Assembly (NCBI GenBank): GCA_002633005.1
Contig: NMRA01000011.1
Coordinates: 2,048,061-2,112,060, forward strand
DNA from: Phoronis australis
Taxonomy: Eukaryota; Animalia; Phoronida
Length of the DNA: 64,000 nt
Direction of reading: 5' to 3'
Shown in pieces: positions 1 to 64,000 of this stretch. The notes beneath the pieces were generated by a model. That model saw only the letters and a program-made list of their open reading frames with translations. It had not been told where the DNA came from and searched no databases. The position numbers were made by a program, and so were the translations under genes. Every line of letters starts with the position of its first letter. The first letter of the stretch is position 1.

Positions 1-2620
1 ATGTACTGCTGATTGCATTAAATTTTAATGGTGATACACTTGGCCTAGGCTTCTTCAATTAAAAACCTTACCATTCAGGTCTTAATTGCTCTGCTCATTG
101 AAGCAAACCATAGTATGTGTGCTATCCAATATGAAATGGATCGATTTGCATCCCTTTGAGATACATAGTGATAGTTGTATTGTTGACAAGCACTGTGATT
201 ATTAATTTATGTAGTTGTGGTAACAACTGAAATTTATGTAAGCACTTAGATATGGGGCCTTTTGCTTTAGAAGTGAACTTAAATACAGTTGAATGGATAA
301 AAATTGCACATGCCATGCACCCAAGGGCCAAGGGGGTGCACGTGGACATGCCGTTGTCGATTTTTGTGTGACATTACTTAAGTAAAGATTTGTAAAATTT
401 GGTACTGTGGATATTTCTTAAGGCCACTTGCTTAGAACAGTGGGTGATTCTTTATTCATCTAGGTATGTTTTGTAACAGCTATGAACTAACACGTTCCAA
501 ATTTCTTTGGAAACCTTTCCTGCAACACAGTCTAGCAAATGTAAGCCAGCATTGAGGTTGTACACTCATGTATGCACCTTGAGTTTAACCTCACTAAAGT
601 TCCATCCACTTGCAAACCCACACTAGAACAATGTGCCATGCAAGTGACCCCACGTTAAGTTAGTGAAGCGTCCAAACACACATGATTGTCCAATAGTGCA
701 ATAGGCTGCTGAGAAGTGGTTGCTTTGCGTAGTACATTGAACTGCGGATACGAATTCACCGCGAAAAAAGACCCATATGTAGGTAACCGTGTGCAAGTGC
801 ACAGCTGATAATTTTTTTCCGCTTGAGCCAGGTTTGCAGCCACCTAAGGATTAGAAGTGGTGCAAGTTGTCCTTACAACAGCTTCACACTACCTCGATGA
901 GGTGGAGTAAGTTGTCACAAGTGAGGCAAGTTGTACTAGTTTAAATGATATTCTGAGACAGCTCCCAAACCAAGTAGTACCCGCTCAAGGAGTAACTTAA
1001 TGTTCTAGGATAAGTCTGTGTTTGATGGAGGCCGCATAAGTCTCCCATCAGATTTGACTTATTGTTTTCTAACTTTATCATCGTTTGAACCATTTCCGTA
1101 ATGATGTACAACTCGTGAACCTGTTTAAACAGCAACTGGTTGGTTCTTTTATAATCAAGTGCCCTTTTTCATTGGTAATTTTTCATGAAAGCATTATTTG
1201 CCTAATTCCGGTTATGAATTCTGTGTTAATGTTATTGGGTTACTCCTGCATAACTTTTGAGAGAATCTAATATTGGTCACGAGAGACCTGAGCATTTTGA
1301 TATATGATGAGGACAGTCAATTAACAAAACATAATCAATGGTATGCAACTTATTGGATTACTTTGTTATTGTAATGACCTACATTATTATATATTGGGAT
1401 ATAATTGCGGGTGTTTAATTTGGGTCATCTCAGTCTGTGGTAAATGTAGCTGTTTTTCGTAAACTTTTTGAGGGTCGTGACATTAAAAAAATAACAGATA
1501 AGCTCCTGCCTTTATTATGAAAGCATGAATCTGTCTGACCACTACTGCGCTATCTAGTGGCAATTTCAATTTTTATCATGAAACATACTAAGCTGATGTT
1601 AAAAGTTTTGTACGCTTTGAGTACCTGTAAAAATGGAAACATTTGGCCAATTTGTAAAATAACCGTATCTCAATTATAACTGGTGAGATTGAAATTAAAT
1701 GTTTAGTGATAGGGTTCAATGCTGTGTTCTCCAAACAACTGGAGATACTTTGAAAAAAGTTAAGTCTGATAATTTTTATGAAACTACTGAAAAGCTGTGT
1801 AAGTCAAAAATGAAATGATTATTTAAAAAAACTGCCATCATTTTCAAGTATTTGTAGAAAGAAATTTGGTGAAGCATGTTCTTGATGCCATTTTTGGCTA
1901 TGAACAGAAACTTTCATTTTGCTAAGTTTTACTGAAACGACTTGGTCGAATAAATCAATTTCTGACTCTCAGGTGTTTATATTTGTGAGGGTAAAGGCTG
2001 AGCCTTACTAATATTGGTTTAGACTCATTACTATGTATTAATCTTTTTTATTTTTCAATTAAGGTTTCTTAAATGTGTTTTGAATGACTGCATTTTCTCA
2101 AAAAGTTGGTAAATCTAGTGTTGAAGGAGAAAATGATGAAACATGAGCACGTGGTTGTCTTGCAACTTACAACATTTCTTCTAATGATTTTATTGTTTAT
2201 CTGTTTAGGGGTTATTTTTTACCTACTGTTTTAATGTTATTTGTGCTTTGAGGTACTTTTTTGTTATTATAAATTACCCTTGTTTCAGCATCCATGGCGT
2301 TCTTTGCATCTCTAGAAACTGGCATGTGATGGTTGTTTATGTATCACCAGGACAATTGTATGGATCATGAATATCTTTTTAAATTATAAATACGATAAGT
2401 ATTTTGGAATTTTTATTGTGTCCTTTGTTTGTGAGATTTTTCTGTGACATGAGAAAAGTTCCGTTTAGACATCAACTTATGGCCTGGCAGAACTGATACG
2501 GAGCGAATTGACCCGTGTCAAGCGGACGTTTACACACACAACTCACTAAGGCATGCAAGACGGAATCCCGGGTGAGAATTTTACGCGTTTGACACAATCT
2601 GAAACGGTGGAGTATTGGAC

Positions 2621-2689
2621 GTGGCGTGTCAAACGTATAAAATGTGGCGTGTCAAACGTGTAAAATGTAGTGTGTCAAACGTGGCAAAA
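2621..2689. repeat. 3 x 23-bp tandem repeat (gtggcgtgtcaaacgtgtaaaat)
   Basis: Units 2621-2643, 2644-2666, 2667-2689; inverted partial unit at about 2577-2595. Confidence 0.85.
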
Positions 2690-3197
2690 ACGTGTAATTT
2701 CCGTTCTAATATAACTCCATGTTTGACACATTTAGCGTTTCAAACGTGGCGCTTTTGCCACGCTAGCATGTAATCTGTCATTGCCATGGTAGCGACCACA
2801 CATTTAGCCTGAGGCTGTGGACAAGCCACAATGTTCTTGTTTATAGCTGCTCACCATGCATACTGAAAGCAAATGTATAAAGGGATTTCTTCTTTAAGTC
2901 ACTGTTCATTGTGAAATATAATTAATCCAAAATGTGATATTGATATAGAATCTTTAAAAGGATAATGTAACTATCCAATTCTTACCACAGACAGTTGTCA
3001 ATAAATTTTATTACATCTAGAATAACATTAACACAGAAATAAGAAAATGGTTCAGCATACAAGTTTGAAGTGCTTAAAGGCGAAGGCAACCTTTTTCCAT
3101 GTCATTTTGAGGTAAAATAAGGTTGGTTGGTTATCCTAGACATATTTTCCACTTAATTACAGCTTTTCGTAATTTTATAAATTACTCGTCCGCTACT

Positions 3198-3234
3198 CCG
3201 GAAGTGACGTTTTAGGAGGCAAGCGTTTCCCGCC
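3198..3234 (+). promoter_or_regulatory. Promoter-like motifs: overlapping ETS-CRE (CCGGAAGTGACGT) and E2F-like (TTTCCCGCC)
   Basis: Exact motif strings in a locally CpG-richer patch about 560-600 bp upstream of the exon at 3795. Confidence 0.4.
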
Positions 3235-3794
3235 ACTTGGCTTTTGCGTTGACTTTACCGTGCAAATCTGGTCTATTCTACTTATGTTTTGTGCTGTTTT
3301 TCAACAATTGTCGCCACCAATTTCCATCGGCGAGTATTCTGCGGCAAGATAGGTTAGTAGAGAACTCAACTACGTTGGATTTAGGGATTGTTTAGTGTGT
3401 TGTAAGCTGAAAATGGCTGGAGTCGGTGACCCGTATCACAGTGACAGTAGTGTGAGTGACGGAGACCTTGTTCACAGCAGTGGTGACGAGGAATTTTTTC
3501 ACGGACATTCAGTNTGCCACAGTTTTGCGTTTAGACATAAAGTTGACACAGAGCAAGATGTTTGGGCACAAATTGCTATACCTCACAAACGGATGGCAAA
3601 ATTTGTCACAGCGGTGTCAATTTGCTCCGTGTCAGTCCCGTTTACACAATGGAACAACTCGTTCCGTGTCAACTTTTGAAGTGTAAACGGCACTTAAATG
3701 AGACTGCCAAAATTATTTTCCAATTTTCCAGTATTTGAAAGAATTAATATGTGCTGTTATTCCCTCAAGAGGGCGCTTTGTGCTGTTCTTGTAG

Positions 3795-3897
3795 ATGTCA
3801 CTATTCTTGATGAGTGGTATCCATTGGATGAAAATGCAGTACCGCCAAAACATGTGCTGGCCCCTATCAACGGAAAGTTTAAATACTTTTACAGCAG
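3795..3897 (+). CDS. NWD-like exon (N-terminal region)
   Basis: ttcttgtag acceptor, ag|gtaatg donor; DVTILDEWYPLDENAVPPKHVLAPIN matches the NWD WYxxDxNAVP motif; phase-2 end fits next exon. Confidence 0.85.
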
Positions 3898-6800
3898 GTA
3901 ATGCCATTTTTGTCTCATGAGAATTCAAGCCATTAGTCTAATCAATCATCCTAACCATTATAAATGATTGTGTTCACCCTGATCTTTATCTTTTTTCACT
4001 ATTCAAAGGCATTCTCAAACAAAACCAATTAAAGCTGATGAAAATCAAAACATTTTGTTTAAAGTCACCCATAAAATATTTTCCTGTTTGCTCTCTTCCT
4101 GTTCAATTGCATTGTAGGTAGCTGCTAGGTAGGTGAAATATTTAATTTTTATGGCCAGCATTCACTGTTTGGTCACCTGGCATCCGCTAGTCTATCTTCT
4201 AAACCTTACAGGCTCTTAATATTTGTTGGTATTCCTGTGAAGCTGACGATGGATGACAGCAAGTTTTGTACAAATCTGACTACCGCTGTGGCCCCCTAGT
4301 GGCAACTTAAGTATTTTATGTTTGCCACTGTTTCTTCAGAGTTCCGAGACCAATTTTCTTCAAAGTTTGAAAGTTGACTTCTATTGAGGAGACCTGAACT
4401 CTTTATCATTTATGAACGGATTTGATGCATCCTGCGCCCTCTTGTGGTCATTCTTCAGTCATTTTTTTGCGTCAACCTCTCCGTCTGCCAAACCACTCGA
4501 AAGATCATTATGAAAATAGGCATATGTGTTCATCTCGAAAAGACCATGACTGAGGTTCATTTTGGGATCGATCAGACTTCTGTCTTACCCCATAGTGGCA
4601 CTTTTATGGGTCCACTGCTGTATCTCCTTGACTGTTTGCAGGACCTTGTGATATTTGGCAAGTCTTTCTATGAAATTGTGACTATGGATGGGCATGAGTT
4701 TTGGACGGATCTGACTACCGGTATTCCCTCTTGTGGTAAAGCTACTTTTTTACATTTATGTCTGAATCTTCAGAGTTCCTTGATACATTTTCACGAAATT
4801 TGGGAAACAGATTTCTACGATATAGAGGTGACAAGGTCTTTTCATTTTCATTTAACAGATTTTACACTTACCTAGTGGCCACTTGAATTATTTTTTATTC
4901 TGGTTTATTATGTAATCACCCACCTCTTTATCCATCAGACTAACCGGGATGGGTATTAAAATTGGAAGAAGTGGTTCTACTGATAAATGCACTAGTGACA
5001 TTTGTTTTTGGACTGCTGTGGCTCTCCCTAGTGGCAAATATTTACATCCGCAGTTGTATCCCGTTAGTGTCTTGCAGTATCTTTTTTGACAAATTTATTC
5101 CAATTAACTTGACAGCAGATGGTGATTTCTTTCTGATGAATCCGACTGCCACTGTACCGTCTAATGGCAATTTGACTGTGGTTGAGATTGTGTCGGACTG
5201 GTGTGAATACTGTGTCACCCCCTAGTGGTGATTTTGTCCTTTTTTCGTCCGTGTTTACAGCTCCTTCAACCTGTGCAGGATCTTCGTGGCATTTTGTAAG
5301 TGTTTTCCTATAAATGTGGCTGCTGTCTATTATATTGATGGCCCTGAATACCGCTGTGTCCCCCCGTGACAATTTTGGCTTTCATACACACACATTCATC
5401 CTCCTCGTTCATCTGTCTGGTGTCCGCTGGCACACGTCCGGTATCCACTGCTGTGTCTCCAAAAGCCCTGGATAGAGATTAGTAAAATTATCGCAGTTAT
5501 TTTCCTGCCATGGACGGAATGACATTTTCTAATGAATTTGACTACCGTTGTGTCTCCTTAAGGGGCAATTTTTAGTCTTTCACAGTTGCCTCTGTATCTT
5601 TGGAATTCATTAATGGATTTTCATGAAATTCGGTAAATAGTTTACTGTAAAGATAGCTGTTTGTGATGCAGGTGTGGTACTCATTGCACTTCTTTTTTGC
5701 TTGTCTGGGCATGCTCATTTTTGTTCCGAAATATTATGTTTTTGCAATGGGCTTTACTCGATTGAATAGTGTTGTATTCCTCCTTGTTAACTTACCATTC
5801 CTGGTCTATATTCTGCTGCGGTCGCATGGAACGTTCTTGCGCCCGGTCGTTATGATGGTTAATTTCAGGACATTTTGTCCCATTATTCTTAGTGTGTCAC
5901 TCAGTCAACTTTAAGCCCGTTTTCCATCCAAGAAACAAGATTTTGCTTTGATCACTTAATAACTATAGAATTCGTCTCAACCTGTTCTTGAGCTCAGATT
6001 GGGAATGATTTCTGGTCATGCAAAGAACTCTGGCATTTCTTTATTTCCTGAGATCATGTTTGGCACAAAAATTAGCATGCCATATCAAGCTAACTTTTAG
6101 TGCCTGGTATTAGACATTGACGGATTGCCAGTTTTTTTAAAGCCCTGAAATCGCATCCAATTTTACTGAGGAATAATTTGATAATGGCAAGTGGCATGAG
6201 TCAAAGGCTGTTTGTGTGAAAGAAGGTGAGTTTGTTGCATATTTGAAACAACCAATTGACTGCACCCTCACTTTACAGGAGCTCAGCCAATGCCAGCCTA
6301 TGTGAGAGAGACATCTCTGGATGGTATCAGACGTTCATCAAGCTGCAGGACATTGTCCAGTATGGCAGCAGTTTGGCCTTCCAGGAGGGCCTTATTAACC
6401 AGGTACACCAACACAAACAGGAGAGATTCAGGTGGTCAGGTAAGTACTGTTGAAGGCACTCACATAATTATGTGGCTTCATCTGGTCGTCATCTCGTGTG
6501 CCCATGATGTGTATGCTTGTGTAGGCGTCCGACCTCTCTATCTTCCACATCCCTTCATAGATCTGTGTTCAACTTTGATGCTTGCAAGGACTTATCATCC
6601 ACATAGATCTAACTATCCTTTATGGCAATTTTAGTTTTCTGCATTTTTGTCATAAAAATTTCTTCAGTTGATAAGACGTTCACTGAAACTGGCAGTTGTG
6701 CTCCTACCTACAGATAAAATAATGTATTTGATAGCCCACTGCTCAGCAACTGCAGTACTTTGGCGCAGTCTCTGTCCACTGTGGGAGGAACTCTTCCTCC

Positions 6801-9800
6801 TTGGAATACGTCTCATGCAGTTGCAATATCACGCACTGTGTTGCACTTTGCAGCACATTGCTCTGTGTTCATGCATTCTGTGTTTCATTCATGCTTCTCT
6901 TGTGCCACAATTTAGAATCTGGGTAATGGAACATGATGTGCATACACCGCAATGCTTTCATGGTGATTAATATCAATTAAATAAATGTATTTCAACTTTT
7001 TTGATCTTCTCTCTGGTGATGTTTCTCTTTGATGTAGAAGTGGGTGAATTTTTTCGTTTCATGTTGACCTATAAGACATTTTTATACAGGTAGTACCATT
7101 GTCTGACTAGCACCACTCAGTGCGTAATTTCAAGGGGCCCATTAGTTTGCTAGTTTGACTGACCACACGTTTTCGACGCTGTGACATTATGGTGAGCAAA
7201 GCATCAAGAACAAATCCCAATGAAAATCAGAAAGCAGAATGTTTTTGTGCAGTGAAGACCAAGGTATGCGAACCCCCAAACCATTAGAAACAAAAATATA
7301 GTTTTTCATGTTTGATTTTTTTTTTACTTGAGTTGAGCAAAAATGAGTCGATGGAAACTGCTTATGGTGTTATGTAGTACTTTTTAAATGTAATTGTGTA
7401 GTACTTTTTCAGGTGTTGACGAACAAATACATCATGCCTTCAAGGTGAAACCCAAGCGATGTGCCTTCTTCCTCCGCAACTTTGAAAGTAAGTTCTGACT
7501 TGTGCGGCGGTTCGGTCTTCACAGCTCCTTCCATTAGGTACATGTAGATCCCATAGCCTGGAAATTAGGGATAAACAATGATCAGTCTGACGAGGATAGC
7601 TATAGACACGTCTACAGGAAAATGCTGAGACTCATTGGAAGTAGCGACATGATTTGCTGGTATTCTGTGAACACCTAATTTGCTGATATTTCCAAAACTT
7701 TGAGTAAACATGTCTTAAATAATGAAATAATTGGTTTGCAAAGTTTTAATGTTGAATCGTAATAGTGAGATATAAGCATAAAGTGACTTTCCTGTTCCAT
7801 TGTATTGTTTCCAGACATTGACTTCTCCCATCCAAATGCAGCTAACTACGCTGATGTTGGCCTGAGGGAGCAGAGCAAGTCCTTATTCAACAAACAGTCT
7901 CACGTCAGGGATAAAGTCCGCTTAAAATTGTCCACTGAAAACTTGAACTACTATAGCATCCCCTGGTGTGAGACTGGAGTATCAATAGATACTAATCCTA
8001 AACACTTGGACTATATGCATCAACTTGTTTCCGATGTTGTGAAGTCAGTTGGCTCTCTCATTGAGCTGGCGTTCAATCGAGAAACGCCCTTACCGGGTCT
8101 GTTAGCAGACATTAAATCAAGGAAGATGTACTCTGAACTGTTGGTGCAAGCCAACCATTGTGCTCAGCTACAGAAGGAGAAACTGCTTTGCTTTGAAGCA
8201 TTATTTGACAGAGTCAAGAAACTGCTTGTCACTAACTCCAAAGGTGACCACCAGGCGGTGCTTGTGCATGGTCACCATGGCTCAGGTAAATCTGTGTTTT
8301 TGGCTAAGGTTGCAAAAATTTCGGTCGATTTATTCGGCGCCAATGCAATTCTGATCACACGCTCGGTAGGTCTGACGAGAGACTCTGAAACAAGTGAGGG
8401 CATTCTGCGTAGTATCTGCTGGCAGCTCAACAAAGCTTTGTGTCAAAAAATGGTATTAAGGTGTTGTACTCTCAGTGCTCTGCTGAGCTATTTCAAGGCA
8501 TTGGTCAATCTTGCATCCAAAATGTCCCGAGAAGTCGTCCTGGTCATTGACGATATTGACTTCATCCAGTCACAAACTGTCAATGACAGTCCAAATCGTG
8601 ACTGGTTATTTGGTAAACTGTTGCCCAAGGTCCATATAATTATGTCGACCACTACTCCTCTGGACAATGAAACATTCACGGAACTCATTAACCGGTTTAC
8701 CAATAAGGATTTTGTGCTGGAACTTCATCCATTGACAGAAGCTAAGGTGCTGGAACTAATGACATCTAATCTATCCAAGCAGGGGAGAACGCTAACTAAG
8801 TCTCAGCAGAGGTATATATTGCAGGCAGCAGAGCAGTCCACAGTTCCCTTGTGGGTCAATATTGTGTGCAGTAGAGTTCAGAGGTGAGCAGGTTACTTGT
8901 TATAATATATGTATAATTACGCTGTTATGCTGTGAGGTACCCTTTGCATGATTTTATTGCACAGTCTCTGGCTAAAAAACGATCTGAGCTGATGTATTAA
9001 GCGCAAGTTCGTTCAATATGATGCTCATCAGTATCTGTATGCCGTGAAGTACATACAAGCTCGTGCATACAATTTTTCAAACTCCAAATATGTCTCTCAT
9101 CCTTTCTGCCAGAAGTTTAAGAGACTAGGAAATATTTTCTCAAGCATGAAACCATGCAAAGTAACATACGACAAAGATTAAATATCTTACCTCCACTGAG
9201 ACTTCACATACTGCATGTCGTTTTTGAATGATGAGTCAGTGAAATTTTTTGAAAACAATAAAAGACTTGGCTCTTGATATTGGCTGATACTTGAAATGTC
9301 ACAAGTTTCTAGAAACACCTTTCTAATTATGAAACATGAATTGTTCTTACCTCGGAATTCCAGATGAAGGATTCACCTTTTTTCACAGCTTGTCACTCGA
9401 GCTTTAACTCATTGGGACAATTGGCCACGCATATTCTCAAATGCTGGCACAAAAGCAAAATATTTTATATACAGTTTACTGTATAGGTCATGAATAGGTC
9501 ATGAGATTGCCTTAAATTTTTTGTTGGTTGTGTGCGAACTTGGAATATCAAAATAAATGTGGAATTTCGAGTTTGTTCAAGCTGTCTCAAGATGAAGCGA
9601 GCAGTCGTGTTTATGGGAATTGTCATGGTAGAACTCTAGCCCTGGGATACAATTGATGTCCCGCTTTTTGATACATAGTGACACTGACATCTTGTCATAC
9701 TACTGTAATTTCCCACATGACATAGCTTTATTTTCTTATTTGAATAGAGAGAAATGAAAGAAACAGGATGTTTCATGGGTTCTTGAGGCACGCGCAATTG

Positions 9801-12800
9801 TGCATTTGACTTTTGGGTGCAGTGTCTCCTTTTCGACAAAAAATGCTGGTGGGACGTTTTTGTTTGTTGTGGTAAACATTTAACCATTTGCGTTTTGAAA
9901 TAGATTTAGATGCTCCACTCTTTATCCGGGAATTCTGCTTTTCAGTCCATATGTCCGTTTTTTTCGTTTTCCAAATGAATGTTGACAACTATGGAGCAGG
10001 TGTTCATATGTCTTTTTGTCTCAAATGTTGTTATTTTTTGGATTCCACTTTCTTTACTTACATAACAATTGTACAACTGTCGGAATATCTCATTCTTATG
10101 GTTACACACATTGCATGCATCAGGGACACCATTTTTTCTTTCTGAAGGAATGAGTTTATTTACAAACAACTACGTAAAATCTTACACTGCCACCTATTGT
10201 AATGATCTATCCGCAGTTCATTCCAAACCTATACAGTCAATCGTTGTTTGTTCATGTTTTATCTATCGGAAGGCCTTATCTATCTAATAGGTTGGAGTAA
10301 TTAGTTTTTAACATTTTTGTAAATGTCACTACATCTTGAATTTTCACTGAAGAATTGTTCAAATGTCACCAAAGGTCTAATTGTGAAACCATATAATTTT
10401 GGATGAATGTGACTAAATTCTTTACAGCAACTTATGGGGGACCCAGTCCTAGATTCTTTGTCTTGATAGGTAGAAATCTTTTGAACCATAAAAATTATTT
10501 AATTGCTGGTTTAATTAGTCATTAAATAATAATAAAATCTCTGTGATTCATTTCCTTTGTTATGTTACTATTAAACTTTGTTTTTTCGCATTTTGGTTAG
10601 TGGTTTTTAGAATTAAAACAACTTTTTTAAACCTGTCAGGTATTTGAAATGATTATTTATCATATACTTCTGGTATAATCATACTCTATCAAGAACTGAT
10701 GACGTGTTTACTAATGAGAAATGGCTCTTGTGCAATTCAGTTGAAAAAGGGCAGAGTTGTGAAAAGTTTTAGTGGCACTAAATTGGTTGAGTACCTAAAG
10801 GAAGCGTTTTTTGGTATGACAGTTTTATTTTTAATGAAATATGTTTATTTGGTGAAATAGATTTTCCTTGTCTTCTGAAGTCGTGAAAAATACACTTATA
10901 TAACCTCACCTACAAGAGGACTAGTTGAAACATTCGTCAGTGACTGAGATGTCCATGGCCTTGTATTCTTATTAAAGTTAGGTGTACATGGGAGGTAAAT
11001 TGACACCTAGGTCACGGTTCAATGGGGGTGCCGAGTACGTATCTTGATAGACCCCTTGATTTTAGGTGAGTGCCAAAATAGACTCTGCCAATAATGTTGA
11101 TGCTCTCCCTGGAGACGGAATGACTGCTCACAATCTAATTGGCACTCGTATAAGTTCAAGGAATCTATCAAGATCTGTTCTCAGCAGTACCATTGAACCG
11201 TGTGTCAACTTACTTCCCAAGTACAACCACTTTGAGTCTTATGAACACAAGCACCACGGGTGCCTCAATCACTGACGAAAGCCGATTGTAGTGATTGTAG
11301 TCAGCTGAAACGTTCAAACCCCGAGTAAGTGAGCTTGCATATATTTTTTGACTCTTTTTATTTGATCATAAAATCCATTCCACCCTTGTCAGTTGGACAG
11401 CCATGTACCCGGTGCGTACACCCATACCCAGCAGTGTACGCGAGCTGTTACAGAGTCAGCTGTCTCTGCTAGATCGAAAGTGGGGCAGCCAACTTCTCTC
11501 CACCGTACTGGGTTACATCAGCCTTTCTAGCCATGGTGTCACTGAGCCAGAACTTCTTGATCTGTTATCGTCCAACCATGAAGTCCTACTGGCCGTCTAC
11601 CCAACACAAGTGCCCACCATCCTAAGGTTCCCAGCAACTCTGTGGCTGAAGATAAAACATGACCTAGGTGAGTGGTGGCAGGTGCTGCATTATGACTTGT
11701 TTGGCTATTTCTGTTGCCTGACTGACATAAAAAGGATGCAAAGGGGTCTATGCCCAATTTTCTACTGTAAACAAGCCAAGCCCATTACAGCTATGCTTGG
11801 TCTCATTTTGGTCTTGGAGGAGTAACTCTTCTGCATTAAGCGGTTTAGAATTCTGTGGACCCTTATAAAACACCAGTGCTATTCACTCCCAATAAGCCTT
11901 TTGAAATTGCCAAGGAAGGTCAGTGAAAGTAGCTCTTTGTGAACCCTGCTCTTCGTCATACAACTGTTCCAATTGGGTGTGTTAGTTAACACAGCCTGAC
12001 AAAGGCTTTATGTTTCTGGTTGTGAAGATTGATGTTTTATAACTCACTATGGGTTTTGAATAGCCCAGCCCATAATGATGTTTGACCTATTTTAGAGCTG
12101 TTGATCATTCTGCCTGACAGTGCGTCAACCTAATGTAGCTGTATGTTTGATAATTCACTTAATTCATTTCAATCTCGTGTGATGCAGTGACTGCTGCATT
12201 TTTTTCTCGTCAAATATCAGCTAAATTCCAAAAGCAAACGAATTTGGTTTTAAATTTTCTTATTTTAGATTATTGTGTGTCTGCTTTCATTCATGAGTTT
12301 CACCATAACCGTGATAGTTTGCACATTCTGTTCAGGCCTTCCAGAGGTCTTCTGCATATTCAACATTCTGTGGAAGGTCCAAATGGTAATAATTTACACA
12401 CACACTGAACAGTCCAGGTCCTCACACTGCAGGTTATTAGACCACTATCAGCATGTCCTGAGAAAGATTATAATATGATACTTGATGAAAATGGCAGTAT
12501 TTAGAGTTCCTATAAACTGTTATTCATTTTTGAATGGGAAACCGATAAAATTTTTGTCACAGTTTGATTAGCTGTTCAGATAACCCATAACAGTTTGATT
12601 GTTTTTTGTAGATTGATACTCAGTGTAATGTGTTTCAGATTAATTTTGCTTTTTATCATACAGCAGTTCTCAAAATAAACTAGACAATGTCGAAATTCAA
12701 CAAAGATTCAATGCACTATTTCTCTACTAAATATCTACTTCTTGATAACAATCTGTTTCAATGCTGGTATATTTCCACAAAATCTCATGGGGTGTTTCTC

Positions 12801-15800
12801 CACACACTTTATGGAAACCGCGACAACCCTTATGGGCAAGGCTGTTCTCAAATATAATAGATGTTGATATTGGCCGATAGTGAATCAAATTAATGCTGAA
12901 AAATCAGGAACCCCAACTGGGAATCGAACCACTGGTCTCTAGATTGTCGGTCTAGGATGACACAATATGCTAGGAACAGTAATTGACATATGGCAAGCTC
13001 TGCCCCCTTGCATAATGTCAACTAACAAACAATAAGTTTTACCCGGCAACGTGTTGTTTGTTGGGTAAAATGGTGGCTTGGAAATGGAGGTGTGTCAAGA
13101 ATGCCTCATTCTGATTGGTCAATTAAGCCATCACTCAGAATCCTGGCAATAGGTCAATTGCTCAGATATCGAGTCCTCAGTAGCTCAGTGGTAAGAGCAG
13201 TAGATCAGCAGTCTAGAGACCTGTGGTTCAATTCCTAGTTGGGGTTCCTGATTTTTCTGTGTTTATGTGACATTAAAATTCAACTAAATGTCGAAAGAGA
13301 TAAGAGGTTCAACAAAACTGCTAAATACTTGTGGCGAGCAATTTGTCATAATTTGGTGGAGTCTGACCAAATTCTGTCAAAGTCTATGACAGTTTATTTA
13401 AAAAAAATTGTATTGTACGTCATACTTAGAATTCCTATGAAGTTCTCATGGTTTATTGTTTTATTCAGAACTTTAAGAATTTTGATGCAATGTTCTGTTT
13501 GTAATTCAAGCAGTTGTGCAGTTTTTACAACTATTCCTAGATGCGCAATAAGTCACTAGTTGTCAGGTGCACAGTCATGAATAAACATGCAAAATTTTAT
13601 CGTCAACAAAATGCCAAAATTCCAAGTGGGGACAGTGAGAAACACCAAAAGTTTTGAAACGGACAGAAGGTGGTAGCAACAGTGATTTTTTAATCAGGCG
13701 GATTTTGAGACTTGTGAACAAGAATAAATATTTAAATGCCCACTGTAATGCCGCTACTCCCGGGTGGCAGGTCTAAAGAGAAAAACGCCATTCCAACTTG
13801 AAGTTGAAGATAGTAGCATGTGTATTTTGCAACGTAGGTTTCAGGATTTAGCTTGTTGATAGGTTAAAGTTACAATCGCGTTACTTGTCCCGTACTATCC
13901 GGCGAGTGATTTTAAATTAAAATCATTGTTACCACCTTGTCCTTCCCTACAAAGTGTATTTCTTGTTTGTTACTGCCTACTCTGTGCATTGCTTATGCTG
14001 TGCTGTAGTTTAATGAATAAGTAATGTGTAACTCGACAAGGACTCGAAATTATGTTGTGAGGCTCTTAAATATACTAACGTCAACATGTCGATGTTTTGA
14101 GGAGTTGCAATCAGTATGAATGCTTTTAGTTAAGACTTCGGTCCTGGATCGAAGTTAACAGCGGCAATTAACTTCGCAGTAAATAGGTGGATTTAATTGG
14201 GGAGTGTCGACACTGTGGTGCGGTATTAACAGTCAACTTCAGTCTCGCCGAAGTTATCGCCAGGGGCCACTGTTATTATCAACAATTAATGGGCAGCGTC
14301 GTCGCTAATAGTTGCCTATATTTTGCTCCAATAATCACTAATTTAATTACTTTATCTCAATTATCACTTGTAAATGTTATCAAATTGTCACATTAAAAAT
14401 TTTTATCCTGCATGGGATGTATCAGAGTGTTACAATGCGATTACTTTGATGATGACAGCATCACTTGCCTTTTACATTGATGCCATTAACTACTGAAGCT
14501 GGTATGAAAGATTCAATTAACTTGAGGTTCGCATTTTATGTCGATGCTCCGCTCATGGGAGAGTTAAGTTGGTGTGAAAGGGCCTGTTGAAGAGATGATT
14601 TAAAGACCAAAAATTAATGGTTTAATAGTTGTTTTGATAATTGATGGTCAAGTGCTCGTTTTAGTGGCAGTGCTACGTAATTATCAAGTTAAAATGTTTC
14701 TTTTTAACTTTAGTTAAAAGAGGGATAATGGAGGGGCAAATTTGGTAGATAAAACACATGCCTTGTTACTTGAGAAAAATCCTTTGTCATTTAATTCTAA
14801 TCAGGACATTTAACAATAATTTGAATTTTTTTATTCACTGATGTAAAAATCAGGTTGATGAAAAGTTGAACTTGAGCGACTTGCCTTTAGTATGACACGA
14901 AAGTAGACCAGGCATCCTCAGGCCAGCCCAGTACTCGGATGGGGCAAAGCTTGTATGACAGACAGTAGGATAGGCATCCTCAGGCCAGCCCAGTACTGAT
15001 GGGGCAAAGCTTGTATGACAGATAGTAGACCAGGCTTCCTCAGGCCAGCCCAGTGCTGATGGGGCAAAGCCTGTAATGTTATGCAAACTTCATGAGCCTT
15101 GAGCTCAGTGACCTGATGACAATCAGTTTGATTACTAGGTTCAACACAGTATGCTAAAAAGCCCTAAAGCAGCCCTAACAACATTGACTTATTTACAAAA
15201 CAATGATTATTGAATGTTATTTTTTTATTTCAAGTAACAGATCATTTTGAAATTTTGTGGCATCAAATTTTATATTGGTGATATCATGGATATTAAATAA
15301 CAGGCAAACCCAAGTGAAGACATTAGGTTTGACTTTGGTAAATGTGAATTTGTTAAAAAAGAAGAAACCTTTTTCCTAAGATATTCTCANCGTCATATTC
15401 GTCATCTTCGTCATCATCTTTATCGTCATCTTTTTGGTTAATTTCGCCAAGGTTCGCTCCTCGGAGCGCTTTCATTATTTCTTTGAATCATGGGCTCCAA
15501 AGTAAAACACACAAGACATTAATGTTGCAGGTTTTTGTGTAAGAGCCAATTATGTTAAAATTTAAGGTACCAGTAAAAGCCAGAAAAGAACATTGAGTTT
15601 ACTTTTAACATGTTGACCCATAATAGAGTGTGAACAAATATTTGAACTCTTATTGTTTAATACTTGAAAGCATATGTATTATATATTACATTAACACTCC
15701 CGGGTTTACTAGCATAGGTACTAGGTATTGTTTCGTTTCATGTTCGCCTGAATCTTGATAAATGAAACTAATCCTGAAACGGAGTTATACAAGGATGTGA

Positions 15801-18800
15801 TCTTTTTAGCGAGACGTGTCAAAAATCAATAATGCCTTGAAAAAATTTTAATACCGAAGCTGTTGCATTTCTGCTTTCGGCTTCTCAATATAAAAATCAA
15901 TTTCCAAGCGCCAATGAATCCAATGTGATGGGTATTATTTAACATTAGCAAATTGACTTCTGACACTTTATTGTTTTACTTGGCTTTATTGTTATTGTTA
16001 TTGTTTTAACATCAATAAAGTGCAGGCTGTTTGTCTGTCAGCACAGAAATTGATGAAGAGTGTGTGAGACTTCCCTTATACTTTGGTGGATTGCACTTAA
16101 GACATTCATGTCTGTTTGGTGTGGATTACTGTCTGGCACACTCAAGTGACATTATCAATACCTGTGGTCACATGCTATAGAATTTTTGTGATCATGCAGC
16201 TGTTTATTCGCCATGAAGTAAACTCAAAAAGTTGAATGCAATAATTATATCACTTGTTTCTTGCGAGCATACTACCCAAGGTTCATGAAGGTCATCAATG
16301 TGCCTTCTTTACGCTCATGCTAAAATGCATAAAGTGATGCGCTCATGTCATGAGCTTATATCAATTGTTTTTGGTCTTCTACGTTGCTTGGAATTTCCAA
16401 TAGTCCAGGCCTGAGGTGTATATTGTTGTCTAGTTTAATACTAAATGTGTTTCAGGTCAGGGGACTATGAATTATGTGACAGTGATGTGGGTATGGAATG
16501 AGAACCAATAATTATTGTTATAGTGAAGAAATAATGTGGTACCAGTTTTACTGTTAAATGGTCTCCTTTGGTCACACACGATAGAATTTTTAAGAACAAT
16601 AAGTCCTGTAGCTGTTTAGTAACACCACGAGTTTTATGGGAGCTGGTGAGTCTAGGGGGAGGGAGAACTGTTTTCAAAAAGTTTTTATATGAGTGTTTCA
16701 AAAGACAATTGAATTAAAAATTTTCCTCTTTTCACCTTGTACTCCGTCAAAACTTTTATAGTATGTACAAGAACTCTGTTTCTATGTAGGCGCATATTGC
16801 AATCATCTCTGTCTGTTGAGGCGCCCGGCATCCGCAACATCTAAACCCCTAGCACAGGATCTTGATGAGATGTGGCAAATGTGTTCCTATAATGAAGCTG
16901 ACAACGAATGACGATGAATTTTGAACAGAGCCAACTACTGGTGTGCCCTTTAGTGATCGTTTTCCTCTGTATCTTCTAACTTAATGGATTTTCATGAAAC
17001 TTGGCTCGTAGGCATCTATTAATGAGATGACGTTATCCTCTTGTTTTCGGATGGATTCGACATACTTTGCGCCACCTAGTGACCAGTTTTACTGTTTTCG
17101 AGTCTGTTTTCTGGCATCTGCTCCTCTATCAACCAAACCGCTCTAAGGATGATTGTGAAAATGGTCATGTATAATGATCATACTGGGAAGAGGGTAGCTG
17201 AGGATGATAATCTCTGATGACTTCGAGTTTATTCTGGGGGCCTAAATGGTAGTTTTACTTGATTTTGTACCCAAGGCTGTATCTCCTAAACGCTACGCAG
17301 GATCTTTATTAAGTTTAGCAAGTATAGTTATATGAAGTTGACAACGGACAAGGATGACTTTCCAATGGATCGGACTACCGGTGTGCCCTATAGTGGCACT
17401 TTTAGTTTTTTACCTTCACCTCTTTATCTTAAAAATCCTCAATGGATTCTCTTGAAATTTGGTAGATATGCATTTATTGGTGAGGTGATGCTTTCCTTCC
17501 ATTTTCAGATGTATTCAAGGTATTTTGCAACACCTAGCGGCCATTTTTACTGTTTTTTGGCGTTCGCCCTTCTGTCAACCAAACCACTCTAAGAATGATT
17601 TTTATGTGCCCACATATTTATGTGTGGTTGCATATTGCCGTCGATTTTCTGTCTGAGCATCTGGCGTCCGCAGTTGTATCTCCTAAACTCCTCAAGGATC
17701 TTGATGAGATTTGGCAGATGTGTTTTTATAAAAGTGACGACGGACGACGACGAATTTCGGACCTCTCCGAATACCAGTATGCCCCCTAGTGGCAATTTTA
17801 GTTTTTTACGCTTCGTCTCTGTATCTTCGGAGGTTCTCAATGGATTTTCATAAAATTTGGCAGTTAGGCATCTATTAGTGAGGTGATGCCATCCTCCAGT
17901 TTTCGGACAGATCCGAGGTACTTTGCGCCACCTAGTGGCCATTTTTACTGATTTCGAGTCTGTTTTTTTGGCGTCCGCCGTTCTATCAACCAAACTGCTT
18001 TAGGGATGATTTTGAAAATTGGCATATAATATATAATAATGTACTTACTGTGAAGAGGGCTAATGACGATGATTTTCTGACGACTTCGACGACTGTAGCG
18101 CCTCCTAGTGGCAGTTTTGTTTGTTTTTGCGCCCATGGCTGTATCTCCCACACAGGATCTTAATGAGATTTGGCTGATGCGTTCCCATGAAACTGACGAC
18201 GGATGAGAACGAATTTCGGACCTCTCCGACTACTGGTGTGCCACCTAATGGCAATTTTAATTTTTTTACGCTTACCTCAGTCTGTAGATTTGGAGGTCCT
18301 CAACGGATTTTCATAAAATTTGGCAGTTAGGCATCTATCAGTGAGATGATGCCATCCTCCCGTTTTCGGACAGATTCAGGATACTTTGCACCACCTAGTG
18401 GTCATTTTTACTGTTTTCGAGTTTGTTTTTTGTTTTTTTTTGTTCGCTCAACCAATCCGCTCTAGGGATAATTTTGAAAATTGGTGTGTATGTTCTTACT
18501 GTGAAGAGGGCAGCTGACGATGATTTTCCGATGACTTCGACTACTTATGGTGCCTCCTAGTGGCATTTTTGGTTGTTTTTGCGCCCATGGCTATTTATCT
18601 CCTAAATGCTCTACAGGATCTTTTTTAATTTTGCTGGTGTATTAAAAAGTTGACAACAAAGGATGACAACTTTCGGACATTGATTGGGCTACCGGTTTGT
18701 CCCCTAGTGGCAATTATGTGGTCATTGGATTTTCATAAAATTTGGCTGTTAGGCATCTATAAGTGATATGACGCTATCATTTTGTTTTTGGTAAAATTCT

Positions 18801-21800
18801 AGGCCATTTTTACTGTTTTCGAGTCCTGTTATTTGGAGTCTGCCCCTCTGTCAACCAAATCACTCTAAGGATGGTTGTGAAAGGTATTTATATTTCTTAT
18901 GTGAAGAGGAAGTCTGACACTGATTTTCCAACGACTTTATCTACTTTGGCGCCTCTTAGTGGCAGTTATGTTTTTTGCACTTATAGCCGCTTAGTGGAAA
19001 TTTCATTTTTATGTTTTCCTCTGTTTTCTCAAAAGTTTCTTTTTATGAAATTTGGTAAATAGCTTTGATGACACATACAAGTTCTCGGATGGATTCGCCA
19101 TATTTTGGGCCATCTAGTTGCCATTTTATGTTCCAAATCAACACCCCTAGAAGCACACCGTTAGCGGTGCATTTGTGGGCGCATTTCAACGCTCCGCATT
19201 GCTCTTGTAAAAATTAGCATATATTATGTTCTTGCTGTGAAGACCTAACGGCTGACAGTGATTTTTTGACAACATAGACTACTTTGGCGTCTTCTAGTGG
19301 TAGTTGTGTGTGTTTTTTGTAAACAGCTCTATCTCCTAAACCCACTGCAGGAACTTTATTAAGTTTGAAAAGTGTAATTATTTGAGGTCGACATGGACGA
19401 CTTCGACTTTGAGACATATCCAACTTAATTGCTGTGTCCCCTATTGGCAATTTCATTTTGTTTCCATTTTCCTGTTTTTTCTGAAGTTCCGTGACGGATA
19501 TTTTTGAAATTTCCCATTTTTACAAGGTATTTTGCGCCATCTAGTGAACATTTTTGGATGCTTTTAGTCATACAACTGTCCTAGTTTACCTGTGTAAGTA
19601 AACCATGCTATGAACAGTCCCACTAAATAAGATTGGTCCTAACCCCGGTCGTCAAGGTAAACGGTGGGGTATGGAAAATTGAACTAGACCGTATTTATCC
19701 ACCTTGNNNNNNNNNNNNNNNNNNNNNNNNNNNNNNNNNNNNNNNNNNNNNNNNNNNNNNNNNNNNNNNNNNNNNNNNNNNNNNNNNNNNNNNNNNNNNN
19801 NNNNNNNNNNNNNNNNNNNNNNNNNNNNNNNNNNNNNNNNNNNNNNNNNNNNGGCCTGTGCACACAAAATCTGTGAGTTAACCAGCACTCACCTTGCACG
19901 TTGCAGCCGTTTAAATGAAAAAACAATCTAGTAAACGCCATTTTCCTGCATAATCCTCCGCCTTTTGTAGCAAAAAAGTCTATCGTCGATGACCCACACA
20001 CGCACGCTCCGGCACTCACTCTCATACACAGACGAACTTCAAAACAAACGTCACGTGACAACAACATGTGTGTTCATCCAGAGATTTTTCTCGTGTTGTG
20101 GGGTACGATGTAGCGCAGATTTGCACTTAATCGCAATTAATCTGGACTCCACATGAACTTTAAAAATTGTAGAACATAAGGAAGATTTGTTGAGTCAAAA
20201 CTATATTTTTATTCAAGAGTTCAAGTTTTCCTATTGACGATAGCGATTCAGTGACGCATCAGTCGGCAAGTTTTCGCCCTGTGATGAGCACAATTTTTTG
20301 AAAAATTATCGTAATTTAACAACGGAAGTTCATAGTAATGCACCACAATTTTGTAGAAAGACTGTCATAGGCTAAAAATACGTCACAGAGCGTAAATTTT
20401 ATGAATCCTAGCTTCCGATTTTACAGGTTTGGGAAACGGGCTTTCAACTGCCTTAGGCTACAATAAGAATCCCCTCCCTGTGAAATGGATTTTTCTAAGT
20501 GTTTATTAGTGCCAATACAGTATACAGCTTTCCACCAAGGCTAGGTGATACTAAGACATTATTCTTTGTTGCATTAGTAACTGGTCTTGGCTAATTATCA
20601 TTTTATGGCCTGGTCATCCATTCAGCCAAAAGTAGTTCTAGAGGTGGCTTATCAGCCAATTATTCACCCATGCTGACTCACAATAGAAGCCTGATAAGAG
20701 TGAAGGTGGATAAATGGGGTGTTCCTACAGTTTCTTGTGTTAGTGGATGTGTTCACAACATGAACACAACTTAACAATGGATTTATTGTGCTACCTGAGG
20801 AGATAATTGTTTGATTACCTGGATGGACTATTGAATAGCATGGCCTTGAATGGATGCCAACTGTGAAAGTGAATATGATGTCTAGTAGTTATGGATGGGT
20901 AATGTGCTGTTAGAAATAATTGAAATGCTTATTGGCTGCATGCTACCTGTCCTTAATCATAATGCTGTGTCAATGATGACTAATTGCTTCATAGAACAGT
21001 TGTCTAAACCGTGGTAAAGGGAAGATTACATTTGATTACCAGTCTTTGTTTTGATGTGACTCAATCAATATTTTGGTCAGTGTGCATGCAGTTATGAATT
21101 TGATAAGTTTCAGCAGAAGTGATAGAAATCTCCATTTAATGAAGTTATCATGATCACCATCAGCATTTTTTAATTAGTTGTCTTAGATACATTGTAATTT
21201 GCTGTTGGACAGAGAGACAACTGTATTCTTTGAAGGATTCAGGTAAGTCGCTGTGCAATTTGTTGCACTTTTACTGGCTATGTGACAGATAGGGGTGCCT
21301 ATGCAGTCTTTAGTTTAGTCAACATTTTATTTAAGAAGCTCAACTCAGTAGTTCTAATGAGAAATTTAGCACAAATAATTGCCACTGTAGTAAAATAGTG
21401 CCAATGTAACACTATCAGGCATAATTCCTAACAATTTTTTGTAACCTGATTCAATCTAAGCACAATGCAAATGCTGTACTGTTCCTTTCAATGAGCAATA
21501 TCTGCAGGTCTGTGATATGAAGGGTGTTTTCAAGCACCAAAACTTTACTTACATCAGCTTCAAGTATCTTAGTTGAAACTAATTTTGTAGTGGAAAGTGA
21601 ACTAGCTTATCAAAGGTAAGTTGTTTTGTGGCTGAAGGAGATTTATTAAGCAGCATAAGCCAAGCATCTCTTGTAATGTCTTGAAAATGAGGCTAGTCAA
21701 ATATTTGATCAAATTTTTGCGACATCATACTTGGATTGTTACTCTGAATCTAAGCGGGAAATGTCTTATTTAATCCAAAATCAATGCAATTGTTTCCAAG

Positions 21801-24800
21801 AAGGAAATAGTGTGCTACCGGAAAGGGTAACTTGGCAAAAATTCCAGGTTGCCAAGGGAATCTGAGGTTGCCAAGACTGAAATTCCAGGTCGCCAAATGA
21901 AGTCTGAGGTTGCTGAGTTCGGCGTAGAAATTGTTTGCTAAGCCTGTACTCGGTTGTCAGAATCTTACGCTTACATCTTCAACCATACGTTCTTTTACAA
22001 ACTGTTGTAATTAGCTTGTTCTTGATGTGTGGTGACTGCTTGGTGACAAGTGCACTAATGTCATGAAATAAAGGGAGCAATTATGAACCAAAACGAAAAG
22101 TGTTAGTAATTTAATGTTTAGAAATCAACACAAACTTTGAAATGAACTTAGTGGAAATTGGTTTCTGATTTTGAAACTCGCTGTGGTGACTTGAAATTTT
22201 TCCAGTTAGCCAAACACAATCTGAGGTCGCTATGGCGACCTGTAGTCTATTTCAGCCAATCTTGATTAACGTTGGAGTAGTAAGATACTCGCTCATGGAT
22301 CTCCTACTCTTTGTTGAAGGAGACACGAAATGAATCTTTTGGCTGAGCTCCGTTTTAACGTCCTATATAGACCCAATGATTTAAGGAAGAAAGATTTCCA
22401 GTTTGGGAATGTGGAAAATAAACTGATTTGCTCAAGATTGGAGCTTGCATCAATTTTTGAAAATAAGCAATTTATTTGATGTCCCAAATTCAAAAATCAA
22501 AAGAAAGATGATTTTTGCAGTCAGTGGCAGCTATTTTTGACAATGTTATCTCAGACTTATTTGATACAAAATGCAGCTTACTGTATTTGAGAAATTAGAT
22601 GAATATCAAAATTACCCGTGGTCTACTGTTCAGTAGAAAAAAGTCAAATTTGGCTTGAATTTCAGTGTCTCCATTATGTTAGTATGCAGATGATTTCGCT
22701 TCATTTTAATACTATACTGAACAAGGGTGAGTTACGCCCTGAACTGTCTGGGAATGTGTTCTCACTGATATATTTTTACACTGTATTTTATCTGTTCTAC
22801 TATATTATTAACTGCTCTTCGACTATCGATTTTATCATCAACTCTATAAAAGTGATAGCACTCTTAGTAAATGTCGCACATGTTATGCATGGTGTATATA
22901 TGTAGATCAATCCTAAGGGCATTGTCAGGTGTTGTTGCTAAAGATGACAAGTTTTCAAGATATTGTCTGATGGTGGCTATTGTTTAGAACTTCGAAATAG
23001 TTAAGCATTGATTTGAATATCTGTTATTCAACAATGGAGTTTCCTTAATTTGTCCTAAATTGAGAAGATTTAAGCACCGGGCTTTATGAACTAATTGGTT
23101 GACTGTGTTTCTCACTAATGATGGTGACATCCAGACTTGCCGTTTGTGTGTGATTGTTTCTAATGGTGAATCATGTCCAGGGCCTTAGGTGTGAGGAATA
23201 TGTTACATGATCACCTCCCACTGTGTAGTCCGGAATGACAAATGAGAACCTCGGGTTAAAAACTTTATTAGACTTGAAAATTTTGAAAATGCTCTCTTCA
23301 GAAAGGATGTCCTTTTTGTTTATTTTTATATGCCCACATGTTTATATGTGGGTGCATATTGCCGTCATCTATGTCTTGGCGTCCAGGCGTCCGCGGCTGT
23401 ATCTCCTAAACCCCTTGCAGGATAGTATTGAAATTTAGCAGGTGTGTTCCTATAGGGTTGATGACAGAGGGCGACGAGTTTCAGACCGACGCGAAGACTG
23501 CTGTGCCCCCTAGTGGTAATTTTAGTTTTTTACGTTTGCCTCTGTATCTTCAAGGGCCCTCAACCGATTTTTATGAAACTTTGCACATTAGGCATGTGTT
23601 AATGAGAGGATGCTATCCTCCAGTTTTTGGATGGATTTGAGGCATTTTGCACCATCTAGTGGCCATTTTTACTATTTTCGAGTCCGTTTTTTGGCGTCCA
23701 CCTCTCTATCAACCAAATCACTCTAAGGATGATTGTGAAAATTAACATGTATGATTTTTCTATGAAGAGGACGGTTGATGATGATTTTCCGATGACTTCG
23801 AGTACTGTAGCACCTCCTACTGGCAGTTTTGTTTTTTTGCGCCCATGGCTGTATTTCCTAATTACTCTACAAGCAAATGTAGCAATAATGTATTTATATG
23901 AAGTTGACAACGGATGACGATGACTTTCGGACAGATTGGAGTACCGGTGTGTCTCTTAGTGGCAGTTTTATTTTACGTTTACCTCTGTATATTCATAGGT
24001 CCTCAGTGGATTTCCATAAATTTTGGCTTATAGGCATCTATTAACTAGGTGACGCTATTCCCTTGTTTATAGATGGATTCAAGGTATTTTGCACCACCTA
24101 GTGACCATTTTTATTGTTTTCGAATCTGTTTTTTGGTTTCTGTCCATCTGTCAATCAAGCCACTCTAAGGAGGATTGTGAAAATTGTCACGCATGCTCAT
24201 ATTGTAAAAAGAACGATTGATAAAGATATTCGTTGACTTCAACTACTGTGGCACCTCCTAGTGGCAGTTTTGTTTCTTTTTGGGCCCATGCCTGTATTCA
24301 TATGAAGTTAACAACGGAAGATGACAACTTTCAGACAGATCCGATGAACACTGTGCCCCCTGTGGAGTGGCAGTTTTATTTTTTTCGCTTTCCTCTGTTT
24401 CTCTGAAGTTCCTCGACGAATTTTCATAAAATTTGGTAAATGGCTGTCTTTTAAAGAAATGGTAACATTTTCTGGTTTTCAGACGGATTCAATATATTTT
24501 GTGCCATCTAGTGGCCATTTTTACTGTTTTCTTGTCTGTTTTTAGCATTCGCCATTTGTGAAGCAAACCATTGGTAGGATAATTGTGAAACTGACTTTTA
24601 TGTTGTTAGTGTGAAGAGAACGGTTGACGATGATTTTCCGACTTCAATTGCTGTGGCACCTCCTAGTGGCAGTTTTGTTGTTTGCCCCCTTAGCCGTATC
24701 TGATAAGCCCTCTGCAGGATCTTTAATATTCAATTTAGAAAATTTGGAAAACGACAACATTCAGACAGATCCGACGAACGCTTTGCCTCCTAGTGGCAAT

Positions 24801-27800
24801 TTCATTTTTTTCCTTTTGCTTTGTTTCTTTGATTTATTTCCTTGACGGATTTTCATGCAATGGGGTGAATAGCTCTCTGTGTCGTTTACCTGTTTTTTGA
24901 TGGATTTGAAGTATTTTGCACCCTCCAGTGGCCATTTTTATGATCAAAATAAACACCCTGGAAGCACATTGTTTGGAGTGCATTCGAGGGGCACTTCAAC
25001 ACTCCCCGTTGCTCTTGTTTAAATTTCAGCTTTCAGACAATGTCTTTTTCACCTATTGCAAAGACTAAATAATACTATGGCATTATTGTGTTTTTCCATG
25101 TTCGCTGCTCTGCAAGAAATTTATTGACAAGTGTTCATCATTTCACTCGTGAGCTTTGCAAAATAAACAATATTGGAATTGTGGGCAGTTATCCAGGTGG
25201 AAAAATTAGAGATCATGCTAGATTTTTTATCTTCCCAGGTCTATTGCTCGGCGAGAAATTCATTGACGAGCATGTGGTGCTGGTGTGGCGTCACTGGTGT
25301 TTTAATGACATTGTCACTGAACGCTACTTTAAATCGGCGTCATCAAAGCTTGCATTCCACCAATCCATTGCCAGTCTCTTCATGGAGGCAGAGTTGAGCA
25401 ACAATAATTCACTGATCGGCCAATCAGAATGCATCAACCTGGGCCATGGAAGGATTGTCAGCCAGCCTCTTGTGCTATCCACCTCTGTATACAACTTCCG
25501 TCGCATGAACGAACTGTGGATACAGTTGCTTAAGTCAGGTATCAGCCAGTTGCGTGTTAGTGCAAAGCAGGAGACATAAGTATTCACAACTGTCCAAACG
25601 TCGTGTAATGTTGTTGGTGGCATATCTCAATAATCAAATAGGCATTAAATGTTGTGCCTTGGTGTAGGTGTGGTAACTTTGGGCACCAGTCGATTTTTTT
25701 GATCTTGACATCATCTTCAAGGTCACAGTGCGAATGTCAAGTTTTGACTTAGGAAAATGTTGTTTGGGATGACATATCTGACGAACAAAGCTTTAGATAT
25801 TGTCTTACTTTTTACCAACGTGGGGAACATCAAGCTGCAGTTGGTGACTTTGACCTCATTTTCAGGGTCGCAGCGAAAAATTAAAAATCAAGTTTTGACT
25901 TGGAAAATAATGTTGGCGCAATGTCTCAAAATAGATATTTTTAGATTTGCTAGAGGTATAGGTGGGGCAACTCCGAGCTGTAGGTGTTGCATCTGCACAT
26001 GCCAGGGAAGTGTGGAGACCTATCCTTGTATCCATTACATCATATTTAAGCTCATTTTAAAGCAAAATTTTGTCAAATCTGAAAATTTAGTGAATTGTTT
26101 TCAAATGTGTTAGAAATGAAGTTTGTAAAGATGTTCATCTTAATTATTTTTTAACAAAATTAATTCATTACCACAACATATGGCGCTAAAATGCACAAGT
26201 CTCGAGGTAATGGGGTGACAATTTGATCACTCTGACATTTGTTTGAATGTTTACTTTTTATTTATTAAACCCGCTTTGAATTTGTCTTCTGTCAAATGTA
26301 ACTTTTGCTACCATTTAGGATTAATAAATTGGTATTAAGTTGTTCCTAACTTGGTTACAACAAATGTCTGAGCTTGTGAAGAACTGATTGAATATTGAGT
26401 TCCTGAGTGTTTCAGGTAAAGGACAAGAAATTAATTTGACCCAGCTGGTCATTTTGTGTACCAAGAATGACCAGACATTTCTTTCAAGCCCAGTTAACCA
26501 AGGAATTTATCGAGACCAGCTTATTGCACCTATGAGCCGATTTCATAAGGTGGTTTAACAAACCAGGTTTAGCACTTAAACTTGGTCTTCCTAAACCTGG
26601 TATAATTTTAGACCGAACTTGCATTTCACCAACATGGTTTTTAAGTCTGAAAGCATATGGTTTTGTAAGATCAGGGAGCGTATTTAGTAAAAGTCCTGCC
26701 TCTGTAACGCTAGGACCTTGCTAAAAAGCAAGACTTCACGAGATTACGCGAGATATTGCCGTGTAGGTTAAGTGAGAACACATTTTTAATTGTGTAGTGT
26801 CTGTGCCCAGTACCCCTACACACATTCAAGTACATGCTCACGATAAGCCGCAACATAATAAATGCCCAAATTTATTTCCGTGTCATTTTAGTGTTTATGT
26901 CTTGTGGGAAAGGGGGGGGGGNGGGAAAGGGGGGGGGGGGCAGCACCCCTGCCCGGCAACCTTAAATCGGGGACAATTTAAGGTGGAACTCAGTCAGAGG
27001 AACTGGAATTTGTCTTCAGTCAAACTCGTAGTGAAAACGGGGATGATGCCTAGCTCAACCAGTCGTATTCTGAGGAATCCGAAGTATATCCTGCAATACA
27101 TAATGGTGTACGCATAGGCGGATCAAGGGGTGGTTAAGGGGTCCAAACCCCTTTTTTCTTGATTTTAGTGATACCAAATCTACTACAATTTTCAAATTGT
27201 TGACTTGGACCCCACTTTTAAAAACTTGATATGACCGTCTTCCCCTTTAAAAAATCCTGGATCCATCCCTGCTAGGTTTGTTCTTGTGTCGTAAAACTGC
27301 ATTGTAAATGCATATCGTGGCATCGTTCAGTTTGCACCTATATCGTGCAAGTCTGCCATATTTAACAATATTAAACCTCTAAGTCTGACCAAGCCTAAAT
27401 TTAAACCTGGTTTAAGATCTTAATACCGGTCTAAGGAATATAGATCTCGTTGATGAAATGAAAACTGACTTAGACCAGGTCTAAACTGGAGTTAAATCAG
27501 GGTTTACTAGACCACTGGTCTAAAAGTTAAACCACCTTATGAAATGCGGGCTATCTTTAAACCTGGTCTACGTCCAGTTTAATTCAGGTTTCACTTAAAA
27601 CCACCTTTTTTGAAATCGGCTTAAGTGTTCAAAATTCAGCCATTTTCTTTTTGGCAGCGGGTGACTTCATAGCCTGGTTTCACTGTTGCAGTATCGGGTA
27701 CTCATGTTATAAATCATGGTGAATCTCTTTGTTACAGTCTTGTTGCTGACAATCTTGTCCCTTCATATAGCTTGAACTGCTGTAACCTCGGTACCTAATT

Positions 27801-30800
27801 TTAGGCTGAACATTCAGTGAGCAGAGATTTCTCAAAAATTATGCAATGACCCAATGTTAGAAATAATAGTATTGAATAAATCTTTGTTTCACTAATAACT
27901 TAAGGTACTTGTTTTTCAGTGTCCAACTTTTCAGTGAACTGAAGTCATAAACTCACGTCTTTTCCAGGAGATATAAGCAGTTTCAAGGAGCAGTGCTTTT
28001 GTAACTTTGAGTACCTGCTCGCCAAGGTCCACTCGTCATCTGTCTTTGACACGATTGTACACATTGAGTATGTTCTGGGTCATCACTTGGACCAGGACCT
28101 GGTCCTCGTGTTAGAGAGTATGAGAGCCTCAGAGGATATTCTTGTGGAAGACCCCCTGCAGCTGGCTTGTGAGCTCATTGGACGACTGCGAGAGACAAAA
28201 GGTATGGACTGAACGTTTTCTTTTTGTGGCTCCAAAACTTGAATATGCCTTGTGTTGTGTCAAAAATGTATCCATCACTCACAAAAAATACCCATCACTC
28301 ACAAAATGTACCGATCACTCAAAAAATGTACCCGTCACTCAAAATTCTCTTTACTTGCGAAATGTGCCCTTTCTTCACAAAATGTACCCATCACTCACAA
28401 AATGCATCCCTCATAAAATCTTCCCCTCACTCACAAAATGTACCCCTTACAAAATGTACACTCACAAAATGTACCCCAAAATATGTACCCATCACTAGCA
28501 AAATGTACGTCTCACTTGTAAATTGTACTCCTCACTCACAAAATGTACCTATATATCACTCACAAAATGCACCCCTTACAAATCGTTCCCTTCACTCACA
28601 AAGTGTACTCCTCACTTACAAAATGTACCCTCACTTAAAAAATGTACCACAGAATATGTACCCATCATTCACAAGATGTAACCCTCACTCACAGAGTATA
28701 TGCCTCATTCTCGAATTGTACTCCTCACTCACAAAATGTGCCCCTTACTAAAAAATGTACCCATCATTCACAAAATGTATGCCTCACTCACAAAATTTCC
28801 TCCTCTCGCACAATGTACCCATCATTCACAAAGTGTACTCCTCACTCACAAAATGTACCTTTCACGCACAAAATATATCCCTCACAAAATGTACCCATCT
28901 CACAAAGTGTACCCCTCGCTTTCAAAATGTACCCATCACTCACAGAGTGTACCCCTCACACAAAAGTTCCCTTCACTCAAAATGTACCCCTCTCAAAATA
29001 TGCCCCACAAAATGTGCCCCTCTCTTATAAAATTTACTCCACATTCACAAATGGTACTTCTCACTCACGAATTGTACATACTGATCACTCACAAAGTGTA
29101 CCCATGACCCACATAATGATCTCACTCACAAAATGTTCTACTCACAATATGTACTCCTCAACCCTCTCATAAAATGTTCCCCTCAATCACAGATTATATC
29201 CCTCCCTCACAAAATGTTCCACTCACTCACAAAATGTTCCACTCACCCACAAAATGTACCGATGACTCAAATTGTACCAATCACTCACAAAATATGCCCA
29301 TCACTGACAACCCGGGGTGAGAATTTTACACGTTTGACACTTGATAAACTTGTCCAGAGAAGTTCTGCACCATGTTACTACATCAGCATGACTAATCATG
29401 ACTAGTCATTACCCCTTATTTACAGCTGGGATTAACTGGAAAATCTAAAGGTGAAATTTTGGGTCATGAGAAAATTCTGCTGTCCTTCATATCAAATTTA
29501 CTGCTGCGCATCTGTTCCAACGCTTGAAAAATGGCAGCCATGTCAATTTATGGGGAATTTATGGCCATTAAAATTGAAAAAAAAATTGTTTTTCTATTAC
29601 ATTGCCGGTGTAATGTTGACTTGTTTATGTCATATGAATGAACTGCCTACTCAGTGTCTGTGGTACATTTCAGATTACTACTCCAGCCAGATTGAGTCAT
29701 TAGTCACACAATGTATGCATTGGTGCGATACATATTCCTTCCCCCTACTTGTACCTCTCACCTCATGGTTGACTCCCACCATGCCTGGTCTAGTCACATC
29801 GTGGACGTGTACAGATGTCATTGGTCCAGTTGCCGTCAGTCGTGACAACCAGACTGTTTTCTGTGTCATGAAAAACCACGAAATCCATATGTTTAATGTG
29901 CCAAGAAAAAAGCTTATGAAGAAATTCACTGGTAAGCTTTGTAACTGCTGGCTTAAAGTATTGTTTGAAATGTAGCAAATTCTGTGTCCAGGTGTTCTTG
30001 TTCAAATTCCCGCGGGAGGGAGCAACGAATATTTGGTGACTAATCTTATTATTTTTCTTGTTTCATATTGTCGTCACTTTGTCCGGATGTTCGCTCAATA
30101 TCTCAAAAACCTCTGGTCGGATTTTGTTGAAATTTGCTCAAGGTTCTGGGCTATCACTAGAACAGTGCATGCCACTTTTCAATCTTCCCTCCCCCTGGGG
30201 TCAGAGGGCATGGCTTTTCCTGTGTTCTTATGGGGGGAAGAGTGTTTCCGGATGATATATACTAGAGAACCGCGATTGACAGATTTCAAATGAATGAAAC
30301 TTAGCACAAGGTTGTGTGATGTTAATGCACCGCTAGGATTAAATTTTCCGGCATATTCAACATCTGCAGCACCTCCTAGTGGCTACTTTGTTCTCGATGT
30401 TAGGCTTTTCAAGTGTTGTTTTGGGAAGATCATTTTTCCAGATGATGTCTAAAGAACCGGTTGGCATATTTCAATTACACTTGACACAGAGATATATCAT
30501 GTGAATGCGTGGGCATCATTTGATTTTTGGGCAGATTCGACTACTCGAGTGCATCCAGCACCGTTTGATTTTTGTATGGACTTGACCACTGCAACACCTC
30601 CTAGTAACTATTTTGGGACGAGCTTTTCCAGATGGTATCTTTTGAACTGATGGATTTTAATGAAACATGACACAGAGGCAGTGATGTCAATGCTCATCAC
30701 AAATAATTTTTTGTGCAAATTTGACTGCTTCATCACCTCGTAGTGGCCATTTTGTTGTCAGAGGTAATTTTCATGTGTTGTTTGGGGGAACATCATTTCT

Positions 30801-33800
30801 TCACGGTGCCTACAAAACGGTTGACTCAGTTCAACGAAACTTGACACAGACGCCTGTGATGTCAGTGCACTGGACCCTTTGTTTTTGGGGTGGATTTGTC
30901 CATTGCAGCATCATGACAAGGAGTTTTTCAAATTTTGTTTGGGGAAGGTTTCTCGGTGGTATTTAGAGAATCGATTACTGGATTTCAATTCTAGAGAACT
31001 AATTGACAGATTTCAATGGAACTTGACTATGCCTTGTATGATGACAGTGTGGCAACACCACATGATTTTGGGGCTGATTCGACTACTGCAGCACTTGCTA
31101 GTGGCTCATATGTGATGCCCCTTGAGTGCATGCTAGTGCCCCATCGTTGCTCTGTTTAATTGGCACTTTCCTTTCTTTACCCTGATTCTGTTTTTTTTTT
31201 AAATTCATTATTATATTATTATAGGTCACACCAACTTGATTCACTGTATATTGCTAACTGAGGATAGCAGTCATCTATTGAGTGGGGCTGAGGACTGGAC
31301 AGTGCGACGGTTTGACTTGTCAACTGGCATCAACACAGAAACTATGAGGTTAGCACTTTTATGCACTCAACACATGTTTGGCTGCCGTCATCTCTGTCCA
31401 GGTTCCACATTAGGGCTTTCTTCGTTGACCTCAAGTTGTTTGGTCGGTAAGCAAACAAGTTGGCCAGTTGACCGGCCTAGCCAATATCGTACACTGTCAG
31501 CTGATTGACTTTGCTGTGGTGTGTTTGGTTTGAGAGCCTGATCTCCCTTTGTTCGATAGTTGCTCTAATCTCCGATTAGATGATATCTAGCCTGATGGAC
31601 TGTGCTATAAACTCCATGTACATAAACCAATTACAATTCTGAATTTCTCGTCAAATGCTGTTGGTGTTTATTTTTTGAATTACCAAAATCACCCATTACA
31701 ACCAAAGTTAAGACAACCTATTCTGTTCGATCGCATTACGAATACACTGAGTTTGACTGTGTTCATTACGCAGTCGATTATAGGATGCAACCATACTTTT
31801 CATCCATGATACAGCTAATACACAATTCCTTTGTTTGACCCAATACATTGCTTTTAGCCATATGCGACTTTAATAATTTGAAAGATATTTTGCCTCGTTA
31901 CTGGTTTTATTTAGTTTCGCGCATTACCATCATGCTAAGGTCATGTGGTTCCAATATGCTACGATTTTCGCTCCCAGTAAGACTGATCACCCCAGAACAA
32001 ACCTGCTTGTGAGCACCTTGACTCCTCAGAGTTTATAATGCTTGCTGGAGTCCACTCCCAACTGAAGCTAAGTCTTGTCATGGAACAGCTCCCAATGTGG
32101 ATAAAATAATTATTGACAAACCCAGAAATCATGACCTCGGTGGCATTTATTCATTAGTTGAAAACCTCAGTCTGTTACATGATGTGGATAGTAAATTCTG
32201 CAACCAACCTTGTCTGGTAAAGTCCTGGAGAACACCCTAATGTGGCCACTACCTAATTGCAGGATCTTCACGAATGTTGGGATTGAAAACAATTGATGGT
32301 GACTTTTAGACATATCCAGATGTTCCTGTGTCGCCTGTAAAGAATGTACTAGCAAAATTGTGATAACTGGCTATGACTAATAACTAATAGTTTCTGGGCA
32401 AATGTTTACCGTAATGAGGCAATTTCTTTTTACAAATGAGGCTTTCTCATTTAGCCTCACAATGTGTTGAAATAAGCACAATTAGCCATAAAAATGATTA
32501 GTGATAAGTGCTTGCCTTCCTCGAATTAATAAGCAATTAGTTTTTGCAAGGGCGCATTGCTACGCATTGTTTTGCAGAACTTCCATTGACAACTGACTTG
32601 AAGAACTTCAGAATCCTGGATCGAAATTCTGCAGAATTCCCACATATGTTGCAAATTCCCATTTATTATTATGTGCCTATATATACACATGTGTGTGCAT
32701 ATTGCCGTCACTTCTCTCTCTCTCTGTCTCTCTCTCTCTGTCTCTCTCTCTCTCTCCCTCCCTCTCTCCCNCCCTCCCTCTCCGTCTCCCTCGCCCCCTC
32801 TCTCTCAGTCCAGCTGCTCTTTGTTAATCTTGATGTAATGGAACTTTTGCCATCTGTAGAAGTTGTTGGAACTCAATATAGAAAGTCTCATTTGAAAAAA
32901 GATATTGCTTTCTGTTCAAGCTTACATCTGTTGGTGAAAATATGATCAATGCCTGCATGTGTATTCATTGTCTCTTCCTCATTGAATTGTTTGTTGACTT
33001 ACTTTGAAGTTGGCATGCTGTTTTTTGGTAGGGACCACGGTGATGGTGTTCTTTGTATGGTGTTGACCAAGGATGAGAGGTTGTTGATAACGGGGTCGAA
33101 GGACTACTCCTTTAAGGTTACCACTGTGAAGAGTATGACTGTACGACAGACAGTCACAGGACATTTGGGCCCTGTAACTGGCATTGCATTGAATTCATCC
33201 GACACCATCTTAGTAACAGGTTAGGCCCAATTGACAAACGGTGCATTTTTTGAAAAATGGCCTGACAATCGTATCAAGAAGCACCGGTATCACCGTGACA
33301 ACAATTAAGGCGTGTTCTGGGTGCTGTTGACACTTAGCACTGTTTTGCCGTCTCCAACTGTATTATGTTAATTTTTAAAGTTTTAAAGTCGCATGTATGT
33401 TTTTATGCACCCACATATAAATATGCCGTCATCTCTGACTGTCTGGCATCCGCAGCTGTATCTCCTAAACCCTTCGCAGGATCTTGATGAGATTTCGCAG
33501 ATGTGTTCCTGTGAAGCTGAAAACAAATGCCGACGGATCCAACCACCAGTGTGCTCTCTAGGGGCAATTTTAGTTTTTACGTTTACCTCCTGTATCTTCA
33601 AAGTTCCTCAACCTATTTTCATGAACATTAGGCATCTATTAATAAGGTGACGGTATCTCTAGGTTGCGGACGGATTCAAGGTATTTTGCGCCACTTAGTG
33701 ACCATTTTTACACTTTTCAAGTCAGTTTTTCGCGTCTGTCTCTCTGTCAACCAAACCACTTTAAGGATGATTGTAAAAATTATCATAATTATAATTATGT

Positions 33801-36800
33801 TCCTACTGTGAAGAAAGCAGCCAAAGGTAATTTTCCGACGACTTTGACTACTGTGGCACCTCCTAATGGCAGCTTTTTGACCCATAGCTGTATCTCTTAA
33901 ACCCACTGCAGGATCTTTATTAAATTTAGCAAGTGTATGAAGTTGATAACCTACATCAACGAAATTAATTCAGACAGATCTAACGAACAGTGTGTCCCCT
34001 AGTGGCAATTTGATTTTCTTCTATTTCCACTATTTGTCTGAAGTTCCTTGACGGATTTTTATGAAGTGCAGCAAATAGCTTTTTAAAGAAATGATGAGAT
34101 GCTCGTGTTTTCAGATGGATTCAAAGTATTTTTCGCCTTGTAGTGCCCATTTTTAATGTTTTCTAGTTTTGTTTTTGGCGTCCGCCCCTATATCAACCAA
34201 ACCACTTTAAGGATGATTGTGAAAATTCAATTGGCAGATATGTTAATGTGTTTAGAGGATGTCATGGTTGGCGATGATTTTCCGACAACTTAGACTACTG
34301 CACCTCCTAGTGGCAGTTTTGTTTTTTTGTGTCCATAGCTGTATCTCCTAAACCAATTGCATGCTTTTTGTATTTGTATGAAATTTTTTAGGTAGCTTTC
34401 TATTAAAGAAACAATGAGGCATTGATGTTTTGGGATGGTTTTGATGTATTTTGCGCCATCTAGTGGCCATTTTCAGGATACATTTAATCAGACCTAGAAG
34501 CACACTGTTTGTGGGTGCATTTTAATGTTCCGCGTCGCTCTTGTTAAAGATTTCTGAAGTCATTCTTGCAATTTTCCCTAATCCAGCATCACTTGTGGGT
34601 ATCTTATATCAATCGTCTAGGTTCAGCAGATGGTGCCATTCGTCTGTGGTATCTGGAAGATATGAGCCCTATGAATATCATTGAGGATCTACCAACACCG
34701 GTCATTTGCTTGGCAGTGTCCACTGACAACATATTTCTGGTGGCAGGTAAACGTTGACAGAAGCTGTACGTAAAATAGTTTCACATTCAACATTTTGTAA
34801 CTCAGAAATCAGACCCCCACTGTGCTACTTGACCAGCTGAAATTGAATTCCATGACATGCTGGGCACATTTTGAGTTAAATATTTTGAATGTGAGTTTCA
34901 GTTGTAATTTGGACATGGAATCATTTGCATATGTTTTCACTGACTGCTGATGGATATAGTGCAGTAAATTTTGTAGTTCCATCCAAATTTTAAAAACAAT
35001 GACCTAGACAACATTTTTATTGTCATCACATTTTTATTGTCCTCATTACATTTTCATAGTCATTTTATCATCATCATTACATTTTTATCGTCAACATTGC
35101 ATTTTTATTGTCATTGCATTTTTATTTTCAGCATTACATTTTTTGTCTTCATTACATTTTTATTTCCATCGTTACATTTTTATTGCCACCGTTACGTTTT
35201 TATTGTCATCATTACATTTTGCAATGCAGCGAGTTCTTACCAGGTCCTTGTCACATCAAGCTTTTTGTTGTGATATCCTAGCTTGTCATGTGATCTTGAT
35301 GAAACATTCTGGGACATGCCAGAGCTTGCAACCTTGGCTGAAAACGTGCCACAAATGTCGTACCATTTGCTGCGCTCTCTCTACCAATGTTGGTTGGTCT
35401 TCATGCATTTATATCCTGTTTTGGTTCTTGGTGTGACTGGGTCTTTTGGTATTAACTTGTTATTAAAATCATTGAGTGTCAATCTAAATTTGTGTGACAA
35501 AAAATTAGCACGTTAATTTTTTGTTGTCAGTAAGCCTTGCTGCTGAATATCAAAGAAGTTAAGTTTCTTTTACCATCACTTAATATTTACACTAACTACA
35601 TTGTATTTCCTGACCTGTTTACAACGTCTATCTTTTTGGCCAGGTTGTGAAGATGGTTGCCTCATGGTCAAATCTCTGACTACCGGCTCTGACGTCCATC
35701 AGCTACAGGGGCACCAAGGCAAGGTAAATTTCTGATGAAGAATAAGAAACAGTCATCAGGTCATGACAGCATGGTCATGTGGTACCCGTGGCATCTTCTG
35801 CCATCTGGTGGTGGATAGATTTACTTTGCTAGGATGAAGGGGACATGCACACTTAATGCCTTGTTAAAACTGTACTGTGTATTGTCTGTCCCCTGCGTCA
35901 CAAATGCTAACACGAAACAGAATGAAAAAACGCAGGTTTTCACACATCTTGGCAATTGTAGTTTTGAGTTTGTCTCTTGCATACTGCTTGAAGTACAATT
36001 TCAAGAAAACAGAATTTTGTCACAAATTAAGTCCCAACTAGTTGAATTTTAAATTGCCACTTTGTGTTTATTTGTAAAAAAGCAAACTGAAATGAAGAAA
36101 CAAGAGAATGAGTTGTCAGTTGTCTAATTGTCTTTTGTTACATATTTCTCTGCAGATCGTTGAGGTTGCCATAGCTACGGGCAGTCACCATGTTGTTGTT
36201 AGTAGTGATGATGGACAGGTATACCTGTACAATCTGCGTACATGTGAGCTGCTTTATGTGTACAGTCCTAACGACAGGCGCCTACCTGCCAGGATGGCCG
36301 TATCTACTAACAACGAGTTCGTCTTCTGCGTCTCTTGCGTTAGTAAAATTTCCACTTACTGTTTGCGCTAGATAATTCATTTTCATGTGAAGTCAAGTTT
36401 CCCAATAAATAGGTCGTAATATTTCAAGCACTTTGTTACATGGTGACCAGAAAATGTTTTGCGATGTATCCTAGCTAGTCTCAACAAATTTAGTCATTGC
36501 CAACGTACCATACCCATCCAGAATTTACATTCTAGGCTTGGAGTGGGTAAGTAGTCCCGATAGTGAACCGCATTTTCTCAGTCATACAACTGTCCCAGTT
36601 AGACCGTGTAACTAAACACATCTTAACAAAGATATTACTGTTGTGCCGAGAAGGTAATTGTTTCATTACCCACTTAGGGTTTTCATTAAGGTGGTTCAGA
36701 ATTTGCCCATGTTTGGCCATGATTGCCAAAAATGTCCACTCACAAACATGATGTCTGAGATATTGGTGAACTCTGTGGCCAAACCCAATTAATTCTGTGA

Positions 36801-39800
36801 AATGAAAGTATTGATTATCTGGTGTCCACAATAAAATACTACACAATAGAACGCCATCTGGTGTTACAGCAACAGTATTGAAGGGGTCACAGGGTCACCC
36901 CAGGTTGTGATTCTTACAGTCTAAAATCATTCAACTTTACTTTGAAAAAACCTCTCTAATTTATCTTAAGAATAAAATTCGAAGATTGATTCTTTATTAT
37001 TTAAACTGCAACCTGGTTATAGAGAATGCACGTTATTGAAGTATTATGTATCTGACAGAAGATATTAACTCAACATTTTTGGTGTCATGCTGGTCATCCT
37101 AGATGGTTAAACCCTCAATATCTTTAAAATTCATTACAAGTCATGTCATGCTTGGTTTTAAGAGCCTGATACTTGATTTTCTCAATTTAAAACCCCTTGA
37201 TATTAGCCTAGATGATTATGAGATGTTGAATTCAAGTAAACTCGAAGTCTTTTGAGAGGAAATGGTGCTAGTTTTCTGGACAGTGAAAGTCTTGTTCAAT
37301 TATTAACCAACTTTAAAACTGATCAATGCTTGAATTATGGTTTGTTAATGAATTGACCGGTGTATTCTTGTGACCATTTACCATGTAAATTGCTTTACAT
37401 GTAAGTGTCAAGTTCCAAAACAAATTGTGTCAAAAAATGGGAATTAATTTAAAGTTTAAAAATCTAAATACTGATCAAATTTCAAATAACAATACTGGTG
37501 CATTTTTGGCCATATTTTAAGAATTTGTACAATTTGTTTTCCAGAATCTGATCAGTGTGTGGAATGTGTGCAAGCGCTATTCAAACAAGATGCAAGATGA
37601 CGGCCATACAGCTGCCATCACGTCCATTGTATTATCAAGAGATGGAAAAACAGCTGTGTCAGGTCTTCTATTTTCTAGTCTTGTCACCAGGTGTCGGGGC
37701 TTTCGTAGACATTTATTGAATGTTCCCAGCTAGGGACGAGTGGAGTTCACTGAGTGCTTGCTTGGGAAGATTCGCCATGGCAAACTTAAACCATGAGTTT
37801 TCTCGTTTTCTTCTTTGGTTTGACTTTAAAATTAGTGGAAACTTCAAATTAAGTCACCAAAATCATTTAGATTCACTTGTGAACCCAATTCTCGCTTAAC
37901 ATATTGCGTTTCAATCTTAACTTGACTCGTCTGAGGAATTGTATTGATGTTAATGTTACATTAATTTCTGTTTCACATTTAATGTTTTATAATCTGCCAT
38001 TAGGTTCTGAGGACCACCTTGTCAAGTTGTGGAACTTGGATACAAGTAACCTGCTTGATAACTTGATGGGGAACGATGCTGTGGTCACGTGTGTTGGAAT
38101 TGCTCCTGACGAAGCATTTGTAGTGTCTGGTTTGAAGACCGGCAACGTCAAAATATGGAGTATAATCATGGGCACAGTCGTCACCAATTATCTGGTTTGT
38201 GTTGGTGCTACATTTTCGTTCAACAACTCATAGTTTCATTCAACCATTCCTTCTTATATTCCTCTTGCCCTTTCCGTTTGTCTCCTTATCGTCTCATTGG
38301 TTGTCTTATGACCCCTTTTATCGTCAAATCTCATCTGTCCCTGTCCATTAGAGAAAATTAGTGTTTATATAACATCTTGGTGTATTTGACTGTGTTACTC
38401 ATGTAGCGAGCTGGTGTACAATTTTCTATTTTCTGCTCAATTAATTTCTTTCAACTGATTTCAACTATTAAACTACAAGGAATTTCTTAAAATGCTTGTT
38501 ACAAATTAATGTTTCAATGTTCTGGAATCACATTAAAGAATTTTTGTCTTATCTGTGTCTCACTAGTTTCAGAGGCCACCATGCGATTATCATTCATATG
38601 AGGAAATGTTTGTCAAAATTCTTTGTCTTGATTTCATAGCAGGTTTCTGGCTTTTTTCAATATTCAATTTTTGACCTTTGTCTAAACTGTCAACCACTAA
38701 TTTCCAGGGTCATCATTCGGCCATCAGTCATGTGACAGTACTTAGTGACAGTCTACGTGTTGTTTCTGCCGAGAGGGATGGTGTCATTCACATCTGGATG
38801 GCTGATAGTGGAGACTTACTATTGTTGTGCAATGGACCGACGGAACTTATCGCAGTCTCTGGCAATGACTTGTGGGCGACTTCAGGTGCTGGCGATGAAA
38901 AGTAGGTGATACTGAAGAACAATAGTCAAATTTAATTGCAAAGTTGGTGATAATTTCGTTTTGATGAAGCATAACTGTACACTTAGTCGCACGTAGAAGA
39001 AAAAGAAGGGTGTCATATTATTTTTATGTGCTATTGACAAGTTTACAATAGGTCTTATGTTAAGTACAAACTAGAGATTTTTAATATAATCATGAAATCT
39101 AAGAGTCTTTCCCCATAAACTATTACCTGCTTCGCATATGCTTGACTGGTGATTGATTCTTAAGAGCCCAGGGTAGTAAGCAACTGTCATAGGGCAGGAG
39201 ATAGCAGCCCTGTAGGAACAAAGGAATGTCTAATATAACTCAGTAGGCCTGGACGAATATTAGTTGATGTTTTGTTAATTCCAGTTTGACCATTTGGAGG
39301 GTGGACACTGGGGATGCCAAGCAGAAGTTGACACATAGTGATGTTATTACCTGCGCGCAGTTCTCCACAGACTCACAGTATGTTATTACAGGATCGGCTG
39401 ACATGTCACTCAAAGTGTGGGAGACTGAAACGGGCAAGTTGACCCAGGTATACCAATTCACGTTTTGGTGTTTAAAGGGGGTGGACTTCCACACTGATGC
39501 ATGGCGGGCTTTCCTACATTCCTGAACTCAATGGCATTCTTCTCTTACACCACGATCCTCCCATTTCCTTATTACGCATATTTTGACCTTGCTCACGACC
39601 TCTTTTCACTTCCTGCAAACAAGTATCTATTCTCTCCGTAAATTTTCGAGGATTGGATCACTGCTCTGGTAATCAATGCTTAACCTGGAGTAAGTGGAGT
39701 TTGGCCAGTACAGTCACAAATAATAGTAATTAATAATTATATATATTCTGTCTGCTGGCAGCATTTAGTCATAGCTTTATAAAACAAATTAGCAGATTCT

Positions 39801-42800
39801 AAAACAAGTTTTTGTCTATTTGAAATAGGTGGTAATTTCAACTCATCCACTTAATAAATCTTTGAAGCAAAATTGTGGTCAGTACCTCTCGCCAACCCTA
39901 AAATGTTGAGAGCTCATTCGAAAATTTACAGGGATTTTATCAGTTTTACAGCGGAAATCGCATCTCTGGGATTGTTGCTNNNNNNNNNNNNNNNNNNNNN
40001 NNNNNNNNNNNNNNNNNNNNNNNNNNNNNNNNNNNNNNNNNNNNNNNNNNNNNNNNNNNNNNNNNNNNNNNNNNNNNNNNNNNNNNNNNNNNNNNNNNNN
40101 NNNNNNNNNNNNNNNNNNNNNNNNNNNNNNNNNNNNNNNNNNNNNNNNNNNNNNGCTGTAGCCTCAACAGTGGTGATGTCACCGTCTTAGTTCGTGGAAA
40201 TCGTAACCATAATATGATTTCGAAGTTAGAGCCATCGAAGTCCGTGGGTTTAGGGCATACTGGACCGTGAATTTCGCGTCTGTACTGCAAGGGTCAATAC
40301 TATGAAAATAAAATCCCTGGAGTGAGAGCTTTTCGCGGTGTAAGAACTCACTCACTAATCCATCATCATGGGCGCGTGACAGGAGACCGGTGACTAACTT
40401 AAAAAAACGCAAAAAGATGCAGTTTGGCGTTACACAAACAACTTGAAATCAACTGCGGGCGAAGACTGCTAAAATAGCTGCGTTTACAAAATGACTACAG
40501 CGTTGTATTGACCGGGAAGCAACCGATCTAATACATCTTGTTAACGTCAGGAGTCAAATTAAAAATCAAATGTAAAGAAAACTTTCACGATTTTCATCCA
40601 AAACTTGTTGCATTGTCCATAACCCAATGTTTACTATTACCGCTGCCTTCAACCTTCGAATTAGTGGTATTACACAACCGACGTGAATTCATGTAACCGA
40701 GACAGTAAAACTAGGTTAATTTATTTGACCCTGTGCTAAGACGAATATGCATCGACACGTAAAGTGGTATCAGCCTGACAACCTATTACGCAACTGCTAC
40801 TCTAGCCTAAAAATAGCAGCCGACCAGCTGGTCGGCTGATGGCCGGTCTGCTGAAGGGTCGGCTGAAGGGTCGGCTGGGGAGTCGCCTTATGAGTCGGCA
40901 CTGCGGGCGGCTGCCAGTCGGCTAATTTTTAGCCGACCGGTCGGCAAATCAGCCGACCGGTCGACGGCTAGTCGTCGACCAATTTCCGACCGGGCGGCCA
41001 AAAATTCGTGATGTGTGCTGTATGCCTTGAGTGAGTTACTCTATGGTTATAGGAAATAACTGTCCAACTGGAATGACTGACTGGATTTGCTTTGAGACAT
41101 ACTCAGCTTAATAGTTAAACAACACTCTGTCATATCTGTCAGGGGTCAAGGCACTGAATTTGCTGATAACGTGTATCAGAATCAGGTTTGGGTGAAATCT
41201 CTTAAAACAGGGTTTTCATAATTTTAGTAAGATCCTTTGATGTTTACAAAAGGATTTCTTCCCAATTGTTCAAAATTTTATTGTGAATATTTCATTATAG
41301 TTAACTTATCCATTTTCTTTCCAGTTTTGATATTTAGTTGTCCTTCTTAACAGTAGACATGCAGGAACAAACCACCATGTTTCCTGATTTGCAACTAGTG
41401 TCATTCAATGTTTGCTGTATGTACTTCAGGTATTAGTTGAGCATGAGAACTCAATCAGCTGTGTGGCCATCACCCGTGACAACCAGAACATTGTTTCTGG
41501 CTCACATGACAAGAACCTCATAGTGTGGTTGCTAGACACCGGGGCTGTCCTGCACAAACTGACCGGCCACCATCGGGCAGTCAATGTGGTCCAACTGACT
41601 TCTGACAGCTCAGTGGCAGTGTCTGGTAAGTATTTTAAAAATCAGTTAATATATGTGTTCTCCGGCTCTTGTTGTTTGGATATTTCTGGAAGAATAGTTC
41701 ATTTAATAGGAGGTGATATCTTGCTCGCTTGGTACATAACACAAGTGGTGCGCATAATTCTTTCCCTGATCATGACTGCTGATTTCACTTACAGCAGAGA
41801 TATGACCGGTAACGATTTGTCATTCTGGCTTAGTTGATATTTTTATTTAGTTGTGTTTTCAATTTCCGAGCAAATCCCGTCATGACAGATAACTTCTTTG
41901 ATAGCAAATTCCACTTGCACTCGGCCTTTGTGAAGGGGAATTAGTCATTTCATTAGTAGTTTGACATACACTAGACTGAGCACTGATGAGTCTCATGAAG
42001 GCCTGACATCTGTTGTTTGGATGATAAACTATAACTTTTATTGACTTCACTTATGTAAAATTGAACATCACAAATCACAGCACAATAATACAAACAAATC
42101 ACCATTGGCGACATGTAGGTTCCAAGGATGGCAGTATACGTGCATGGTGTATGAAGACAGGGACATGTCTGGCGCTCTTCGACATGCACCGACCGGTGGT
42201 ACACCTGAAGATCACCGCCACCGCCAACCACATCGTGGTCCTTCTGGAAGGTTGTCGGTACTTACCTCTGCTGTGTCTGCACAACACACCGGCCATGCCA
42301 GTCGACAGGTTTCATCATGCGAGCCAGACGAGTGTCAGAGTTGATGATCCAGTTACCACTGTCACAGGTAATGATTATATGTGTAATATTGACAAGTAGT
42401 GCAGCAATAGTTGCTAACAAAGAGATATTCTGTGAATCAATGATGCCAGGGCAGCTGGAGCTGGTCGTCTGTGCTCTGTTTCGTGATAGTAATTCACTTT
42501 TGAATTCACAAGTCGCAGACTAGTAATTTGCATACAGTCTGTATCTACGGGAAATTATTTCGCACAAAAGTAATTGCCAAAACTGATATTTCCTGTTTTC
42601 CATTAATGTCCCACTGCAAATGATAGAGTCTTTACCTATTATAATTTTGATTGATAATACTGTGCTCAGTACGAACTAAGCTACTGATTGACTTTAATTA
42701 AAGAAAAGATCTTAATTTTTTCATTTTGAAATTGAGGAATAATACAATCCCTTGTCCAACCTGTCACGTGCTTATCAGAAGACAAATTTTAATTTTAATA

Positions 42801-45800
42801 GTAAAATGCTTGTTTTAGTTTTGTGAAACGGACCAGACATTAGCAGTAAAATTGCTCCTCCTCTTGGAAAGCAATGAGAGTCACTAGTCTTCTGTTGAAG
42901 GCCGTCATTTAACTAACAAAAATGACATGGTATCAGATGAGGATACGAGAAGTTCTAAAGCCCTTTTTGAATCTCATTTTATTTTCTACGTACACCAAAA
43001 TTTGGAGAAATGAATATTCACTTTTAGTGAATCTCTCACTTGATTCTGGATGTAGGCAATAAACCCATCTTGTGTTAAAAAGTTAACCTTTGAATTGGAC
43101 TCATAAAGTTGTAACAGTAACTGGTCTTCAATTGTTTCTTGCTCATAGTAGAAGTGATTTCTAGAATTGTCATTAATGTGGTAGTTGTTTTTCTCTTAAC
43201 GATAGCACAGCAAGGTTACATTCATTTGACTTTCACATTTAACCAATTACTGTTTTGCCCCTGGTGTCAATTTTAATACATTCTATAACTATTATCTTGC
43301 TAGAGTTTCTTGTGACGAGAAATCAAATTCTCACTTATGGAATGGAATCCATACACTGTGAATTCAACGCTACCTAGATGGTGTTTTTAAAAACATGACA
43401 GCATCTGCCCATTTCTGCCTTGCTCTGGCATGTGCTGTGCCCTCTAGTGGCTCTTTTAGTATTTTTGTGTCTATTTTTGGCATCCATCTTTCCATCTGCC
43501 AAACGTTGTTAAGGATTTTTACCTGGCTAGCGTTAATTTTTGTATAGACGTGCCGATCACTGCTTTGTTCCCTAGTTGCAGGTTTCGTTTTGCTTTGCCC
43601 CAATATCTACCATTTTAGTCTTGACAACATTTTTAGATATGATTTTAGCAAGGAGAAAGTAGCACTTGATCATGTTTATTCAGTTCTGACTTACCGGATT
43701 CGCCCTAATAAGCACCCATGCCCCAAAAGTGCCCCCACGCATTTTCAAACTTTGCTAAAGTAAGCGCCCAGCCCACGAACGTGACAGTAAACATGCGAAA
43801 AATGCCTTACCTATAGTTCTAAAATTCCACAGTAACGTCTTCAATTTATCAATAATATCCGACAGTCCTGAAAAAATCATTGTGCACAGAATTTCTAGAC
43901 CACGAGCCTCGCCGCTATGTCGGTATTTAGCCATGACTACAATTCAAACTTCTACATTGCTTCAAAAAGAACACAAGTTTTGCTGATCTTGTGAGGAATG
44001 TGTCCCATTATGGTCAGGCCTTTCAGAACATACACAGTGTACTTGTTAACAGGATTGTATTGTATCTTTCCCGTACAGATCTCAGTTCAACAGGAATCTA
44101 GATTTCTTTATACACGTGAAAACCGCGAATGGAAGACTAATAAAAAAACTTGACCAGTGTTAAAAGCATGTGGCCAAAAAAACCACGTGCTACTTACACG
44201 TAGGCCTGCTAGTTTGGCAAATGAACTCTGACATGCACGCAGTCACTCTCTCGGCACACACTTGCAGACTAACTTTAAAACAAACGTCGCGTCACAACGA
44301 CGTGTGTTCGTCCAGATTTTCCTTGTGTTGCGGGGTGCGATCTATCGCAGATTTGGACTTAATCTGCAGTTAATCCTGACTCCACAGGAACTTAAAAATC
44401 TTAACAATGTTTTTTGGTAAACTGGGGGATTCAGGTAATGTGATGAGTCGAAATTGTATTTTTATTCAAGAATTCAAGTTGCCCTATTGAGGATCGCGAG
44501 GTAGCAACGCATCAGTCGGCGAGTTTTCGCCCTAGGATTTCCACACAATTTTCTGAAAAAGGATGATCATCATTTAACAACGAAGTTTGATAGCAAATGA
44601 GTGTACCACAACTTGGTGGAATATCTGAAATACATGTAGATTACAGATATGTCACAGCATATAAATTTGATGAATCCTAGCTTCGGATTTCACCCGTTTT
44701 GGAGACCGGGTTTCAACCACTTTAGGCTACAATAAGCGCTCTCCTCCCAAAATGAAATTTTCTAAGCACCCTGGGTGCTTATTAGGGCGAATACAGTAAT
44801 ATGCCGTGCCCAGTAGTGGCAATTTTGTTGATTCAGTATTCACTTTTTTTTATCGGCCAATCAACATAGAAGATTAATTAGTTTCTGTTAAAGTGAGCCT
44901 GACTACCACCGGTTAGTGGAAAGATTGGACTACTGCAATGCCCCTAGTGGTAATTGTTGTTTTAGCTGCAATTTCAATATCTAGCAGGCTAACATTTGCC
45001 AAGCCTTCTCTGTCACTGCACCCCACAGACTCAGTTTTAAATGAACATCCCTTATACATCTTTACTATTTGTGATGCACACATTGCACACATGTGAATGC
45101 TCTGCATTCCTGTTGATCTAATTAGAATTTCGTGAATTTGTTATCATTTTAACAAAGACCTGTCATCAATTAGTTTGTGTATTCTTCAATGTTTCCTCAC
45201 CACTGCTACTGCTTGATTACACAATTTTGTCCATTTTTACCTGTCAGCTTCCTGTAGCGTTCTTCCTATCAGACCAAAGATGGCGCCACCACCCCAACTC
45301 ACCTCAACACTACCGCCCCCTAGATTGCCTAGTCGACAAGCCTCTCTGCTCACCATTGCAGATAACACTCCAGTAAGTGACCACTGATATGTTTAACAAG
45401 AGCTGCACGCTTTGAGTGATAAACCTGATGCAAATCAGCACCCCGATGGAAATTTTTGACTCACTTCGGATATGCTTGTAATGGGGAATGCACGTGAGGT
45501 TTCGTAGCTGTCATTTATTTGTCCAAAATAATGGCATTGGTCTTGGAACTTAGGCAAAGAAACACCTGTGTGTTGCATATTTGTCCACAAAAACATCATG
45601 GTCACATTGTGTAACTTGATTTAGTATCGATGTTTGTACCTCTCCTGGTCGCCATTTTAGTTCAACAAATTATTTGGCAAAATGTTTCTTCCTAATTAAA
45701 AGAAAGTTAATTCAGGGATGTGTTGGCACCAGTCAATATTCAGACACATCGGACTGCTCAGACCCCTCTTAGACGTTTCAGTTTTTGACATTTCAGATAT

Positions 45801-48653
45801 TCATTTTACGATTTTGTCCAATGGCTCAAAAGATGTCAATGAACCAGTACCTGCCAATCAATTTTAAACAGATATGAGTATTTTAGTACCCCCTGTTGGA
45901 CATTTTATTGTTCGGGAATGTATTTCTTTTCCATCAATTGTTTTCAATTAAAGTTTTTTGACAGGTTTTTATGAAATTTGACACAAGAGTGTAAAATAGG
46001 GCAGTGCTAGCACAGCTGATTTTGTGTACTTGAGGTTTGAAAACGTAATATACACCATTCAATCAATCCTGAAATGTTATTGAACGAGCTGATAAATAAT
46101 GCCATAACCAGTGCCTACATGCGCCATTTTTATGCGCCCACATATTTATATGTGGACGCATTATGCCGTCATCTCCGTCCATCCGGCGTCCACTGCTCTA
46201 TCTCCAAAACCGATTGACGTATGTTCATGAAATTTTGTACGTGTTCCTTTCAGGGATGGGACGGCATGAGCGAACTTTTGAAGTGTATCTTCAATTTTCC
46301 TCAACATATTTTCACAAAATTTAGTATATAGGCATCCAGTAGTGAGATGACGGTATCCTCCCGTTTTCGGATGGATTCGACGTAGTTTGCGCCACCTAGT
46401 GGCCATTTTTACTGTTTTCGAGTCTGTTTTTTAGCATCCACCCCTGTATCAACCAAACAGCTCTAAGCATGATTGTGAAAATTGGCATGTGTGTTCTTAC
46501 TATAAAGAGAACGGTTGACCATGATTTTCCGACAACTTCGACTACTGTGGCGCCTCCTAGTGGCACTTTTAATTTTTTGCGCCTATGGCCATATCTCCTA
46601 AACCATTTGCAGGATCTTTATTAAATTTATTAAGTGCATGTATATGATGATGACAATGTATAACGACGACTTTCGGACAGATTTGACTACTGGTGTGCCA
46701 CCTAGTGGCAATTTCGTTTTACGTTTATCTCTGCATCTTCAAAGGTCCTCTACGGATTTTCATAAAATTTTGAATACGGGCATCTATTGGTGAGATGATA
46801 ATATCCTCCCAGTTTCGGATGGAATCAAGGTATTTTGCGCCACCTAGTGGCCATTTTTGCTGTTTTCGAGTCTGTTTTTTGGTGTCTCCCTCTCTGTTAA
46901 CCAAATCATTCTAAGGATAGTTTTGAAAATTGGCATATATTCAGTGTGAAGAGGACGTTTGACGATGACAACTTTGACTACTGTGGCGCCTCCTAGTATT
47001 AGTTTAATTTTGTTTTGTTTTGCGCCCATAGCTGTATCACCTAAACCTACTGCAGGATCTTTATAAAATTTAATTAGTAAGTGTATTTATATGAAGCTAA
47101 TAACAGACTATGGTGACTTTCAGGCAGATCCAATGAATAGTGTGCCCTCTAGTGGCAATTTCATTTTATTCTATTTTCTTTTGTTTCTCTGAAGTTCCGT
47201 GACAGATTTGTATGAAATTTGGTGTATAGCTTTCTATTAAAGAAGCAATGACATGTTTCGGTTTTCGGATGGATTGTTCCTTTTTCTGCCATCTAGTGGT
47301 CATTTTTATGACACAAATAAACAACCCTAAAAGCACACCATTTGCGATGCATTCGGGAGCGCATTTCAATGCTCTACGTTGCTATTGTTCAATTCACAAT
47401 TTTAGGGTTGACCAACTCAATAAATTGAAGCATTTTTGGGTTGTTGATGGTTTCAATGTTTTTGTAATTTGGTAATGGAAATGTAATTCTGTCGCAGTAG
47501 TAAATATTACGAGACTAATTTTTTTAGAGTAAAAGACATCCTTCAAGTTCATTTTAGCCATCCAGCTAAACAAAGCGTAATCCAGCTCCAAGAAAAAAAT
47601 GGTCCTTTGCTCAAACTCTCCTTTCAACAACATTTTTGCCATGTAAATGTAAACACACCAGCTACAGTATATTCAAATTGTGCGATTACTTTGCATTTTT
47701 GCGTGTATTTTCTGCAGGGGTTAATCCAGGGTTTCAACAATAGGGTGTCCAAAATGGGTTTCCCGATTTCTCAGGGCATCCATGACAAGTAACCCGTGAT
47801 GGCGTTTTTATGATTCCTAGTCAAATTGCTGTATCGTATGGTATTTCACTGTGGAGACATGATTCCACAATAAGATTTTTGTATCTTACATAATTTCTAA
47901 ACAATTTTTTATTCTGGACAGGTCAATGAACTCCCAAAGCTGCTGATAGCACATTAAGAGACACAAAATACCTGTGTTTTCTTGTTTTCTTTATTTGCAT
48001 ATCCAAGTGGTTGACAGTGCGTCCTAACTAGGATGTCTAAATTTGAGTAAGGATGTCCATTTGGACACTCTGTAAGATGAAGGACTGATTCTAAGCAACT
48101 TGATATTGTGTTTCATTGAGAATAATTTATTTTTCAAAAGTAGTTGAGTTCTAGGTGCATGAAACAAAATTGTTTATTGATAATTATGAAGTCATAGTTC
48201 TTGAAACAGACCCCATATTTTTAACTGGCACACAATCATTCGTGTAGTTCAATGTCATAAGATGGTAAAATCAAGTGAGCTGATTGGAAGCTACTGTTAT
48301 CAACTGTAACCTCAACAACAAGGTATGAAGTCAACAATTACAGGTTCGATATCTGCTGTGTGTAAAGTACCGAGATCATAAAAGGATAGCTATGTTTTGA
48401 GTTTCATTGTAAACTTTTTGGCATGGAAAATGTTCTTCAAATTTCTTAGCAGTATCAATTCCAAAAGATATCTCCCCCTCAGATAGCCATCACCAAGGCA
48501 CCTCTTCAAACAGCAGTAAAGGCGCAGGAAGAAAAGTCAAGAAAGAAAAAAGCACGGCCCAAACCAAGTCAAACTTCAGATGGCAGCACCAGCAGTAGTG
48601 GGACTCAGAATGGTATCCATAGGAACAAGTCCAACCTGTGTTGTGTTTTATGA
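3795..48653 (+). CDS. NWD1/NWD2: NACHT- and WD40-repeat-containing protein (NWD1/NWD2-like STAND NTPase); 21 coding exons in window, 5' end upstream of window
   Basis: Hand-spliced GT-AG model, all phases consistent: 3795-3897, 6279-6439, 7413-7487, 7815-8883, 11393-11667, 25239-25538, 27968-28201, 29674-29931, 31225-31348, 33032-33219, 34621-34746, 35644-35723, 36156-36338, 37545-37662, 38004-38194, 38708-38901, 39285-39447, 41430-41625, 42119-42367, 45248-45372, 48450-48653 (4616 nt). NWD-type motifs WYPLDENAVPP, Walker A GHHGSGKS, LRFPATLWLKIKHDL, YNFRRMNEL, CNFEYLLAK, QLACELIGRL, many GH...W WD40 repeats. NWD1 versus NWD2 orthology not resolvable by eye. Confidence 0.9.
4147..5640 (+). 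mobile_element. Degenerate Helentron-like non-autonomous element (HINE family A)
   Basis: Decayed 5' end and ~140-155 bp units each containing ccc/cac-ctagtggc; similar to the intact copies at 17599, 23323 and 46127. Confidence 0.65.
6279..6439 (+). CDS. NWD-like exon
   Basis: ctttacag acceptor, g|gtaagt donor; SSANASLCERDISGWYQTFIKLQDIVQYG...RFRWS. Confidence 0.85.
7413..7487 (+). CDS. NWD-like exon (not in ORF track)
   Basis: tttttcag acceptor, a|gtaagt donor; VDEQIHHAFKVKPKRCAFFLRNFE; phases 1/1 bridge the neighbouring exons. Confidence 0.85.
7815..8883 (+). CDS. NWD-like exon encoding the NACHT NTPase domain
   Basis: tttccag acceptor, ag|gtgagc donor; Walker A GHHGSGKS (8270-8293), Walker B VVLVIDDID, sensor-1-like VHIIMST, GRTLTKSQQ, PLW. 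Confidence 0.95.
11393..11667 (+). CDS. NWD-like exon (winged-helix region)
   Basis: cttgtcag acceptor, g|gtgagt donor; LGYISLSSHGVTEPELLDLLS...LRFPATLWLKIKHDL. Confidence 0.92.
12899..12955 (-). pseudogene. Inverted 3' half of the same tRNA-derived sequence
   Basis: Reverse complement ctagaccgacaatctagagaccagtggttcgattcccagttggggttcctgattttt matches 13200-13256. Confidence 0.75.
13174..13256 (+). pseudogene. tRNA-derived sequence (pseudo-tRNA/SINE head)
   Basis: A box TAGCTCAGTGGTAAGAGC, B box GGTTCAATTCC, imperfect acceptor and anticodon stems, TTTTT terminator; anticodon loop non-canonical. Confidence 0.75.
14890..15070. repeat. 3 x ~60-bp tandem repeat
   Basis: tgtatgacag...aggcatcctcaggccagcccagtactgatggggcaaagc three times. 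Confidence 0.92.
16783..19560 (+). mobile_element. HINE family A outer copy, interrupted by a second copy at 17599-19208
   Basis: Partial 5' end (tatgtaggcgcatattgc...ctgtctg); unit sequence breaks at ctctaagaatgatt (17600) and resumes at aaaaattagcatat (19209). Confidence 0.75.
17599..19208 (+). mobile_element. HINE family A full-length copy (nested)
   Basis: 5' T-run and hairpin atgtgcccacata-ttta-tgtgtggttgcat, GTCY-like tract, internal tandem units, 3' subTIR gggcgcat, short hairpin, ctcttgt end; no TSD. Confidence 0.85.
19707..19852. other. Assembly gap (146 N)
   Basis: Run of N. Confidence 1.
19853..20520. mobile_element. Second copy (right part) of the 43694-44796 MITE; left end lost in N gap
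   Basis: 20045-20520 aligns by eye with 44281-44796, including the terminal ...aatacag|TA. Confidence 0.8.
23323..25018 (+). mobile_element. HINE family A full-length copy (about 11 internal units)
   Basis: 5' hairpin atatgcccacat-gtttat-atgtgggtgcat; 3' gggcacttcaacactccccgttgctcttgt; inserted in a T-run. Confidence 0.85.
25239..25538 (+). CDS. NWD-like exon
   Basis: cttcccag acceptor, g|gtatca donor; VLVWRHWCF...SQPL...YNFRRMNELWIQL; follows a 13.6-kb intron in phase 1. Confidence 0.9.
25670..25990 (+). repeat. About two ~150-bp units of a gaccttgac...tcaaggtca satellite/HINE-type repeat
   Basis: ttcaaggtcacag...gttttgacttaggaaaatgttgtttg recurs about 145 bp later; related to 51640-51990. 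Confidence 0.55.
26534..27622. mobile_element. MITE with gccgatttca(t/a)aaggtggttt TIRs (PIF/Harbinger-like), containing a nested smaller MITE
   Basis: gagccgatttcataaggtggttt versus aaaaccaccttttttgaaatcggctt; subterminal aaacctggt/accaggt repeats; TSD unclear. Confidence 0.65.
27113..27271. mobile_element. Small hAT-like MITE (cataggcggatc...gatccatccctg)
   Basis: Imperfect TIRs of the same class as the 60077-60711 element; internal G/C-run stems. Confidence 0.6.
27968..28201 (+). CDS. NWD-like exon (not in ORF track)
   Basis: tttccag acceptor, g|gtatgg donor; DISSFKEQCFCNFEYLLAKVHS...DPLQLACELIGRLRETK. Confidence 0.9.
28261..29310. repeat. ~1.05-kb minisatellite, ~20-bp unit aaaatgtacccatcactcac
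   Basis: About 50 diverged copies; explains the overlapping spurious ORFs at 28142-29405. Confidence 0.95.
29674..29931 (+). CDS. NWD-like exon (linker and start of WD40 region)
   Basis: atttcag acceptor, g|gtaagc donor; PLLVPLTSWL...VAVSRDNQTVFC. Confidence 0.9.
29998..31157 (+). mobile_element. Second HINE-like family (B) with different internal units
   Basis: Tandem diverged units (gatttcaatgaaacttgacacag...gcacctcctagtggc); 3' end gtgccccatcgttgctctgtt resembles the family A end. Confidence 0.55.
31225..31348 (+). CDS. NWD-like WD40 exon
   Basis: GHTNLIHCILLTEDSSHLLSGAEDWTVRRFD; ttatag acceptor, ag|gttagc donor. Confidence 0.9.
32712..32806. repeat. (CT)n/(CCT) microsatellite
   Basis: Direct inspection; contains a single N at 32771. 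Confidence 0.95.
33032..33219 (+). CDS. NWD-like WD40 exon
   Basis: DHGDGVLCMVLTKDERLLITGSKD...GHLGPVTGIAL; phases 2/1. Confidence 0.9.
33400..34544 (+). mobile_element. HINE family A full-length copy
   Basis: ttttatgcacccacatat start; gggtgcattttaatgttccgcgtcgctcttgt end; 7 motif-bearing units. Confidence 0.85.
34621..34746 (+). CDS. NWD-like WD40 exon
   Basis: GSADGAIRLWYL...VICLAVSTDNIFLVA; g|gtaaac donor. Confidence 0.9.
35011..35220. repeat. ~20-bp minisatellite attacatttttattgtcatc, about 10 copies
   Basis: Direct inspection. Confidence 0.9.
35644..35723 (+). CDS. NWD-like WD40 exon (not in ORF track)
   Basis: GCEDGCLMVKSLTTGSDVHQLQGHQGK; aag|gtaaat donor. Confidence 0.88.
36156..36338 (+). 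CDS. NWD-like WD40 exon
   Basis: tctctgcag acceptor; IVEVAIATGSHHVVVSSDDGQVYLYNL; tgc|gttagt donor chosen to give phase 0. Confidence 0.8.
37545..37662 (+). CDS. NWD-like WD40 exon (not in ORF track)
   Basis: ttttccag acceptor; NLISVWNV...GHTAAITSIVLSRDGKTAVS; weak donor g|gtcttc. Confidence 0.85.
38004..38194 (+). CDS. NWD-like WD40 exon
   Basis: GSEDHLVKLWNL...VVSGLKTGNVKIWS; ctg|gtttgt donor. Confidence 0.9.
38708..38901 (+). CDS. NWD-like WD40 exon
   Basis: GHHSAISHVTVLSDSLRVVSAERDGVIHIW; aa|gtaggt donor. Confidence 0.9.
39285..39447 (+). CDS. NWD-like WD40 exon
   Basis: HSDVITCAQFSTDSQYVITGSADMSLKVWE; cag|gtatac donor. Confidence 0.92.
39980..40154. other. Assembly gap (175 N)
   Basis: Run of N. 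Confidence 1.
40816..41008. repeat. GC-rich agccgacc/ggtcggct palindromic cluster, probably the subterminal region of a DNA transposon
   Basis: cagccgaccagctggtcggctg and gccgaccggtcggc palindromes; multiple direct and inverted 8-mers. Confidence 0.6.
41430..41625 (+). CDS. NWD-like WD40 exon
   Basis: EHENSISCVAITRDNQNIVSGSHDKNLIVW...GHHRAV; g|gtaagt donor. Confidence 0.92.
42119..42367 (+). CDS. NWD-like exon (last WD40 repeat and start of tail)
   Basis: GSKDGSIRAWCMKTGTCLALFDMH...LPLLCLHNTP; g|gtaatg donor; acceptor lacks a pyrimidine tract. Confidence 0.88.
43400..45000 (+). mobile_element. Old degenerate HINE-like copy split by a TA-MITE
   Basis: Decayed gtgccctctagtggc and gcccctagtgg motifs on both sides of the 43694-44796 insertion. 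Confidence 0.45.
43694..44796. mobile_element. Tc1/mariner-pogo-type MITE with ~24-bp TIRs and TA TSD
   Basis: TA|ccggattcgccctaataagcaccc ... gggtgcttattagggcgaatacag|TA; no transposase ORF. Confidence 0.85.
45248..45372 (+). CDS. NWD-like penultimate exon, Pro-rich (not in ORF track)
   Basis: tttttacctgtcag acceptor, cca|gtaagt donor; ASCSVLPIRPKMAPPPQLTSTLPPPRLPSRQASLLTIADNTP; phases 1/0 fit; no homology support by eye. Confidence 0.7.
46127..47388 (+). mobile_element. HINE family A full-length copy
   Basis: Hairpin atgcgcccacata-ttta-tatgtggacgcat (12/13 paired), ccgtccatcc tract, 7 units, 3' gagcgcatttcaatgctctacgttgctattgt. Confidence 0.87.
48450..48653 (+). CDS. NWD-like terminal exon, polybasic stretch and C-terminal CCVL (not in ORF track)
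   Basis: tttcttagcag NAGNAG acceptor; QYQFQKISPPQ...KSRKKKARPKP...HRNKSNLCCVL-stop (TGA 48651-48653). Confidence 0.7.
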   Translation, partial: QYQFQKISPPQIAITKAPLQTAVKAQEEKSRKKKARPKPSQTSDGSTSSSGTQNGIHRNKSNLCCVL

Positions 48654-49532
48654 CAAGAAGTTAAGGACTAGTGGTGAATCTTGTTTTAATCTTGTGTTTG
48701 TAGGATTTTGCATGGTAAGTTGTTAACCATGTCAATGATGGGCTCTCAGTCGGGTATAGTTTTCAAGTGGGAATTTTTACCCTGTCAGCTTTACACTCAT
48801 AAGTAAATGTAGCATTAAGAAGTGTGTTGTAATCTGCATCGTCACTGTTTACACTTAGTCTACGCGCAATTCCTTCCTCTAAATAAGCGTTTGAGAACAC
48901 AAAAGATATGATGTAGGGTTGCAACATACAAGTTTGAACGTGGTCGAACGTTAACGACTCGGAATGTTGTGTCAGTGTCCTCATGTATTGTTGAAAAAAA
49001 TTGGAGATTTTTCTATGATCCTAGCGACTAGATAGTGACGTGTACAGGTCTAACTTTGCGAGAGTTTTGTTATGTTCTGGGCTAAGTACTTCAGATGTTA
49101 CAGCGGGCTTGGTCGGAGTTCTGTTCTATGATAGAGATGTTTCACGATAACTAACCATAGGATGATAGTTGTGTGTGCTTAAGATAAGGTACACGCAGAT
49201 TTTTTGTAACATTCAGCTTCAACTTGTGGAGCAAAAAAGCTTGTTGGTACTAGATGTTAAGAATTTACTAATGTGTGTCAGTTATGGTCTTGTCTATGTA
49301 AATCAAGGTGTGGTTAATGTATTGACTTATGCGAATGAGTTGCGACTAAGGTGTCGTGAATTGGATCATCAAAGTTTGTATTGCAATTTGTGAAGCAGAC
49401 CAGGTCTTGACTGGTGTGTATACATTGTTTAAAAATAACTTAGCTATATATTAGGTATGTTTACTTGCTTCGTGTGTACACAGTTAAATAATCATCTATG
49501 ATTGGAAGAAAGAGTTTGAATGTAATGGATAT

Positions 49533-49700
49533 TTATGCGCTCATAATGTATATTTATGCCCTCATATATTTATATTGATATTTATATTTGGTTACATACT
49601 GATATCATCTCTGTCCGGTGTCTAGCCGTTCAGCGTCTGTGGTTGTTACTCCTAAAGTCTTTGCAAGGTCTTTGTGAAATCTGGTTGTGTACTCCACTAA
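49533..49700 (+). mobile_element. 5' fragment of HINE family A in the putative NWD 3'UTR
   Basis: ttatgccctcatatattt...ctctgtccggtgtc...ctcctaaa...gcaaggtctttgtgaaat aligns by eye to the family 5' end. Confidence 0.5.
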
Positions 49701-49917
49701 TGAATGTGGCTATGGGTGGTTAGTGCAAACAGTGCGAATCAGTGGTTCTACTGTGAACCTCAGGACATCTCCAGCAGCACATGCGTACACGTCATGCTTT
49801 CACATAGATTTGTACTGAAACTAGAGCTGTCAATCTCATTGGTGGAACTTAACACCACATTCACATTCATTTTCTATTTTGGTGGTCATGGTAATATTTT
49901 GAAGTGTAAATATAGTT

Positions 49918-50348
49918 AATAAAACGTGGAACAATGCACAAATCGGGTCGTGTGTGAATGTATCCTCTGAAATACCTCGTTTGAACATTTGGTGATTTTA
50001 CCACTATATTGTGTACACTCGGTGTTTAATGCATTGCTTTCTGCACATGGAACTTATTACCAGGTTGTAGTCTTGGTATGGTCAGTGGTATTGTTGAAAA
50101 AATATTAGGGGGGCGCTGAACAGGGTGACTGACAAGATGTTATTTTAGAAAGCACTGAGAGGTGCATTTTGAGACTTTGAAAAGGTTGTGTTGTCAACTG
50201 CAATAATGACTTAACTGGTACACCTCCTGGCTGTTGTTGAACAATGCTTTTGATGTCATAATTGTCCAGTCTCTCTCTCTCTCAAAGTTTTGTGCAAACC
50301 AACGTATGGTCACCAGAATGTAACTTGAAGGTAATTGTGTTCAATAAA
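49918..50348 (+). terminator. Candidate polyadenylation signals of the NWD-like gene (AATAAA at 49918 and 50343)
   Basis: AATAAA hexamers 1.3 and 1.7 kb after the stop; the second is followed by T/GT-rich sequence. Confidence 0.4.
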
Positions 50349-50460
50349 GAAGTCATTTTCATATTTATTTGTGTCATAATATACATTAGTTGACAAGTCT
50401 TATGATTAATTACTACTTAATGTTATGTAATACTTAATTGTCTTAAAGGGGATGTATTTA

Positions 50461-50580
50461 GTCAAATATGTACAACTTGCACTAGCCAAATATATACAAC
50501 TTGCTCTAGTCAAATATACACAACTTGCACTAGCCAAGTATACACAACTTGCACTAGCCAAATATATACAACTTGCACTA
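50461..50580. repeat. 5 x 24-bp tandem repeat gccaaatatatacaacttgcacta
   Basis: Direct inspection. Confidence 0.95.
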
Positions 50581-51539
50581 GATTTTACACTTTGCACTTC
50601 CCAAGAGTTGATAGAATCTGGAATATGATTTTTAACTTTATATCAGTTTCCCATTAACTGGGTCATGTGACCATGTCTTCAGTACAAAGTAACAATAGAA
50701 AAGGCAAATTCGTAGCCGTACGTTTGATATTAAATGTTCAAATGAGATAGAATCTCAAAAACGCTGTTACAATTCTCATAAGTTATATTTTTGATAACCA
50801 CTAATTTAAAAGTGCGAACATTTTAAAAACATTTTGTAACAGCGAAGTGTCTGTGTAGTAACTGAAAATTTGGTATGAATCGGATCAGCCATTTCGCAGA
50901 TAACTCGAAGCTTGCCAAATTTGGACATTTTTCTAGCCTTAACCGAAGATCTTCAAAAGGGGTCGGTTAGCCGGGCAGCGGGCGCTTAAATTGAAAGTCC
51001 ATCTAATGTGAAGACGGGGGTGGGCGGTTCCGTGAGCATGGGCGTTAACCCGCATACTTGGGGGGTATAGCGAGTACTAAAACGTTTGCGTAAAGTAGTT
51101 CACTTCCCTTACATCGCCGCGCAGTCGAGTGTCCTGTCTTATGCATAAGTGCGGCCTGCACATAACTGCGGTCAAGATGTCTCTTTATCAGTCAGTGATA
51201 GAGACATAGTGGTGAACAGATCATCATTGTGATCGACAGCATGATGACTTAGAGCACCACTTGTGCAGTTGTTCAACCTTTGAAATTTCAATAACAATAT
51301 GTTTTTGAGAATACACTCTAAGTTTTACATTGACGTAAACATCGTTAATGTTGTTTTAGCTGTGTCCAACGGCACGCGAGGAAACGGGAGTGTTGCGTCA
51401 TTCAATCGTAGAGTTGCGAGTTTTAGGCCATGTCCACTGTTATTTCAGTATTTCCTTATGCAATTTGCCAAAGTCTGCTTTTGAACTTAGAAACCGACGC
51501 ATTTATGGTAAGCCTACAGTTGTGAGGTTAAAATGACTA

Positions 51540-51992
51540 ATAAGCCCAACTGGGCTGGGTACTTATCTTTCTATACCTATAACTGTTTGATTTAATTGTA
51601 CTTGTCACTGTAATAAATAAATACATACATATAAGGTCATTGTCAAAGTTGGGCAATTCAGGCGCCAATCGATTTTAGTGACCTTGACGCCAGTTTTAAG
51701 GTCACAGTGAATCGCGTTTTGACTTCGGCAGATGTTTGAACGATATCTCAAGAAAGGAGATTTCGATTTTGTTTAGCATTTTGCACAAATTTAAGGTTTA
51801 GGTGACGCAACTCCAGGGGCCTGGCGAATTTGGCGACCATGCTTCGGCTTTGATGGTCATACCAAGAAATTTATGAGTTCCAGAAAATATCGTTAGCGCG
51901 ATACCTGAAGGAGGAATCTTTCAGTACATTTTGTTCTTATCTTGTCTCTGTGTTGTAGGTGAGGCCTTTGCAGGCGACCTTGTTCTCGTTTC
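51540..51992 (+). repeat. HINE-type repeat related to 25670-25990
   Basis: gtgaccttgacgccagttttaaggtcacagtga...gatatctcaag units; hairpin-like 5' agcccaactgggct; ends in ttctcgtt. Confidence 0.45.
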
Positions 51993-52854
51993 CAACTAAA
52001 GCGAGAAATGTTGAGACATTACATCGTGATCTGTCTGGTTTGAAAACAGAACGAGTGATCATTTTCGGGTGGAAATAAAGTGATGCAAAAACATTCACTG
52101 ATGTGCCGCCTTGTAAGCGGCCAATGCACGCCTGCCTGGGATGTCAATGGATTTATGATCTTTTGAAGTACATTGTACATGAATCCGATATATGCACAGA
52201 AAATCGGCTGCCCAGATGCCACGGCATATTCGGGATTGCTACAAACTATTTTTTCTTCCTAAGAATTCTATACTCATTTTTGGAATGCTGATGTTATCTG
52301 TAAAGTTGCAAGATCGGTTACGTTTTCACGAAATTCACCACAGGGTCACCTTTTGTAAATCAATAGAAAATACATTTTAATTTAATTGAAGCTTTTGCCA
52401 GTACCGAAGAGGGTGCGACCGTGCGAACTGCTCGCAGACAGACAATATTATATACAAGGAGTACTCAGAATACGCGGACAGATAGGGTACTGCAGGCAGT
52501 AAGCCAGTTCACTGTTATCGGCAAGTGAGCACGTTTGATCCTATTGTCACATTTCCGACAGTCCATCAGTATCTATCGTAGCTAAACAACGGTTTCCATA
52601 CGATGACCAAATTTTGTTTGATTTCAATATTCAAAATAAAATCTCAAAAACCCTGTCACAGTTTTCAAATTGTAGCTTCGTTTTTGTTTTACCCAACTTT
52701 TAATTTCATAAAACACAAAAGTCCTAATTTTTTATAGCTTCTCGTCATGGTGTAAAAGTGGAACGCGCTTTTAATTGGAGCACAGTACACAAAGCGTAAC
52801 ATCAGACAGTTTTAAATAAATATGATCAACCACGATGTTAGCCAAATTTGGCCA

Positions 52855-54121
52855 TTCTTATGCGCCCTCATGTTTATATGTGGGTGCATATTACCTTCGT
52901 CTCTGTCTCGGCGTCCGCAGTGTATCTCCTACCCCTTGAAGGAGGGGGGCAGCCTGTGTTCCTCTGAAGCTCAGACGACGGTTGACGACGAATTTCGGAC
53001 GGATCCGACTACCGGTGTGCCCCCTAGTGGCAATTTTTTTTTTTTTTACGTTTACCTCTGTATCTTCAAAGGTCCTCAGTGGATTTTCATGAAATATGGA
53101 AGATCATGTAGTGCGATGATGCTATCGTCCCGGCGTTTAAGTTCAGCCGGATTTGAAGTATTTTGCTCCATCTAGTGGCCATTTTTACTGTTTTCTGGTC
53201 TGTTTTTGGCGTCTATCAACCAAGTCACTCTAAGGAGGATTGTGAAAATTGGTATATATGCTCTTAGTGTGAAGATGACTGTTGATAATAATTTTCCGAC
53301 GACTGTGGCGCCTCCAGTAGTAGCAATTATGTTTTTGCGCCCGTAGCTGTATCTCCTAAACCCACGGCAGGTTCTTTTTTATGAAATTTAGCAAGTTTAT
53401 TAATGTGAAGTTGACAACGAACGACAACTTTCAGGCGGATCCGACGAACACCGTGGCAATTTCGTTTTTTCGTTTTCCTGTGTTCCTCTGAATTTCCTTG
53501 GCGGATTTTTATAATAGCTTTAAATTAAAGAAACGATGATATGTTCCCGTTTTGGATGAATTTGACGTTTTTATGCCAGCTAGTGGCCATTTTTATGACA
53601 CAATAAACCCCCCTAGAACNCGCCACCTAGTGGCCATTTTTACTGTTTTCTGGTCTGTTTTTGGCGTCTATCAACCAAGTCACTCTAAGGATGATTGTGA
53701 AAATTGGTATATATATGCTCTTAGTGTGAAGAGGACTGTTGATAATAATTTTCCGACGACAGTGGCTCCTCCAGTAGTAGCAATTATGTTTTTGCGCCCG
53801 TAGCTGTATCTCCTGAACCCACGGCAGGTTCTTTTTTATGAAATTTAGCAAGTTTATTAATGTGAAGTTGACAACGAACGACAACTTTCAGGCGGATCCG
53901 ACGAACACCGTGGCAATTTCGTTTTTTCGTTTTCCTGTGTTCCTCTGAATTTCCTTGGCGGATTTTTATAATAGCTTTAAATTAAAGAAACGATGATATG
54001 TTCCCGTTTTGGATGAATTTGACGTTTTTATGCCAGCTAGTGGCCATTTTTATGACACAATAAACCCCCCTAGAACCACACCATTTGCGCTGGACGCATT
54101 TCAACGCTTCACGTTGCTCGT
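52855..54121 (+). mobile_element. HINE family A copy with a near-identical ~450-bp duplication around a single N (53620)
   Basis: Same termini as the other copies; 53169-53619 and 53621-54075 are almost identical. Confidence 0.8.
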
Positions 54122-54387
54122 CCATCTAGAGTTTAAAGAATCTTGGATGCCTGATATTTTGTAGCCAGAAAGCAAGTCAGTTGCCTAACGGCAATCTCGA
54201 TCCGGTGTTACCCGACCGTCAAGTTCATTAGCACACAGCACGGTATATTTAGCGTTAATAAGAGAGGCTCCCACCTTAAAGGAGAGCCAAAAAGCCACAG
54301 ACTAACTACTTGCCATTAGGTACACCCATGAAAAACGGGTAATTTTTCTTTTATGTTCATTTTCAGTGACGGATCATGATCTCATAG

Positions 54388-54464
54388 TATGGGCGGTGCA
54401 CCGCAAATAGTTGGGGTTGGGTGGCTATAGCCCCCCAACTTTTTTCAGTGCTGCGCCGCCCATG
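54388..54464. mobile_element. 77-bp hairpin MITE
   Basis: tatgggcggtgca ... tgcgccgcccatg TIRs; internal agttgggg/ccccaact inverted repeat. Confidence 0.6.
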
Positions 54465-54863
54465 TAATGTCGCGTGAAAGTATGAGTTTTTTATGTGACG
54501 AGGGTAGTAGTTCAGTACATCAATTCACGATTGAAGTCCGGGTTTGCTAGGTACGGGCATGCCACCCCCCTTTACACGCTAAAAATCGGGCTTGTTCAGT
54601 AGTCCTATCCTGTCCACTTCAGGCTCTACGCAGTGGTCAATTTGAAACTAGAGTTCAGTAACGCTAGGACTTCGCTAAAATCTAGCCAAAATCACGCCCC
54701 GTGACGTGTTCTCATTTAAACAACTTAAGACAATATCTCACGTACTCTCGCGAAGTCTTGCTAATATATAGCGAGGTCTTGGCGTTACTGAACTATACCT
54801 AGTAGACTGGTTTGTACATGATGGACATGTATGCTTCCCGGCCGGCGTCTGGTGCACACAATC

Positions 54864-55162
54864 CATGGGCGCACCCAGGGGGGAGGGGGCTCCAACGAGC
54901 CCCCACCTCCCCCAATTTGTCGAATTGGGCAAAAAGATCCGCCTCAGTGAAACAAATAGTCCAAGTAAACGAGACGAAAGTCCACAAAATCCCAGACACC
55001 CCCGGGAAGTCCGGCGGCGCGGATGCACGGTTCGTGGGCGGGCCTGAACCTAGTCGCCTCGTTAGTTTTAGTCCTCGTTGATTACATTCAGTAGGCCTAA
55101 AAGGTCCGCATATCGAAAGATTCGAGCGACCACCCCCGTATTTTAGGCTGGGTGCGCGCATG
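54864..55162. mobile_element. hAT-like MITE with 5-bp TSD CAATC
   Basis: caatc|catgggcgcacccag ... ctgggtgcgcgcatg|caatc. Confidence 0.85.
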
Positions 55163-55452
55163 CAATCGCCAAAAATACTGTCGTTCCTGACTGCATTGAC
55201 CACAATTCCATTCGTGCACGTGAATTGACTAACCCGATAGGTGTCGCTACATTTGCATTTACAAATTGGCTGTAGAGAATTCACAAATCACCAATCCTTT
55301 GTTATTTTGTTATTATTCTGTACACAATGAAATGTTTTAAATATCCTGTACGCAGCATAATACGAAGAGTGATAAGCTTTCAGTCTGGGAGGAGCTTGCA
55401 CCAGTGCTGCTCATTTATTTACATGTACTACGAATTAAATAGCTGCGCAGTA

Positions 55453-56206
55453 TATAGGCGGATTTAGGGACGGAGGAAGCCCCCCTCTCCTTGGGGCCGC
55501 AAAAATAAATGAGCAACAGCCTGAGGAAATACTGTGCTTATTAGTAAATCACGGTAGTTAACATTTTGCCGCTGACACATTATTTGACAATGTGGACTTT
55601 TAGTCTGTTTGTGGATTTGGGGGTCTCAATCCCGATTTAAGTGTCCGACTCAATCGGCGCAATCGTAACGATAATGGCTAATAATGCCGCTCCCATTTCC
55701 GTCGTCTGCTCCACTGTGCAATGACGAAAGTTACTTCATTTTTTTGAGTGACAATGAAGAAACGGAAGCTATTGGTAAGATGTAATTTTTTATCGAAGAG
55801 TTAGTGAATCACTCAGAAACTCATAATTCTCTATTTGTCAAACATTAAAATGAGGACTATTGTGGTTAATCCCAACACGAAAAATGGATTTGGTCTTTTG
55901 GGCAACTAAGATTGTTGTAAACACAACAACTTTAAGTTCTACTACGAACTGGTTCCATAAAATATGAAATAAACGTTACGGAAAGAAGCAGGTTCGCGCG
56001 TGAACGTTGTGGACCACAAATAATTATGTCTCGTAGCAAAGTTTAGTTAGAAGCGTTTTTAATGCAAGAGCACGCGCATTCTCGTACATTAGACATCAGG
56101 GAAAATGCTCGTTTTCAGAGGCAAAAACAAATTTTCTTCTTGGGGGAACCTTCCTCCCAACCTCCCCCAATGTTGTCCCCCATATGATATCCTAGATCCG
56201 CAACTC
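55453..56206. mobile_element. hAT-like MITE, copy 1 (same family as 60077-60711)
   Basis: tataggcggatttaggg ... gatatcctagatccgcaact; core 55755-56050 aligns with 60106-60405. Confidence 0.75.
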
Positions 56207-58594
56207 TTCGGGGAGTGAGATAATACACGTGCTGCAGTTACTTCACCATACATTAGTGAATGTAAAACACGTCAGTGATGAGGGACCAATCTGTACATTT
56301 TTGGGAGGTCCAGACTTCGGTGCATACTCGACCTCGTTTGTATGATCAATCAGTAGCCTAGCGTAGTCTCGACTAGTCAATGAAGGGAGGTTATTCGCTA
56401 GTCGTCTGATGATTTGCTCGGCAAGTTAAAGGAATCCCGTGGAAAAATTACAAGCTATGAGATTTTGCGCATGACCAGCCGTGTTTGAATTTCGTTGATA
56501 ATATTTCATCAACCTACGGCAAAATTCACCGAAACATCAATTCCTTTTTAAAGAATTACTTCAAAATGGACTTTCAGTTTGATCTGCTCAAGTTAGCCCC
56601 ACCTCATACGCACCTGATTGTCTTCGGCAGACTATTTTTTGTCGGCGACTGAAAATTGAAAATATGAGGTGACCCGGAAGTAGGCATTTTGTCGACCAAA
56701 ACAAGACGCGATGTAAAATTTGACGACAGGCAAATATGATTTCGATAGTCCCGAAAACCAAAAATAACTTTGAACGCGTGCTCTTAGAGTGAAGTTTTCC
56801 TCTGAGTCCGCTAGTTAAAAGTCACGGACTAGTACGGAAGACGTTTCACATACCCAACAATTTACGTGAACGTTAATAGCTGGAAAGTCGATTAAACAAG
56901 CACCATTTAGTAATTACTAGACAGACTGTCGGCATTACATCGATCAATAGTGCTATGTCTTGCAACGAGTGTATCATAAGAATGTTTGCTCTTTACTGCG
57001 AGTCAAGCAGAGTTAATCAGTCATTGATGGCTACTGAGACTTTCTACAAGGTCAAGGTAAATGCTCCTTCATCTGTGATCTTAATAAGTAGTTTGCATTT
57101 TAACAAATCCTTATAAAATGTTAACTGAAACTTTTACTAATTGTGAATGTTAAAATCGATCGAGGTCAGAATGTGTCAGTACCGCGCTTCATGATGTTGA
57201 CATTCTAAGGGTGCTATATTGGCTGATCAAGACGTTTGTGACGAAGCATGTGACTAATTCATTAACATGGCACTGTGTCCTAATCACATTTATTCAGGCT
57301 TTAAAGCAAAAACTTTTTTAAACGGGATAATCTTCACTGCTTAAAAACACACAGCAATAAACAAACCAAGCATGCTTTGCAATGACTTCTATAACGGAAT
57401 CAAAAGAAATGCCGCTATTTTCTGTTCGTTGTCCAAAACTTGTCAGCCTTTGGCAAAACTTACTTTTTCTCAGTATCCTGCAGAGATTTTTCGCTAGAGG
57501 TCCTACCAACGGTATTAGTAATTTCTTCGATGGTCCAGGACGGTCAAGCACTTTAAAAAATAACATCATTAAAACAATTTACCGTGTTTAGTCTGTGACG
57601 AATTAGCAAATGACTGAAATTTTACTTTCTCATAACAACGAATGTGGGCGTAATTATTAGTTGTAACTTAATTAAGGAAAGTGGAATGAATGTTCATGTC
57701 ACGAATTCCGTTAGAGTATAACTTTCATGACTCCGAAAGATAACTTTACATTAGTTTTATTCAACAAATACTAGAATAATTTATGTGATCAAGATATTCA
57801 GAAATGTCGTTCAGGAGTTACAGTGCGTTTCATCTTTTCCTAGTCTTCACAGTAATCGATCCATTTCTGTAATATAGCATATGGCTTGTATCTTCCAGAT
57901 AGAAACAACAACATCGTTATTTATCGACTAAACCAACAATTACTGGTGTTTAGCACAGATAAAGAAAGCGTTGGCCTAGCGATGGTGAGGGAGCTTTTCG
58001 AATTACTGCCACGATCTGCTACTTCAATAGAATATCATCTACGATTTTTGTTTGAAAGCAAGCGAAACGGGGAAAATAGTGTCTTTGTAACGACGAAACT
58101 GCCGCAGTAAGCACGATGGGCAAATACGTTCAGACAACTGTATGGTGCGCTCGGCAGTCGCATCTATTATTTCTCAGACGCGTCTTTTGAGAGTTACGCA
58201 TTCTCGCTTGTCATAAGCTTGTTTTATTTACACAGTATTTTTGTAGAGGTTATAATTGCAGTTTTAGACTCGCCCTTGAGATTCAATGGAAGCAAAATCT
58301 GTATCAGTTGGATCGTACTGCACAAGTACAATTACATGGACGAATAATCTGAATACAACGCAGGTAGGCCTACGACGAAGACTAACACAGGTTAATTGCA
58401 TTCAGCGAAGTGTTGTGTTTAAATGTCTCTCTACCATCACGTGTGCGTGAGATTCTTCATTATGGCCAGATTATGAGGCAGGAAAGGAACAGCTTCTTAA
58501 TCAGCCGTCGGACTACTGCACGTGAATATTACCCCGAGATCAAACCCCTCTATCGCGACAGTATCAACTGAGAAAGTTGATTTCAGGCGAAGTT

Positions 58595-59902
58595 ATGTTC
58601 GCAGCCAGAATGAGGCTGTATTTCAATCACCCTAAAAACGTGCTCAAATGCATAGTTGTTGTGTGTTTGATGGGATTATCAATGCACAACTACTCCTTAC
58701 TATCGCCTTATCACATTTCTGACGAGAAAATTAGTCACCTGATGCAACATTCTTCTTCAAAGGGGATTCGTATGATTAGGAAGCAGAATGATATGGAAAA
58801 CGGCAACTCAAAGTTAAGGGGCGACAGGTGGGTGTACTTGGAACCGCCCTTACATCCCCCGCCTCTGCGCAATACTGAAAAATACACAACGCAGAAACAA
58901 TTTCACTGGACTGGAGTCGCTGGAATCGGGTTGCCTACTGCAACAAGCAGTTTGTCAAACGCTTCACTTGTTTGGATGGAACCCCAGAAAGAGGTGGTCA
59001 CACGCCACGAGTTCCGTTACATTCTTAATGAACCAACTTTATGTCAAGTAAAAAATGAGGCCCAGGTTTCCCTTGCGATTGTTGTGTTCTCTCGCCATGA
59101 AAACTATGAACGTCGTCACGCCATTCGCAGAACATGGGGACGGTGGAAGAGGAATGAAAACCTGCAACAAATAACCAAAAGCACAAGTAGATTCGAAATC
59201 CACAGTAGCAACCCAAGTGACGTTCCGTTGGTGTTTCTGTTGGGAAGAAATAAAGAGGCATTTTGGAATAGATTTTTAGAACAAGAAAGTAAGTCATATC
59301 GCGACATTGTTCAAGCTGACTTTAATGAATCGTATGAGAATCTCAAGTACAAAGGTTTCCTGGGCCTCCAATGGATGATACGACACTGTCCTGGCGTGCA
59401 TTACTACTTAAAAACTGACGACGATGTCATTCTCAACGTTCCGTATCTGCTAAAAATTATTTCGGAATATGGGAAAGCAAATAATACTATATTCGGTGCT
59501 TTAAACTCAAAATCCCTTGTTCAAAGACATGGTATATGGAAAGTGCCCAAATCCTTGTACCCCGGAAAAATCTACCCAGATTACATTTCTGGTTCCGGAT
59601 ACGTAATATCTGCCGACGTTGTGCAAAAATTGTATAAAATGTCCTTCTACGTGCCGCTGTTTCCCATCGAAGACGTTCACATCACGGGAATATTAGCTGA
59701 AATGACTGGTGTCAAACCATTCCACAACAAAGGATTTGCATACTGGTCGACAGAGAAACCGTCCGCTTGTGACGTCATCAACAATCGCGTAATCACTGGG
59801 CACCACATGTATCCGGACGATTTATTGACTATATTCAAACACATTTTTTCAGTGTCATATCGAACGTTGTGCAAAAAGAAACCCGGTAAATGGGTTAACT
59901 AA
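58595..59902 (+). CDS. B3GALT1: Beta-1,3-galactosyltransferase (GT31 family, B3GALT1-like), type II membrane protein, uninterrupted CDS of about 435 aa
   Basis: First ATG at 58595, just after a tttcag acceptor at 58586. N-terminal hydrophobic anchor (VLKCIVVVCLMGLSM) and stem, then GT31 motifs RRHAIRRTWG, LVFLLG, ESKSYRDIVQADFNESYENL, KTDDDV (DxD), YPDYISGSGY, PIEDVHITG. Exact paralog uncertain. Confidence 0.93.
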   Translation: MFAARMRLYFNHPKNVLKCIVVVCLMGLSMHNYSLLSPYHISDEKISHLMQHSSSKGIRMIRKQNDMENGNSKLRGDRWVYLEPPLHPPPLRNTEKYTTQKQFHWTGVAGIGLPTATSSLSNASLVWMEPQKEVVTRHEFRYILNEPTLCQVKNEAQVSLAIVVFSRHENYERRHAIRRTWGRWKRNENLQQITKSTSRFEIHSSNPSDVPLVFLLGRNKEAFWNRFLEQESKSYRDIVQADFNESYENLKYKGFLGLQWMIRHCPGVHYYLKTDDDVILNVPYLLKIISEYGKANNTIFGALNSKSLVQRHGIWKVPKSLYPGKIYPDYISGSGYVISADVVQKLYKMSFYVPLFPIEDVHITGILAEMTGVKPFHNKGFAYWSTEKPSACDVINNRVITGHHMYPDDLLTIFKHIFSVSYRTLCKKKPGKWVN

Positions 59903-60076
59903 CGATCGCCTACTGTGTATGGGCTCTTACGCTACTCCCAAAGAACAAAAGTAACATTTGAAATGTTCTTTATGTGTAACATTTTGTATGATGTCACGCC
60001 AAACTTTGCTCTGTAATAGCAAGGAGTGTACTCATCGTGCATGTTACTTACATGTATTTGAAAAAACTAATTGTTC

Positions 60077-60711
60077 CATAGGCGGATTTAGGGGGGGAGT
60101 GACGATGAAACAAACAGAAGCTGCTGGTAAGATATGCATTTTAATCGAAGCCTTAGTGAATCACTCAGAAATTCATAATTCTCTCCTTGTCAAACCTTAA
60201 CTTAAGACGATTTCCAAAGCAATTCCGTCATTATTGCCAACACGAAAAACGGATTTGGTCTTTTGGGCAATTGAATACCGAACAATTTTTTTACGAACCG
60301 ATTGCACAAAATATTAAATATGTAATAAGCATTACATAAAGAAGTAGGTTTCGCGCGCAAACGCTGTGGACCATAAACAAGTAGGTCTCTTAGTACAAGA
60401 TTAGTAATTAAGTCGTGGTGGTGTAGTGGTAAAGCACGCGCGCAATAATTCCCGGGTCGTGAGTTCGAGTCTGTGGTACGTGCAGTTTTTCCTGTTTGAC
60501 ATGCTCTCCGTGCTTTTTTTTTTTTTGCTTACTTTTCTTGGATAATACTTCAGGAATCAAGGAAAGTGCTTGATTTTTAGAGGAAAAACAGAAAAATTTC
60601 CGACCTCCCCCCATTCGGTGTTATGCGCATTTACAATCGTGGTTGGGCGCAAATGCTTACAACCGGACAAAATGTTGCACTCCCCCTTGTGATATCCTAG
60701 ATCCGCCACTG
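60077..60711. mobile_element. hAT-like MITE, copy 2, with 5-bp TSD TGTTC
   Basis: tgttc|cataggcggatttagg ... cctagatccgccactg|tgttc. Confidence 0.82.
60412..60490 (+). pseudogene. tRNA-like segment inside MITE copy 2
   Basis: A box-like TGGTGTAGTGGTAAAGCAC, B box-like GAGTTCGAGTC, followed by TTTTT; absent from copy 1. Confidence 0.55.
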
Positions 60712-61328
60712 TGTTCACAGAATTCGAAGGACATGGCACACAGTACAAATAAATGATATCTTACAACAATCCAAACAAAGTCAAGCTAGCTCAGAATACC
60801 TACCTAAGTAAGAGTTGTAAGCATGCATTGATGAATGACCAAACCGAGAACTGGGTTGTACATACGATATATGCAAGTGGAGCTGAGATATCCGGCATAT
60901 ATATTTTTGGCACTCAAAATAAACATCGGAGAGGAGTTCTTAAAATTGAAAACTTGGCACTATCAGCCTTTTTGAGCGTGGATTGCATTTGTCATAACAA
61001 AATTGATATAGGCCTACATTATATAGCCTTCAAGGAAATTGACAAGCTTCAAAATTACACATGCCTTTTTGACGTTCGTTCATTTGGTCATCTTTTGTAA
61101 ATTGTTGACAAATGACCCTCATGGCAATCACAAAATCTGTTGTGAAATAAATTGTTGCCCGGGAGTCAACATGGTTCAAGTGGGACAATGTATGTCATGG
61201 AATGATAAAGCGTAACTGAAAAAATGCCGATACTCTACCAGTAAGCCTCATTGAACACACGGCTTGACATTTCCAGTTTACTCGCCAGTCTGTTCATATC
61301 GCATTCGTCAGAGGTCAAATGTCATAAT

Positions 61329-61528
61329 GAGACAAGTAAACCAACTAAGTCAGCGAAGGAAATAAGTCCGAGATAATATTAACTTCGATGACGACAGCTT
61401 CAGCTATGGTTTAGTTCGATATTCGCAACGAGACAAGTAGGCTAAACCAACTAAGTCAGAGATGGAAACAAGTACGAGGTAATAACTTCGAGGACGACAG
61501 ATTCAACTAGGGTTTAGTTCGATGTTCG
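61329..61528. repeat. 2 x ~100-bp diverged tandem duplication
   Basis: gagacaagta...aaaccaactaagtcag...aacttcga.gacgacag...ggtttagttcgat.ttcg at 61329 and 61430. Confidence 0.85.
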
Positions 61529-61867
61529 TTAACTACCGGTAACGAATCCTGTGAACGGCTCTACTTTCACTGCTTACATCCCTCTCGTAGCGGTGTTATA
61601 ATATCAATACGAAAGGGCATTTCTTCAGCATCTTGTCGTTCGAATTCGGGAGCATACACGAACCTTGGCAAAACATCGCTCGAAGAAGGGTCAAAATGCA
61701 GGACGAAATCAATTCTTGCTATCTTACCTTTTGAGATTGATTGTATTTACCCGATATAACAAACTTGGTAAGGACTTATCTAGGGTGAAAATGTGGGACA
61801 GCTGAAGTAGGCCTACTAGGCCTACTGCACAATTATGCGTGCATTTGGAAAACAGTTGAAGACAGGA

Positions 61868-63095
61868 ATGGCGTTCATCTTTAAGTTGGCTGTCGTCTTT
61901 TTTGTTGTAACTTTTGTGTCTACAGAGGAAGGCGTTTTACTGAAAGAGGTTCAAAATGACGACGTATGTATATTATATCTTGCAGAAAGGAGATTTTTCG
62001 TAATCGTGTAGAAATAGCACACTACTGTACTATGTTGTCGGCCTGAAGCGGTTTACTTTGTCTACAAGTGATGGTATTGTTATCCGTTTGAGGATTACGT
62101 AGCACTGGGGCCACAAGTAGCGATGATGCCGTTCTCTTCTTTTATCATACGTTCATTGCAAGTCAAATCTTTTTTAATGTTTATTATGAAATATTCTGTA
62201 CAATAAATATACAGACCCAGAAAGCGCCACGAGGCATTGTATGGCTAAATGAAGAAATCTGTAGGCGCCCTATACAATTATACACAAACACAAGAATTAA
62301 TAAACTGATGATAATATTACAATGATATAGGCCTATGATTATGAATATAAATAGGCCTAAATCATTTTCATACACAATAACTTATGTTATATTTATACTA
62401 TTTTATCGACTCACACAAAAAGATTTAACATTAAAAAGAAATTTTGATATTATTTCGAATATAACTTTATTTTCATTTAGGTCGAGTTCTTTACATCCAT
62501 ATAGAAAAAATAATGTTGTTGTACATTTGAGGAAGATCTGAATATTTTTTGTAAATATTGGGGTATTTTTCGAGTGTCTGGAAAAGCTGTACCCTCTGCT
62601 CCTCGCATACCGCACAAGCAAAGAAAATATGAGCATATTTCTGAGTGTCTCCATGGGGAAACAGAGGTGAAATATTATTAATAATTTTGTCTTAATTTGT
62701 CGTTGCTTAGGAATAGTGCGCATCTTGATCTGTATAGGATTATTTCATGGTTGCGAGGAAGTTGGGATGATGTGAATGGGACTCGCAAGTCTTGAGTAGT
62801 GATATGCAGTTTAAAGTTATTTTTGAGAGTGACGATTGAAGTGCTTTCTTTTATTTTAGATTAATTGTTGTTTATGGACAAGTTCGCGACAGTGAGGAGT
62901 AAATTTAAGCTGATGGTCTAGTAGCAAGCCAACGGGTTTATGTTTGAGATTTTTGGGAATAACTTCCCCATTGCGTGATAAGTTCAGCATTGGATTTGTT
63001 TGGAAATGAGTGTTAATAGATTTAGAAAATATAAGATGAACACTTTTTCAGGTTCAAATTTCATCTTTTTGTTGTGAGACCAGTCAAAAAGTTTG
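61868..63095 (+). CDS. Candidate secreted-protein gene, exons 61868-61963 and 63052-63095 (possible terminal exon 63713-63728)
   Basis: ggaATGg start; MAFIFKLAVVFFVVTFVSTEE signal-peptide-like; gac|gtatgt phase-0 donor; tttttcag|...tg|gtaagg micro-exon in matching phase (VQISSFCCETSQKV). Confidence 0.5.
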
Positions 63096-63119
63096 GTAAG
63101 GTCAGTTTGTAAGTGTAAG

Positions 63120-63388
63120 CGTGCACGCACCCAGGCTAAATGGGCTGCTTGAATTTTTGAGAATGTGGACCTTTTACTTAAAAAAACAGGGTGCGTTCAG
63201 AGCTAAGAATTGTGCATTCGCCGAATTTTGGTAGTCCATACCTTTTTAGTGGATTTTTGTTGGTGGTCTTTTGTCTCGTTTTCTATTTTTTTCGGACTTC
63301 TTACATGTATTTCTCTGAGGCAGATCTTTTTGCCCAGATGGGAGGCTCGTTCGATCCCCCGAGCCCCCGCCCCCCGAGTGCGCGCATG
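63120..63388. mobile_element. Inverted copy of the 54864-55162 MITE family
   Basis: cgtgcacgcacccaggctaaa...ctgaggcagatctttttgccca...gtgcgcgcatg is the reverse complement of the first copy's ends and core. Confidence 0.75.
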
Positions 63389-64000
63389 CTTTTATAAGCT
63401 CGTTTTGAACCAGTGTTGTTACACTGTACGTGGTGATTCCAAGATAATGAGAATGTAATATTAGACGAAAAAACAATAATACTGAGGCAGACAGGGGAGC
63501 AACCAGTTGTAAATTTAATCTCTGACCAAGTATCAAAATACACAAAAACGCTTGAGAATGCACGGTCATGGGGGAATTGACCTGTTGATGAACAGATGGA
63601 CAAACGTGTTTTAATATTGTTGTCTCATTATAATATATGTATTGAGAAAATTAGCAACCTGTGCAGTGTGAATGTGATCAGTGAATGTAGGTGTGAAATA
63701 CATTCTTTTTAGGACACCGTACTCTTGACAGCACAAACGCATAGTTTTACAATGTTTTGTACCTGTGTATTGTCGGAATAGACTGTGTGGCTTTAGGTGT
63801 AAAGAGTAGGTATTATTTGAGAAATAATGTGGGTTGAAAATGGGTGATTTAATCCAGAAATTAATTAATTATTATTATTCACATCGTATTTCACAAATCG
63901 CGTATATTAGTTTTGTGAATTCGCAACAGGTGGCGCAAGCGAAGTTTGTATGCTCAACTACAAACATCAGGGCCCGGTCTCCAATCTCCGTACTCAGACT

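What the first reader, a model, noticed from the sequence alone, without database searches (positions are those of the whole stretch)
46127..47388. Mobile Helentron-like element carrying a phased array of CTCF-consensus motifs (~150-bp spacing, ~450-bp trimer)
Seen: the best-conserved part of each internal unit is GCGCCACCTAGTGGCCA, GTGCCCCCTAGTGGCAA or GCGCCTCCTAGTGGCAG. In this copy they start at 46389, 46550, 46695, 46837, 46986, 47142 and 47286 (spacing 142-161 bp). The three subtypes cycle as a ~440-450-bp higher-order unit. By eye there are roughly 60 such motifs, many degenerate, across about 10 copies in the window. Established: the reverse complement TGGCCACTAGGTGGCGC fits the bilaterian CTCF core consensus (TGGCCASYAGRKGGCRS). 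The termini (5' palindromic subTIR, GTCY tract, 3' subTIR plus stem-loop, T-run target, no TSD) match Helentron-associated non-autonomous elements such as DINE-1/HINE. Inference: a rolling-circle element that disperses cassettes of 5-11 co-oriented, near-nucleosome-spaced CTCF sites. It could act as a mobile insulator/loop-extrusion barrier, a CTCF sponge, or self-protection from silencing. I cannot tell whether this family is already described.
Basis: partly seen in the sequence, partly recalled or inferred. Interest (0 to 1): 0.85.

Follow-up and report, generated by a model that had tools for sequence, protein, structure and literature searches.

The report
Rolling-circle transposon carrying CTCF-motif arrays
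A very abundant non-coding jumping element of a known rolling-circle type carries a row of repeats that each match the binding motif of the genome-folding protein CTCF and nearly always points the same way as the host transcript around it; the motif likely helps the element itself spread, it decays like ordinary DNA once a copy has landed, and binding is untested.

Summary
46127-47389 is a non-autonomous Helentron-type element (HINE): 5' subTIR and hairpin, GTCY-like tract, 3' subTIR and stem-loop, T-flanked ends. It holds seven co-oriented motifs at the stated positions, in an A-B-C trimer (145/161/145 bp). The motif is the longest block shared by the three unit types. Its variants shared between copies are halved (0.083 vs 0.164), but private mutations are not (0.054 vs 0.053), and its CpG decays like other CpGs. 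So the constraint acted on the transposing source copies, not on landed copies: this favours a selfish role over a host insulator. The 145-161 bp period is ordinary for HINE repeats. Unexpected: 46 of 46 repeat hits in the window lie on the gene strand, and 95-99% of family-wide RNA signal is sense, against 47-62% for other repeats. T-run asymmetry predicts only about 60%. CTCF binding, a host CTCF gene and an autonomous partner could not be tested. Verdict: new variant of a known kind.

The parts
46127..47389 (+). Whole non-autonomous Helentron-type element (HINE); the terminal Ts may belong to the target
   Evidence: 5' boundary from loose ends of 65 and 73 contigs
46132..46161 (+). 5' subTIR plus its inverted repeat, forming a hairpin
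   Evidence: self-complementary BLAST hit; ssDNA fold of 46125-46170 at -10.1 kcal/mol
46168..46191 (+). Eroded GTCY-like microsatellite tract
   Evidence: sequence; a longer tract follows 46185 in RNA reads of other copies
46192..46290 (+). Variant first unit or spacer without the motif, shared with other genomic copies
   Evidence: not aligned to most window copies; related letters as loose ends at 52993 and 46669
46291..47308 (+). Central tandem array A-B-C-A-B-C-A'
   Evidence: profile hits 46291-46734, 46739-47183, 47191-47308; alignment
46389..46405 (-). CTCF-consensus motif, unit A (reads as the consensus on the minus strand)
46476..46487 (+). Second conserved box (TGAAAATTGGCA type), one per unit
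   Evidence: 12 of 15 three-way identity; no clear excess conservation across copies, p=0.18
46550..46566 (-). CTCF-consensus motif, unit B
46695..46711 (-). CTCF-consensus motif, unit C
46837..46853 (-). CTCF-consensus motif, unit A (second)
46986..47002 (-). Degenerate motif, unit B (second)
   Evidence: 3 mismatches
47142..47158 (-). Motif, unit C (second)
   Evidence: 1 mismatch
47286..47302 (-). Degenerate motif of terminal unit A'
   Evidence: 3 mismatches
47357..47364 (+). 3' subTIR (7 of 8 complementary to 46132-46139)
47367..47381 (+). 3' stem-loop, 8 bp from the end
   Evidence: same stem in the other full copies
17599..19208 (+). Full copy, nested in the same orientation inside an older copy
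16777..19556 (+). Older copy split by the nested insertion (16777-17598 and 19209-19556)
23323..25019 (+). Full copy, 10 motifs
33400..34545 (+). Full copy
52855..54122 (+). Full copy with a recent 457-bp internal duplication (98% identity; an N at 53620)
4154..5645 (+). Old, diverged copy or copies
7787..42399 (+). Host NACHT plus WD40 gene (exon fragments) in whose introns several copies lie
   Evidence: NACHT at 7787-8884; WD40 in 4 of 6 window ORFs tested; joined gene model inferred

Best explanation
This is a high-copy non-autonomous Helentron-type element whose ~150-bp repeat units each carry a CTCF-consensus motif that was conserved in the transposing source copies but decays neutrally after insertion, so the motif likely recruits host CTCF (or a zinc-finger protein with similar specificity) for the element's own benefit. 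Shown: HINE anatomy, the A-B-C trimer, the consensus match, constraint on shared but not private variants, ordinary CpG decay in the motif, and near-complete co-orientation with host transcription. Inferred: (1) an autonomous Helentron elsewhere supplies RepHel and copies the element as a single strand into T-runs without a duplication; (2) source copies that bind CTCF at 145-161 bp intervals would leave too little room for a nucleosome between sites, stay open and unmethylated, and so be copied more often; (3) the single strand is likely joined to the exposed non-template strand of transcribed DNA, which would fix the sense orientation, perhaps reinforced by loss of antisense copies, whose strand carries an AATAAA in each trimer; (4) most landed copies become methylated and lose binding.
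For: Anatomy as defined in PMC4067079 and PMC7492417 is present in five copies. Consensus match 0/1/0 mismatches in the 14-mer core; 0 of 400 shuffles reach 0 mismatches for A or C, 0 of 400 reach 1 for B. The motif is the longest three-way identical block of units only 59-66% alike (13 of 15, p=0.014; 9-bp run, p=0.02). Across 22 segments found with the motif masked, the core is 0.859 identical vs 0.763 class-matched; window-level null p=0.0015. Shared variants 60/723 vs 1082/6584; private 39/723 vs 350/6584. Genomic contig depth peaks at all three motifs. Motif CpG (core position 12, methylation-sensitive per PMC10484683) is intact in 13 of 30 vs 132 of 346. Orientation: 46 of 46 trimer hits and 11 of 11 5' modules at E<1e-3 on +; RNA sense share 0.95-0.99 vs 0.47-0.62 for three other repeat regions; 211 reads in one run extend past the 5' end into mixed flanks; T-run bias only 60-62%. 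An annelid has CTCF with the motif topping its open chromatin (PMC7854359).
Against: No binding data, no position-weight-matrix score, no host CTCF gene shown (no genome held); host lineage rests on one weak named hit (gastropod, 33%), and flatworms lack CTCF. Positions I treated as free, by a recalled consensus, are as conserved as specified ones (0.867 vs 0.855). A second box with no CTCF likeness is almost as conserved between unit types. No TGCAG-type upstream motif (recalled) within 30 bp. Only 10 of 51 aligned instances keep a perfect core. CTCF-like tandem arrays also turn up in bacterial DNA (L009; L010). The shared/private split uses 21 segments from about seven insertions; alignment columns are not independent, and ambiguous alignment could inflate shared variation outside the motif. 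The private-rate test has 39 events and cannot exclude weak selection. RNA strand bias could be inflated by early termination at antisense copies or by a few abundant transcripts.
Confidence: 0.5

Rival explanations
1. The copies are working, host-maintained insulators or loop-extrusion barriers: dispersed cassettes of co-oriented CTCF sites pointing back to the promoter.
For: Strong consensus match; co-orientation with transcription; transposon-borne CTCF sites are bound in zebrafish (TDR13B 2874 copies, PMC7182764 Table S3).
Against: Private mutation rate equal inside and outside the motif; motif CpG decays like others; roughly one motif per kb inside a gene is far denser than known boundaries (own knowledge); in an annelid CTCF motifs in open chromatin are mostly single and promoter-near.
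Confidence: 0.12
2. The conserved box is a cis-signal for the Helentron's own machinery (a RepHel zinc-finger site, or a hairpin with CTAG used as a nick or pause signal) and resembles the CTCF consensus by coincidence.
For: Constraint is confined to the source lineage; unit A folds a 5-bp stem around CTA; CTAG fits the CTRR end of canonical Helitrons (PMC4067079); conserved boxes and palindromes are reported in other HINE repeats (PMC3879986); look-alike arrays occur in bacteria.
Against: The B and C consensus break the stem without compensation; a full 14-17 bp consensus match is rare in shuffles; 3.35 million characters of oyster HINE arrays hold CCTAGTGG only 6 times and its complement 45 times, so it is not a general Helentron requirement.
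Confidence: 0.23
3. A chance CTCF-like word in the founding monomer was carried along by tandem amplification; its conservation is a by-product of local mutation rates, gene conversion or alignment, and the orientation bias has a separate cause.
For: Significance between unit types is modest (p=0.014-0.02); unit B alone is not significant across copies (p=0.08); neutral decay in copies.
Against: The motif survives while the three units diverged by 35-40%; shared variation is halved for both C/G and A/T positions; genome-wide depth peaks on all three motifs.
Confidence: 0.15

Closest known systems
HINE / DINE-1 (Thomas, Vadnagara, Pritham 2014; PMC4067079; Background and first part of Results read)
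   Same: subTIRs, 5' inverted repeat, microsatellite, central repeats, 3' stem-loop, T-rich target, no target modification, no coding capacity.
   Different: No CTCF-type motif or transcription-linked orientation in the parts read; here the subTIR is short (8-9 bp) and no autonomous partner is shown.
Cg_HINE elements of Pacific oyster (PMC7492417; parts 1-2, section 9, passages and supplement searches)
   Same: Left module with subTIR, IR and GTCY; 140-180 bp central monomers; right module with subTIR and palindrome; two conserved boxes in some monomers.
   Different: Their 13 array clusters essentially lack the motif (long cells are cut in display); no ordered trimer reported in the parts read; integration 'in both orientations' of the assembly, with no test against transcription.
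DTC84 / pearl elements of bivalves (PMC3879986; passages)
   Same: Ordered array of ~160-bp core-repeat variants with a low-variability segment in each unit.
   Different: The conserved segment is a 12-nt palindrome, not a CTCF-type word; 'CTCF' occurs 0 times.
CTCF-bound non-autonomous DNA transposons of zebrafish, e.g. TDR13B (PMC7182764; passages and supplement Table S3)
   Same: Non-autonomous DNA elements dispersing CTCF sites in thousands of copies.
   Different: Binding shown by ChIP; whether they are rolling-circle or carry arrays was not seen in what I read.
DINE-1-like elements supplying MSL binding sites in Drosophila miranda (passage in PMC4067079)
   Same: A rolling-circle non-autonomous element spreading sites for a chromatin complex.
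   Different: There the host co-opted the sites; here landed copies show no sign of selection.
Paramecium Helitrons with absolute strand bias at telomeres (PMC13085455; passages)
   Same: A rolling-circle element with extreme orientation bias, explained by insertion into one strand.
   Different: The strand is set by telomeric repeats, not by transcription; autonomous elements of another clade.

Membership tests
HINE (non-autonomous Helentron) | Subterminal inverted repeats a few bp from the 5' end and tens of bp from the 3' end | tested here: met
   46132-46139 vs 47357-47364, 7 of 8; 1-4 mismatches in 10 across five copies, 22-24 bp from the end; shorter than the 11-15 bp in the papers
HINE (non-autonomous Helentron) | 5' inverted repeat or palindrome at the subTIR | tested here: met
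   hairpin 46132-46161; self-complementary hits in all five full copies
HINE (non-autonomous Helentron) | 3' stem-loop after the subTIR | tested here: met
   47367-47381
HINE (non-autonomous Helentron) | Microsatellite and central tandem repeats | tested here: met
   eroded GTCY tract, longer in other copies; trimer array
HINE (non-autonomous Helentron) | Insertion at TT with no target-site duplication | tested here: inconclusive
   T-flanked, <=2 bp duplication in 4 of 5 copies, 4 bp at one shift in the fifth; nested site fits insertion at TT within 2-3 bp uncertainty; no empty allele among the joints shown (604 rows not shown)
HINE (non-autonomous Helentron) | Autonomous RepHel-endonuclease partner with the same ends | not testable with these tools
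   no genome held; no long transposase-sized ORF in the window
Canonical Helitron | 5' TC, 3' CTRR, insertion between A and T | tested here: not met
   ends are T-run-ATG and CTMTTGT(T)
CTCF binding site | Match to the 12-15 bp core | tested here: met
CTCF binding site | High score with a published weight matrix (MA0139) | not testable with these tools
   no matrix in the script machine or in the supplement parts read
CTCF binding site | Upstream motif for ZF9-11 (optional feature) | tested here: not met
   no TGCAG (recalled motif) within 30 bp upstream in the three unit consensuses
CTCF binding site | CTCF gene in the host and occupancy in vivo | not testable with these tools
   no genome; no ChIP or ATAC run among the 8 listed
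Host-maintained insulator array | Purifying selection and protection from CpG decay at landed copies | tested here: not met
   private rate 0.054 vs 0.053; CpG intact 13/30 vs 132/346

The most novel reading that the evidence does not exclude
A rolling-circle transposon family has been selected to hijack host CTCF: multi-site arrays keep donor copies open and replicating, and the element inserts into the displaced strand of transcribed genes, seeding the genome with tens of thousands of promoter-facing CTCF arrays that titrate CTCF or stall cohesin while young.
Probability: 0.25. Interest if true: 0.82.

Novelty: new variant of a known kind. Interest (0 to 1): 0.58.

Why it matters
Transposon-borne CTCF sites are usually read as gifts to the host. 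Here the mutation pattern separates the two stages and points to selection on the element while it replicates, which offers a reason why such sites arise in mobile DNA at all. The 95-99% co-orientation with host transcription, if confirmed genome-wide, makes an open question testable: how rolling-circle transposons find a single-stranded target. It also warns that motif scans for CTCF in invertebrate genomes can be swamped by one repeat family.

Tried and rejected
Tandem Repeats Finder did not report the focal array; it found only the 457-bp duplication at 53168. Three-motif pattern scans: 0 loci in viral contigs, 9 in metagenomes, 1 in prokaryote genomes. None of the 9 belongs to this family: BLAST found only the 19-20 bp motif in 3 of 9. 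They were selected by the pattern, so they show no enrichment; L010 was not examined further. Rfam: one chance-level hit (E 0.54); no tRNA, so no support for a tRNA-derived SINE. Lineage: Atlas unavailable, NACHT exon 0 hits at 1e-20, galactosyltransferase 6 hits at 33-40%, one named; I conclude only 'animal, possibly lophotrochozoan'. My guess that oyster HINE repeats carry the motif was not supported. Hairpin as the main constraint rejected: B and C break the stem. Replication-linked orientation rejected as sole cause: it would not make RNA reads from many loci sense-biased (inference). T-run asymmetry rejected as sufficient (60-62%). The automatic unit typing was mis-offset and is not used. 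No listed holder of the stretch was on record as RNA; the RNA runs laid were added by species label. Three papers asked for by id were not held. Literature searches that found no description of a CTCF-motif HINE or of its sense bias: (listings; open-licence library only; Repbase and Dfam not searchable).

Full report
1. Observation. A scan for GYGCCHCCTAGTGGC with up to 3 mismatches gives 56 hits in the window, all on the + strand. Most fall in runs spaced about 140-180 bp. BLAST of the focal copy and profile searches define five copies with both ends (17599-19208, 23323-25019, 33400-34545, 46127-47389, 52855-54122) and many fragments. The repeat is a 451-bp trimer of units A, B, C (145, 161, 145 bp; 59-66% pairwise identity), and window segments are 66-93% identical to its consensus.

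2. What the element is. The left end has a T-run, a subTIR with its inverted repeat (46132-46161, -10.1 kcal/mol for 46125-46170 as single-stranded DNA) and an eroded GTCY-like tract. The right end has the complementary subTIR (47357-47364), a stem-loop (47367-47381) and terminal Ts. This is the anatomy given for HINE/DINE-1 in PMC4067079 (Background and first part of Results read) and for oyster Cg_HINE in PMC7492417. In two DNA runs of one sample, 65 and 73 contigs leave the element at exactly 46127 into unrelated AT-rich flanks. Summed contig depth is 5.6e5 over the element against about 45 on unique DNA, and 3.2e6 at motif A at 80% likeness. The tool warns this is no copy number; I take it only as an order of 10^4-10^5 units (inference). 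Flank comparison shows at most 2 duplicated bases in 4 of 5 copies. One copy (17599-19208) is nested in an older one at a TT, within 2-3 bp of uncertainty. No empty allele was seen among the joints displayed and no autonomous partner could be sought. The host is an animal: a NACHT-WD40 gene on + and an intronless galactosyltransferase ORF on + whose only named homologue is from a gastropod at 33%.

3. The CTCF-like motif. None of 400 dinucleotide shuffles per unit did as well in either test. No weight matrix was available. PMC10484683 (passages) confirms CCA at core 1-3, methylation-sensitive C at 2 and 12, and G or T at 9. Between unit types the motif is the best block (13 of 15 columns identical, p=0.014; 9-bp run, p=0.02), followed by a TGAAA(A/T)TTGGCA box (12 of 15). 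Across 22 segments retrieved with the motif masked, raw conservation is unremarkable (percentiles 88, 55, 85). After matching for base and CpG class it is 0.859 vs 0.763, and a window-level null gives p=0.0015. Genome-wide, contig depth peaks at all three motifs; 1 of the 40 listed differences (of 93) falls in the 45 core positions, where about 4 would be expected. This profile also depends on where the reference copy has private changes.

4. When the constraint acted. I dropped one of the two recently duplicated segments, leaving 21. Variants seen in one segment only occur at 39/723 in the motif and 350/6584 elsewhere (p=0.93). Variants shared by several segments occur at 60/723 and 1082/6584. 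The halving holds without CpG sites and for C/G and A/T positions separately. The motif CpG is intact in 13 of 30 cases against 132 of 346 for other CpGs. I read private variants as post-insertion decay and shared variants as mostly differences between source lineages (inference; recurrent mutation also contributes). The motif was therefore kept while the element was replicating and is not kept, nor shielded from methylation, once landed. Against this reading: positions free in a recalled consensus are as conserved as specified ones, there is no upstream motif, and the sample is small.

5. Orientation. All 46 trimer-profile hits, all 7 right-end hits and the 11 left-end modules at E<1e-3 are on + (minus-strand left-end hits are only the hairpin's self-match); the reversed-window control gave 1 weak hit. 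Both identified genes are on +, and unique DNA between 45085 and 50505 shows RNA almost only from one strand, the same as the element. In three stranded RNA runs the family's reads are 0.95-0.99 on that strand, against 0.47-0.62 for three other repeat regions in the same lay. In one run 211 reads extend past the 5' end into mixed flanks (agreement 0.39), and no sharp start was flagged near the 5' end. So the reads mostly come from host transcripts running through copies, not from an internal promoter (inference). T-runs outside the copies are only 60-62% on +, and 0.62^11 = 0.005. The minus strand carries one AATAAA per trimer, so early termination or purging of antisense copies may add to the bias.

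6. How it most likely works. RepHel from an unseen autonomous Helentron would copy the element as a single strand into T-runs (from family knowledge). Source copies that bind CTCF every 145-161 bp would leave less than a nucleosome's 147 bp between footprints, stay open and be copied more often (inference). Insertion into the displaced non-template strand would give the sense bias (inference). Landed copies become methylated and decay (supported). Overall confidence 0.5: about 0.9 for the HINE identity, 0.75 for source-level constraint, 0.55 for CTCF as the binder. Rivals: a signal for the element's own protein (0.23), a hitch-hiking chance word (0.15), a host-maintained insulator (0.12).

7. 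Comparison with what is known. HINEs with 140-180 bp central repeats are established, so the spacing needs no special explanation. The oyster arrays essentially lack the motif (CCTAGTGG 6, complement 45, in 3.35 million characters). Ordered repeat variants with a conserved segment are known from DTC84. CTCF-bound non-autonomous DNA transposons are known in zebrafish. Absolute strand bias is known for Paramecium Helitrons at telomeres. My searches of the open library found no paper on CTCF-type arrays in a HINE or on transcription-linked orientation; subscription papers, Repbase and Dfam were not searched. Pattern scans found unrelated tandem arrays with the same word, at least one in bacterial DNA and one in a cyanobacterial genome, so a look-alike alone proves nothing. 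Earlier notes of this scan report CTCF-motif repeats in other transposons; they are unchecked leads.

8. Verdict. Real feature; a new variant of a known kind; interest 0.58. The insulator reading is weakened, the selfish-use reading strengthened, and the sense-strand bias is the most surprising result.

Noticed in passing
whole window; RNA lays over 43000-55500 and 46330-46749: All copies lie on the gene strand and 95-99% of family RNA signal is sense, against 47-62% for other repeats.
   Followed up: partly
17599-19208: A full copy is nested, in the same orientation, inside unit B of an older copy of the same family.
   Followed up: yes
7787-42399: Intron-rich NACHT plus WD40 gene on +; its NACHT exon had no homologue at E<=1e-20 among longer proteins.
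   Followed up: partly
58526-59902: Intronless beta-1,3-galactosyltransferase ORF (437 aa from the first Met), only 33-40% to its 6 best hits.
   Followed up: partly
28263-29310: 20-bp minisatellite, about 55 copies, strongly C-skewed on +, in an intron.
   Followed up: no
43834-45084 and 54259-55092: Two other high-copy repeat families with RNA on both strands; the second gives many reads that switch strand at 54680/54762, suggesting an inverted-repeat element.
   Followed up: no
32667-32806: A lone 5' module of the element followed by a (TC)n microsatellite.
   Followed up: no
10933-11279 and 12885-13270: Palindromic or inverted-repeat segments, possibly MITEs.
   Followed up: no
45085-50505: Low-level + strand RNA across unique DNA downstream of the NACHT-WD40 exons; no gene model made.
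   Followed up: no
L009:1485-2045 and L001:1467-2043: A 21/43-bp tandem repeat with a CTCF-like word in GC-rich contigs of 79 and 148 kb; L009 lies beside a response-regulator/LuxR gene, so it is bacterial.
   Followed up: partly
L006:402-1389; L005; L002; L008: Unrelated tandem arrays (145, 38, 38/130, 37 bp units) each carrying a CTCF-like word per unit, in contigs of unknown origin.
   Followed up: no
51061: A 29-bp insertion in one DNA run relative to the window.
   Followed up: no
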